Source of the DNA: Gnetum montanum
Lineage: Eukaryota; Plantae; Gnetophyta
Reading direction: 5' to 3'
DNA length: 64,000 nucleotides
NCBI GenBank assembly: GCA_015680685.1
Contig: MNCI01002402.1
Coordinates: 186,001-250,000, forward strand
This document shows, piece by piece, positions 1 to 64,000 of the stretch (position 1 is the stretch's first letter; every line of letters starts with the position of its first letter). A program made the position numbers and the translations under genes. Below the pieces are notes generated by a model that saw only the letters and a program-made list of their open reading frames with translations, was not told the origin of the DNA and ran no database searches.

Positions 1-424
1 ATGCACTGGTAGACCCTGGTCCTCTGTCTAAATTTGTATTTTTATTTACTGTTTTCATCAATTTGCATTTGGTTCTTTTTCTTATTTCGGCACATAGAAT
101 TTGTGTGAGGCCTAGCCTGTTCCTTTGGCGTAGATATTAGTGTGTAGGCTAGCATCAACCTTCATCTCCTTTGCTCGACGTATGACTAGTTTTGTGTCTG
201 GAAATCTAGTGACATGCTCAGCATGCAGGGGGGGCCAAAATGCTCAGTGTGCAGAGTGTGCACACCCACATTCCCAGCATGCAGGGTCGACATGTCCACG
301 TTCCCAGTATGTAGGGTTTGCATGCCAAGCGTGAACCCCGAAAATTTTTTAAGTGTTGGCACCAGCGTAAAACTTATTTTTTTTTTGGTGTAGCTTACTT
401 ACCCTAGTTCTTGAATACATGCAG

Positions 425-3400
425 AGGTATTAAACCTTTCCTCCTAGTGGTGGAGCTTATTGGAGTTATGGCATGGTTCGGGCCTATTGATTCTCATGAA
501 TCGGTACCTGATATGACTATCGATCAAAATGGGGTATGGTTTAGAATGGGTGTTAGCGAGTTCCTTGCCTTCATCTTACAAGGATTCAGTGTGGTAATAT
601 GGTCTCACCTAAGTGAACAATTAGCATGGAGCATCCTTGAGACTATGTTACCAGGATCCTCAAATGGCATAGTGGCCTTCGTGGTTGATGCCGATGAGGA
701 ATTGTTTATAGTTGGGAATGGTCCCTCTGGAGGGCTCAGATCTACCCGTCCATTGTCACATGTATCGGACCTATTATCATGTAGCCCTCACAACATCAAT
801 AGCACCCTATTCCTAGCCTCTCGTGTGCATACTTTGTTCCAGAATCTTCCTGGAACAGTGTACAGGGTAGAAAGGTAAGTTTGTTTAATTTATCATTTCT
901 GCTTTGATACTTAGTAATTGTTCATATTTTGACCATCGTTTCTTTGTAGGCCTCAATTTGATAAATAAGGAGTATGCATAGGTGATGATGGACTCGCATT
1001 GGCTCATACTGCCTTAGAGGCTTTCATGGCAAGTCCCACTCTCTGTGGTGTCGTGTTAGCCCAAACCATGGGTGAAATTGTCCATTTTCACAAATGATAC
1101 TCCAAGGCTTTTGCACAATGTGAGGCTCGGAGGTGGCTACATGGGGATTGGTCCTGTAATGGGCTAGTTTTCCCATCTGACGCTAATTCAGCCTCTAATG
1201 GTTTTAATCCGTTGACCAATGGTAAGTAATAATGTTTTTTTTTGACATCTCATGTTCGTTTGTTTTTCTACCTCATTAGTTGCATTGATTCCATGGTTTT
1301 ACCCTATGTGTATAGTGGATGTCACCCCTGGTGGAGTTACCATCACAACCGGGTGGACTGAGGGCACCTTGGCCATGAAATTTGGGGAGATCAGTGATGC
1401 ACAACAATGGCTGCATGATAAGGCACCACCACATATTATCAGTTGTTTGAGTGATTCTGGCCTCATGGAGTTATTTATTTCTCTAAATCCTAATATCTTC
1501 ATGACCGAGATGATTACGATCGTTGATTCTTTCAATGAAGTTGTTACTTACTATAGCACTCATGTCAAGGGACTTAAAGTAGTTTTGCATCTATCGACAG
1601 AGTTCTTTTCAAACCTCTTCGATGTACAGGCAGATGGGGCTAGAGTGACTTTGGATAAAGTACAAAAATATGTCCATGTTGTTCATGAGCTGGAGGATTG
1701 GCTGGGTGTACTTAAGGGTCCTAAGGGATTTCCTATGCAAAGAAGATCGAAAGTAAATGAAGTAAATGAGTTGTATCCACTGCTTAGAGTGCGAGTGTTT
1801 CCTAAGTCCCTATCCCAAGTGAAGACTTTTGGGATAGAATTTGTGCATATCATGCACATGATTCTAGAGACTGGGGTGTGTTATAATGGGGCTCAGTTTT
1901 TACTTTCATGTTTCCATGAAGAGATAGTGAGATTGCGTTCAAATGTTGAGGCATAGTCCCATTTTACCTTTGCTTTCTTCACCGGTTACTTGCGTCGACT
2001 AGCTGAATTCCTAGTAGTTCATGTGGGTAACGAGTACATGTTAAGGGATCGTGGCCAACTATCTCGCCCATGGATTCGTCATTTTTTTGAAGTGACTGAA
2101 TCTCAAGATGCTCCCGAAGGGATTGATGAATCAGTCTCTATTACTATGAGGGGATCATCTTGTCATTCAATCCATACGCATGATAGCGTAGGATTGGAGC
2201 CAGGTGGTGTGCCCTATACTGCTAGGAGAGCCGATCGAGTAATCAAGGAGACGATCAGGAAGGCAAAATCTAAAGTTCAAAGACCTAAGCGCTCTAGAGA
2301 GGTTGCTCCATCTATCGATGAACCAAAGGTGAAATGCATACAGTTTAAAGTGTCTGCACGTGGTAAGTAAGCCTAATTCATTCATTTATCCTTGTTTTAT
2401 TATTTTTATTATTATATTATTTTTAAATTTTTATTTTTATTCTTTTGGTCATTTATGTTAAACTGATGTTGAACTCATGAATGTCATCAAAGCCAATTCC
2501 TGAAGTAGGAAGAGAGGGGTTAGCACCAATCATAGAGGAGGAAGAGATCCTCACCAACCATGATGAGGAGAATGAAGCAGGTAATGATGAGATGGAAGTC
2601 CCTATCCCTCTGAGGGAAGAAACAAAAGAACAAGTGGGAGATACCATAGAAAAAGATCACACTAATGAATAGGATGAAGTTGACGAGATGTTTGATGATT
2701 TCTTCAAAGGAAGATTAAACCTTGGTGATCCTCCAAATCCTGAAGAAGAAAGGGATTTTGGTATGTTCTCCTTATTATGTTTATTTGATTTTTGAATTGT
2801 TTCATTTCCATTATTTAGAGTTTTTTTTTATGTTTTTTTTGCTACAAGGCAAATATGTTGAAACCAGGATGACTCCTAATGTTCATTCGGAAATACCTAT
2901 GATGAAGACTCCAATGGAAACAACCACTAAAGTTGGTCCATCTTCTACAAATGAACCATTTACTTGGATCAAAATGCCAAGTAAAATGGATTTTGTCCTT
3001 GGTATCGTCAATGAGGTAGTTGATCATATCCAACAAGCTCATCTTGAAATAGGTATATATGCTTTAAGAGTTTTAAGTCTTTCTATTTTTGCATTTGTTT
3101 CTATTGTTGAATGTCTAATGTATATTCTCCTTATATTGATAGCTGCTAAACTGAAGTGGGATCCATCTGAGGCCACTTGTATTGATAGTCTGCTTGAACT
3201 GCCATCAGAAATTGAGCAAGTGCCAAGACAGATTTATGATGAGATGGAAAAATGTGTTGTGCAAAATGCCAAGTCTCTTTGGACCTACAGGCGTTCCATT
3301 GAAAAGCTATGGTTGCAAATTCAGGAAGGGGAAAAAGAGATTGCCAAACTATCAGAAGAGCGAGATGACTTTAAGTCACACTATGATTTTGCCTCTACTA

Positions 3401-4132
3401 GGTTGACGGGTGATCGCTCTTGCCGAACCTTCAAGATTACTTATACCAGATATTGGAATCTATTGAATCGCCAAGTAACTATGACTCAGGAGCTAGCAGA
3501 GTGAAAGGCACAAATTGATTTGTTGAATCGTAAGTATCAGGATTGGAAAGCTTTCGCTTCTAAGGTGCGGAAATGGGACCAAGATGAAAAGAATCATAAC
3601 TACCATTATCAGAAATCATTAAAGGAGATATCCATAGAGAGGCGTCAACTGGAGATGTTTGTAGAGGGGTTAGGCTTACGGTCTTCATTTGATGCCTTTG
3701 CTAGGAACACAGTGGTAGAGCTAGAATCTCCTAAAAGAGTAATTACTACAGTTTCTAGGGAGGTTTCTATAGGTGAGTTTCCTCTTAAACATCCTACTTG
3801 GTCTGCTATGGATAAAGGGAAGGCATTAGCCAATATTGATCTAGTCCTTGATGGAACAAGCTGGGCAAGTGTCCCTAAAGAAGAAATTCTTTATTGGCTA
3901 GAGTTTGGACTAAGAGGATCCTCTTCGGTAAGTCGTTTAAACTTGTTGTAACTTTAATTTGTTTTTAGTAGAAAATGTTACCCTTCTTTTTTTTAGTTAA
4001 TTATTTTCTTTTACTTTTTTACAGAGTCATGGTGATGACGGTGGCCACAAAGATGGCCCTAGTGGAGGGAAAACTCATGATGTAGGGGAATTTGGGGGGA
4101 AAGCCCCTCTTGATCCTGATGTTAGTTTTTGA
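425..4132 (+). pseudogene. Spliced accessory gene of E1, exons 2-8 (425-874, 950-1221, 1316-2362, ~2506-2760, 2849-3052, 3143-3927, 4025-4132); about 1040 codons with a few premature stops
   Basis: GT donors at 875, 1222, 2363, 2761, 3053 and 3928, and AG acceptors ending 424, 949, 1315, ~2505, 2848, 3142 and 4024, flank T-rich 75-145 nt introns. Splicing joins ORF-track pieces 411, 1252, 1990, 2481, 2722 and 3520 into one frame. Homologous exons occur in A, B and H. Confidence 0.88.
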
Positions 4133-4469
4133 ATTTGGCGTTGTTATTAGTTATGTTTCCGTGGGTTGTAAACAAATTTTTTTTTTATTTTTTAGCAGAA
4201 AATGAGTTTTGTATGAACAGATGCGTGAACTTGGTTAACTTTTGTAATCATCCATTTACGTATTTATGCATTTTGTTTTTCATATTCCATTTTTTTTTGT
4301 TTTCCTTTTTGTGGTTTAAGTGTAAACATGAAATAAAGTGCAAATGTAACCCAAATGATAATTGTGCCAAAGGAAGACACAAAGGAAAGCGTAATTTGTA
4401 CTTTAGAGATGTAATCATAGGATGTAAACTAGGAATTTAAACTTTTGAGGCGAATGAAAGTAAACTTGC

Positions 4470-4750
4470 TCTAGTTTTAGGCCATTTCGGGCCATACGTA
4501 CGTGCGTGTTAGTTTAAAGTCATGACGGACTACAACATGAATGTTCTAGTTTAAGGCCATTTCGGGCCACAAATAAATAGGAGGGATAACAACTGATACG
4601 ATGGGTTTTGATGTAAATCAGTCATTTCTGACTGTTGCTAGTTTTATGTCATTGCGGACATGCGATAGTTTAATGTCATTCTAGACTTGTGTACTTTAGT
4701 GTTATTTCAGACGATCATAGTTTAACGTCATTGCAAACTGTCGTAGCTTG
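4470..4750 (-). repeat. Degenerate tandem array (TAAACTAG core) downstream of gag-PR of E1
   Basis: Repeated TAGTTT(A/T)A(G/T)G(C/T)CAT...GAC units of about 27-35 bp on the + strand. Confidence 0.75.
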
Positions 4751-4779
4751 TTAATTATTTAATAAATTTTTAATTTTTT

Positions 4780-7700
4780 TCATTTTATGTTAGGAGTGGA
4801 TTTAATGGGTACGATCTGATACTTAGCATCTCCTTCGCTAATTACATTGAATGGTGGCTCTGCCCAAGAGACGTTTGGTGAAGTAGACTCTGAGTCGGTA
4901 TCCTCAGATTTTCCTAGGTTAGGTGGTGTTTCCTTCATTTTAAAGGGATCACAATTTATGGGTTGGTCATTTCTTTGAGTTTCATTTGTTTCCTCTAGCA
5001 TGGGCTTTTCAAAAATTCTGTTAAGTTTATGATCATATGGATTTTCTTCTTCTTCAGGCTCCTCAAATTTCACCTCAGAGCCTTGATTTGGCTCCATGTG
5101 AGATGAGATGGTGGATGTAGCAGCATCCCCATGGATAATGATTTCACCCCCCCTCATAGGGTAAGTGAACCTCTTGATGAATGGGGGAAGACATCACTTT
5201 TAACTAAGCTAACTAGGGTCATCCCAGGATTAGGTTAAAATTAGGCATCTCGTCAATAACCACAAAATCTGCGGATGTGCGGAATCGATCCCCTACTATA
5301 AAATCCAAGGTCAATGTACCTTTAACCACTACTCATGACCCATTAAATGACTTTAGACATGTTGTAGATGTCGGTTTAATTACATCTATAAGCCCTAATT
5401 GTTCAATGATGGGATAAAGTACTACGTTTGTGGCGACTCCATCATCTACATGTACTCGATGTATTTTGAATTGATTAACTCGTATGGTTATAAACATGGG
5501 TGTGTGGGTGACATCAATGATTTTCTCATCGATCCTAATGTTTTCAGGGTGAAAGACTAATGATTTAGATTTCGATCCTTGTCGTGTGGACATTACCGCA
5601 TGTATAGAGGGTTCATTTGTGGGTAGATTTTCGCTAACTAGGATTGATGTTAACATTTGTACTAAGGCTTCACGATGAACTGGTGAAGTTAATATGAGGT
5701 CGTACAAGCTTAATGATGTGTTCTTTTGTTTAAGGGCTTGTGCAACCTATGTTAGGGAATTAGCCAAGTCTTTACCATTGGGTATATTTTTGTCCATGGT
5801 CACTTGATCCATTGGTCCTAACAGTTGTATCTCACATGGGGTAACTTTCGTGTTATTTTTTAACATAACTTATGTTTCATAACTTTCGTGTTATTTTTCA
5901 TGATCCCAATCTTGCGAGTGTTTCTCCATGTTGTGAAGGCTTCATGGGCAGGGGTGTGTATTGAGAGGGGTCTTTTCTTTCAAAGGTTTGCACAGGACCC
6001 GCAGTAGGAGTTTGTGTTGAGGATGGTTCAGGTGTATGTGCAGGAGCAATTCTTTCATAGTTGACAGGGGAAGTAGGTGGTTTACCATGTTATCCCACGT
6101 TAGTATGTTGAGTTTCTGCTACTGCTTCTATGGTTACCTTAGCCTTCTCTTTATCCTTTTTAGTATGTTGATTCTTGAAGGCAGAGTAGGCAGGGTCATG
6201 GTTGTTCTATGTAGCTTCTTCTATGTTCTTTATTTGCATAAAAGCTTGGCTTAGAGTGCGCGCATTTAAATAATACAATTTAGATTTTACAAAATCATTT
6301 ACAACCCCCTTAAGGATGGTAAGTATGTTTTGGGGATTGGTTCATGAAGTTTGTTTAGCACAATGCTCCATCTCTGAATAAATTTTTGGACAGGTTCTAA
6401 GGGTGCTTATTTTACTTGTATTAAACTGTCCAATGTTGCTTCAAGTTTGAGATTATATTTGAATCTGGTAATGAACTGATGTAATAAATCTTCCAAAGAG
6501 GATATGGAATTACGAGGTAATTCCTGGTACCATTCTAGTGCTCTACTAGTGAGAGACATGGCAAACACTCGTAAGATTGCATGTGGCCAGGCCTGAAGCA
6601 ACAAGCACTCTAACCTAAATGTAACCAAGTGGGCGTTGGGGTCCCTTTCCCTATTATATTTTGTTAGGGTGGGTAAGGAAACTCCTTTGGGTAATGTCAT
6701 GGGTGGAACCGAAAAGCTAATTGGATCGTCGTGGTAAAAATCAAGTACTTTGAACTCTTTGTTGTTAGCGACCTTGAGACATTTCACCTCATCTGTTAGT
6801 TCTTGCATCATTTTTCTAGTTTTAGCCCAATCTTGGGCACTCGGTGAGGCGATAGGTTGATTAGGTTGTACAGCGTATACATTAGGTTGTTGTGTAATAG
6901 GTGGGAAGGAAGAAAGTTGAATTGTTGGTGCTTGCACCAGTGAAATATTCATAGTAGATGCTATTAAGGATGGCATGCCATAAGGCATAGGTTGTTGTTG
7001 TTGTTGTAGTTGTTGTAGTTGTTGTTGTGATGGTTGTTGAGTGACTGGAGTGGGCCATTGGCCAACCATGGGCTGTGGAATGGATTGTTGTAACTAGGAC
7101 ACTAGAGTAGGCCATTGCCCAACTATTGGTTGTGAGAGGATGCTTTGCACCATTTGGATGGGAGGAGGTGGTGAAGGAGTGGTGTGGACCTACACTCTTG
7201 GGACAAAATGGGTTGACATGGAGGTAGGCATAATGAAAGGCATCGCTATCACTTGATGCCCAAATATGGATGCGATGGAGGTTTGAGTTGGCAATGGTGG
7301 GGGTTGCATATGAGAGAGTGAGGGTGACGTCCTGATGAGGGGAAGAATGGAAGTGGACGGGTTACTTGCTAAGGAAAATGTAGAAGTAGAAGTTGGGGCT
7401 TCCTGTTGAGAGAGAGGGGCCTGGGTGACGATAGTTTCATGGAGTGGAATGGTTTTCCCTAAGTAGGGGTGTAGCAATGAATTGAATCAGGAGTGAGGGC
7501 TAGGTATGTGATGTGACCTTCCATGTTTGGATTGTGTAGCAAAGTAATCCTCCTCATCCTCCATTTAAGGATCTATAATGGGATGTGAGGTGGGAGGTTG
7601 GCTCCTTTCCAAAAGGAGCTGGGTGATGAGTTCTTAGTGAAATTTTGAGAGTGGAATGATGTCATGGGAGGCAAGGATGAATTCACAACCTCCCTTGTTG

Positions 7701-7969
7701 ATGACTTCATAATGCCTTTTCACATCAAATTTTGTTTGATAAATGGGTAAATTCGCTTGGATCTTGACACATATGAAGTTGTACTATTTGGGGATCAAAG
7801 TGGTGAATGAGAGGTCACAGCCCTATAGTCTCAATGACTGACAAGGTGGCCCCTGAGTGTTTACCTCACCATGAGTCACTATTGGTGTGATGGTGATGAC
7901 AGGGTATGAGACTGATGGGCTGGCATCAAAGATGGGGAAAGTAGAAGTATTGGTGTCAGTAGGGTTCAT
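4780..7969 (-). pseudogene. gag: gag-protease of E1
   Basis: ATG AAC CCT at 7969, a Pro/Gln-rich linker, a retrotransposon gag core (TKYNRERDPNAHLVTF...SLTSRALEWY...FITRF) and a protease-like RVHVDDGVATNVV...FNLILG motif. Stop at 4780. Confidence 0.85.
6990..7040 (-). repeat. (CAA)n microsatellite encoding polyglutamine in E1 gag
   Basis: GTTGTTGTT run; the ORF reads QQPSQQQLQQLQQQQQP. Confidence 0.85.
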
Positions 7970-8029
7970 TTTACATGCTCCAAGTATGGCAACGTAACTA
8001 GAAAGTATTTGGTTAAGTGTTGGGCAAGG

Positions 8030-8510
8030 AGCAAAAAAATTTTCTAAGTGTTGTCAACATGTACGGTGTAAACAAGAGAAAAATTTTCTAAGTGTTTTCA
8101 GTGTGTATAGTGCAGAAAACTTTTCTAAGTGTTGTCAGCGTGTATGGCATAAACAAGAGAAAAACTTTCTAAGTGTTGTCAACGTGTACAGCGCAGAAAA
8201 CTTTTCTAAGTGTTGTCAGCATGTACGGCGTAAACAAGAGAAACATTTTCTAAGAGTTGTTAGCATGAATAGCACAAAAAAATTTTCTAAGTGTTGTTAG
8301 TGTGTACAAAGTAAACAAGAGAAAACTTTTCTAAGTGTTATCAGTGTGTAGGGTGTAAACAAGAGAAAACTTTTCTAAGTGTTGTTAGTGTGTACGGCGT
8401 AAACAAGAGAAAACTTTTCTAAGTGTTGTCAGCGTGTATGGTGTAAACAAGAGAAAAATTTTCTAAGTGTTGTCAGCATGTACAACGTAAACAAGAGAAA
8501 AATTTTCTTA
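8030..8510. repeat. Tandem array in the E1 5' UTR, about 12 units of 37-44 bp
   Basis: The unit TTTCTAAGTGTTGTCAGCGTGTACGGCGTAAACAAGAGAAAA is visible repeatedly. Confidence 0.95.
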
Positions 8511-8978
8511 TTGTCAAAAGAATGTAAACTTATTAGCGTACACCTTCAGCGTGCAGACTTTTCTACATAGTGTACACCTAAGCTTTGGGACGTGTAAGTG
8601 CTAGTGTTAGCATTCAGACCACTCTGATAGTGTACCAGTCATGTTCAGGGAGTGGTGGCAGCGTGTAGACTAGATCTACAATATATGAAATCCCTAGCAT
8701 ATAGGCTTCAACAATCAGCGTACAAGATTGATAGGTAGTGTACAAAGAGAGTGGTCAGCATGCAGGTAGGGTAGGTAGTGTATACACACTGAGACTACAG
8801 CAAATCTGGCTGGACAAGGTGTAGATTTGAGAGCTTCAAAATTAGATGTATGCTAATAGAGTGTAAATTTGAGAAAACTGACTATAGGTCTGGGATCACA
8901 GGGAGCGGATCTGTAAGATGGACTAGCGGATCTGAACAGATCTACAGTGGATTGGAGTAGATTTAAGCAACGACAGGT

Positions 8979-8994
8979 CCTCCTTCTAGTGCCA
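8979..8994 (-). promoter_or_regulatory. Primer binding site of E1 (tRNA-Asn type)
   Basis: TGGCACTAGAAGGAGG on the - strand next to the LTR end, complementary to the 3' end CCUCCUUCUAGCGCCA that I recall for plant tRNA-Asn(GUU). Confidence 0.8.
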
Positions 8995-8999
8995 TTTTC

Positions 9000-10719
9000 T
9001 ATACTGTCTGAAATTGTCGGTGCAAGGCTAGAATGGGACAAGCAACAAGAGATCTACAGACAAGCACAGAAGACTCTACCTTCACTCAAGGGCGAGCTGG
9101 AACTGATGAAGGTAAAGTACCTTGGGTGATCCACACATAGATTAGACAAGGATTTCCCAAAAATGTATGCCAATGTGCAATACGTTGGGCTATGTGTAAA
9201 TAGCGTAATAAATGTAAACTAGAACGTAAATGTGTAGTAACATAAACAAAGAGGTAAACAAGAATGAATGAAAGCTATAACAAATCTTGACCAAAAACAA
9301 AGTAATTTTATTGCCAAGTGAAGATTATAGTGCACATGTCCGGACCAGTCGTGGATCTAACACAAGGCAGACGAAGGGCCTCGGTGGATGCTGATGGATT
9401 ATGGTGTGGTGGTTTAGACTACAGGCATAACGGGAAGGCTGTATGATCAACGTGTAGGGGTCAAGTCCAGCATAAAGGGGGGTTCTTCTTCAAAAATCCT
9501 CTTAGCCCCAAAAAGAAAACCAGTATCCCCTCCCCTCCCGCTTAAAAAAAATTGGGATTTTTATAGGTTTTAGGACATGAAATTCAGACTTGGAGTGATA
9601 TGAATGGACATTGGTGAGAAAATTTCAGGTTGGATGGCATGTAGTTGCATTTCCCAAGTGCAAAGGATATTACAACTGTACAGCATGCTACATGCCAGCG
9701 TGTACACGCTGGGCATATGAACCCAGCTTACAAACTTGACCAATACAGAAGAATTGAACTTTACAAATGAACATTACAGTCACAACAGAGAGTCTTGAAC
9801 ATGGCCCTTGGATTTGAGCTCTGGTGTCATGAGAATTCTTCCTGTAGATTTTCAGCTCATTTGGATTTGATCTAATATAGTTTTGAAAGCCTTCAAGTGG
9901 CATACACTGGGCATATACATTGGTGTGCAGATCAGCATGTAGGTTGGCTGAATCATTTGATTGACCCCACTTTTAGTGGTACATGCTGGACGTGCATGCT
10001 GGGCATGCAGAGTATGTATGCTCAGCATGTAGGTCATGGAAGTGCATCATTTCAAGGTTGAATCTTCATTTTTAGGAGCCTGGGATGATACCTGATAATT
10101 GCCTTGCCTATGAGAGTCGATTGTAGGTGGAGATCTTATTATGGGATGCCTATTTTGAGAGATCCTTGATGGTGTACTCGTTTTTGGGAGCCTAGAATGA
10201 TGCCTGATAATTACCTTGCCTCTAGGAGTCAATTGTAGGTGGAGATCTTATTCTGGGATGCCTGTTTTGAGAGATCCTTGATGGTGTACGCTGGGCATGC
10301 ACGCTGGGCGTGCAGGAATGAAAACCCATCATTTGATTTTCAGGAGACTAAGAGCTATTGGAGACCTTGGTGAAGGTCCTGGGGGATCCAGATGCTCAAT
10401 TCTGGCATTTTTTGACTCATTTTTGGGGCCCAAACGTTGCTGCATGCTAAGCTGTATGCTGAGCTGCACACTGGGCATGCAGGCCTATGTGCAAGAAGTG
10501 TACTTAGTCAAAACTGAGTGTTTTGAGTTTGAAACTTGCAGTTCTTATTGCCAAATGTTGACGTAGTCTCCAATGGATCTTGGGGAACTTTTACTTGCTT
10601 TATTCGACTCCATTTGATGCTATTTGTGAAGTTTGCAAGTTTTAGTTATGCTAGGAAGCATCATGACTGAGCTCGATTCTTGTCCGAAAGTGTTAGGTCC
10701 AAATTTTTTTGGTGTTTCA
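9000..10719 (-). repeat. 5' LTR of E1 (about 1.72 kb)
   Basis: Bounded by TGAAACACC (10719) and the PBS. TATA-like CCTATAAAA near 9560. Internal ~90 bp direct duplication at ~10090-10178 and ~10200-10289. Confidence 0.85.
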
Positions 10720-11601
10720 ACTATAAGGGGCTCACCTAGCTATGCAGCATCAAATAATGTATCAAAATCACCCCCATCGAGGTGGATTAACCCCTCTTCT
10801 TCCAACTGTTGGAGGATCTCTACTACTCATGGAGCTTATCTCCATGAGATACCTCCTTCTCAGCCCAAGGGGCTTTGTCTACTATCACTTTGGCTACTAC
10901 TCTTGATCCCTCTCTTCTTTTTTTACAAATAACACAAAGCATAGTACTATTAGCTAATCAACAAAATAGCATGATAAATAACATAAAAAGTTAATATACG
11001 TGCATAAATACAATTAAAGCATCTAGCATCTATGCATACTAATGTGCAACATCCTCATCCAAATCTTGTAGCTTGATGTGGATCTTCTTGCTACTTAGCT
11101 TCATGAACTTGGGGGAAGCCTTCTCTTAAGGTTGTGGCCTCTTGATCTATGCCTTAGATGGTCCCACCATCTCTGCTATATATTTATTCATCTCATGTAC
11201 ATCCCTAGTGCCAACTGGAGGACCCTTACCTACACTATCGCATGAATAGTACGAGTGCTCCATAGGAACCTTGGTCATTACTGACAATGACTTATCAATT
11301 TCCTCTAAGGGGTCCTGTATAGGTGTGGTCAAAAACATATGTTTGAATCATAACCTAGACAGCTACTCATGTTCCTACACCACCCATCAGCCATCATCCT
11401 ACATGACCAAAAGCTTTGCAAACCTTCGTAGGTATCTCATGAAGAACACAAAGTGCATGTGGGACCATGCCTGCAGATTGAACCGCAATCTAGAAATATC
11501 TACATGCAACCCAATGGCTATGTACCTAGCCTAGTTAAACCTCATACCCACTAGTAGCACCTCCTTCATCACCTATGCCTACTCCACCCCTAGGATCTTA
11601 C
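10720..11601 (-). pseudogene. Accessory gene of H, fragment (3' part of exon 4 and part of exon 5)
   Basis: ORF 11147-11338 (YSCDSVGKGPPVGTRD...MVGPSKA) is homologous to ORFs 29376-29738 and 1990-2370. Confidence 0.85.
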
Positions 11602-12129
11602 TGTAGTGACAGAAAACGTCGATGGCTGGAAACACCGAGAGGTCTTCAATCGTGACAGTCTTAACCCTCCCTCCCCCCACCCCCTCCCCCCCTTCTCCTC
11701 TTCTAAAAAAAAGGGGGTCGTAGAGGTATTTATAGGTTAGGGTTAGCCAAAAATGTGAATCTAGTGCTATGTGGTAGTGTGGTAGGTAACAATGTGTAAC
11801 AGCAAGTAATAGCGCATAACAGTGTGTAACAACATAGCATAATAGGGTGCTATGCTATGCTACGCACTGTAGCAGGATGCTACGCTAGCACTATAGTAGG
11901 GTGCTATGCTAGCACTGTAGCAGGATGCTATGCTACATAGTGTAGCAAGGTGCTACACTAGCACTGTAGCAGGGTGCTATGCTATGGTATGCTACGCAGC
12001 ATAGCAGAGTGCTACACTATGCACTATAGCAAGGTGCTACGCTAAATAGCGTAGCAGCATGTAACAGCATGTCACACTTAGCCATATTTGCAGTTGCGAT
12101 GCCAAGACCTAAAATTTTAAGGTATTTCA
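11602..12129 (-). repeat. 3' LTR of E2 (528 bp, internally deleted)
   Basis: Matches 16073-16138 and then ~16637-17242. PPT GCCCCTTTTT at 12133-12142. Confidence 0.9.
11840..12060. repeat. ~21 bp tandem repeat in the E2 3' LTR
   Basis: Units of TAGCAGGRTGCTACGCTAGCACTG. Confidence 0.9.
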
Positions 12130-13249
12130 ATGGCCCCTTTTTGTTGATGTTTGAAGGAGTGGCCCAAGAGATGTTGAAAAATAATTACAAAACACCACAG
12201 TAGACATGTCACCAACATCATTTTTCAACACAAGATTGGATGTCATCTTACCATGCTCAAGAGTGTTATGGGAATAAGGTTATGTTAGGGGAGAAGGGGT
12301 ATAGGAAATTCTAGGGAGATGAAATTTAAATGATGGAAATGAAATGCAAACATTGGATCATGATGTAAGATGCAAATTTAGCATGGTTGATAGTGACCAT
12401 GGCATGAAGTAGCTTGCCCTTGAAACATTGACCTCTTGTTGGAGTGTTTATGAGAGCATCAAAGTTCATCCAAGGATGGGCCAATTGCACAGCTATAGCA
12501 TTGTTGCTCTTTCTTTTTTTGTGTGAGGCAAACCTTCTTTGGGTTTTGCTTACTACTGAATGTTAGCTACAAGTTGGCCATTGAGAAGATGGACTTTGTT
12601 TCCTAGGGATGATTGATGTTACATCAACCTAGGCTTTGAATATGCAATAGAGTCACCCCATAGGATGAATTGTGTTACATCAACAATGGGTTCTACGATT
12701 GATATGAAGAGGATGCCATGTGTGTCACAGTGCATATGCATCAAAGGAGTGTGAAATCATAAGTATGAGGAGTATGAGAGGATATTGGGATGAATGAATG
12801 GATGTCCATAGGCTGTAATAGGGATGAGGGGGGTGTGCACTCTTGATTGGCTCAACTAGTCTAGTTATCCACATCAAAGCAACGTGATAACCTACTGTTG
12901 CGATGAAATGCACCTGTAGATGACCATCTCCAAGGCTTCATCCTACAAAAACAACTCAGAGAGGACAAGAAAACTACAAAAAATGAAATGCAAGTGCAAA
13001 TGCTAGATGTGAAGATGATACAAGTGCAAAACTATGAATACTCTGCGAGTGCAAAACTGTGAAGACACTGCAAATGTATAAAATGTTGTGCCAGTCAAAA
13101 GTGCTCAAGAAACTAGTGAAGGTGCCAGAGCAGTGATGCTGCAAGTGTTCTGAATGCTGCACTAATGGCAAGTGCTTCAAAAGAATCACTAGAATGGTGG
13201 GAGGCAATGATGCTCCTAGGGAAATGGCAAGTGTTTGGATCAGATGAGC

Positions 13250-13535
13250 TACATGCCAGTTTAAAGTCCTGGTAGACTATGAACCTAGTTTAAGGTCCTG
13301 GTTGACTGTGATGTGCTAGTTTATAGTCCTAGCAGACTGTTGGATGCTAGTTTAATGTTGTAGCAGATAGTGACTATTGTGCCAGTTTAACATCATGACC
13401 CAAGGATGAGCTATTGTGCCAGTTTAGCGTCATGACCCAAGGATGAGTTATGCCAGTTTATAGTCATAGTGGACTATCTATGCTAGTTTAAAGTCCTAGT
13501 GGACTATCTATGCCAATTTATAGTCATAGCAGATT
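13250..13535 (-). repeat. TAAACTAGCA tandem array (post-integrase position) in E2
   Basis: About 10 units of TGCYAGTTTA(A/T)(A/G)GTC(C/A)T(A/G)G...GACT on the + strand. Confidence 0.88.
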
Positions 13536-13851
13536 GGCGCTTACCTTGCTTGTATAAGGTGCGATGTTGCATGCGTAGTCATGTTGTGTGTCTACAAAAT
13601 CTTGTAAAAATCAGCCATAAATAAAATAGCATCAAGCAACACCTATTGTAAACAAGGTTAAAATGGATGAATGAAAGAAAAGTAATGCAAAAAGTGGTAG
13701 TTTTAGGCCGTTCCAGGCTGTAGGCTAGTTTAAGGCCTTTTTGGGCCATCTATTTTTGTAGTTTTATGTTTTATAGTTTTTATGTTTTCATATGTAATGA
13801 TGGATGTATAAAAAAAGTAAAATAAATATGCAAAAAAAATGAAATGTTGAT

Positions 13852-15707
13852 CTATGTAAGTAGGAAAAATGTAAAAGCGTAGGCTAGTGCTATGTAAATG
13901 AAAGTCAAAAATGCATGGGCATTGGAGGCAAAGGATAGGCAAGAATTTGGCACATTTTTGGCCAAGGGAAAGTCTTGGTCATGTAGTTGCTCCCTAATCG
14001 AGCATGGATTAGGGAGTGTGTAAGGCTTAGGATCCTCTGGGAGGTTGTTAGCTTCAATCACTCACCTAGCTATGTTAGCTTTAGGTGCTGCATTGGTTGT
14101 TATAGGTGTACTACCAAGAAACTCTTCTTCTAAAAATTGTGCCATGCCTATGTTGTGGATACTTGAAGATGAAGTGTTATCACCATGGATGATAACTTAA
14201 CCATGTTCATATGGAAGGTGGATTTCTTCATCGATGGGAGAGGAGATGGCACATAGTTGAGCTAGCCAAGGCTTTTCTAGAATCATGTTGAACCTAGCAT
14301 CTCTTCTATGATAGTGAAATATACATTAGTGGGGAATTACTCTCCTATGAAAAAGGCTACGTTGATTATACCCTTGACTGTGGCACATGATCTGTTAAGG
14401 GATTTTAGACATGTGGTTTTTGTTGGCCTGATTTCATCTGCTAGGCCTAGCTTATCAATGATGAAGTACAATACTACGTTTGTTGCTACACCATCATCAA
14501 CATGTACCCTGCAGATGGTACATTGTCCAACATGAATGCTAATGGATAGTAGATCTGTAGTAACCTCCCCTCATGCGCGGTTGAATTTGACTGCATCATC
14601 TTGAAAAGAGAGAGATGTTGAACCCAATTCTTGCAGTGTAGGGGGTAACATCATTGCACATATAGATGCCTCATTTGTACGTATGTCCTCTATAATACGA
14701 ATGAAGGCTAAGCTCTTGGCCAATGCTTGGCAGTGAGAAAATGAAGTCATGACTAGGTCGTACAAGCTCAATGTTGTGTTCTTTTGTTGGGCCTCAGTTG
14801 GGAGAGTTAGAGGTGGTACCATGGGACTTATGGGATCATCTTGGTAGAAGTCCACCACCTTAATGGTCTCAGAGGAGGTAGCCTTAAGTTGGTTGATCTC
14901 CTCCATCAAGCTTTGTATCAGCTGGAATGTCTGATCCAAGCTTGGGGGTATGCCAGCTAGTCGCATTGGCTGGGCTTGGGTTGGTTGCATAGCATAGGGT
15001 ATAATTGTTGGTTGTCGAGTTTGCCAATTTAACATCATAGCAGATGGATGTTGCCAGTTTAACGTCATAGTAGATGATTGCTGATGTAATAGCTGAGAGA
15101 TGGGTGTGGTGATTGGAGTGGGCCACACATGGATGGGTTGGACGAGCACTGTAGACACCAATGAGATAGGTGGGATGTAGGATGCCTAAGTTGTTTGGAG
15201 TTGGGAGGTGGCCCCTGCATGAGCATGGTGCTAGGCAAATGCATTAGTTGCTTGCGAGGAAGGATGAATTGGCATGGTCACTATCTTGGGGGGGATGGAT
15301 GGATGAAACCGAAGAGGGGCTGTACCAGGGAGTGGTTGTTGGAAGATAGTGTGGAGGTGGCTCGCGTGTTCGAAGTAGGCCTCAAACTCATCTTCCTCAT
15401 TCTGTGAGGCTTCCTCATAGGTTATCCCTGCATTATGCCTATTTGCACAGATGAGTTGGGACAACAACTAGTGGTAGGACTCTGTGAGTGGGATTATGTC
15501 AAACAAGGAGGGATTATACTTCCAGATGTTTCAGTGGACTCTTTCGTAGTCATGTTTTGCCTCTAGATCGAGGTAATCCACTGGTAGTCCTGATTGAATT
15601 TTGACACAAACAAAGTTGTATTTTTTTTGTCTTAATGTGGCATGCTTTGGCTGTATTGTGGTATCAAATGTGTTAGACACAAACGTGGAAGGTTGATCTA
15701 GATTCAT
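13852..15707 (-). pseudogene. gag: Internally deleted gag-protease of E2 (gag N-terminus fused in frame to the pre-protease region)
   Basis: ATG AAT CTA at 15707 and a YNFVCVKIQ motif. ORF 14571-15161 joins DFYQDDPISPMVPPLTLPT directly to EAQQKNTTLSLYDL. RVHVDDGVATNV is near 14490. Confidence 0.82.
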
Positions 15708-15739
15708 GTTCACAAATCAGGTTGTGAGAGTTTCTATTT

Positions 15740-16045
15740 GCAAAAAAAATGACTAGGTCTATCGGTAGTAGGAAAATAGCAAAGAAATGATTAAATCTCC
15801 CAATAGGAAGAAAATAGCAAAGAAATGATTAAATCTTCCGGTAGCAGGGAAATAGTAGAAAAATGACTAAATCTGCCAATAGCAGGAAAATAGCAGAAGA
15901 ATGAATAAATCTACTGGTAGCAAGAAAATAAAAGAAAAATGACTAAATCTATCGATAGCAGAGAAATGGCCAAGTACGAAAATGTAGAAAAATGGCCAAG
16001 TCTGAAAATGCAAAGAAAATGCTAAGTATGAAAATGTAGAAAAAA
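15740..16045. repeat. ~33 bp tandem array in the E2 5' UTR
   Basis: Units of AAATGACTAAATCT..CRRTAGCAGGAAAATAGCA. Confidence 0.85.
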
Positions 16046-16049
16046 CAGG

Positions 16050-16066
16050 CCCTCCTTCTAGCACCA
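16050..16066 (-). promoter_or_regulatory. PBS of E2 (tRNA-Asn type)
   Basis: TGGTGCTAGAAGGAGGG on the - strand, 6 nt from the LTR end. Confidence 0.82.
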
Positions 16067-16072
16067 AAAAGC

Positions 16073-17242
16073 TATAGTGATAGAAAACGTTGGTGGCTGG
16101 AAACACCGAGAGGTCTTCAGTCATGATAGTCTTAACCTTGGATCCGTGTGAGGGCTATGCTAGATAAAATAGAAACAGGGTGCCCTAAATACTCTAGTTG
16201 ATCAGACAGGGACTTAATCGATATATAATAACCCTTTTGTAAACAATAAAAGAAAATGCAATGTGCACAATAGTAGAAATGTGCTAAAGTGTGTAACAAG
16301 GTAGTGAACATGATTTAATGCTTAATAATGCCAAATAAGTGCTATGATCAGCCAAAAAGAGAGTTTGAATAGAAAGATACACCACCTTGAAAAAGGGTAC
16401 AGGTATACAAAGTCTACAATAGGCACAGTAGGAGTAGAATCACAGCCTCGGTGGTGTCGGGCTGTGAAATTTCATGCTTATTGTGATAAATTGTGCCACC
16501 TAGGTCGATGGTCACAGTATATCATGTGATGTACTTGTGCCTCTCTGTCAGGTCTCGTTCACCCACAGAGCTAAGTGCAATAATGCTAAAATGCCAAATG
16601 CCAACTACTTTTTTTCGGTGAAGAAATTGAAGCCTCACCCCCTTCTCCTCTTCTGAAAAAAAGGGTCACAAAGGTATTTATAGGACTATGGTTAGCCCAA
16701 AATGCAGATCTGGCACCACATGGCAGTGCGGTAGGTAACAACGTGTAACAACAAGTAATAGCATGTAACAGTGTAGCGTAATGGGGTGCTATGCTATGCT
16801 ACGCACTGTAGCAAGGTGCTACGCTAGCACTGTAGCAGGGTGTTATGCTTGCACTATAGTAGGATGCTACGCTAGCACTATAGCAGGATGCTATGCTGGC
16901 ACTGTAGCAGGATGCTATGTTGGCACTGTAGCAAGGTGCTATGCTAGCACTGTAGCAGGATGCTATGTAGCGTAGTAGGGTGCTACACTAGCACTGTAGC
17001 AGGATGTTATGCTAGCATTGTAGTAAGGTGCTATGCTATGCTATGCTACGTAGCATAGCAAGGTGCTATGCTACACACTGTAGCAAGATGCTACACTAGC
17101 ACTATAGCAGGGTGCTACACTATGCTACACTATGCACTGTAGTAAGGTCCTACGCTATGTAGCGTAGTAGCACGTAACAGTGTGTAAAAATTAGCCATAT
17201 TTGTAGTTGCGATGCCGAGACCCAAAATTTTGTGTTGTTTCA
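16073..17242 (-). repeat. 5' LTR of E2 (1170 bp) including a ~21 bp tandem repeat at ~16785-17170
   Basis: Both termini match the 3' LTR. TATA-like CCTATAAATA at ~16676-16685. Confidence 0.9.
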
Positions 17243-17882
17243 CTTACCTTGGGAAAATAGCTTTGGAAAGGCATGAGCATAGAATAGAGGGTAGAGCTTT
17301 CCTAGCTCAGGCACTTGCACATCTTTGATTAATATGCCTTTGTGAGATAGAGTGGCCTCCAACCAATTCTTAATCTCCTCTCTAGGGTCTGCTTCCCTAC
17401 TGGCCTTGTTGACAATAATCGAGTCATCAATAGGGATGCTAAAGAGAGCAATGAAAAAGGCCTTTCTAAGGTCCAGCATTATCATCATGTTGTGCATCTA
17501 AGTGATGAACTACCTAATGCTGCTACTAAAGAAGTCAATGATGATGACCATTTTGGCCATTAGGATACTTGGACTAAGGGCCAATAATAGGACCACTAGC
17601 CCAACATGCATGAGCTAAACCATCAATGCATCAGGTGTTTTATGACATAGCCAGTGTTATGCACCCTCTACATCCCTAAATTTCATGATGATGATGGACT
17701 TTGTATGACCTATGGTGACCACTGTGACCTTAGTTGAGGTAAACACCATTGTAACATAAAGAAAAACAACATTAACATCATGTTAGTGAGGAAAACTAAA
17801 GGGTATATATATAAGTGAATAAGTAAAAGAACATAGATATGCACATGGCATGAATGGAGTGTGTGATGGGAGTGGTGCTACT
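17243..17882 (-). pseudogene. Accessory gene of H, fragment (end of exon 3, intron 3, 5' part of exon 4)
   Basis: ORF 17240-17497 (LDLRKAFFIALFSIPIDD...LYPLFYAHAFPK) is homologous to ORFs 1252-1956 and 28797-29207. Confidence 0.85.
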
Positions 17883-19623
17883 TGTAGTGATTGAAAATGT
17901 CGATAGATAGAATGGAAATACTAAGAGGTTCATGAGTGCACAAGTTTGACATTACATCCATGTGAGGGCTTGCTAGAGGTAGAGATGGGGTGTCGAAAAA
18001 TGGTCTTTTCTATTAAACAGGGACTTATGAAGTGTAATGCCATAACATTGTTAAGTGCTTACACGATGTTTGTAGCATCAATGATGTCAATGAGGGTGAG
18101 CATAGTGAAGAGTTTCCCTTGAAAATAGAGGTGTCATTGTGTGGTTACCTGCAAAAATAATAAAAAATGGAAGAAAGTTCTAGAATGCAAATAGAAATGC
18201 TAAAAAATGCATGAGGAGAGAGAAAAGAGAGAGCAACATTGCCCTAAATAGGGAGAGAATAGTTAATTGCAAGAAAGATGATGAGGTACGTGGTGTATAA
18301 ATAGGTGCAATAGGTAATGTAGTTACAATCTTAGGATGGCTGAGCTGTAAAAATTGACATTCGTCATGAAGTCTGTGCCTATCATGTTAGCCACCATGGT
18401 GTCTTGTGGGCTGCAGTAGCCTATGGTGGTGTGCAAAGGTGCCAGTCAGTGTACTAATTCATGACTTAAACTACTCTTGCTAAGGTGCTCTAATGAGTTT
18501 GTCAACCAAAATGCCAAAATGCCAATTGCCCTTCAAATTTTGCTAACCCCTAGAAGGTAGAGCATTGAGGTATTTATAGGGTTAGGATTGCCATGAATTA
18601 TGGATTGGGTGCCACATGGCAATGGGGTTGTTGGGACTACGCTACACCTAACTATGCTCTCTACTAAAGCAAATGGTGTTATGCTCTAGCGTGTTCCAAT
18701 GGATCATACGAGACTACTAGACTATGCCTATGCTACCCAACTACATGTGTGAATGTTGAGTAGACCACGATGTACTTGAAAAATGCAAAATAGTGCAAGT
18801 TTGGAGACTATGCTATCCACTATGTGAAGTGGTGTTAAGGATAGGTACAAGTTGGGGACAAATGGGGGTGAAAAATGAAATGAAATTTTTTGATGCTACT
18901 TGTTGGAGGTTTAGGAGCTAATGTGGATGCTATTTTGGAGGCCTCTGGAGGCTATTTTGCATGACTACGCTCAACTACGCTCTAGAGCATAGTCTTAATA
19001 GTTAGAAAATTTTGAAAAAAATGAATTCCCATGCTAACTATGCTCTAGAGTGTAGTCCCAATAGTAGGTAGCATAGTCCTAGCACTTGGAAGAAATTTCT
19101 ACAGAAATCAATCTTCTAGTTGACTACACTTCAAGGCAGTCAAGAGCATAGCCTCAACAGTTAGAAAAAACTACAAAAAACTAGGCCCTAATGTTGTGTC
19201 AGCATTTAGAAAATCTGCCAAACTATTTCTTCCATGCTAACTACGCTTGACTACACTCCAGTGTAGTGGAGAGCATAGTCTCTACCAAACTATTTCTTCC
19301 ATGCTCACCAAGCGTTGTAGCCACTAGCTTGACACTTAGGAAAATTTACAAAACTAGCCATTTCTGTGCTAACTACGCTCTAGGGCATAGTTCCAACAAT
19401 GGAGAGCATAGTCTCAGCACTTAGAATTTGTAGCTACTATCTTAACACTTTAAATAAATCTTGCAAATATATACTTTTGTTACAAACTACATTGACTATG
19501 CTCTGGAGTGTAGTCCCAACAGTGGAGAGCATAGGCCCAACACTTAGAAAAAAATTTACCTTATGTTGAAACTTAGAAAAATTTGTAGTTGAGACACAAT
19601 GGCCCAAATTTTGTGGTGTTTTA
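17883..19623 (-). repeat. 3' LTR of A (about 1.74 kb)
   Basis: Collinear with 53352-55074. PPT GCCCCTCTCT at 19627-19636. CCTAACCCTATAAATA at ~18571-18586. Confidence 0.92.
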
Positions 19624-21214
19624 TTAGCCCCTCTCTGTGGGCATCTAGAGGAGTGGCTTAATAGATGTTGACAAAGAATAGTAAAACACAATAACAAGCC
19701 TGACACCAACATCACTTGTTAGTACATGATCAAATGTCATTGTACCATACTCAAGAGTGCTACGAGTTATGGTATGCTAGAGGTAAAGGATGTAGGTAAT
19801 GTGATGACAAGAGAAATTAAATGCAAATAGAAGGTCATACTACAAGATGCAAAGTCAACATAACTAATAATGACCATGGCACCAGGGTGGCTTGCCACTG
19901 GAACATTGACCTATCATTGGAATGCTCATGAAAGAGTCAACATCCATGACACTAGGATGCATTACCCTTAAAATTGTGATCTCTCACCAAAATGCTCATG
20001 AGAGAGTTAGTGTGGATTCAGAGTTGGACTGGTTGTCAAATTGTAGCTCTACTAATTTTTCTTGACATTTTTTTGGCTTCTTGATTTTATGACACAAACT
20101 TTCTTTGGGTTCTACTCATTACAAATGGCTAACTATGATATTCTTTACATTAGGTGAACTGCATGCCACATAATGGGCTTTGCACTGATGCAATTACATC
20201 ATGTATGTACGATAGGTGTTTCCTCCTCGAGATGACTTGTGTGACATCCGCCTAGGCTTTGGCTAGCCCACAAAGGATCCCCACGGGACAACTTATGTTA
20301 TGTCCACATTGGGTTCTATGGTTGACTTAAAGAAGGTGCCATGTGCATTGGAGGGGTTTGCAAACTTAGTTATGTAAGGAATGTAGTGGAATACAAGGTA
20401 AAAAGGGGTAAATGTAAGTATGGTGTAGTGGGGCAATAGTGATCTACACTCTTAAGTGGCTTGGCTAGTCTAATCATGCATATCAAAATGATGTGATGAC
20501 TTGCTATTATGATGAGATGCATCTCTGCATAATGACCGAGGGCTTCATCCTACAAGCACAACTCAGAGAAGATAAGAAAAAAACCATAGAACATGAGATG
20601 CGAGCAAATTGCTACATACAAGGATGATGCAATTACTGCGAAGGCCAACCTAGTTGCCAGTGTTTGAGAAGTCAGTAAAGGTGCTAGGAGTGAGAATGCT
20701 ACAAATGTTCTAGAGGCCAACATGGTGGAAAGTGTCTAAAAAGACCAACAAAATGGTGAGAGACGATGGTGATGCAGGTGCTTGAGAGCCCACACCAACG
20801 ACAAGAGCTCAAAAAACTAGCAAAATGCTAGGGAACCATAATGTTATAAGTGCTCCCAAGCTTGAGTAATGGTAAGAGCCCAAAAGGAATTAGCAAAATG
20901 ATGGAGACCATAATGTTGTAAGTTCTCCAAAGGGTGTTTCAATGATAGCAACTCAAAGCACTAGCAAAATGCTAGTAGTGCTACAAGTGCAGGTGGCACA
21001 TCAATGATGGGAGCTCTAGAAGGTTAGAAAAATGTCAGGGGATAGTAACATTGCAAATGTTCTAGAGGCCTCTCCCGATGATATGAAATCCATAGTGTCC
21101 CTACTTACATGGTGCCACATAGTGGGGCGTGAGGGGGGGAGGGAAAAGATGTGTAGAGAAAGTTAGAATTATTCTCGATCTCTTGCCCGTAGAACCATGC
21201 GTGAGTGATGGTGA

Positions 21215-21720
21215 ACCTATTTTAAGGTCTTGGTAGACCATGTGCTTTGCTAGTTTAAGGTCCTAGTAGATCATGAGCCTAGTTTAAGGTCCTGGTAGAC
21301 CATGGCTTGCTATTTTATTGTCTTAGTAGATTACTGCATGCCATTTTAACATCATAGAAAATGTGCTACTATGTTAGTTTAATGTCCTGACCCAAGCACA
21401 AGCTATGACAATTTAATATCATGTCAGATGGTCTATGCCAATTTAATGTCATAGTGGATGACTATGCTATTTTATAGTCATAGTAGACTTTCTATGCTAG
21501 TTTATAGTCATAACAGACTATGTGCTTGAGTGCTAGTTTAACATCATGGAAAATGAATGTTGTGCCTATTTATATTCATAGCAAACTATGTGCTTGAGTG
21601 CCAGTTTAATATCCTAACAAATGAGTGCTATGCTAGTTTATAGTCATAGCAAACTTCTTGTGCTAGTTTATAGTCATAACAGACCATCTATAAAAGTTTA
21701 TAGTCATAGCAAACTATGTG
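21215..21720 (-). repeat. TAAACTAGCA tandem array downstream of integrase in A
   Basis: Roughly 16 units of 28-36 bp, TGCTAGTTTATAGTCATAGCAGAC type. Confidence 0.9.
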
Positions 21721-21754
21721 CTTACCTTGCCTTGTTGAGATGTGGCACTGCATA

Positions 21755-24700
21755 CTAAGCATAGTAAGGATTTAAGAATGAATGGTTCATCAAGTTAGCA
21801 AACTCATTACCATCTTGGTTAGCAAGCTTGAATGCTCCATTGTCATAAGACATAGTGACCAAAAAATGTCCTTCCTAGTTGGTTGAGAATTTATCTGTGG
21901 GTTCATGAATGGCCTTAAGGACCAAGTCCCCTTTCTTGATCACGTGTTGGTGCTGATTATGGTGCTGCTTTTGCCTTTTCTTTTCTTAGTACCATTTGAT
22001 GTGATCAAGTGTCTGCATGCATTCTTCCTCTATTGAGTTGAGGTCTACAATTCTCAACTCACCATTCTAAGCCTTATTGATGAAGCTTGAGAGCATAACT
22101 TAGAGTGATGGAACCTGCAAATCAAGAGACAAAGTTGCTTTAGACCTATAAAGAAGGCTATATAGTGTCTGACCTATTGTTGTTCTACATGTCATGTGGT
22201 AGGCCCAAAGTGCATAAACTAGTTGCTCATGCCATTGTCATTTACTACTGTTGAGCATCTTCTTTAGAAGGTTGAAAATGACTTTCTTTATGGCCTCTGC
22301 TTGGCCATTCATCGATGAGTAGTACAGTGATGAGAAGGAATGTTTAATATCGAAGTGTTCACAGAAGGCCTTAGTTTTAGCACTACTAAACTATGGCTTT
22401 TTTCCATTATGATGGTCATGGATAAACCAAAATGAGTCACTGTGTTGTCAAGCATAAATTTCCAAACTTATTGTGATGTTATCTTCCTAAGGGAAATAAC
22501 CTCAGCCCACTTTGTAAAATACTTAGTTGCAATTATAATGAAGCTATGCCCTATGGAAAACTTGGGAATTATAGGTCCAATGATGTCTAAACCCTAATGT
22601 TGGAATGGCCATGTTATCTATGTTGTGTGTAGTTCAATTGGTTACACATGCATTAAGTTGCCATGTCATTGACAAGTATCGTGTCTTTTCACCTTGGAAA
22701 CATAATCATGCTCTATGTAAGGCCAATAGTAACCTAAGTGCCTAATGTTTGTTGCCATTACCTTGGGTGCAATGTGGCCTTCACATAGTCCCTCATGGAC
22801 TTGTCAAATGATCATTTATGCTTTGCTATTACTCATGTAGGTTAACATTATGCCATTTTAGGATCTACGACATAACATGTTGTTACCTATGATGACATAC
22901 TACCATGATCATTTATACACTGCATACTTTTGGGTAGTGGTTAAGTGTTGTAGAGGCTTACATTGTAAAAGGTACAACTTGACATCATTGTACCATTCTA
23001 TTACATGGATCATGATGACTATGGCTATGGATGCAATATCAATAGTTTGTGTGATAGGCATAGTGCAATCTGCTACTGAGGTCGGCAATGCATAAAACAT
23101 GTTAGGTGCAATGCTTAAGGCTAGTATTGCTAAGGCATCAGCTATGTTGTTTTCTTTCCTAGGGATATATTGAACATTTGTAGTTGCAAATTGTTTAAGC
23201 AACTACTTCACTAGGTCATAATAAGGTTGTAAATGTTAGGCCTTATAGGCGTAAACCTTAGTTGCCTAGTTAATCACTAAGTACAAGTTGTCTTAGATTG
23301 CTATGCTTTGGATTTCTAGGTCACAAGCTACTTGGATATGTCTAAGGAGACCTTCATATTTTGCTACATTGTTAGTGCAAGGGAATGCAAAATGATATGT
23401 GAAGGGTTAGATTTCTCCAAAGGGCAATGTGATGATGGTAGTGGTGCTACCTCGTTGAGATGTTGAAGCATCGTTGAACTGCAGGAGTGCCTTGAAGTTG
23501 TTAGGTACTTGACTAATACTACTGACATGCTCATGTGGAAATCCCAGATCGATTATTGCTTGATCATTGATGGGTGAAGTCATGAGTTGTGTTGCTATAG
23601 CTTGACCTTTTGTTGAGGCTTATGTAACATAATGTAGGTCAAACTCCACTGTTATTCCCTATCATCATGCAATACGACTGCTCTTGCACATATTTGTTGT
23701 AATCTCTTAGGCTACATTACTCTTGTAGATGATGTTGACTTAACTACGGAAAAGATAGTGCCTTCACTTCTTAAGTGCAAAGACTAGGGCAAGATAATTC
23801 TTTTCCAAATCATTATATTTTGCTTCTTGGAAAACCAATGCATGGCTTAAGTAGTATATTGGGATCTTTTTTCTATCATCCCACTTTTGACAAAGAAAAG
23901 AAGCAATGGATGTGTCAAAGGTATATCTCCTTATGGAGGGTAAACCATTGGAAGTTAAGCCAACTCCTATTTAAGGTTGTCAAATGCCTATTAGCATTGA
24001 GCTATCCACTTGAAGTGGACTCCTTTTTTGAGTAGATGTTGCATTCGCTGTAACTTATTTGCTAATCATGTAATAAACCTATGTATGAATTGAAAACTAC
24101 CTTGTAACCCTCATAGCTCTTTAAGGTTAGTCAGTGGTGCTAAGTTGATTATGATCTTAAACTTATTGGGGTCTATGTGTATGCTTGCTTCAGATACTAC
24201 AAAACTGAGCATCTAACCTATTTTGATGGAAAAAATACATTTCTTGGGGTTTAACCTAATATCATGTTTCAGACAATGTTTGAGCACTAAATATAAGTCA
24301 TCTACATGGTTATGTGCTACTTTGGACATAACTACAATGTCATCAATGTAATCATTGAGCAAACCTAACATATAATCACTGAAGATGTAAGTCATTGCAC
24401 ATTGTTAAGTTGCTCCTACTTTCTTAAGTCTAAAAGGCATCATGGTTTAATAGAATGTACACCAAGGGATCATATATGTTGTGCTAAGCTAGTGTCCGGG
24501 GTTGATCTGAATTTGGTTGTAGCCTGAGAATCCATCCATGAAGGATAACAAGACATGACTAGCCATAGTATCAACCAATTGATCTATACTAGATAATGGG
24601 AAATAGTCTTTAATGGTAGCCTTGTTTAGGTCCCAAAATTCTATGCAAATGCATATAATTCCATTTTTCTTAGGTACAACCATGATGCTAGAGATCCAAT

Positions 24701-25209
24701 TTGTGTAGTCAATAGCCCAAATAAAACCAACTTTATAGAGCTTGGTGATTTCATCACAGACTACCAACACCAACTTAGGCCTTACACACTTTTTGCTTGA
24801 CTGGCTTAATGTTGGAATTGAGGATAATGCTATGTTGGACTACATGTGGATCTAGGCCTAGCATGTCTTCATAAGACCATGCAAATGCCTTATTATTATC
24901 ATTGAGCAGTTTAGCAATGTTCTACGCATGTTGAGGCTCCAACAAAGAACTAAGTTTCAATGCTTTTGCCTTGCCACTAGGTGTAGCTACAAGGATTTCA
25001 ATGAGGGGATCCTTGATGATATCACCTACCTCTAGATCTAGAGCCTTAACTAGGTGGTCTAGCCAATCTAGTGGGGCCTCTATAGATGTTAAATATTTAT
25101 CGTAGCCTATGGGCTCAAGGTTTAGGCATTGCAGATTGATACATCGAGTGAGATCACCCTGGGACCAGGTGAGGACCAAAGGTGGGTGAAGATTCTTGTC
25201 TATAGTCAT
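21755..25209 (-). pseudogene. pol: pol of A: RT, RNase H, archaeal-type RNase H, integrase
   Basis: WISSIMVVPKKNG, DLNKATIKDYFPL, LSFMDGFSGYNQI, LNDYIDDIVV, LNPKKCIF, YIPRKENNIADALA and WPFQH.GLDIIGPI motifs. Confidence 0.95.
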
Positions 25210-25663
25210 GTTGTATTTCCTGCAAAAGTCCTACAAAAAATAACTAGAAAAACATCAAGCCACACCTATCTCAATGAAGTTGATGTGCATAAAATGAAGA
25301 AAATCAATGCAATAAAAATTTGCCTAAGTATGCAAATGCATCGTTAAAGAAGATAAACATGTTTGTGCCAGTTTTAGGCCTCAGCAAGCCATGAGTGCTA
25401 GTTCAAGGTATTAGCAGATCATGAATGTGCTAGATGTGTCATTTTGGGCAAGGCTTGGTGCACTAGAGAAGTGACATTGGCCTTCGTGTTCACTAGGTAG
25501 TGACAAAAATAAAAAAAATTTCTAAGTCACTAGACTATCAAAAACGTTGAAAATTCTCTCTAAGTCTGAGTGTGCATGCTCCCACCTAAATACACTATCA
25601 ACTGCTTAAATAGTGTTGAACATAGTCCTAGGGTTGATAAGTAATTAAGTGGTCTTGGGAGGA

Positions 25664-25669
25664 TATAAA
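25664..25669 (+). promoter_or_regulatory. TATA box of the accessory gene of A
   Basis: TATAAA about 120 nt upstream of ATG 25786, with the same placement in B (44788-44794, -) and H (57169-57174, -). Confidence 0.6.
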
Positions 25670-25785
25670 GGTTCATTTTTACCATGGGTAACTTTGTAAT
25701 TTTCAAAGTTGCAAATGCGAAGTTTTAGAGCATAGAATTGCTATTGGAGCATACTACCAGTAAAGAGAGCATAGCTGCTACCAAG

Positions 25786-28700
25786 ATGATGCACCAAAGT
25801 TGATGCCTACACACCAGATTAGTAAATGTGGATGAGGGGGAATGGGAATTGGGTCGTCTACCATGGGCACGCATGAAAGAGAGGAGGGCATCACTCTTTA
25901 CCAAGTACCCCAACTATGCTTCCCCACCCCCTTCTTACCATTTTTTTGTTATTTTGTTTACTGCACTTGAGGGTTTGGGATGTAACCTTTGTTGGTGTCC
26001 TATCATGGCAGGGGTCACCACCACCATGAGCCATTTTGACCACCGTAATAGGAAGGGAATGTGTTGGAAAGGATTTTATTTTCTAGGAAGAACAAGGGTT
26101 TTTCTTTAATGTAGGATTGGTAATGGGCATGCATAAGGGAGTAGTAGTCTTGGCCATGATTGATTTTATGTGTGGAAGGATTTCATGGTGGCTGCAACTG
26201 CTGCAACAGACAACACAACCACAAGAGGGAAGGCCACAGGCTCCCATAGGGGCTACACATAGGACCGTGGATGTAGGTGGGACTCACTTGCTATGGGGAG
26301 GATTTTTCTCTACAAAAATATTTATTTTCAAATTTTTTCTATTTTATGACATAGTGGGTAAGGGCAAGTTAAGGATCAGAGCTTTGGCAGCAATCCTAGG
26401 ATGGCCAACCACATGCACGGGGTTAGGGATGCACAACAAGGATCTAAGAAATTTCTTTTGTTCAAGATTTTTTTCAATTTTTTGGTGCAAGGTAATGGAA
26501 AGGACTCTAGTGACTATTGATGGTAGCTTGTGATAGAGCCAGGGGATGATAAGGATTTTCCCATGTGATTTCTTATTTTCCAAGGGAAAGAAGATGTAGG
26601 CTAGGGCTAGGCAAGTTTGGGATGACAAGGGTTGTAGGGGCATTGTGCCCTGTAGCATAGCTATGTAGCTGCAAGGGCTAGCTGCAATGCCAAGGGCATG
26701 TTTCTACTATTACTTTTTCATTTTTGGATTTTGGACAAAATTCTTGTGTAGCAACAAAGTGGGGCAGAGTCATGGTGCAAGGCAGTGCCATCGATGTGGG
26801 CAACATGGCCACAAGGACTATAGCTAGGGTAGATGTTAGGAAACATGACTACAAGGATGGTGACCATAGTAGGCACCCAGCAGATACTTCTCCTCATGAC
26901 AGTGGAGGATGTAGGGCACTCAAGATGTAGTGGGATAAAGAAAGTAGTAGGTAGTGCATGGCATCATGGTAGTGCACTATGCGATATAGAGAGTGTTGGG
27001 ATAGTGGCCAAACCTTGGTTATCACTAGCCATGACTACGACTACACTCCCATATTAGAGGCACAGTTGATGCCAAGTTTTTGAAAAAATGGCATCTTCCC
27101 AATAATTAGTTTTTTTTTTTGTGACTATGCTCTATGGAGAGCGTAGCCAGGAGTTAGAATTTATTGCAACCTAGGACTACACTCTTCAAATTTCTTGAGT
27201 GTAGTCAAGGTGATATAGAGTTAGAAAAAATTATGCTATTTCTAGACTATGCTTCCTATTGGGGTAGCCTAGAATTAGAATTTTCTTGTAACCTTTCTGA
27301 ACTACACTACCTAGAGTTAGAAACATTTTGAAAAATTTTGTAATTTGAAGCTAAGCTTGTAAAATGTTATAATTCCAACAATGCTAAGCTTGTAACAATG
27401 CTAAAGTTATAGACTACAATGATGCCAAATTGCTAAAACATGCAAACTATAATGATGCTAGTGATGCTAATCATGTGAACCATAGCGATGCTGAAAACTG
27501 TAAAGATTGCAAACTGTAATGATGTTGAATGTGTGAACTAATGTAAAACAAGATGCTAATCCTATGCAAAACATGTTGTACCCTAATGAGTACCAGTCAC
27601 ATCAAATGTACTAGTTGACATCCTATACCTGTTGGGCCCAAAGAGCATTAAAATATTTTTGCTAATCATTGCTATGCTATGCTAATTTTGCTAAGCTTAA
27701 TTTAATATATTTTTCTCAATATTTTCATCTAATTTATGTATACTAACACTTTGATTTTTGCTTTTGCAGTTGCATGGTGCTACTAAAACCCATCCTAGTT
27801 GTTGTGGAACTTGTGGGAATTCTGTGCTACATGAGCAAGCCTATTCCTAACATGTCTATTCTAGATATACATGTGGGCCATTTGGCAGTGTGGTTCCAAT
27901 TGGGGGCACACAAATTCTTAGAATTCATACTACAATACTTTAGTGTGATGATGTGGTCACACTTAGTGGTGGAGGCTAGCAATGCCATCACAAAGACATT
28001 GCTACCTAGGGCTAACTATGACATCTTAAGGTTTATGTTTGATGAGCCCACTACTAGTGATGATAGAGTAGGTTGTTCAGGCAGAGGTCCCAAGGATGCT
28101 CAACCTTTATCTAGGACTTGGCAAATGGCAAGGTTTAGTTGCTACAACAAGAGAAACATCATCTTTGTTGCTATGCTTATGCACACTTTGTTTCAAAACC
28201 CACTTGGAATTATCTATTGTGCAAGATAGTAAGTGCTCTTATAACTTTCACAGTGTGTTCTTACTATAGCTCATGCTATGTTTGCTAACTCGTCATGTTT
28301 TTTGCCAAATTTAGAGTTGATGAGTGGGGCCTACATGATGAGAAAGATGCTCTAGCCATAATCCTTACCTCCCTAGAGGTATTCTCCTCTTGCACAAATG
28401 TTCAAGAAGCTATGCTCAAGTATGTGGGATCTAATCTAGGGGCCTACCCCACCTAGTACCTAAGGGTGTATGAGTAGTGTAAGACCCAAGACTTGTTAGA
28501 TGAGAAGTGGGCTACTTGTAAGCTCAACATGGAGGAGATGCTTGCATCACTGCCTCCATCTAACAGTTTGTTTGTACAAAATAAGAATTTACTATTTTCC
28601 TTTTATGCTCACTCACATCCTCATTGATTTGCCTTTGCCTAATCCCAACATTATTTTATCTTGGTTGCAATGGTAGTTGCCTTGGGCAAGGTGATGGTTG

Positions 28701-31363
28701 TTACCATAGGCAGGCCACACTAAATCCAACCTCACCATGAAATATGGTGATGTAGAGGGTGCATAGCATTAGTTATGTCACTAGACCTTAAATGAATTGA
28801 CCACTAGTCTCACATGTGCTAGGTTGATGGACCTATTCTTGGCCCTTAGCCTAAGCATTCTGGTGGCTAAAATGGTCGCCATCATTAACTCCTTCAACAA
28901 CGATGTCAAGCATTTTCTCACACGGGTGTGCAGTGTGAAAGTAGTGCTAGACCTTAGCGAGGCCTTCTTTGCTAACCTCTTTAGACTTCCTACTGATGGC
29001 CCATTTTTCATTGTTAAGACTAGCAAGGAGGTGGACCATAGAGAGAAGATTGAGGGTTGGTTGGGGGCCACCAAACTCACAAGGGAATACCCATCAAGGA
29101 TGTGTTGGTGCCTAAGGTCTAAGAGCTCTACCCTCACTTTCATGCTCGTGCCTTTTCAAATTTTCTCTCCCAAGGGAAGATCCTTGGGGTGGAGTAAGCA
29201 TAGGTGATGAAATAAGTGCTATTGGAGGATGAAAGATTCAACTAGGCTACTTTCATTGCTATGGGATTACATGTAGAGATCACCAGATTGTAGTTCAACC
29301 TCCAAACAAGATCTCACATTCACTTTGCATTCTTCGCAGGATATTTTTGAAGGTTCTTAAAGCTCTTGGTGGTACATGATGGTGGGTGATGGGTGGTACA
29401 AGACTGTGAGTAGCTATCAAAGCCATGGATCAAACATATGTTTACAACCACTTGTGTGTAAGACCCCCCTAGAGCATATCGATGAGTCATTTTCAGTAAC
29501 GATCAAAGGTCCTATGTGGTGGTCACATTATTCATGTGATAGTGTAAGAGAGGGTCCCTTAGTTAGCACTAGGGATATCAATAAGAAAAAGTACTACATT
29601 GTAGAGACCATGGGACCATCCAAGGTAAAAATTAAGAAGCCATGCCCCATAGAAGAGGAAACTCCTGAGGTTAGATGGATAAGTGGCAAGAAGATCTGGT
29701 TTAAGCTTCATAGTTTTTACATGGAGGTTGTAGGTTAGTATCTTTAACTTAGATGCATTTATTGTGCTAGTGTATGTTTCTATTTTATCCTTTTTGTACT
29801 ATATTATGCTAATGTACTAATGTATACTTATATGTCTGTAAGTTGGAGAAGAGAGGGCTACCGAAGTAGTGGCAAAAGCAGTAGTAAGGGACATGTCCCC
29901 TCAAGCTAAGAAGAGGGATGCCCATAAGGATGAGTTACATGATGCCACCGAAACCCTCCAGTAGTTTGATAATGGGCTGCTACATCCTACCAAGGGTGAT
30001 TTTGATTGTATATTTGATAACATGCAGCTAGGTGACCCCCCTGCTGTTATGCCTAAGGTTCTACTAGGTGAGTATCCTGGATTGCCATCTATTGTTGCTC
30101 TATTGCTCTAACATCTTTGGCTATTTGATTGCATGTTGATTACATTGTTGTGCTATAGCCTTAGCTATGCCTACCAATAGTTGAATGTCTACCTACCACA
30201 TTAAGCCATGGGTAGACATGCCCCATAAGTTTAACTTCATGGAAGGCATTGTGAAGGACATGGTTGACCCCCTACAACAAGTAGATCCTAAGCTCAGTAT
30301 GTGCATGATGTTGCTTTTCTTATGTTGCTTTACCACTTGAATGCTCAATCTATGGCTAAGGTTGATTTGCTTGTTACATGCTAACAAGTTCCAAGCTTCA
30401 CTAGGCTTCGAGTAGGGTGGCCAAAGTTAACATCATCCCTAAGTTCCCTCCTAAAGTGGAGTAGGTGTATGGTTGTACCTATGAGGCAGTCAACAAATGC
30501 ACACTTTCCTATGAAAAAGCATTATGGATCTATAGGTGCTCAAATGAGCACTCATGGAAGTATGTGCATGAGCTCTAGGAGAGGGTAACAAGCCAAGACA
30601 TAAAGATTGGGGATCTTTAGCCTTGATATGACTTTCTAGTAGCTTGGTCATAGGGAGATAGTACCTGGTAGACTACTAAGATAGATTATGCTAGGTATTG
30701 GTTAGCCATCTGGGACAAAAATGAGGCTACTCAAGAGATTATTGATCAACAACTATAGATGGGTCTACTCACACAAAAGAACTAGTACTAGAAAAAAAAT
30801 AGCACTAAAGTATACTAGTGGAGGAAAACTTAAAAGAACCACAAGAACCACTACAACTATGAGCATGACATGTACCTTCAATGGTATAAAGAGGAGTCTA
30901 TTGAATGCCATCACCTTGAGATGTTCCTTGAGGCAACTAGCAAGAGACATGACTATTAGTTGTTTTCCTGACATACAATGATGAGTGGTTCTCCTAAGAA
31001 ATATATTGCCACCCCTTCAAAAGAGACTTCATCTACTACATTCTCCATGGAGCTACCTACATGGACCATCATGAACAAAGGCAAGACCCTTGCAAGGGTT
31101 GACTTTAGCCAGGAGGATTGGACGTAACTATCTAAGGTTGTAATCCTTCGACATTTGGAGGATGGCATTTATAGACTACCTCTAGATGTGGTTGATGTAG
31201 GGCCCTCTCAGGTTAGTTTTTCATTTGTTTTATTCTTTTTCATGCTAGTTTATATTCATTTTTTTTTGCTATTTTGTGGTAGTAGACACTAGGAAATGTT
31301 GTAGGCCCTAGTAGCACCACAAAGGAAGAAGTGCCTCCACCTCGATCTAGTATCACTAGTTGA
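25786..31363 (+). pseudogene. Spliced accessory gene of A, 8 exons
   Basis: Exon 1 at 25786-25904, exon 2 from ~27769, donors at 25905, 28229, 29734, 30068, 30297 and 31212, stop TGA at 31363. ORFs 27774, 28797 and 29376 are homologous to the E1 copy. Confidence 0.85.
27340..27560. repeat. Degenerate short tandem repeat in intron 1 of the accessory gene of A
   Basis: Recurrent AAACTGTAAYGATGCT / GCTAAGCTTGTAA units. Confidence 0.55.
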
Positions 31364-31594
31364 GCATGTTCTAATGCAACCCTACTATTGGGAATTTTTA
31401 CATTTGTTGTGTAATTTTTGCTACATGATGTTGATGCTCACACTGTGTACTATTATTGTTGTGAAATGTAATGGATGCATTTACAATGTAGAGTGTGTAA
31501 CTTTTGTGATTATTTTCTATGTATTTATTATGTTGATGTTGTGATGAATTGATGTGCTAAGTTATGATTGCACAATGATGCCATTGTAAGCCCC

Positions 31595-32020
31595 ATGATA
31601 GTTTAAGGTCATGACAAGAAGGCCAATGCTAATTTAAGGCCATTCCAGGCCCTAGTAGTAGTTTAAGGCCATTTTGGACCATGAGTTGCCAATTCAAGGC
31701 CATGGTGGGCCTTGGTGATAGTTTTAGGACATTCTAGGATGTAAATGCCAATTTAAGATCATGGCAAGCTATGTGCTAGTTTAAGACCTTTTCAAGCCAT
31801 GAGTGACAATAGCATGTGTTGGTAGTTTTAGGTCATTCTAAGCCCCAGTGGCAAGGCCATTTTGAGCCATTCACTGGAAGAAAAGGTGTTGCCATTTTTA
31901 GGCCATTCTGAGCCCTAGTGGTAATTTTAGGCCATTTCGAGCCTTGCACTAGAAGAAAAGGTGTTGCCAATTTTAGGCCATGGCTAGCCATAGCACTAGT
32001 TTAAGGCCTTTTAGGCCATG
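31595..32020 (-). repeat. Tandem array downstream of gag-PR in A
   Basis: About 14 units of (G)CYA(G/A)TTT(A/T)AGGCCAT...G(G/A)CC on the + strand. Confidence 0.88.
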
Positions 32021-32259
32021 TATTTTTGTAGTTTTAGTTTTTATGATTTTTATGTATTTTGATGTTTTTCATGCATAGGATAATAACTGCTAAAGAGTAA
32101 CCTAAACAAGTAGATGCATAAACTAAGTGAAAATGCACAAACAAAGAAAATAAATGCATAACAAAGCAAACAATGCAAAATGCAAACAACTATGTGAAAC
32201 AAAAATATGCAAACAAGATGCAAGTAAGTGAGGTATGCAGAGGTTAGGGGTAGGTAGGC

Positions 32260-35200
32260 ACCTAGCACATGTTGGACTAAGGGGATGCCTTAGTCATGCA
32301 ATTTCTTCCTAACCTAGTGCGGGTTAGGGGGCACGTAGAGCTTAGATGGTACTATGCGGTACTCACCTTCACCTTCATCAGCTATTGTGAAGGGCAATTT
32401 TAACCACAAAGTGTCTTTTGGGAGGTCTTCAATTTCCTCTACTTACTTGGGTGCACTAGTCTCATGTGTTTTTCCATTGTCCTCTATAATAGGCATGTCA
32501 TTGGGGAACTCCACCTTTGGCCCTTATTTTGTGTCTATGTTGTAAATGGCCAAAGGGGCTGCATTTTTACTATAAATGATAACCTCACCACCTTCATATG
32601 GAAGGTGGATTTCCTACTAGAAGTGAGAGGAGACAACCCGTAGTTGGGCTAGCTAGGGCCTACCCAAGATTAAGTTGAAAATAGGGATCTCTTCAATCAC
32701 AAAGAACTCTATAGTGATGGGGAATTGTTCCCTTATCATTAAGGCTATCATGATAGTTCCCCTAACAATGATGTGTGATCCCTTGAAGGACTTCAAGCAT
32801 GTTATTTACATGGGCTTGATTTGATCTACAAGACCTAGTTTGTTAATGACTGTGTATGGGATGATATTTGTTGATGCTCCATCATTGACATGCATCCTTT
32901 CGATTTTTCATTGCCCTATGTAGATGGTGAGAAAACATAGATGCGGTGATGACTTGATCCTTCTCAAGGTTAACCTTGATTGCCTCATCACAAAAAATGA
33001 GGGGTGTTGAACTTGATTCCTATAGTGTGGAAGGTAGCATCATAGAATGGATGGATTGTTCATCTACTAGGATCTCCTCTATAATAGGAATGATGGGTGC
33101 AGGAGGTCATGATTAGGTCATATAGGCTTAGTGTGATGTTCTTTTACTTTAAAGTTTGCTTTACTTGAGCTATTGCATCTATGAAATACCTACCATCGAC
33201 CATCTTGTTGGCCATGATTTCCTTCATGTGGCCTAAGAGACAAATATCTCATGGGAGATACTTGGGTTTAGCTTGCCTTGCTTTCTTGGAAGCCTCAGTG
33301 CATAGTTGTTGGTTGCTTTTGGTGGCCTCCTTGGTTGATTTGACCATGAGGGTGGAGGATAGGGGCACTAGCTTTAGTGGGCCTAATGCCTTATGCCCTT
33401 AATGTTGCCTAAGCATTTTATTAGCAATGCACTCACTAGCTTACTAGGGTATCAATGGGATGCTCTGCTAGCATTACCTATAGGATGATCCCTTGGACAC
33501 GTAGGGACTGATGCATGGCTACCACCAAACTTCATGCAGGTGAGGAGTCTACATGTTGCAACACCCTAATAACAAAGGGTGACTGGATAGTGGTTATTGC
33601 AACATATTGTGGGACCCTAACCATAAAGAGTGTTGTGGGTGCTTGAGGTGGTACTCTAACAACAAAAGGAAACCTTGAACTTATGGAAGACAAGGAAGTC
33701 CCAATGTTGCTAGAGGGCACATGGACCATGAATGGTTGCTACATCATCTATGAGTAGTCATCAAGATTGATAGCATTGATGTTGTACCCTACTTCACCAG
33801 TGCTTAGAGGATCCTTGTAGACCCTCTTCAATTGGTTTTGAGGGTGAACTAGATTGGTAGTATTAAGGACCAACTCACCCTTATCAATCATGCATTTGAT
33901 GTCATCTCACAAAGCCATGCAAAAGTCAATGTTGTGGCAACAAAACTGATGGTAATGGAAAAATCTATCTAGCCTCAAATGCTTAAGAACCATAGGTTCA
34001 TTTGGGATAGTAGATGATGGATCCCTAAGGAGCTCACAGTATCTGTCATGTCTCTTGCAAGCCTCCTTGGAAATTTTCTTATACTAGATTCATCTAGCCT
34101 TGAGCAATTGGTACAGGAGTTTTGATGGTGTCAAGGGCAATGATGTGTACTTTGAGCAATCCTTGCACTTAAATTTGGACCTTGGGGCTACTTGCCTCAT
34201 GGTCGTCGATGATGCAACTTCATTGCTTGTTGCAGTGGTTGGGCTAGAAGCCTTGTTGTTGGCTGGGGCCTTGGATGACTTGGCCATTGGCTTGGGGTTA
34301 GTTGGCTTGGCCTCATTGGCCACCATTGCCACTATTGTGTTTTGTTTACCATTGTTCTTATCCTTCTTGTTGTGGAGGTTCTTGTAGGCAATGTAGATGG
34401 GGTCCTTGCTAGCTTTTGTTGCATCTTGAATGCTCTTAGTTTGAGTAAATGCTTGGCTCAAGGATTGTGGGGCTAGATAGTATAGCTTTGACTTAATAAA
34501 GTCATTCACTACATCCTTGAAGATTACCAACAAGTATGTTTCAACAATTGGCTCATATATTTCATTGAGCAATAAGCTCCAGTGTTGTATGAAATTTTGC
34601 ATGGGCTCTAAGTGGTCCTACTTAATCTACATAAGCTAGTCCAGGGTCATCTTTGGCTTCAAGTTCTACTTGAAGCATGTGACAAACTAGCTAAGGATAT
34701 CCTCCAAAGAGGAAATGGAGAATGTGGTGAGTGTATAGTACCAATCCAGTGCCTTGCTAATTAAAGACATGATGAACACATGTATGATGGAATATGGCCA
34801 TGCTTGTAGTAAGAGACATTTGGACCTAAATGTCACTAGGTGCACATTGAGGTTCCCTTCATCATTGTATTTGGTGAATTAAGGAAGTGAGACCTTGGTA
34901 GGTAGAGTCAATGGTGGAATAATAGGAGTGATCGAATCATCCTAGTAGAAGTCCATCACATGAACCATTTTGAAGGATGCTACCTTAAGCCACTTAACCT
35001 CCTCTATTAAAGTTTGGATGAGCTAGCAAGCTTGATCCAAGCTTCTGAATTCAATGGGCTACATCAATTGTGTCATCCACTATGTCATTTGTGTGGCCTA
35101 CGACCTAGTTTTAGGTTGTGAGGCCATGTGGGATGTTTACTACATAGGCTATGCCATAAGCATGGAGATTGGGGCCCACCATGCATTGGTGGTTTGGACT

Positions 35201-35556
35201 ACCATAGAGGATGCCAATAGAAGAAGCATGATGTGCAATGCTTAAGCCATCTAGTGTCAAGAGGGGTGCATAATGTGCACATAAGGTTGCATAGGCATAA
35301 TGGTTGCTGACAAGGATGATTGAATAGGTGATGACTGCACCACGAAGGGCACATTGAAGGAGGGTAATACATCTTAGCACTTGTGCTAAGTTTGGTGGGT
35401 TTCCACCATAGATGTTGACCTAGAATATGACACTAGGACTATCATTATCTCTAGGAAGACTAGATCGGGGGTTGTCCACTGGAAGGAGGTATGAAAGGAG
35501 TCATCATGCTTAAAATGAGCTTCAAACTCATCCTTCTCCTCTTGAAGGAGCTTCTA
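32260..35556 (-). pseudogene. gag: gag-protease of A (3' part)
   Basis: Gag core at ~34600-34960, a decayed C-x2-H-x4-H-x4-C knuckle at ~33915-33965, and protease RMHVNDGASTNI at ~32860-32900 with FNLILGRP. The 3' limit is approximate. Confidence 0.85.
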
Positions 35557-35677
35557 AAGACTATTCTAGACACCCCATTTCCATTTTAGCAGGCCCTCAC
35601 ATGGACGTGGGGTCAACCTGTGCACCTATGAACCTCTTGGTTTACCATTCTAGCCACTGACATTTTCGATCACTATA
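35557..35677 (+). repeat. Remnant (last ~120 bp) of the 5' LTR of B
   Basis: Aligns by eye with ~52355-52477 and is followed by the decayed PBS TAGTAATAAAAGGAGGG. Confidence 0.8.
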
Positions 35678-36199
35678 ATTTTCTAGTAATAAAAGGAGGG
35701 AAAATTTCATTTCCTTCTATGGTCTTCATTAGTTTTTGTATTATGTGCTCTCTCCACCACAGTTGCTAGCTTCAGCCTAGCATACACTCAACAACCCTAT
35801 GGATTTGCCACTACAGTAACTAGATCTAAGGCTAGCATAGGTGTTATCTACAAACTAGTGGATGTAGACTAGACCCCATCAAAAATTCCCCTGAAACCCC
35901 ATTTGACAACCTCTAGAACCTACATCTTACACTTAACTAAATTTTGGGCACTCAAAAGAGCCTAGCTAGCTCTTGTTGTAGAGCATAGTTGGCTCTTAGT
36001 GTAGTGAGGATAGTCCCAGATTTAGCTATTTCAATAGCTTCTAGAGTTCATCATTTTTTCATCAATTTTACACTTAGTAATTTTCTATAATTTTTACACT
36101 TAGCTATTTTCTTACACTATCCATACTTAGTCATTTTTCTACCACTTTCATACATAGCTATTTCTTAAGCTAGCAACTTTTGCATTTCCTTTTTGCATC

Positions 36200-39100
36200 A
36201 TGAACCTTGAGCTACCTTTGACCTCTACTTTAAGTGCAATTGTTGCCCAACCCATTTAGCAAGAAATCTAGATTGACCATCCTACTAGTTCTACCATGGT
36301 GGGACAAAGGTAATCACTTAGGCTACACAGCCTACCTCTCAAGTGCATGATCCTAAATGAAGAGTAGTATAACTTTGTTTGTGTGAAGCTCCAAGGAGGC
36401 CTATTCATAGATTATCAAGAAATGAAGAACAAAAAAATTTATGAATTAATACATTGAAATGGAAGGGAATACTTCCCCTCCATTGTGGATTTCATTCCAC
36501 TTAGCAAGCCTTACCAATGGGTGCTCATCCAACTTGTCCAAGACAATAAGCATGAGGCAAGGATGGACTATGAGGAGCTCCTACAGGAAGAGTAGAATGA
36601 GTTCAAGGTCTTTTCAAAGCACAAGACCTCATACCATACCTCTTTTTGGTGGACAACCTCTACCTTTGTTCCTCCACACTCCCCACCCACTTATCTTCAT
36701 GGAGATAGTTATAAACCTAGTGTCTACCTTAGGTCTACACCTATGGTGATGAGCCATAATGCATAGTACAAACATCAAGATATAGCACATCCTATTAGCT
36801 TGCCCTTTTTCATACCATCGCAACCTACTCAATCCTCCTAGCCATTAATCATCATGCTGGTGTAATCCTATGTGCACACTGTGCACATTCTTCATCCACA
36901 AGTAACTCAAGTGTCGTACACCCCACCTATTGTGTTGGGCCCCTTCACAATGGCCCAACCCAAAAATATGTTGTGGGGCCTATCTGCTATGCCCATGACA
37001 TAGCAAACACAATGAGCATCGCACATGGCCTCATAACTTGTAGTTAAGTCATGGGCCACTCAAATAGCTCAGAGGGTAGCATAATCGATGCAGCCCACTG
37101 CAACCTCCTTGAGCTTAGATCAAGCATTCTAGCTCATCTAGACTCTAACAAAGGAGGTCAAGTGGCTCAAGGTCACCTCCTCAGAAATAGTACATGTGAT
37201 CGATTTCTACTAGGATGACCCGATCAGTCCTATAGTTCTACAACTAACAAAGCTTACTAGGGTTCCACTACCCCAATTCACCAAATACAATGGTGAAGAG
37301 AACCCCAATGCAAACTTGATGACCTTTTAGTTTGAATTCCTTCTACTACAAGCATGTCCACATGCCATTATCTGTGTGTTTTCCATGTCCTTGATTGACA
37401 AGGCATTGGATTGGTACCATGCACTTTAGAGAGCCTTCATCTCCTCTTTGGAGGATTTGCTTAGTTTATTCATCATGCACTTTAAGTATAACTTGAAGCC
37501 TAAGGCAACCCTAGACGAACTAATGCAAATTAAGCAAGGCCACATAGAGCTTTTGCAAAAATTCATACAATGCTAGAGCATGTTGCTCAATGAAATATAT
37601 GAGCCCATTGCAAAAACACACTTGTTGGAAATTTTCAAGGATGTAGTGAATGAATTTATTAACTCAAAGTTGTACTATTTATCCCTGCAATCCTTAAGCC
37701 AAGAATTTACTTATACTAAGAGCATTTAAGATGTGGCAGAGGCTAGTAAGGATTTGGCTTATGTGGCGTATAAGAACTTGCATGCCAAAAGGGACAAGGA
37801 CAAGGACAAGGACAAGGACAATGGCAAATAGGCAACCACAACTATGGCAATAGTGGCCAATGAGGCCAAGCTAACCAACACTAAACTAATGGCCAAACCA
37901 CCCAAGGCTTCAACCATCAACAAGGGTTCTATCTCCAGCACTATAGTAACCAACTAGCCTACAACATTAGTAGCCATGGGGCAAGCTACCCCAAGGTCAA
38001 ACTTTGAGCACAAGGATTGCTCAAAGTATACACCATTGCCCATCAAGACATCAAAACTCTTATACCAACTACTTAAGACTAGAAGAATCTATTTCAAGTA
38101 GATATCTAAGGAAGCTCACAAGAGGCATGATTGATACTATGAGCTCCTTAGGAATCACTCGGCTATAGCACTAAATGAGCCCTAGTCCCTAAACATTTTA
38201 GGCTAGATCAATTTTTCCACTATCATCAATTACCTTGACATGACATAGACTTTTTCATGGCTTTGCAACATGACATCTAATGCATGATTGATCAAGGCAA
38301 GTTGGTCCTTGATCCAACCAACCCAATTCACCCCCAAAACTAATCAATGAGGGTCTACAAGGATCCTCTAAATGCAAGTGGTGTAGGGTACACCATCAAC
38401 ACTATTAGTGTTGATGACAACTTAGAGCTAGCATAGTGGCCATTCATGGTCAATGTGCCCTCTGGTAGTACTAGGGCCCCCTCACCTTCCATAAGTTTAA
38501 GGTCTACCTTTTTTGTCAAAACACCACCTTGGGCACCCCTAACACCATTTGTGGTCAAGGTCCCATAACATGTTGTAGCAACAACAGTTTACTCGCCCTT
38601 TATCATAAGGATGCTGTAATGTGTAAACTCCTCACCTGCTTGGAGTTCAGTCATGGATCACACATCAACCCCTACTCACCCAAGGGATCATCTCGTAGGC
38701 AATGCTAGTAGAACATCTAAGTGGAAACCTAGGAGGCTTAACAAGTTCCTTACTAAAAAAATGCTTAGGTAGCACCAGGAGCAAAAGGAGCTAAGTCCAC
38801 CAAAGCCTATCCCTTGTCCTCTTTTCCCATGGCCTAGTCAACTAAGAATGCCACCACAAGTAACCAAAAATTGAGCACTAAGGCTCCAAAATAAGCAAGC
38901 CAATCCAAGCCCAAATCTCCTCCACAAGAGATTCATATCTTGGGCCACATGGAGGATATGAAGGCCAATAACATAGAAAATAGTGGCAAAGACTTTCTAG
39001 ATGCATTGACCTAGGTCAAACAAGCTCTAAAATAGAAGAACGCTACACTAAGCCTATACGACTTGATCATGACCTCCTATACCCACTATGAAGCATTGGT

Positions 39101-39940
39101 CCACATGTTGACCTCCATTCCTATTAAGGAGGACATCCTAATAGATGAACAATCCATCCATGTTGTGATGCTACCTCCTACACCACAAAAATTGAGCTCA
39201 ACGCCCCTAGCATTCCATGATGAGGCTATCAAGGTTGACCCTAAGAAGAGTTAAGTCATTACCATGTCATTGTTTATTAAAATCTGTATGGAGTAGTGTA
39301 GAATTTGCAAGGTGCATGTCAATGATGAACAGTAACAAACATAATCCCATACACTGTCATTGAAAAGTTGGGTCTTGCTAACCAAATTAAACCCACAAAG
39401 ATAACATTCCTAAATTCCTTTAATGGATCACACATTGTCATAACGGGAACTATCATAATAGCATTTGTGATAGGGGAGTAATTCCCCATCATGAAGGCTA
39501 CTATGATAGTTCCCTAATCTTCAACCTAATCTTGGATAGGCCCTAACTAGCCCAACTGTAAGTTGTCTCCTCCCCAATCCACCAAGAAATCCGCCTTCCA
39601 TACAAAGGTAGTGAGGTTATCATTTATGGTGACAATGTAGCCCCTCTCACCATAAATAACATAGACACAAAACAAGGGTCAAAGATGGAGTTCCCCAATG
39701 ATGTGTCTCCCATAAAGGATGAGGGTGAAACATGTGAGGTAGACTAACCTGAGGAACCAAAGGAAGCTAGTGACCTCTTGGAGGAAGCATTGTGGGTAGA
39801 ATTACCCTTCAACATAGTTGACAAAGGTCAAGGCAAGTACCACATAGTATTTTCTAGGCCCTACATGCCACCTAACCCACATTAGGTTAGGAACCAACTA
39901 TGAGAGTAAGGCAACCCCTTAGTCCAACATTTGCTAGGTG
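36200..39940 (+). pseudogene. gag: gag-protease of B
   Basis: ATG AAC CTT at 36200, YNFVCVKLQ, FTKYNGEENPNA gag core, knuckle at ~38210-38265 and protease KVHVND at ~39310. The 3' limit is approximate. Confidence 0.85.
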
Positions 39941-40179
39941 CCTACCTACCCCTAACTCTTGCATATCTCACTTGCATCTTGTTTGTGCATTTACATTTTG
40001 TTTGGGCATTTGCATTTTTCATTATTTACTTTATTACACATTTATTTCCCTTGTTTGTGCATTTTCAATTAGTTTAAGTTTCTTCTTATCATGTTTACTC
40101 TTTAGTAGTTATTAGCCTATGCATGAAAAACATGAATGTATGTAAAAATCATAAACACAAACTACAAAAACAAATATAC

Positions 40180-40455
40180 ATGGCCTAGAAAGACCTTAAA
40201 CTATCGCATGGCCCACCATGGCCTAAAACTGGTAACCTTCTTTACATCACCATGGCCCGAGAAGGCCTTAAGCTATCATATGGCCTGCCATGGCCTAAAA
40301 CTAGCAACACTTTTCCTTTTGATGCATATTTCAAAATGGCCTTAAACTACCACTAGGACCTAGAATGGCTTAAACTACCAACACATGCTATCAATACATA
40401 TGATCCAAAATGGCCTAAAACCATCATCATGACCTGAAATGGCCTTAAACTAGCA
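40180..40455 (+). repeat. Tandem array downstream of gag-PR in B
   Basis: Units of ATGGCCT(A/T)AAACT(A/G)(G/C)CA. Confidence 0.85.
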
Positions 40456-40675
40456 TTAGCTTGTAGTGGCCTAATGACATCAATTCATCATATTACTAGC
40501 ATCAAACATATAGCAAATAAACACAAAAATATACACATCATACACATCATATAGTAAAACATTCATTACATATCACATCAATAATAGTACATAACATAAG
40601 CATCGAGACCATGTGGCAAAAGATGTACAAAAATACAAAAAAAATGCCCAACAATAGGGCTCCATTAGGATATGC

Positions 40676-43600
40676 TCAACTAGTAGTACTAGGTGGGGGT
40701 GATGATCCTTCATTTGCTAGGACCTACAGCATTACCTAGTTCCTGTTGACAACACAATAATAAAAAAATAACAAATTAGTAAGAAAATTTACAATATAAA
40801 AACTAACATTGAAAGAGAAAAACAACACAAAAAACTAACCTGAGAGGATCCCACATAGATCATGTCTACAGGCAAACTATCAAGGCCCTCCTCCAAGCGT
40901 TAGAGGATCTTAGCCTCAAATAGTTGTGCACAGTCCCCCTGGCCAAAGTCAACCTCCACAAGGATCTTGCCTTTGTTCATGGTGGTCCATGTGGGTGGGT
41001 CCATGAAAAATGTAGCAAATGAAGCCTCTCCTAAGGGTGTGGAAATCTATCTCTTCAAAGAGCCATTGACGACTAAATGGTGAGCAAAAAACTCGTAAGT
41101 CTATCTCCCACCAAATGCCTCAAGGAACATCTCAAGGCAATAGTTCTCAATAAAATCTTCTTTGAGCTATTGAAGATATGTGTCTCATTCATACATGTAG
41201 TGGTGTTTGTGATTCTTTTGAGTCTACCCCCACCTACACACCTTTGCACTAAAGCTTTTCTAGTTCTAGTTCTTCTAAGTGAGCAAATCCATCTATAACT
41301 GCTACTCAATGATCTCTCTCATGGCCTCATTTTTTCCACAGATGGCCAACCAGTACCTAGCATATTCTATGTCTATGAATCAATAGGTATTGTATCCCCA
41401 TTATCAAGCCACAAGAAAGCAATCTTAGAATTGAAGGTCTTTGATCTTTGTGTCTTGGCACATCTCTCTCTTCTAAAATTCATGTATGCACTTCCACAGG
41501 TGCTTATTCAAACACTTACAAACCTACAATGCTTTTGCACTAGAAAGTGTGCATTTGTTAGTTACCTCACATACATAATGAGGCACTTGCTACACTTTAT
41601 GAGGAAACTCAAGGATGTTATCCACTTTGGCTACCTTGCTTGGATCCAAGCAAAGCTTGGAACCTATTGGCATATGTCAAGCAAATTAACTTTAGCCACA
41701 AACTAAGCTTTGAATTGGTAAAGCAACATAATTAAAACAACATCATGCATATACCAAGCTTAGAATATGCCTATTGTAGGTAGTCAACCATGTCCTCCGT
41801 GATGCCCTTCGTGAAGGCAAACTTGTTGGGGATTTCTACCCATGGCTTCATGCAGTAGGTAGACATTGACATTGCATCACTAGCAATACATCTGAGGTTG
41901 CAACATAACAATGCACTTAGCAACTATATATCCAAAGATGCTAAAGAAGAAGAGCAACAACAAATGGAAATCTAAAGCACTTACCTTGCAAGCCCTTAGA
42001 TGTGAGAGTATGGGATTCACCTAGCTACATGCTATCAAAAAGGTGGTTAAAATCACCCCAATCGAGGTGAAATAGCCCCTCCTCCTCCAACCACTAAAGG
42101 GTCTCTATTGCCTCATGCACCTCCTTCTCACGTGCTTCCCTCTCCTTAGCTTGAGGAGGAGCCTCCTCTACTACTACTTTTGCAGCTGCTCTGACAACCC
42201 TCTCTTCTAATTTTTCCAAATTATAAAGATAACCCATTACTACAATTAGAATACATTAGATCATTAGTACAACATAGCAAAAAACATAAAAATGTAAACA
42301 TAAAAAAATACAAAATGCATGCATGCAATAAAGTACATATACCAACCTACGACATCTATGTGTAAGATGGGAAGCTTGAGGTAGATTTTCTTTCCATTTA
42401 ACCTTCCAACCTCAAGAGTATCCTTCTTTGTAGGGCATGGCCTCTTAATCTTCACTTTGGATGGTCCCACCATCACTAAAATATAGCATTTAGCCTTGTC
42501 CACATCCCTAGTAACAACTGGTGGACCCTCACCTGTGCTCTCACATGAATAGTGTGACTGTCACAGGAGACCTCAAGTTGTTACTAAATAAAACTTATTG
42601 AGCCCCTCTAGGGGATCTTGTGCACGAGTGGTTGTGAACATATGCCTAAACCAAGGCTTCAAAAGCTACTCATGATCCTATACAACCCACTACCTACTAT
42701 CACAAACCACCAAGAGCTCCAAAAACCTTTGCGGATACCATACAAAGAATGCAAAGTGCACATGGGACCTCACCTAGAGGTTGAAGTGTAGCTTAGTGAT
42801 CTTTTTGTGTAGGCCAGTGGAAATGTAGAAGGCCCAATTGAACCTCATACCTTCCTCTAGTACCTTCTTCATCACCTACACCTACTCCACCCCAAGGATT
42901 TTCCCTTAGGAGAACAACTTCGGGAAGGCATGGGCACGAAAAAGAGGGTAGACCTCCTGGACCTCAAACACAAGCACATCTTTGATGGGGATGCCTTTGT
43001 CAGATTGAGTGGCTTCTAACTAGCCCTCAATCTCTCCTCTTTGATCCACCTCCCTATTAGCCTTTTCAATAATCAATGGGTCATCAGTGGAAAGGCCAAT
43101 GAGGTTGGTAAAGAAGGCCTCATTGAGGTCTAAAATTACCCTCACACCATGAATGCAAGTGATGAAATGGTTGAAATTTTTACCAAAAGATTCTATGATG
43201 GTGACCATTTTGGCTACTAGAATGATTGGGCTAAGAGCCAAGAAAAGGTCCATCAACCTAGCATACATGAGCATATTGGTCAATGCCTTTGAGGCCTAGT
43301 GGCACAACCAATGCTACACCCCCTCCACATCACCATACTTCATGATGAGGATGGCCTTAGTGTAGCATGTGATGATCACCATCACCTCTCTTAAAGCAAC
43401 TACCACTGTAATAAAGGCAAGAAAAACAACATTAACATTATGCAAAGGTAAAACAACAAACATGTGTGAGGAAGCATAGGAGCTAAAATGATAAATGTTT
43501 ACATAACAAATGGTGTGCGGGATGGAGGTGATGGTGTAGGTATCTTTTCAAAGCTAAGCTCATCACTAGCCCACTCCTCATCTAGCCAATCATGGATCGT

Positions 43601-44688
43601 GTACCACTCAAACACCCTTAGGTATCAAGTAGGGTAGGACTATAGATCAAATCCCACCTACTCAAGTACAAGCTCTTGAAAGTTTAGACTAGAGGAGAAT
43701 ACCTTTAGGGTACTAGGATTCAAGGCAAGAGCATCTACCTCATCATGGAGACACTTCTCATCAACTCTAAATCTAGCAATAGGCATGAGAAGTTAGCAAC
43801 TTAGCATGAGCCAATAGCAAGGAACACAATGTAGAAACCATAAATGCACTTACCCTCTAGTGTAGTATACCATTCCATGTCTATTCTCAAACAAAGTATG
43901 CATGTGCAGAGCAATAAAGAGGATATTTCTCTTGTTGTAGCAAAAGAACTCTACCATCTACCAAATCCTAGATAAGGGCCAAGAGCTCCTAGGACCTCTA
44001 CCCTAACTACCTGCTTTATCATCATCAGTAGTGGGCTCATTAGACATAAACCTTAAAATGCCTTGGTTGGCCCCAAACAACAATGTCTTTGTGTTGACAC
44101 TTGTAGCCTCTACCACTAAGTGTGACCACATCATCACACTAAAGCCCTGCAGTAAGAATTCTAGAAACTCATGCACCTCTAGCTAGAACCACACTAGCTG
44201 ATAACCCACCTACATACCTTGTGTAGGCATGTTAGGCATAGGCTTTCTTGTGTAGTAGAGAATGTCAACAAGCTCCACAATAACTAGGATGGGCTTTAGT
44301 ATCTCCTTACAACCTCAAAGCAACAAAAAAAGTGTTAGTATACATTAAATGCAATTGTTGACAAAAAACATTTATTAAGTTAAACATAGCATAAACCTGC
44401 AACCCTATGCATGGCCCTAATGATGGCCTGTGGCTTCTCCACCGATGGCTACATCCATGATAAGCCCTCAAATCCTCACAAAACCCTAACCCATGTGTGC
44501 TAGCAAAACCCTTTCTCCCCATTTGCACACCTCTCCTTGGCTAGAAAAGGAGAAAGCATAGTTAGAGTACCTAGCAAATGGTGGCACCCTCTACTCCTCC
44601 ACATGTGCCTACAATAGGCGACCTAGTGTCCATTCTCCCTCATTCACATTTTCCAACTAGGGTGTAGGTGTCCACTTTGGCATGTCAT
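40676..44688 (-). pseudogene. Spliced accessory gene of B, 8 exons
   Basis: ATG at 44688, minus-strand donors at 44570, 43853, 42342, 41984, 41754 and 40839, stop at 40676-40678. ORFs 43020-43283 and 42264-42503 are homologous to the A, E1 and H copies. Confidence 0.85.
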
Positions 44689-45049
44689 ATTGGTGGAAAC
44701 TATGCTATTCACAAATAGTGCACTACGGTCTAAAATTTTAAGTTTTTTAACTTTGAAAATGATAGACTTACCCAAGGTGAAATGCACTTTTATATCCCTA
44801 GGGACCAATTAATAATTTACCAACCCCAAAACTATGCCCAACACTATTTATATGGAGGAGAGCATAGTTAGTCTAAAGTGTAGTTGGGTGGGAGCATAGT
44901 CAACTAGACTTAGAAAATTTTTTGATTTTTCTAGCTACCCCAGACTTAGAAAAATTTTAAGTTTTTCTCATTTCTCAATGAATGCCTAGTCCAACTTCAT
45001 GTAAAAACACTCTCCAACCTTGCCAAAAATGATACATCTGGTGCATACT

Positions 45050-45170
45050 ATGGTCTTCTAAGACCTTAAAGTAGCACACCATAGTTTGCTAAGACCTTAA
45101 ACTAGCACTCCATGGTTCGCTAAGACCTTAAATTGGCACTCTATGTCCTAACAGGGTCTAAAACTAACAT
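45050..45170 (+). repeat. Short array upstream of RT in B (equivalents at 25365-25430 in A and 57395-57445 in H)
   Basis: CTAAGACCTTAAA(C/G/T)T(A/G)GCAC three to four times at about 31 bp spacing. Confidence 0.85.
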
Positions 45171-45324
45171 CAACATGCTTACTTTATTTAACAATACATA
45201 TGCATACTTAGGAAAAAATGTTATTGCATTTATTTCCTTTATTTTATGCATAATGACTTCATTAAGACAAGTGTGGCTTAATGTTTTTTTGGTTGTTTTT
45301 GTAGGATTTTCATAGGAATACAAC

Positions 45325-48300
45325 ATGACTATGTACAAGCATCTTCATTTACCTTTGGCCCTCATTGGGTCCCATGGTGATTTCACACAATGCATTGATT
45401 CACAATGCCTAGACCTTGAGCCCATAGCCTATGATGAATACATAACATCTATAGAGGCACTGCTAGACTAGCCAAACCATCTAGTTAAGGCTTTAGATCT
45501 AGATGCAAGTGATGTCACTGAGGATCCCCTTGTTGAAATCCCTATAGCAACACCTAGTGATGAGGCAAAAACATTGAAACTTAGTTCTTTATTAGAGCCT
45601 CAACATACCCAAAACATTGCTATAGTGCTCAACAAAAATATTAACGCATTTACATGATGTTATGAAGACATGCCAAGCCTAGATCTTTGTGTGGTGCAAC
45701 ATAACATAAGCCTCGATCCTAGCATTAAGCTAGTTGAGAAGAAAGCACATAAGGTTAGGCTTGAGGTTACATTGGTAGTCTATGATGAATCACCAAGCTC
45801 TACAAAGTTGGTTTCATCTGGGCAATTAACTATGCAGACTAGGTCTTTGACATCATGGTTGTACCCAAGAAAAATGAAAGTATATGCATTTCCATAGACT
45901 TTTGGAACCTAAACAAGGTAACCATTAAAGATGATTTCTCATCACCTAGCATTGATCAATTGGTTGATACAACAACTGGTCATGCCTTTTTATCCTTTAT
46001 GGATGGGTTCTTGAGGTACAACTAGATTCAGATCAACGTAAAGCACTAGCTCAGTACTACCTTTATGACTTCTTGGGGTACATTTTGTTATACCATGATG
46101 CCTTTTGGACTTAAGAACATAGGAGAAACTTATCAACATGTCATGATGTACATCTTTAGTGGCTACATGTTAGGTTTGCTCAATGATTATGTTAACAACA
46201 TAGCAGTTAAGTCCAAAGTAGCACACAATCATGTAGATGACTTGGACCTTGTGCTCAAATGTTTTTTGAAACATGATCTTAGGTTAAACCCCAAGAAATG
46301 TATTTTTAGTGTTAAGACAAGCCAGATGCTAGCTTTTGTAGTATCCAAAGAAAGCATACGCATTGACCCCAATAAGGTTAAGGTCATTATCAACTTAACA
46401 CCACTGGCTAACCTTAAGGAGCTACAAGGATTGTAGGGTAGATTACAGTTCAGATGCAGGTTTATCACATGGTTAATTAACAATTTGCAATCCATGTAAC
46501 ATTTGCTCAAAAAATGAGTCTACTTTGATTTGATGGCTCAATGCCAAGAGGCATTTGACAACCTTAAATAAGAGCTGGCTCAACTTCCAATGCTCTGCCC
46601 TCCACAAGGCGATAAACCTTTCTACATCTACCTTTCTACCTCTGATGTGTCCATTAATTTTTTGTTTTGCCAAAGGCAAGATGATGGCCTAGAGGTCCCA
46701 ATATACTACATAAGCTATGCATTGGTTTCCTATGAAGCAAGGTATAACAATGTGAAAAATAATTACCTTGCCTTGGTCTTCACACTCAAGAAATGGAGGC
46801 ACTATCTTTTCCATAGTTAAGTTAACATCATCTGTAAAAGTAACATAATCCTAGAAATTACCACAAACATTTACAAGAGTAGTTGCATTGCATAATGGAA
46901 GGCAATAATAGTAGAGTTTGACCTACATTACGTTGCACAAGCCTCAATGAAAGATCAGGCAATAGCCATGCAACTCATGGCTTTACCTATGAATGATCAA
47001 GCAACAATAGATCCAAAATTCTTGGATGAGCATGTCAATAGCATCAACCAAGTGCCTAAAAACTTTGATGCAATCCTGCACTTTGATGGTGCTTCAACTT
47101 TTCAAGGAAGTAGCACCACTACCATTATCACATTTCCCTTCAAGGAGATTAGACCCTTCACATATCATTTTATGTTCTCATGCACTAATAATGTGGTGCA
47201 GTATGAAGATCTCCTCAAAGGTATCCTAGTAGCTTGCAACTCCGGAATACAAAACATAGTAATCTGAGGTGACTCATAGTTAGTGATCAACCAAGTCATA
47301 GAGGTCTATGCTTATAAAGCCCAACATTTAAAACCTTATTGTGACTTGGAAAAACACTTGCTTAAATAGTTTGTAACCACTAATGTTCAATACATTCCCC
47401 AGAACAAAAACACCATAGTGGACGCTTTAGCAACAATAGCCTTAAGCATTTCACCTGACATGTTTCCTACATTCTCAACCTTGATGGAAAATTACACTAT
47501 ACTTGTCACACAAACCACTAACATCACATCCATAGCCGCAGTTAGCAAAACCCAAGCAATGGAATGGTATGATGACATTAATACATACCTTCTATAGGAC
47601 AACATCTAACCATTTCCCAAAAGGATGCAATGCAAAAATGATCATGGTAGTATGTTGTCGTAGGTGATAGCACCTTGTGTTGTAGATCCTATGATGGCAT
47701 ACTACTAACCTATGTAAGCAATAGCGAGGCACAAACAATCATTGAACAAGTCCATAAGGGAATCTGTAAAGGTCACATAGCAACTAGGGCAATGGTGGCA
47801 AAGATCAGACACTTAGGCTACTACTAGCCTTACATGGAGCATGATTGTGTCTCCAAGTTCAAAATGTATGATATTTATCAATAACGTGACAACTTAATGC
47901 ATGTTCCATTAACTAAACTACATACAACATAGATCATGTAGCCATTCCAACATTGGGGGTTGTACATCATTAAACCAATAATGCCTAAGTCCTCCATAGG
48001 GCATAGCTTCATTATAATCACAACTCAATATTTTACCAAGTGGGTTGAGGCTATTCCCCTTAGGAAGAAAACATCACAATAGGTTTGCAAATTTGTCCTT
48101 GATAACATAGTAACCTATTTTGGTTTTCCCATGACCATTGTAATGTGTAACATGCCATAGTTTAGTAGTGCTAAAACAAAGGATTTTTATGAGTGCTTTA
48201 GCATTAAACATTTCTTCTTATTGTTGTACTACCTATAGGTGAATGGCTAGGTGGAGGCCACAAACAAAGTCATTGTCAACCTTCTAAAGAAGATGCTTAG

Positions 48301-48796
48301 TAGCAACAAGAAGTAATGGCATGAGTAATTAGTATATGCACTCTAGGCCTACCACATAACATGTAGAATAGCAACAAGTAATAAACCATATAACCTTGTT
48401 TATGGGTTTGAAGCAATTTTTCCTCTTGAGTTGTAGGTTTCATTGCTCCATGTAATCCTCTCAAGCTTCATTGAAGAGGCTCAAAGCGATGAGTTAAGGA
48501 CTTTGGACCTCAATTCAATAGAGGAGGAGTGCATGCAGACACTTGATTGCATCAAGTGGTACCAAGAAAAGTAATGGCAAAAGCACCATCATAATCAACA
48601 TTAATGCCTGATCAAGAAAGGGGACTTAGTTCTCAAGGCTATTCATGAACCCACAGACAAATTCTCAGCCAACTAAGAAGGGCCTTTCTTGGTCATCAAG
48701 GCCTACAACAATGGAGCGTTCAATCTTGTTGACCACGATGGCAATGAATTTGCTAATCCAATGAACCACTCATACTTCAAGCCTTACTATGCCTAG
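45325..48796 (+). pseudogene. pol: pol of B: RT, RNase H, archaeal-type RNase H, integrase
   Basis: WGTFCYTMMPFGLKN, KPFYIYLSTSD, LHFDGAS...CTNNVVQYEDLLKG...GDS (aRH), integrase YFTKWVEAIPL and EGPF motifs; stop at 48796. Confidence 0.95.
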
Positions 48797-48839
48797 TATG
48801 TAGCACATCTTGACAAAGCAAGGTGGTAGGCACCTCTAG

Positions 48840-49215
48840 CTTGCTATGACTATAAACTAGCACAAATAGTCTGCTATAACAATAAATTAGCATATATAGT
48901 CTACTATGACTATAAACTAGCACAAATAATCCACTATGACTATAAACTAGCACACCACTTGTCCCCTATGACATTAAACTAGCACCCAAACCTCTAGTCT
49001 ATTATGACTATAAACTAGCACAAATTGTCCTTGGGTTATGATGTTAGACTAACAAAGTAGCACATCTGCTACAATGTCAAACTAGCATGCAATAGTCTAC
49101 TAGGACTATAAAATATTATGCATCATAGTTTTCCAAGACCTTAAACTGGGTCCATGATCTACTAGGACCTTAACTAGCAAAGCATCTGGTCTACTAGGAG
49201 CTTAAACTAGGTTCA
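48840..49215 (+). repeat. TAAACTAGCA tandem array downstream of integrase in B
   Basis: About 12 units of GTCTRCTATGACTATAAACTAGCAC, with a period of about 31 bp. Confidence 0.9.
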
Positions 49216-50822
49216 TAGTTCATCACACATAGTTTTGTGGATGAGTGAGTGAGAATACTTCCAACTGTCCCCATTTCCCTCCTCCCTACTCCTATCTATC
49301 TACATCTCATGGATGCGGTGGGGACATTGTAGCTACATCTCATGCGTAGGGCGGGGACACTGTAATTCTAGAATGGATTTTCTATCATTAGTAGAGGCCT
49401 ATAGGACATTTTTAGTGTTACCATCCTTGGAATTTTGCTAATCTTTTAGAGCTCCTATCATTGGTGCCAACACTACTAGATTCAGGTGACACTTGTAGCA
49501 CTACCAGCTTTGGGCATTTTGCTAGTGCTTTGAGGTCTTGTCATCAGCACCATCCCTTGGAGTAGTTGTAGCATTATGGCCTCCTATCATTTTGCTGATT
49601 TTAATGGGCTCTTACCATTGCTTGGGCTTGAAAGCACTTGTAGCATCATGACCCTTGACTATTTTGCTGGTCTCCTAAGCTCCTATCAATAGTGTGGACT
49701 CTCAAGCACCTAGAGCATCATTGCCCCTAGCACCTTTACTAGCTTTTCAAATACTTGCAATTGGTTCACTTGTTACAAAATTTGTAGCACCCTCACATCT
49801 GGTAGTTTATTCGCATCTCATGCTGCATGGTTATTTTCTTTTTTTTTTCCCTAAGTTGTTTTTGCAAGATGAAGCCTCAAAGGTAGTCATGAAGAGATGC
49901 ATCTCATAGTAATGGAAAGTCATCACATTTTCTCTTATGTGCATGATTAGACTAGTCAAGCCACTCAAAAGTGCACATCCCTATTACACTGTTATAGCCT
50001 ACTTGCATTTACCCCTTTCATGTTGCATTCCCTTTCCTTCCCCTACATTACCAAGCTTGAAAACCATTTTGATGCACATGGCACCCTTTAAGTCAACCAC
50101 AAAACCCATAATGGATGCAACATAACTCAATCTATGGGGAGCCTATGTGGGTTGGTCAAAGCCCATGTAGATGTAATCCAAATCATTCTGAGGAGGAAAA
50201 ACCTATCCTACAAACATGACACGGTTGCCTTAAAGAAAAATTCATTAGGTGGCATGTAGTCCACCTAATGGAATGTATCTAGCAACTAGCATTTAGAAAT
50301 GTGTAGAGCCTAAAGTAGGTTTTTCATAGTCAAAATGCAAAGAAAAAAAAAAGCAAATGGGGTAAAACATATCCCCAAGAAGAAATTAGCAGAGCTGCAA
50401 TTTCACAACTAGTCTAACCTTGAATCAATGTTGATCCTCTCATAAGCATTCCAATGGGAGATTATAATTTTAGGGGCTAGCCATCTTGGTGCCATGGATG
50501 TTGACTCTCTCATACGCATTTCGATGAGAGGTCACCATTTTGATGGCAAGCCATCTTGGTACCTTGATCTCTATCAACCATGCTGACTTTGCATCTTGCA
50601 GCATGACATCCTACTTGCATTTTTCTTTCCTTACCATTCCTAACACATTCCCTATATCCTTTACCTTCAACATACCATAACCTTTAGCACTCTTGAGAAT
50701 GGTGCAATGATATCCAATTGAGTACTGATGAGCAATGTTAGTGCTAGACCTGCTAAGGTGTTTTGCGTTCTTTGTTGGCATCTCTTGGGCCACTCCTTTA
50801 GATGTCAACAAAGAGGGCCCAA

Positions 50823-52477
50823 TAAAACACCACCAAATTTTCACCATTGTGTGTTGACTACAAATTCATCTAAGTATCAACATAAGGAAATTTTCTTCTA
50901 AGTGTTGAGACTACACTCCCCACTACTAGTACTACACTCTAGAGCATAGTCAGTATAGTTGACACAAGTAGTTCAGAATTGCAAGATTTTTCTAAGTGTG
51001 AATAGTAGCTACAAATTTTTCTAAGTGTTGGACTACACTCTAGAGTGTAGTCAGTGTAGTCAACACACCAATGGTCAATTTTGCATATTTGCCTATGTGT
51101 CAAGATAAAAGCTGTCAAGCTTGGTGAGCATGGAGGAAATAGTTCAACAAATCTTCTAACTACTGGACTACACTTTCTACTATGCACCAGAGTGTAGTTA
51201 GTGTAGTCTACATGAGGATAGCAATTTTGCAAGATTTTTCTAACTACCAATACTATGCTCTCACTACCAAGACTATGCTCCAAAGCATAGTTAGTGTAGC
51301 TAGCATTTGAGCTCAAGTTTTGCAAAATTTATCTAATGGTTGAGACTATGCTCTAGAGTGTAGCTAGTGTATTCATGTAGAACTATCTTCAAAAGCCTTC
51401 AGAACTCAACACTGGCCTTCATCTCAACTCCAACACTCCTCTAGCAAGTAAGATTAGCAATTTTCATTTGTTTAGCATCCCCCATATGTCCCAAAATTGT
51501 ACTTACAGTTAACATCACTTGGGATAGTGGATAGTGTAGTCCTAGAGTGTGGTCTCCAAAACTACACTATTTTGCATTATTTTTAAGTACGTGGTAGTCT
51601 ATTTGGCACTAGCACTTGCAATCTTGGCAATGTAATCACAATTTGGTAGTCTCACAAGGTTCATTAGAGCACACCAGTAAAACATTGTTTGCTTCAATGG
51701 GAACATAGTTGAGTGTAATGTAGTCTCAACTACCCCTCAACCATGTGGCACCCGATCTACCATTCATAGCAACCCTAACCCTATAAATACCCTAGTACTC
51801 TACATTTTAGTGATTGGCAATTCTTGCATTCAACTAGCATTTTGGAATTTGGCAAACTTAGAGTGCATTTGGTATTTGAGCAAACTCCAAGCTAGCATTT
51901 GGCATCATTACACACCATAGCCCACTATAGGCCACCGTAGCCCATTATAGCCCACTACAGCCCACAAGACATTACAACAACCAACCCAACAAGCAAGCTC
52001 TTCATAGTATATGTCAATCTTCATAGTCTAAACACCCTAGGACTATGACTATGCTACCTACTATGCCTATTCATACACCACATACCTCCTCACCTTTCTT
52101 GCAGTTAACTATGCTCCCCTCATTTGGGGTGGTGCTACTTTCTCTCTCACTCACCTCCCATGCATTTTTTAGCATTTTCTCTTGGATTTTAGCATTTTAC
52201 CTACATTTTTGCTATTTTTTTCATATACTCATGCATTTGCACTATAGTTTTGCACTAGAAACTTTAACTACGCTCACCCTCATTGACAACATAAATGCTA
52301 CAAACCCCTAGCATTTGTTCTACCTCTACACTCCATAAGTCCCAGTTTGATTGATAAGACTATTTTGAGCACCCTATCTTCATTTTTAATAGGCCCTCAT
52401 GAAAACATGAGGTCAAGTTGTACATCCAAAAACCTCTTTGTGTATTAGTCTAGCCACTAATGTTTTTGGTCCCTACA
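50823..52477 (+). repeat. 3' LTR of B (about 1.65 kb)
   Basis: Follows PPT AAAGAGGGC. Starts TAAAACACC (decayed TG) and ends CCCTACA. AACCCTAACCCTATAAATA at ~51771-51789. Reverse-complement similarity to the LTRs of A. Confidence 0.9.
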
Positions 52478-52789
52478 AGGCTTGGTAAGTAAGATGAAGT
52501 TAACAAAGGAAGGGACACACTCCCATCTATTTTGATGGATGACCTCATAGCCATACTTAGCTTCCATGTCTATGCAGTCCACAAATAGGTCCACTTGGAG
52601 CTTCATGCAAATGAAATTGTACTACTTAAGGTTGAGCATTGTGTACTTAGGTTTCTGGTTGCACAACCTAAGGGATTTCCTTTGTCTTGCCATGGTAGGA
52701 TTGACGATGTGGTCAACCTGATTTTCCCATTGGGTGGGTATGACCATGAGTATTCTTAGAATGAAGGCCAAAGGCTACTTAGGGTTCAT
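52478..52789 (-). pseudogene. gag: gag of A, 5' fragment separated by the insertion of B
   Basis: ATG AAC CCT at 52789 and a YNFICMKLQ motif, homologous to 36200-36510. Confidence 0.8.
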
Positions 52790-53328
52790 GATGTGAATGG
52801 AAAAATGCAAAAGGCTACTAGTTGCAAAAGAAAGAAAATGGGTGACTTTTCTAATTCAAAAAAATGGCTAATTGTAGAACTTGCAGAAAAAATGTCTAAG
52901 TATAGGAACTGCAAGAAAATGACTAAGTGTGAAATGTGTAGAAAAAATGGCAACATGTAAAAACTGTGAAAAATGGCTAGCTATAGAAGCTACTAAAAAT
53001 GGCTATCTTTGAGACTACACTCACTATGCTAAGAGCCAACTACACTCTTTATGTTGAGAGCCAACTACACTCGCCTGAGCACCTAGAATTTAGCCAAGTG
53101 TTGAATATATGCGCTAGGGTTGCTATGTGGGGTTCTAGGGGAATCGACAATAGGGTCTAGTCTACACCCATCGATTTGTAGATAACTCCTAGGCTGCTCT
53201 CAGATCTAGCTATTGCCATGATAGGTCAACAAGGGTGTCGATTCTGCATTAGCTCAGAGCTAGCAATGGTAGTGGAAAGAGCATCCAAGACAACAACCAA
53301 TGAAGATTATAGAAGGAAATGGCACCAA

Positions 53329-53345
53329 CCCTCCTTCTAGTGCCA
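53329..53345 (-). promoter_or_regulatory. PBS of A (tRNA-Asn type)
   Basis: TGGCACTAGAAGGAGGG on the - strand, 6 nt from the LTR end. Confidence 0.85.
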
Positions 53346-53351
53346 AAAAAT

Positions 53352-55074
53352 TATAGAGACCAAAAACATCGATGACTAGAATGGGAACATCGAGAGGTTC
53401 GTAGGCACATAGCCTTGACCCTACATCCACGTCAGGGCCTACTGGAGGTAGAGACAAGATGCCCAGAATGGTCTTTTCAATCAAACAGGGACTTACAGAG
53501 TGCAATGTCATAACATTGTTAAGTGCTTACATGATAATTGTAGCATCAATAATGTTAACAAGGATGAGTGTAGTGAAGGGTTTCCCCCAAAAATAGAGGT
53601 ATCAACATACAATTATGTGCACATAGAAATGCTAGAATGTAAATAGAAATGCTAAAAATGCATGCAGAGAGAGTAAAAGATAGAGTGGAACCACCTCAAA
53701 TAGGGAGAGCATAGTTAACTACAAGAAAGATGAGGAGGTACACGGTGTACAAATAGGCATAGTAGGCAACATAATCACAATCTTAGGATGAATAAGTTAT
53801 GAAAACTAATGTCCATCATGAAGTTTGAGCTTGTCAGGATGGCCACCATGATGCCCCATGGGCTACAATGGTCTATGGTGGTGTGTAAAGGTGTCTGTTA
53901 GTGTACTAATTCTTACCCCAAACTGCTCTTGCGAAGGTGCTCTAACGAGTTTGTCAACCAAACTACCAGAATGCCAATTGCCCTTCAAATTTTGCTAACC
54001 CCTAGAACATAGCAATGGGGTATTTATATGGTTAGGGTTATCGTAAATCATGGATTGGGCACTACATGGCAATGGGGTTGTTGGGACTACCCTACACCCA
54101 ACTATGCTCTCTACTAAAGCAAATAGTCTTCTACTCTAATGTGCTCCAATGGACCTGACAAGGCTTCTAGACTATGACTATGCTATCCAATTACATGTGT
54201 GAGTGCTAAGCAAACCACGATGTACCTAAAAAATGCAAAACAATGTAAGTTTGGAGACTACTCTCTAGGACTATGCTATCAATTATGTGAAGTGGCGTCA
54301 AGTGTAGGTATAATTTGAGAATAAATGGGTGTGCAAAAAGAAATGAAATTTGTTGATCCTACTTGCCAAAGATCTAGGAGTTGATGTAGATGTCAATGCT
54401 ACATTCTAGAGGCCTCTAGAGGTTTTTTTACATGACTCACTTGAGTACACTCTAGAGCATAGTCTCAATAGTTAGAAAATTTTGCAAAAAAATGCATTTC
54501 CATGCTAATTACACTCTAGAGAGTAGTCCTAATAGTAGGGAGCATAGTCCTAGCACTTGGGAGAAATTTCTATAGAAATTAGGCTTCCAATTGACTATGC
54601 TTTAGGGAAGTGGAGAGGATAGCCTCAAAAGTTAGAAAAAATCACAAAAAACTAGGCCTTGAAACTATCTCAATGCTTAAAAAATCTACCAAACTATTTC
54701 TTCCATGTCAACTATGCTTGACTACACTCCAATGTAGTGGAGAGTGTAGTCTTTACCAAACTATTTCTTTCATGCTCACAAGGCTCTACAGCCACTAGCT
54801 TAACACTTAGGAAAATTTTCAAACTAGCCATTTCTATGTTGACTACACTAGGTCCCAACATTAGAGAGCATAGTCTCAACACTTAGAATTTGTAGCTACT
54901 ATCTTGATGCTTAGAAAAAATCTTGCAAACCTAGACCTATGTTGTAGACTACACTCTAGAGCATAGTCCCAATAGTGAAGCACGTAGGCCTAACACTTAG
55001 AAAAAATTATCTTCTGTTGACACTTAGACAAATTTGTAGTTGAGATGTAGTGGCCCAAATTTGTTGGTGATTCA
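53352..55074 (-). repeat. 5' LTR of A (about 1.72 kb)
   Basis: Collinear with 17883-19623; starts TGAATCACC on the - strand. Confidence 0.92.
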
Positions 55075-57054
55075 TTATTGACACCTCCTTGGTGTTAATC
55101 TTATCAACATTCCAGTCCTCATCAAACCAGTCGTAAATCCTACATTGCTTGTATGCCTTTGGATAATGATTGATGTAGGCCTCAAAATTGTGCCCTAGCT
55201 ACTCAATCACAACCACTTGAACATTTGTGCTAGATGAGAATACCTCTAAGGTAGTTTAGGTTAAGGCTAGAGTGTCTAAATCATCATGCAGACCATCTTC
55301 ATTAACTTTGAACTTGGCATCAACCATAGAACCATTAGCAATTTAACATGAACAAATAGCACAAAACACTGCAAGTGCCATAGAAGCACTTAATCTCCAA
55401 TGTAGTAGAATATTCTAGGTAGGTTCTAGAATAGAGTGTGCACCTACAGTGCAACAAAAAGGATGTTGTTCTTATTATAATAAGTAAACCCCATCATGTG
55501 ACACACTCTGGATAGCTAATGAGCACTCGTGGGACCTCTGCTTAAGCCTCCTAGGCCATCAAAGCTGCCAACAAGCTCATCTGAGATGAACTTTAGAATG
55601 TTTTGATTAGCCCCAAGTAGTAACATCTCAGTGATAGCACTAGCAACCTTAATTGCCAAGTGTAACCACATCATACTAAACTACTACAATAATTAATCCA
55701 AGAACTACTAGGCTCCTAGCCAAAACCACATCACCTAATGATCCACTCACATGTTTAGTGCAAGCATGTTGGGGATGGGTTCACTCATGCAACACAAGAT
55801 ACCCAAGAGCTCAACTACGACCAAAATGGGCTTCAGCAATACCTTGTAGTCATCAACCAATAAGCAAAGTGTTAGTATACATGCATAGATGCAAATTTTG
55901 ATATACATACAATAAAATACTAACATAAATTAATAAACTATGTAATTTTGACAATAAACAAAAGGGGCCTTATGAGTGTAGGACATCAGTTAACTCATTG
56001 AATGCCTAGCACTCATTAGGGTACAACATGTTTACATTTTTTAGGTTTAACATTGTGCATAATTAATGAAATTTTAGCTAACTTTGGACTACCCCAACTA
56101 TGCTCTAGAGCATGGAGAGTGTAGTCCCAAAAAATAGACATTTTGGCAAACACTTAGAAATAACTACACTCTCAATGCATAGAGAGCATAGTCTTAGCCA
56201 TGGTAGTGAAGAGTGTAGTCTCCATGCAACATTGTACCTATCATGCCTACCAAGTGCCACTATGGTCCTCTCCCTTCTCTTACTATTGCCACAGGATGCA
56301 ATCCATAGTAACCCTAGTGTGAGCAGAAAACACAAGGTACACACTAGAAACCCCAGAGCATAGTCTCACGGGGTTGAAACTCTCATGCATGGAAGAGGGA
56401 AATAGCCAACAAGTTAGAAGTGTCATGTGGCAAAGCCCACAAAACCTCTAAATCATGCCAACAATGCCAATATCCTTGGGCTTGTGGCCTAGAGCATAGT
56501 TCATGGGGTTGTCCCTACAAAAATGAACAAAAAAGAAAAAAATGAGGGGGATGAATAGATAAATCTCCCCCTTGCCCCCCACCATGCTAGTCTTAGCATC
56601 TCCCACCAAATGTCGATGGTAGTCGTGGCCCCTGTGATCGCACCACAAAGCATAATCTACCAAGCCCTAGATCCAAAACATAAAAAAAGAGAGAGAGAGA
56701 AAATAACATAAAACCCTACCTCCCTGCATCAAATACATAGTCGAACCAGTGCCCAAAATCCCAAAAGAAGCAAAACTCCTCCCTACCACCATGTTGCACC
56801 ACAAATGGCACATGGCCACATTGGCTACCATCACAACGGGGTGTGCATGTGGTGTCATGGGGCTAAACTCTTGAAACCCTTATAAAATTCTAAAAAATAG
56901 AAACAAAGACAAGATGGAGAGTGTATTCAACATACTTGGTCGATGCCTAGAGCCTCCTCTCCTCCATGCATGCCTACAGTAGGTGGCTTAGCATCCTCTT
57001 GTCCTTAGCAATGTTTGTCAACCCTAGGTGAAGGCATGTGCTATGGCACATCAT
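55075..57054 (-). pseudogene. Accessory gene of H, 5' part (exon 1 57054-56936, intron 1, exon 2 ~55845-55393, start of exon 3)
   Basis: VLLKPILVVVELLGIL at ~55800-55845. Exon 1 is homologous to 25786-25904, with a donor at 56935. Confidence 0.82.
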
Positions 57055-57585
57055 CTTTTCCTACAACTACACTCTTCACTAGTAGCAACAACAGAAAGCA
57101 ACAACAAGACTATGCTCTCCACATTACAATAAAGGTAAAAATAATGAAGTTACCATGGTAAATTCTTATTTATATACTCTCACAGGGTTATTAATGATCC
57201 ACCAACCTAGGACTACACTCACCACCAAGCACCCTACTACCAAGCATGGAGAGCATAGTTGGGTGAGAGCATAGTCAAACATCTTGAGCCCAAAACCAGG
57301 ATTTTTCACTACCCTACAAATGCGCAAGTTAATTCCATTCTCAATCATGACTAACCCTCCTTGCAATGGCATGTTTGGCACATTCACAACCTTCCAAGGC
57401 CTAAAACTAGTGTGGATATAGCCTACCAAGGCCTAAAACTAGCAAAAACATGTTTACCTCCCATAGCAACTTGCATGCATGCTTAATCAAATTTCATTGG
57501 ATTGATTTTTCTCATTCATGCATATTAACTTTGTCAAAATAGGTACCACTTGATGTTTTTCTAGTTTATTTTGTAGGAAGATGAC

Positions 57586-60500
57586 ATGGCTATGCAGGAG
57601 TAGAGCTTATCATCCTTGGTCCTCACAAGGCCTTACGATGATATTAAGCAATGCATTGACCCTCATTGCCTAGACCTCGATCCTATAACCTACAATGAGT
57701 AAATAGCATCCATAGAAGCACCACTAGACTGGCCCAACCATCTAGTTAAGGCTCTCAACTTAGAGGCAAGGGACATCACAGAGGATCCCCTTGTCAAGGT
57801 CCCTATGGCAATGCATAGTGGCAAGGCAAGAACACTAAAAATAAGCTCCTCACTAGAACCCCAACATTCTCATGACATCACTAAATTACTTAATGATAAC
57901 ATCAAATAATTTGCATGGTCATACGAGGACATTCTAGGCCTAAATCCCTAGCTAGTCCAACATAACATCATCCTTGATCCCTGCATCAAACCACTTAAGC
58001 AGAAAGCATGCAAGGTTAGACTTGACATGGTGTTGGCAGTCTGTGATGAGGTAACCAAGCATTACAAAGCTAGTTTCATCCAAGCTATTAACTATGAAAA
58101 CTAGATCTCCAACATTGTAGTTGTGCCCAAGAAAAATGAAAGTATATGAATTTTCATAGACTTTCGAAACTTAAACAAGGCAAATATCAAAGATGACTTC
58201 CCATTGCCTAGTATTGATCAACTAATCAATACAACTGTCATACATGCCTTGTTATCCTTCATGGATGGGTTCTCAAGCTACAATCATATTAGGATCAACC
58301 TAGAGCACCAACTCAGTACAACCTTCATGACCTCCTAGGGTACGTTTTGCTACACAATGATGCTTTTTGAACTAAAGAACGCAATAGCAACATACCAATA
58401 TGCAATGACGTACATTTTTAGCGATTACATGCTAAGTGTGCTCAATAACTACATAGATGATATTCCAATTAAGTCCAAAGTGGTCCAAAGCCATGAAAAT
58501 GACTTAGACTTAATGCTTAAATGCTACCTAAAACACAAGCTTAGGTTAAACCCAAAAAATATGTTTTCAGCATTAGAACAGGTAGGATGCTTGGCTTATT
58601 AGTATTTAAAGCAAGTATATGCATGGATCCTAACAAGGTTAAGGCCATAACCAATTTAGCACCACTAGCTAAGCTTAAGGAGCTATGAGGGTTACAAGGT
58701 AAAATATAATTCATATGCAAGCTTATCGCTTGGTTAACTAACAAGCTACAACCAATGTAACATTGCTTAAGAAAGGAGTCCACTTTTAGTGGACTACTTA
58801 ATGCCAATAGGCATTTGACAACATTAAGTAAGAGCTAGCACAACTACCTACAATTCACCCTTCACAAGTAGATAAGCCTTTATACATCTACCTTGCCATT
58901 TCTGACACATCCATTGCTTCTCTACTTTGCCAAAAGTGAGATGATGGCATAGAGGTCCTAGTCTACTACCTAAGACATGCATTAGTAGCCCATGAAATGA
59001 GATACAATGACATGGAGAAGTATTTTCTTGCCCTAGTCTTCACTAAAGAAGTGAAGCATTACCTTTTCCATAGCTAGGTTAACATCATTTGCAAGAACAA
59101 TGGAATTCAAGCTATAACAACAAACATCTACAAAAGCAGTCAATTGCATGGTGGAAAGAAAAAATAGTGGAATTTGGCCTGCATTATTTCATGCAAGCCT
59201 TAATTAAAGGTCAAGCAATATCTACACAACTTACAACTTGACTGGTAGATGATCAAGCTACCATAGACCCTGAGTTTCCAAACGAGCATGTTAGTAATAT
59301 TAGCTAAGTGCTTGACAACTATGAGGCACACCTACATTTTGATGGAGCTTCAACCTCTCAAGGGGGATTGTTGTTGCTATTATCACATTTTCCTCCAAGG
59401 AGATCTGACCCTTCACATATTGTTTCACATTTCCTTACACCAACAACATGGTGAAGTATGAAGGTCTTCTCTGATCCAAGGTGATTCACAACTAGTGATC
59501 AATCAAGTAACAGAAGTCTACACCTGTAAAGCATAACATTTATAGCCTTACTACAACCTAGGAACACACTTGCTCCAACACTTTACAATTGCTAATGTCC
59601 AACATGTTCCCCAAAGTAAAATTGCCATTGCTAATGCACTTGCACCATTATCCTTAACATATCACCTAGCATGTTCAACACATTATCCACCTCGATGATG
59701 AATTGCACTACACCTATCATGCAAACCATTGAAGATGCATCCATAGCCACAGTTAACACCACCCATGCAAAAGAGTCGTACGATGACACCATGGTGTACC
59801 TCCTACAAGGTGAGCCTCCACAAAACTGAACTACTACTCAAAAGGACACAACACCCAAACATTCGTAGTAGTATGTCATCGTAGGTGATAACAAGTTTTG
59901 TCGCAGATACCATGATGGCATAATGCTAACCTACATAACCAAACATTAAGCAAAAACAATCATTGAGCAAGTCCACAGAGGGCTGTGAAGAGGTCACATA
60001 GCACCTAGGACAATGGTAGCAAACATCAAGTGACTAGGCTACTATTGGCCTTACATGAATAGTAATTACATCTAGAAATTCAAAACATGCAACACTTATC
60101 ACTGGCGTAGCAACTTAAAGCACATGCGAGTAACTAAATTGCATATAATGCAAATCATGTGGTCATTCCAACACTGGGGCTTAGACATCATCAAACCCAT
60201 AACACCTAAGTCCTTCACTAGGCATAGCTTCATAATAACCACAACGGAATATTTCACCAAGTGGGTTGAAGCTATTCCCCTTAGGAAGATGACATCACAG
60301 CAAGTTTGCAAGTTCATGTTACATAACATAAAGACCTATTTTGACTTGCCCATGACCATAGTGATGAATAATGGATCATAGTTAGCAGCATTGAAACAAA
60401 AGCCTTTTGTGAGCACTTTGGCATTAAACACTCATTTTCATTACCATACTACCCTAAGGAAAATGGCCAAGTAGAAGCTACCAACAAGGTCATCATCAAC

Positions 60501-61032
60501 CTCCTCAAGAAGTTGCTAAGCAATAGCAAATGAGAATGGCATGAGCAACTAGTCTACACACTTTGGGCCTACCACACAGTGCATCAAACAGCAACAGGTA
60601 TGATTCCTTACAACCTCATCTACAAATCTAAAGTAGTTTTTCCACTTGAATTGTAGGTTTCATTGCTTTGGATAATCCTCTTGGACTTCATTGATGAAGG
60701 TCAGAACAATAAGTTGAGAATCATAGAGCTTGACTCAATGGAGAAGGAGTACATGCATACACTTGATCACATTGAACGGTATTAAGAAATGCAATGGCAA
60801 AAGCATCACCACAACTCCTAGATAAATTCTCAAGGCCATTTTCTTAATCAAGAAAGGGGACATAGTCCTCAAGGCCATTTGCAAACTCATAGATAAATTC
60901 TCAGCCAATTGGGAAAGGCCTTTCCTGCTCACTAATGCCTATCCCAATAGAGCATTTAAGCTTGTTGATTAAGATGAAAACAAGTTTCTCAATCCAATGA
61001 ATCATTTACACTTAAATTTGTACTATATCTAG
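57586..61032 (+). pseudogene. pol: pol of H: RT, RNase H, archaeal-type RNase H, integrase
   Basis: LSFMDGFSSYNHI, LNNYIDDI, LHFDGAS, WSFQHWGLDII, EYFTKWVEAIPL and NGQVEATNK motifs; stop at 61032. Confidence 0.95.
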
Positions 61033-61079
61033 CATGCAGCACCACACATTAATGAAGCAATATAAGCATTCATTTACTA

Positions 61080-61415
61080 ATATGTTAAATTAGCACAATT
61101 CATCTACTAAGATGTTAAACTGGCATAGAGGTTTGCTATGACTATAAACTAGCACATCTCATCCTTGGGTCACAACGTTAAACTAGCACAAGCATCTACT
61201 AAGACTATAAACTAGCAATCCACCATGACTTTAAAATAATAGTTTTCCATGACTCTAAAGTGGCACAACATGTCCACTAAGATGTTAAACTAGCATAGAG
61301 CAGTTTACTAGGACTATAAACTAGCATACCATGGTCTACTAGGACCTTAAACTGAGCCCAACAATATGCTAGGACTATAAGTTAGTAAAGTCATGGTCAA
61401 CTAAGACCTTAAAAT
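61080..61415 (+). repeat. TAAACTAGCA tandem array downstream of integrase in H
   Basis: About 11 units of CTA(A/T/G)GA(C/T)...TAAACTRGCA. Confidence 0.88.
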
Positions 61416-62509
61416 GCATTCATGATTAGTCATTAATAATTTTTTTCATCCTTCTGCAAGCAAGCAAGAAAGCATACTACAACTCTCCTTCCATACCAAG
61501 CGAGCAAGCACACTACAGTTCCACAATAAAGAACTTGCAATCTATGCAACCTATGTTGTTGATGTGGCCTTCTACATTCTATCATCTACAATATATTTAT
61601 ATTTATGTATTATATGGTCTTCTTATCTTCTTAAAATTTTGTTTACAAGATGAAGCCCTAGGCAGCTGTACAAAGGTGCATCTCATCATAGCAATAAGTC
61701 ACCACATCACTTTGATGTGTATGATTAGACTAGCTAAACCTTTCAAGAGTGCATATCCCTACTATCCCATTATAGCCTACTCCTACATCCTAATATCCTT
61801 TCATTCCTCACATAGCAAAGATTGCAAGCCTTTTTTACACTCATGTGTTGTGACCACATGACACCCTCTTCAAATCGAGCTTCAAAACCCAAGGTAGATG
61901 TAACATGAGTTGTCCTGTGGGAAGCCTATGTCGACTAGTCAAAGCATAGGCAAGTGTAACATAAGTCATCCTTGGGAGGAAACACTTGTCATATAGACAC
62001 AATGGAGTTTCACCAATAACAAAGCACTTGATGGGAAGCACTTCATAGTAGGCATTTAATAACATGCAAAGCCCAAAGAAGGTTCACCTAGCCAAATCAA
62101 GGGGGGAAAGCATGTTACTAAGTAATCCAGCAACAAAGTAGTTTTGTAGCTAGCCCAACCTTGAACCTGCACCTTGACTCTCTCATAAGCACTCCAACAA
62201 GAGGTTAACATTTTCAAGGGCAAGCCACTCTAGTGTCATAATCACCATCAACTGTGATGTCCTCACATCATAACATCTTGTTTACATCTCATCTTCCCTT
62301 TTATTCCTAGCACATCACCTAGGCCTTTTACTCCCACTTCTCACCTACCATCTAGCATGCCACTATCCATAACACTCTTTGAGCATGATGTGGCAACATC
62401 TAATCACACACTAAAGAGAAATGTTGGTGCCAAGTCTACTATGGTGTTTTTTAGTTCTTCGTCAATGTCTCTCAAGTCACTCCTCCAAATGTCAACAAAG
62501 AGGGGCCAA

Positions 62510-63618
62510 TGAAACACCATCAAATTTGGACTATGGCATCCCAATTGCAAATTTTGGCAAAAAGTGGAAACTATGCTCAACCCCTCTATAGAGCATAGAG
62601 AGCATAGTCTCCTAGAGCATAGTTAATTAGAGGGAAAAATCTTAAAATTTTGCCTAAGTGTTGAGACTATGCTCTCCCCCATGCACACCATTCCAGAGTG
62701 TAGTCAGCCTCTTGTGGGGAGCATAGTCAATAGGATATTAGCTTCACAACTTTTACTAAGCATCAAGACTACACTCACCCCTAGTTGGGAGCATAGTCAA
62801 CCTCTTAGGGAGACTATAGTCTACAAAAAAATCATTTTCTTCATAGATTTCACTAGCAGTGAGACTATGCTCTCCCTCAACCTAAAGTGTAGTCACTTTT
62901 GAGAGGAGCATAATCATCAAGGACAATCTCCAGTGGCCTTCATAGTGTGGAAATGATGCTCAACTCAGCTCCAGAATGTATTAAACTCACCTTCGCAAGT
63001 GTAGATGGTAAGATACTTTTCTTTATCCCCTATTGCCCCAAAATTGTAACTAGGCTTAACCCCACGTGAGAGCATGGAGAGTATAGTCCCACAAAGCATA
63101 ATATCTAAGTGTTATCTTTTAGGTACCTCATGGTCCTCTTGATGCACACACATGTTGTTGGTAGCATAGTCATAGTCTCATAGTCCCACAAAGTCTAGCA
63201 AAGCACAACAAAGCTCAACATCATTAGCCCCATTAGTACATTGCATAAATAGTAACTACACTGAGCATAGTCCTAATCATCCCATCCACCACATGACAAC
63301 CATCCCATATTTCCCACTGACCCTAACCCTATAAATACCTACGTCTTTAATGTAGTAAAGGTTTGACCTTGTATGTGATCAAGGGCATATTGGCAAATGA
63401 GAAAAGAGGCAAAGTTACAAACCACCGCAAACCATCTTGCATCAAAACTACAACTAACCATCCTACACCCTTATTATGTTTGGTAAGTTCTTATTCAATC
63501 AACCAAACCATTCAAGGCACCCCATCTCTACCTTCAGCAGGCCCTCACATGGATTCAAGGTTAGGTTGTGTGCCCATGAACCTCGGTGTTCCAACTACTG
63601 ATGTTTTCAATCATTACA
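62510..63618 (+). repeat. 3' LTR of H (about 1.1 kb)
   Basis: PPT AAAGAGGGGC at 62497-62506, start TGAAACACC, CCCTAACCCTATAAATA at ~63321-63337, end TCATTACA. Confidence 0.88.
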
Positions 63619-64000
63619 TAAATATCCTAATCCATATGGATACTATGTTTGATAACCCATGTCTCCACATGACTATTCCAATCATGCATCATTCTAACAT
63701 TACTAATACCCTCTTGAGTATTACAATGCTCATTCTGCATCTTCAAGAGGGGAATCCCCATATCCTTATCACCCTTCTCATTATTCTATGCATATCCCTC
63801 CATCCTCAACCCAATTACCACCTGCTCCATCCATTCAAGGCAAAATTCTAGCCTAGTCATAGGAACATAACACTACCAAGGTTGTTAACTTATAGTCGAC
63901 TCCTCAACTGAGTGGTTTGAAACCTAAACCTAGAAAAATACCATTCTTCTAAACTATCAATCCTATAAAGCCCTCATAGACTCATGCAACTAATAACCTT

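What the first reader, a model, noticed from the sequence alone, without database searches (positions are those of the whole stretch)
1316..2100. Exon 4 resembles a plant mobile domain (PMD) or plant-transposon-protein fold, followed by an acidic linker and a coiled coil
Seen: conserved blocks across copies: I(V/I)xSF...(F/Y)xTxVxGxxVxLxLS/NxxFFxxLFx(L/I)PxDG, then LYPL...FPK, then (R/C)(F/Y)N(W/G)Axxxxxx(L/F)HxxI, then FAFFxGY(L/F)RR. Exon 5 is acidic and exon 7 is heptad-like (EKEIAKLSEERDDF). Known: PMD proteins (PF10536, MAIN/MAIL1 relatives associated with Ty3/Gypsy and Mutator elements) have TITLEDVxxLLGLPxDG and YxWGxAxLxxLY blocks. Inference: this is a very divergent member of that group or of the Transposase_32/ATHILA-ORF-like domains, and so possibly a chromatin or anti-silencing factor. 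The resemblance is by eye only.
Basis: inference. Interest (0 to 1): 0.72.

Follow-up and report, generated by a model that had tools for sequence, protein, structure and literature searches.

The report
Backward gene inside retrotransposon gag-pol gap
A family of plant jumping genes carries a conserved eight-exon extra gene, written backwards in the gap between its protease and polymerase genes, whose protein likely joins a disabled phosphatase domain to a likely transposon-type chromatin domain and a coiled coil, and would help the element escape host silencing.

Summary
Bases 1316-2362 are exon 4 of a spliced-looking gene present in all four Tat-type Ty3/gypsy elements of the window that keep this region. 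It lies antisense, in a 5.4-7.0 kb gap between gag-protease and RT-RH-aRH-INT (both sides seen in two elements). Synonymous sites are saturated while pN/pS is 0.31-0.57, so the protein was under purifying selection; all four copies are now broken. The PMD/Transposase_32 identity could not be shown: no Pfam, PDB or 1.8-billion-protein match, and the fold model was too poor to test. It stays likely (about 0.65) from motif pattern and from known Tat PMD-coiled-coil ORFs. New here: exon 2 weakly matches the FCP1/NIF phosphatase family (E 0.0012, under cut-off) and lacks the catalytic aspartates in all four copies. Exon 5 is acidic and exon 7 heptad-like mainly in copy A. Splicing was not seen in six RNA runs. 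The papers read list extra ORFs only 5' of gag or 3' of pol. The scan noted this layout before on other DNA of this genome. Best reading: an element-encoded nuclear accessory factor, probably anti-silencing. Verdict: new variant of a known kind.

The parts
425..874 (+). Copy A exon 2: FCP1/NIF-like HAD domain, likely catalytically dead
   Evidence: Pfam PF03031 E 0.0045, 0.0012 on a fragment, 19 bits against cut-off 21.8; four-copy profile's only PDB hit is UBLCP1, E 0.22; E-L-hydrophobic in place of DxD in 4 of 4 copies
950..1221 (+). Copy A exon 3; two in-frame stops (966, 1095); probably the end of the HAD-like domain (inferred)
   Evidence: AG/GT ends; stops; weak match to copy E; no Pfam match
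1316..2362 (+). Copy A exon 4: about 265-residue conserved hydrophobic domain (the finding), then a basic tail (K+R 20%) that may hold a nuclear signal; stop at 1954
2479..2760 (+). Copy A exon 5, acidic linker (D+E 33%); 5' boundary uncertain, stop at 2670
2849..3052 (+). Copy A exon 6, short conserved block at its 3' end
3143..3927 (+). Copy A exon 7, coiled-coil-like segment and conserved C-terminal blocks; stop at 3502
4025..4132 (+). Copy A exon 8, short last exon
4783..7969 (-). gag-protease of element A (decayed), ending in a stop and not running on into RT
   Evidence: Retrotrans_gag E 0.0024; matches to C, D, X; protease motif named from recall, no Pfam hit
8031..8508 (.). 44/81-nt tandem array in the 5' leader of element A
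8979..8994 (-). Primer-binding-site-like 16-mer of A; the same at 53345 and with 2 mismatches at 16066
9000..10719 (-). 5' LTR of element A (approximate ends); A is inserted in exon 5 of copy B
10720..17882 (-). Copy B of the gene (exons 3-5 in part), split at 11602-17242 by element X
   Evidence: 5-bp target duplication on both sides of X
55075..55850 (-). Copy E (exons 2-3): the 5' part of copy B, cut off by the insertion of element C (17883-55074)
   Evidence: its pol lies at 57586-61350 on +
27770..31400 (+). Copy C of the gene, between protease (33164-32641, -) and pol (from 25209, -)
40640..44412 (-). Copy D of the gene with a short ATG exon 1 (eight exons), between protease (39015-39484, +) and pol (from 45325, +)
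39934..45306 (+). Candidate gag-pol intron of D: donor-like site after protease, acceptor-like site 20 nt before an in-frame pol ATG
   Evidence: same 9-mer donor in C and D, same 10-mer acceptor in C, D and E; splicing not shown
45325..48800 (+). pol of D in the order RT, RH, aRH, integrase
   Evidence: Pfam RVT_1, RT_RNaseH, RVT_3, Integrase_H2C2, rve

Best explanation
This is exon 4 of a conserved eight-exon accessory gene carried antisense between gag-protease and pol by an early-branching Tat retrotransposon family; its protein likely joins a dead FCP1-type phosphatase domain, a likely PMD/DUF1985/Transposase_32-like domain, an acidic linker and a likely coiled coil, and would act in the nucleus as an anti-silencing factor for its own family. 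Shown: position, orientation, exon layout in four copies, purifying selection, pol domain order. Inferred: the gene keeps its introns because they face away from the genomic RNA that is reverse-transcribed; it has its own promoter near the start of pol; the whole gap is removed as one large Ogre-like intron or pol has its own transcript; the exon 4 domain binds element DNA or chromatin, perhaps the tandem arrays; the coiled coil oligomerises it; the dead phosphatase domain binds phosphorylated partners such as the Pol II tail without acting on them. Odds by step: element-borne gene under selection 0.97; dead FCP1-like domain 0.75; PMD-like fold 0.65; anti-silencing role 0.4.
For: Four of four elements that keep this region have the gene at the same place and strand; gag-PR and pol are both seen around C and D, gag-PR only for A, pol only for B/E. 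GT-AG introns at matching places in A and D. pN/pS 0.31-0.57 in all 9 pooled pairs, bootstrap upper limits at most 0.68. The gene diverges faster (36-37% identity, A against C and D) than gag (57-58%) or protease (50%), as a host-conflict factor might. 13,903 contigs of one DNA run lie on 4.6 kb of copy A, so the family has many copies. NIF hits in two copies and UBLCP1 as the only PDB hit. [quoted passage not shown]
Against: No profile match of exon 4 to any PMD-group family in Pfam at E up to 10; the only hit was DUF7763 in one copy (E 0.012-0.064). No relative among 1.84 billion proteins at E 0.001 or in the word search. TITLEDV absent in 4 of 4 copies. NIF score is under the cut-off, copy D gave no hit, and the exon 2 model came out all-helical, unlike a HAD fold, at pLDDT 35. 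The heptad and acidic signals are weak in C and D. No spliced read of any intron in six RNA runs. No functional data; fast divergence also fits relaxed constraint. The Pélissier preprint says DNA binding by PMD is itself not yet shown.
Confidence: 0.45

Rival explanations
1. The gene is a real accessory gene, but exon 4 is an unrelated orphan fold and the protein serves replication in another way, such as particle assembly, nuclear import, or control of gag-pol splicing and RNA export.
For: All sequence searches are blank; extra ORFs of plant elements fall into hundreds of unrelated groups (PMC6317226 passages); the gene sits inside the region whose removal would make pol.
Confidence: 0.25
2. 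The fold is PMD-like, but the protein is a transcription or integration helper: it tethers Pol II or the integration complex to chromatin and does not remove silencing marks.
For: FCP1-like domain points to the Pol II tail (family function recalled); basic tail and coiled coil; nuclear roles of this kind are proposed for antisense ORFs (PMC7264820 parts 1-2).
Against: No direct evidence; the only TE protein of this predicted fold group with a tested role in the papers read is VANC, an anti-silencer (PMC5735166 abstract).
Confidence: 0.2
3. It is a captured host gene or a DNA-transposon remnant riding along, useful at most as a source of antisense RNA.
For: Introns and an FCP1-like domain suggest DNA-level capture from a host gene or a Mutator-like element; all four copies are broken; in one run the reads over gag lie on the same mate strand as those over the gene.
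Against: Selection on the protein lasted until synonymous sites were saturated between subfamilies; gag and pol of these copies are equally broken; no host homologue found.
Confidence: 0.07

Closest known systems
Tat lineage III (gymnosperm) and V antisense PMD or PMD-coiled-coil eORFs; lineage IV (Ogre) 5' sense PMD-CC ORF (PMC4408406)
   Same: Tat host element, antisense extra gene, globular domain followed by a coiled coil
   Different: Here the gene is between protease and RT, not 3' of pol or 5' of gag; it has seven introns and an N-terminal FCP1-like domain; no Pfam PMD match
Ogre elements (gag-PROT and RT-RH-aRH-INT split by an intron, on average 274 bp; PMC6317226)
   Same: gag-protease apart from pol; aRH between RH and integrase; donor-like and acceptor-like sites at the ends of the gap
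   Different: Gap is 5.4-7.0 kb and holds a whole gene; RT falls outside the angiosperm Ogre-containing clade in a quick tree, nearest Ginkgo and Cryptomeria rows
Retand/Grande antisense ORFs with TRP28 (PF04195) and coiled coil (PMC11963269, PMC7264820)
   Same: Antisense, family-wide, next to tandem arrays; Grande gene23 has its own promoter and is nuclear
   Different: Those lie between pol and the 3' LTR; no TRP28 match here
VANC (DUF1985) anti-silencing proteins of VANDAL transposons; host MAIN/MAIL1 with PP7L, and MAIL3 (PMD-PP7 fusion)
   Same: Proposed working model: PMD-like domain, tandem-repeat targets, pairing with a phosphatase domain
   Different: VANC is on DNA transposons; MAIL3's phosphatase is PPP-type, not HAD-type; no sequence or structure match was obtained here
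FCP1/NIF HAD phosphatases (PF03031; UBLCP1, PDB 3shq)
   Same: Weak profile match over the motif I to motif IV region
   Different: Catalytic aspartates absent in 4 of 4 copies; score under the family cut-off

Membership tests
PMD (PF10536) | Pfam score above cut-off | tested here: not met
   No hit at E up to 10 in 7 alignment rows or 10 exon-4 fragments, one of them in the wrong frame
   Absent in 4 of 4 copies at the aligned place
   Partial: P in 2 of 4, D in 4 of 4, G in 2 of 4; (F/Y)N(W/G/stop)A in 4 of 4
PMD / DUF1985 (VANC) / Transposase_32 fold group | Structural superposition | tested here: inconclusive
   Model pLDDT 36.7; best Foldseek E 0.44; best Z 4.8 on unrelated helices; no library of predicted cellular structures available
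Transposase_32 (PF20167), ATHILA (PF03078), DUF1985, Transposase_28 (PF04195), DUF7745 (PF24924) | Pfam score above cut-off | tested here: not met
   No hit
DUF7745 (pea Ogre ORF) | Profile-profile similarity | tested here: inconclusive
   P0101 holds only positions 219-341 of 341; hhalign probability 0.3% on another region
FCP1/NIF phosphatase (PF03031), exon 2 | Pfam score above cut-off 21.8 | tested here: inconclusive
   19 bits, E 0.0012 in A; 13.4 bits in C over profile 3-76; none in D; UBLCP1 E 0.22
FCP1/NIF phosphatase (PF03031), exon 2 | Catalytic DxDx(T/V) and motif IV DD (motifs recalled) | tested here: not met
   E-L-(I/V/L) and A-x at the matching places in 4 of 4 copies
FCP1/NIF phosphatase (PF03031), exon 2 | HAD alpha/beta fold | tested here: inconclusive
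   Model pLDDT 35.4, all-helical; no Foldseek match
Tat clade of Ty3/gypsy | Additional RNase H (aRH) besides RH | tested here: met
   RT_RNaseH then RVT_3 then integrase in D; matching parts in C and E
Ogre | gag-PROT apart from pol; aRH between RH and INT | tested here: met
Ogre | RT inside the Ogre clade | tested here: not met
   Outside the 44-row clade (SH-aLRT 97) that holds pea Ogre; quick tree only, 63 selected rows, decayed window rows on a long branch
Ogre | Splicing of the PROT-RT region | tested here: inconclusive
   Conserved donor-like and acceptor-like sites; reads were laid only on A, whose pol is outside the window
TatII / TatIII (gymnosperm) | aRH before RT (TatII) or after INT (TatIII), per PMC6317226 | tested here: not met
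   aRH lies between RH and INT
Anti-silencing factors (VANC-like function) | Sequence-specific binding and loss of silencing marks | not testable with these tools
   Needs bench work

The most novel reading that the evidence does not exclude
An undescribed gymnosperm-type Tat lineage has turned its protease-RT intron into a 5-7 kb cassette for an eight-exon antisense gene that fuses a captured, disarmed FCP1-type phosphatase to a PMD/VANC-like DNA-binding domain: a retrotransposon's own anti-silencing module that reads family-specific tandem repeats and grips the phosphorylated Pol II tail, converging on the host's PMD-phosphatase module.
Probability: 0.2. Interest if true: 0.85.

Novelty: new variant of a known kind. 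Interest (0 to 1): 0.63.

Why it matters
What the extra ORFs of plant LTR elements do is a long-open question. This family adds a position not listed in the surveys read (inside the gag-pol gap), an intron-rich gene that ORF-based annotation would miss, and a domain with a guessable partner (an FCP1-like pseudo-phosphatase). If the PMD-like and anti-silencing readings hold, it would be a retrotransposon counterpart of VANC and might help explain how such elements fill very large plant genomes. It also shows an Ogre-like split of gag and pol outside the angiosperm Ogre clade.

Tried and rejected
No whole genome was held. Exon 4 searches, all blank: Pfam, PDB sequences, 1.84 billion representatives, word search at 53-464 residues (longer forms not searched for exon 4), metagenome and viral contigs, 84 fetched loci and 120 fetched proteins by local profile (best E 0.07 and 0.05), earlier findings by sequence. 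Exon 2 word search for longer proteins: none. Exon 7 against PDB: only weak hits, E 0.39 or worse. Both fold models were under pLDDT 37, so carry no information either way. The protein atlas could not read these sequences. No RNA holder was listed. Six RNA runs of one species label gave low depth, mostly from diverged copies and T-run artefacts, and no GT-AG joint: expression and splicing stay open. Strand bias seen in X12 was not repeated in X13 or X14 and also covered gag, so it was not used. Attempts to get family members for a profile-profile test failed: NIF absent from 2 genomes and 14 controls; pea DUF7745 only partial; extra ORFs of the fetched outgroup elements gave no Pfam family and the one compared did not match. 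No tRNA gene. Rejected: ordinary host gene (tied to elements in four of four cases); true Ogre (tree, gap size); TatII or TatIII (aRH position). The careful tree did not finish.

Full report
What is at the coordinates. Bases 1316-2362 (+) are one exon between AG and GT sites. Its 349 codons hold one stop, at codon 213. It belongs to a gene whose exons 2-8 run from 425 to about 4132; six of the seven acceptors and all six donors are canonical, and the exon 5 acceptor is unclear. Copy A has 5 stops in 1,011 codons examined. Three more copies lie in the window: C (+, about 27770-31400), D (-, about 44412-40640, with a short ATG exon 1, so eight exons) and B/E (-), one element cut in pieces by later insertions. 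C, D, B and E carry 28 stops in 666 codons, 34 in 766, 14 in 351 and 10 in 149, mostly TAG; CpG is depleted in C and D (o/e 0.10 against 0.40 in A). That fits methylation-driven decay, with A the least decayed.

Is it more than chance? Yes. Exon 4 copies are 29-41% identical to A. Codon comparison over exons 2, 4 and 7 gives pN/pS 0.31-0.57 in all 9 pooled pairs, bootstrap upper limits 0.42-0.68; between A and the others pS is 0.72-0.84 (saturated) and identity by codon position is about 0.50, 0.65, 0.35. The acidic exon 5 (33% D+E) and the heptad in exon 7 (0 of 60 shuffles) are clear in A and weak in C and D (19-21%; 8 and 13 of 60).

Setting. The window is a nest of LTR retrotransposons. 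Element X (11602-17242) has a perfect 5-bp target duplication and splits exon 4 of B. Element C (17883-55074; LTRs 78% alike; target sites differing at two places) splits exon 3 of B/E. D lies inside C, and A's 5' LTR starts in exon 5 of B. In C and D the order is gag, protease, the gene on the opposite strand, then RT, RH, aRH, integrase. A shows the gag-protease side only, B/E the pol side only. The gap is about 5.4 kb in D and 7.0 kb in C. The same 9-mer donor-like site follows the protease in C and D (2 matches in the window; none in A's gap), and the same 10-mer acceptor-like site precedes an in-frame pol ATG in C, D and E (3 of 4 matches in the window). One DNA run has 13,903 contigs on 4.6 kb of copy A at 85% likeness, so the family has many copies; the tool's depth is not a copy number.

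Lineage. The RT profile's best 120 hits are plant Tat-type polyproteins at 37-51% identity. In a quick tree of 63 selected rows (3 window, 50 of the 120 hits, 10 outgroup loci; the careful search did not finish) the window RTs sit outside the 44-row clade that holds pea Ogre and nearest to Ginkgo and Cryptomeria rows; decay lengthens their branch. PMC6317226 (passages read) gives aRH before RT for TatII, after integrase for TatIII, and between RH and integrase for angiosperm Ogre and Retand. So this family has the Ogre layout without falling in Ogre.

Exon 4's family. Every test was blank: Pfam on whole exons, alignment rows and fragments, PDB sequences, 1.84 billion representatives, word search, contig scans. 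AlphaFold2 on six rows gave pLDDT 36.7 (43), so the fold searches say nothing. TITLEDV is absent; LPxDG-like and (F/Y)NW-like blocks are partly kept, about 87 residues apart. By eye the run helix, helix, two strands, helix-LPxDG, helix-FP, NW-helix, helix resembles the PMD/DUF1985/Transposase_32 pattern, but that pattern is recalled, not tested. The prior is favourable: PMC4408406 (passages and sections 6 and 11 read) reports an antisense PMD ORF in gymnosperm Tat lineage III and PMD-coiled coil in lineages IV and V. I put the shared fold at 0.65 and do not file it in PF10536 or PF20167.

Exon 2. This is the best domain lead. Pfam NIF scores E 0.0045 on the exon, 0.0012 on a fragment (19 bits, cut-off 21.8), 0.06 in C with profile positions 3-76 covered, and nothing in D. 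The four-copy profile has one PDB hit, the FCP1-family phosphatase UBLCP1 (E 0.22), aligned through the W-S motif and ending just before the expected motif IV aspartates (motif roles recalled). All four copies have E-L-hydrophobic at motif I and A-x at motif IV, so the loss predates decay. The two hits are not independent, and the low-confidence model (pLDDT 35, all-helical) does not support or test it.

Expression. No RNA holder was listed. Six RNA runs of one species label (2% or 26% of each read) gave low depth over the exons, mostly from reads under 95% alike, and no GT-AG joint. Splicing and strand are not shown.

How it would work. Antisense orientation lets introns survive reverse transcription; placing the gene in a region that is spliced out of, or skipped by, the pol message keeps gag and pol intact (inferred; Ogre splicing as summarised in PMC6317226). 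The protein would enter the nucleus by its basic exon 4 tail, oligomerise by the coiled coil, bind element DNA by the exon 4 domain and hold phosphorylated partners by the dead FCP1-like domain. Support by analogy: PMD is predicted to resemble VANC's DUF1985 domain (10.1101/2024.09.27.615353, passages; PMC13547354, section 10 and passages); VANC targets form tandem repeats (PMC5735166, abstract only), and these elements carry subfamily-specific arrays; PMD pairs with a phosphatase domain in MAIL3 and MAIN/MAIL1-PP7L (PMC7156037, passages; the word 'inactive' was not found there). The gene diverges faster than gag and protease. None of this is a functional test; overall confidence 0.45.

Novelty. 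The surveys read place extra ORFs 5' of gag or 3' of pol (PMC6317226 passages; PMC7264820 parts 1-2 of 3; PMC11963269 part 1 of 5; PMC11728184 passages). Searches listed no paper whose title or opening lines describe a gene in the protease-RT gap or an FCP1-like domain in a retrotransposon; most listed papers were not opened. Steinbauerova 2011 and all supplements were not seen and may bear on this. The scan noted the same layout on other DNA of this genome (e1-10288023, unchecked note). Verdict: new variant of a known kind, interest 0.63.

Noticed in passing
window 11602-17242 (element X, -): Short derivative with part of gag and the protease but neither the extra gene nor pol; tandem arrays lie after protease, before pol and after integrase in the longer elements, so deletion between arrays may have made it.
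   Followed up: partly
window 35557-35678: Only about 120 bp of D's 5' LTR remain; no PBS match within 3 mismatches was found for D.
   Followed up: no
window 25921-27686: About 1.7 kb in C between pol and the gene that has no counterpart in D; content not worked out.
   Followed up: no
window 55919-57365: Spacer between copy E and its pol has no translated match elsewhere in the window.
   Followed up: no
window 4130-4800: A lacks the donor-like 9-mer seen after the protease in C and D; poly(A) reads of one run skip 4734-5048 at non-GT-AG ends (36 reads), probably a deletion variant.
   Followed up: no
window 8031-8508, 15743-15966, 52857-52973: Each element has its own 5'-leader tandem array (44/81, 38, 28 nt units), rich in runs of A.
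   Followed up: no
L003:4694-7933, L010:7515-11096, L014:5675-8230, L019:6958-9885, L022:5301-8471: Intact gypsy elements from metagenome contigs carry large sense frames (850-1,200 codons) behind pol with no convincing Pfam family.
   Followed up: partly
L081: A plant-type gypsy polyprotein sits on a contig of a cyanobacterial MAG, most likely host contamination.
   Followed up: no

Follow-up and report, generated by a model that had tools for sequence, protein, structure and literature searches.

The usual assumption for LTR retrotransposons is that their enzymes enter the particle as a Gag-Pol fusion. In Ogre elements, PR and RT lie 274 bp apart on average, splicing joins them in frame, and an extra ORF lies in sense orientation 5' of gag (PMC6317226, PMC4408406). 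The antisense ORFs of Retand, Tat III and Tat V are located between pol and the 3' LTR and encode PMD or TRP28 domains (PMC11963269, PMC7264820), and the extra ORFs of plant LTR elements are described either upstream or downstream of gag-pol (PMC7264820, PMC11963269, PMC12786077). In foamy viruses, Pol has a spliced mRNA and an AUG of its own and is packaged via the genomic RNA (PMC6669543). A spliced subgenomic message is also made by barley BAGY-2, but for an env-like ORF and not for pol (PMC7264820), and Candida Tca2 has a minor promoter at the gag-pol junction, with Pol following the LTR promoter (PMC2194720).

The window (i.e. the whole stretch of 64,000 nt analysed here) is a nest of old, decayed LTR elements, which are 60-80% identical to one another in a self-comparison. 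A sequence-only reading of it had proposed that pol is uncoupled from gag-PR and starts with an ATG of its own, just after a splice acceptor.

Elements of the window and their placement

By sequence (RT-RH-aRH-INT) the elements are placed in the Tat clade of Ty3/gypsy. The order gag-PR-RT-RH-INT, with LTRs and a PBS, was found in the window family by Pfam and alignments (the 5' LTR of B being truncated, and no PPT being located), and the Pfam order in B (gag, RT, RH, aRH, INT) is that of Tat structure 1 of PMC10508981. Element B (plus strand, from its 5' LTR remnant at 35556 to 52478; Table 1) has a collinear sibling on the minus strand, A. Element H retains part of the spacer and pol, and D, which has decayed least (CpG o/e 0.43 vs 0.10-0.13), retains gag-PR and the antisense gene, its pol being expected outside the window. 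Copy E2 (minus strand) is without pol and without the antisense module. Element G (52477-55077, minus strand) contains a 3' region, LTR, PBS and 5' leader in a single run, which resembles a tandem-copy junction with a common LTR. Two related LTR-like pieces of another family (11600-12130 and 16630-17240), with a TATA box and 24-nt tandem arrays, split a copy of the antisense gene (10724-11599 and 17243-17782). The window family is large, with 3,130 contigs of one DNA run matching a stretch of 421 nt (45170-45590).

An RT tree of 57 rows (3 window copies, 36 of the 120 proteins listed and 18 of 79 loci), which contained no curated reference set, puts the window RTs in a group of their own (100/100), next to Cryptomeria and Taxus proteins with weak support (96/79) and inside a 100/99 clade of 40 rows together with aRH-bearing seed-plant proteins; the nearest protein by tree path is Cryptomeria P0042. 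The position beside the Cryptomeria and Taxus proteins suggests a gymnosperm host. The window RTs fall outside the 100/99 clade that contains the Lathyrus and Populus rows, which we take to be the angiosperm Ogre clade, i.e. in this tree the RT of the window is not an angiosperm Ogre RT. None of the 79 loci, which came from a metagenome scan (RT identity 32-46%), belongs to the window family, because none matched PR or the antisense gene.

Table 1. Coordinates of the features discussed, as positions in the window
Feature	Position	Strand	Remark
5' LTR remnant of B, last ~120 nt	35556-35677	+	matches 3' LTR ends of B, A and G
PBS-like 17-mer of B, decayed	35684-35700	+	better preserved in G, E and D
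gag-PR frame of B, decayed	36201-39885	+	stop aligned with A (32314) and D (4780)
Candidate PR-tail donor, phase 1	39830-39838	+	within G-E/K-Y linker motif, 50 nt ahead of gag-PR stop
Short-repeat array downstream of gag-PR	40140-40460	+	similar arrays ahead of acceptor and past INT
Antisense multi-exon gene of B	40828-44311	-	between PR and RT
Antisense gene of D, best kept	408-3951	+	minus strand of element; short U-rich GT-AG introns
Conserved non-coding block with palindrome	44540-44900		antisense TATA-like words and antisense donor-like site 44771
31-nt tandem array ahead of acceptor	45058-45145	+	
Branch motif, U-rich tract and predicted acceptor of B	45278-45304	+	branch A at 45281; AG ends at 45304
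AG-to-ATG interval of B	45305-45324	+	second AG ends at 45315; indel-prone; stop in pol frame
Branch motif, predicted acceptors and ATG of A	25207-25256	-	AGs 25231 and 25220, ATG 25209
Branch motif, predicted acceptor and ATG of H	57550-57588	+	AG 57576, ATG 57586
Predicted acceptor and ATG of E2	13576-13640	-	AG 13592, ATG 13582, then INT stop region directly
pol frame of B	45325-48796	+	ATG, ~66-codon leader, RT, RH, aRH, INT
RT of B (Pfam)	45867-46328	+	
RH of B (Pfam)	46536-46919	+	
aRH of B (Pfam)	47184-47435	+	RVT_3
INT core of B (Pfam)	48002-48214	+	
3' LTR of B, start not fixed	51380-52478	+	TATA box ~51783 in 4/4 LTRs

The gap between gag-PR and pol

According to the sequence-only reading, gag-PR ends 5.4-7 kb ahead of pol in B and A, which agrees with the 5,439 nt (B) and 7,104 nt (A) measured from the gag-PR stop codon (39883-39885 and 32316-32314, respectively) to the ATG of pol. 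D, A and B have this stop at aligned positions, 13-15 codons past a W-x-x-x-P-F...Y-x-I-V motif, and each sense frame of the gap contains 101-164 stops. Since every frame is interrupted more than 100 times, neither frameshifting nor readthrough on unspliced RNA can account for Gag-Pol, as had been claimed, and the uncoupling of pol from gag-PR is supported. A continuous PR-RT frame was looked for and found in none of the window copies, all of which are decayed.

The gag-PR frame of B probably starts at the ATG at 36201, judging from the alignment of B with G and a similar site in D, and its Retrotrans_gag match (37376-37600) lies under the curated cut-off of Pfam. Upstream of this capsid match, an N-terminal domain of the gag frame (36201-36620) is conserved in B, G, E and D. 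In B and G, the PBS and the gag ATG are separated by a repeat-rich leader of ~500 nt, and a sense extra ORF 5' of gag, as in Ogre, was not found there. Comparison of the gag leader with the region upstream of pol gave a likeness above all 30 shuffles in just 3 of 12 pairs.

Within the gap lies the antisense gene, placed behind PR in D, A and B, and ahead of pol in A, B and H. Across D, A, B, H and two additional fragments its protein is 31-40% identical, and being conserved over all of these it is a fixed feature of the family and not a private insertion. The first exon of the D copy gives a weak NIF/HAD-phosphatase match (E=0.0045, below the Pfam cut-off), the central exon matches no Pfam family and has no homologue among 7,523 candidates (with a pLDDT of 33 for its predicted model), and the last exon resembles a coiled coil by eye. 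As this gene is oriented opposite to the genomic RNA, its introns would not be lost on reverse transcription. One short repeat family (the two arrays of Table 1 and 48844-49230) flanks the antisense module and also follows INT.

The predicted splice acceptor

In all four copies for which it had been claimed (B, A, H and E2) a tract and an AG indeed precede the ATG, and the positions given for AG and ATG proved right throughout; the AG with a near-constant spacing, however, is the proximal one, 9-10 nt from the ATG. Two AGs lie 20 and 9 nt ahead of the ATG in B and 21 and 10 nt ahead in A, and in both H and E2 the AG of Table 1 lies 9 nt ahead; the distance from the distal AG varies (20, 21, 9 and 18 nt in the four copies). 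With a home-made acceptor and donor score, based on plant splice-site frequencies, the AG ahead of pol ranks first among the 353 AGs of the spacer in B, first and second among 463 in A, first among 166 in H and, with a weak score, first among 30 in E2. Of all AGs in the window on either strand (8,623), the acceptors of B, A and H take ranks 3, 5, 6 and 7. A YTRAY branch motif lies 24-25 nt upstream of the acceptor in A, B and H, and in four aligned regions (both strands) the pol acceptor is the only one scoring at least 6 that is conserved in three copies. Top rank and branch motif support an acceptor ahead of pol as a predicted site; it seems that this AG would be a real 3' splice site, at which splicing probably takes place. 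The two top acceptor scores of the window belong to 18149 (minus strand, in the LTR of A), which is not conserved in B or G, and to 56515 (minus strand, in the antisense leader of H).

Copy E2 retains the PR tail, one repeat array, the tract, the AG and the first 7 nt of pol, after which the INT stop region follows. It is probably a deletion derivative that arose via repeats and microhomology, an origin as a retro-spliced copy being ruled out by the tract and AG that are still present. The loss of its antisense module falls within the short-repeat arrays. A consensus donor-like AAG/GTAAGC covers the codons just past the INT stop in E2 (13553-13545, minus strand) and in A (~21726, minus strand), and E2 has an acceptor-like site at 12943; a 3' intron or an extra 3' exon is possible.

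The ATG and leader of pol

The pol frame of A opens with MTIDKNLHPPLVLT. A core of ACATG(A/G)CTA is present in 4/4 copies, with a purine at -3 in all of them, at a local background of 52 invariant columns out of 117 ungapped ones and a chance of 0.18 that a random point has a Met no more than 7 codons away. When copies with a non-conserved ATG or acceptor were looked for, both turned out to be present in all four.

Among A, B and H, the 20 nt from AG to ATG contain 2 indels, the following 423 nt none, pol 15 in 3,466 nt and the stretch ahead of the AG 4 in 105 nt; the 11-nt gap of H in the AG-ATG region sits between short direct repeats. The pol rate predicts 0.09 indels in 20 nt (Poisson P=0.0035, post hoc and from three copies), and compared with this rate the interval looks untranslated and resembles the stretch ahead of the AG; it may well be a 5' UTR.

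Downstream of the ATG, the first 65 codons contain 0-2 stops, versus 5-12 in the other frames. In leader codons 23-66, H differs from the sites shared by A and B at 5/34, 0/37 and 13/33 of codon positions 1, 2 and 3, respectively, and codons 1-22 show a weak periodicity (7/17, 4/18 and 6/17). The pol leader is under coding constraint. No homologue of the 66-codon leader was found, the matches covering chiefly the RT-proximal part. At 45395-45455, over a C-I-D/N-x-x-C-L-D/N-L motif of the leader, the depth of DNA contigs peaks at ~25,000, compared to 5,000-12,000 downstream, which would reflect either strong conservation of this motif or a segment that non-autonomous derivatives also contain. 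Further downstream in B, the RVT_1 and rve matches are below the curated Pfam cut-off, and the aRH match (E=4.8e-10) lies between RH and rve, with the D-E-D-D positions visible by eye.

Candidate splice donors

The PR-tail donor is of the GC type in B (39833) and of the GT type in A (32366), at orthologous positions, and is the top of 497 sites in B and of 711 sites in A; in D, there is no donor at the matching place. The site at 44777 is the sole sense donor that scores at least 2 in all three copies compared (1 conserved sense donor in 631 columns vs 0 in 7,412 control columns; one conserved donor was also found on the minus strand of pol). It overlaps the antisense donor-like site in the palindrome, where the TATA-like words face the antisense gene, and no sense TATA was seen upstream of it by eye; the 528 nt from here to the acceptor contain 34% T. 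The palindrome may instead be retained for the antisense donor. In the U5 of the LTR, TAAGT is present in 5/5 LTRs (at 52336 in the 3' LTR of B), ~140 nt from the LTR end and preceded by a G in 2/5, and D has a donor-like site at a similar place, although TAAGT may instead be a polyadenylation element. Three further donors were rejected: 51587 (kept in 4/4 LTRs) lies upstream of the TATA box, 45271 is too near the acceptor, and 39886 sits after the gag-PR stop and gives no fusion.

RNA and DNA reads

Four RNA runs gave 289, 121, 1,691 and 474 reads on 35600-50000, mostly less than 90% alike, and no spliced junction was found among these reads of low depth from diverged relatives. On the 421 nt of 45170-45590, three runs gave 18, 10 and 4 reads, and none of these 32 has a joint or a loose end at the acceptor. 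The reads at the acceptor lie on its upstream side and cross the AG, at a depth of ~1. The RNA reads are too few and too divergent to be evidence on splicing either way. An RNA pile at 42279-42315 consists of poly(A) tails, two reads that join 40452 to 45112 link repeat arrays, and the strand bias in runs X10 and X11 is indistinguishable from that of intronic copies. Of the DNA contigs listed, 2/8 cross 45284-45456 free of gaps, and no indel reaches a frequency of at least 10% among the 3,130. Among 40 of the 115 variant rows, the ranking of which is unclear, none falls at 45313-45347, and this is not taken as conservation.

How pol may be expressed

The layout is real and its mechanism of expression is unproven. 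Gag-PR and RT-RH-aRH-INT are kept as separate frames 5-7 kb apart, and the reading we put first, at about an even chance, is that Pol would be translated from the ATG at 45325, probably its own start, on an mRNA spliced at the predicted acceptor 45304 or 45315. The first-choice donor for this mRNA, in itself unlikely, would be 44777, which gives a 528-nt leader intron behind an internal promoter common to the antisense gene; a donor in the LTR U5 is quite unlikely, and so is the PR-tail donor followed by stop and restart. Pol would then enter the particle in trans and subsequently be cut by the Gag-borne protease. Two models had been left open by the sequence-only reading, and the window tests lean to the own ATG (through the indel contrast and the 4/4 core), while an Ogre-type giant intron is still a contender through the position of the best donor, which A and B share. 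Prior knowledge favours a fusion of the Ogre type, whereas the evidence of the window favours initiation at the ATG. Against the latter it counts that a fusion solves packaging, that splicing produces a fusion in Ogre, the closest precedent to have been tested, and that P0306, a relative, has a non-Met at the position aligned with the pol ATG.

With a giant intron, which we consider a real possibility though short of an even chance, a share of the genomic transcripts would be spliced from 39833 to 45304 to yield an in-frame Gag-PR-Pol, the 5.5-7.1 kb intron would host the antisense gene, and the ATG would be an internal Met. Besides being the top spacer donor at one place in both A and B, the PR-tail donor is of phase 1, which fits the 20 nt from distal AG to ATG in B. 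The gap-free DNA contigs and the lack of frequent indels point the same way, as do the splicing of Ogre itself (PMC6317226, PMC4408406), Cryptomeria P0042, which has a continuous PR-linker-RT with a W-x-x-L-x-F...G-E-Y motif in common, and the N-termini of P0045 and P0306 from another Tat clade, where the protein hints at a phase-1 acceptor. On the other hand, as the copies stand the fusion would lose the frame in A and, in B, run into a stop codon 12 nt ahead of the ATG, the four copies have four differing distal AG-ATG lengths, D is without a PR-tail donor, and the kept context of the ATG is left unexplained. In addition, the letters of the PR-tail donor are the codons of a protein motif that also occurs in the continuous Pol P0042, and the donor differences between A and B are complementary, as CpG decay gives, so that the high scores may be by-products of decay. 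Alternative donors could let initiation at the own ATG and the giant intron coexist.

It is improbable that pol is expressed without splicing, i.e. from an internal promoter near the ATG, with the U-tract and AG left over from an ancestral Ogre-like intron or belonging to a U-rich element of the UTR. The few RNA reads upstream of and across the AG would suit this, as would the minor promoter of Tca2, but unspliced reads are expected regardless (from genomic RNA or intronic copies), and branch motif, tract and AG are kept at a fixed spacing in copies that are ~30% apart. Very improbable is an artefact in which nested insertions or chimeras in this decayed, truncated nest parted PR from RT, with AG and ATG there by chance, given that A and B are collinear from gag through the 3' LTR, the spacer has no LTR-like sequence, and the antisense gene keeps its place after PR and ahead of pol.

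Returning to translation from the own ATG, we tentatively propose that a Tat lineage of seed plants gave up the Gag-Pol fusion: a protease-less RT-RH-aRH-INT would be made from its own spliced mRNA, a bidirectional internal promoter would be common to pol and the intron-bearing antisense gene between PR and RT, and Pol would be loaded in trans, converging on foamy viruses. A stand-alone pol, if true, would mean Gag-independent loading of Pol outside foamy and hepatitis B viruses, in a plant family of very high copy number, and the question why Tat elements shifted PR onto Gag would become directly testable. Read conservatively, the locus would have an Ogre-like intron, ~20x longer, with a spliced antisense gene inside it between PR and RT. 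Elements with such a layout risk being mis-annotated as fragments. In the literature searched, to which subscription papers did not belong, neither an antisense gene between PR and RT nor a separate pol mRNA was found for a plant element, although the supplements of PMC6317226 and PMC10508981 may still show such structures.

Comparison with known systems

Among other Tat proteins, the clade beside the Victoria proteins (P0037, P0039, P0041, P0232, P0045 and P0306) has a Met at one aligned position in 5/6 predicted proteins, ~109 residues before an F-A-W motif (108 in the window), and 4 of the 5 Met-bearing proteins start there by choice of the gene caller. In two proteins of this clade, the stretch upstream consists for ~60% of F/L/S/I (background 26%), as a translated U-rich tract would give. 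An acceptor followed by an ATG may recur in Tat, a lead that comes from protein sequences. Five Lathyrus gene models run through the pre-RT region, with no Met at what we presume to be the Ogre junction.

As in Ogre (Tat lineage IV), Gag-PR and RT-RH-aRH-INT of the window are in two frames with splice signals in between, and aRH is placed between RH and INT (PMC6317226, PMC4408406). Unlike in Ogre, the gap measures 5.4-7.1 kb with an antisense multi-exon gene inside, and a conserved ATG opens pol; a short PR-RT intron was not found in A or B, and a short gap only in the pol-less E2. With the 'retroviral' structure 1 of the gymnosperm Tat J/K the window shares the domain order (PMC10508981, PMC13468544), but Cryptomeria P0042 runs PR-linker-G-patch-like-RT in one frame (the G-patch being assigned by eye), and a long PR-RT spacer is not described in the text of PMC10508981 or the available part of PMC13468544. 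Retand, Tat III and Tat V likewise have a conserved antisense gene and tandem arrays in an internal region of several kb (PMC11963269, PMC7264820). In the window, by contrast, the antisense gene lies between PR and RT, bears introns and matches neither PMD nor TRP28 in Pfam; an antisense TRP28 ORF before the 3' LTR was not found either, as no frame scanned matches PF04195 (the 3' region being scanned as two ORFs). Foamy viruses, finally, are retroviruses with env, in which Pol includes PR and the acceptor lies in gag, whereas in the window PR is carried on Gag, and the likeness between the two is a functional analogy only.
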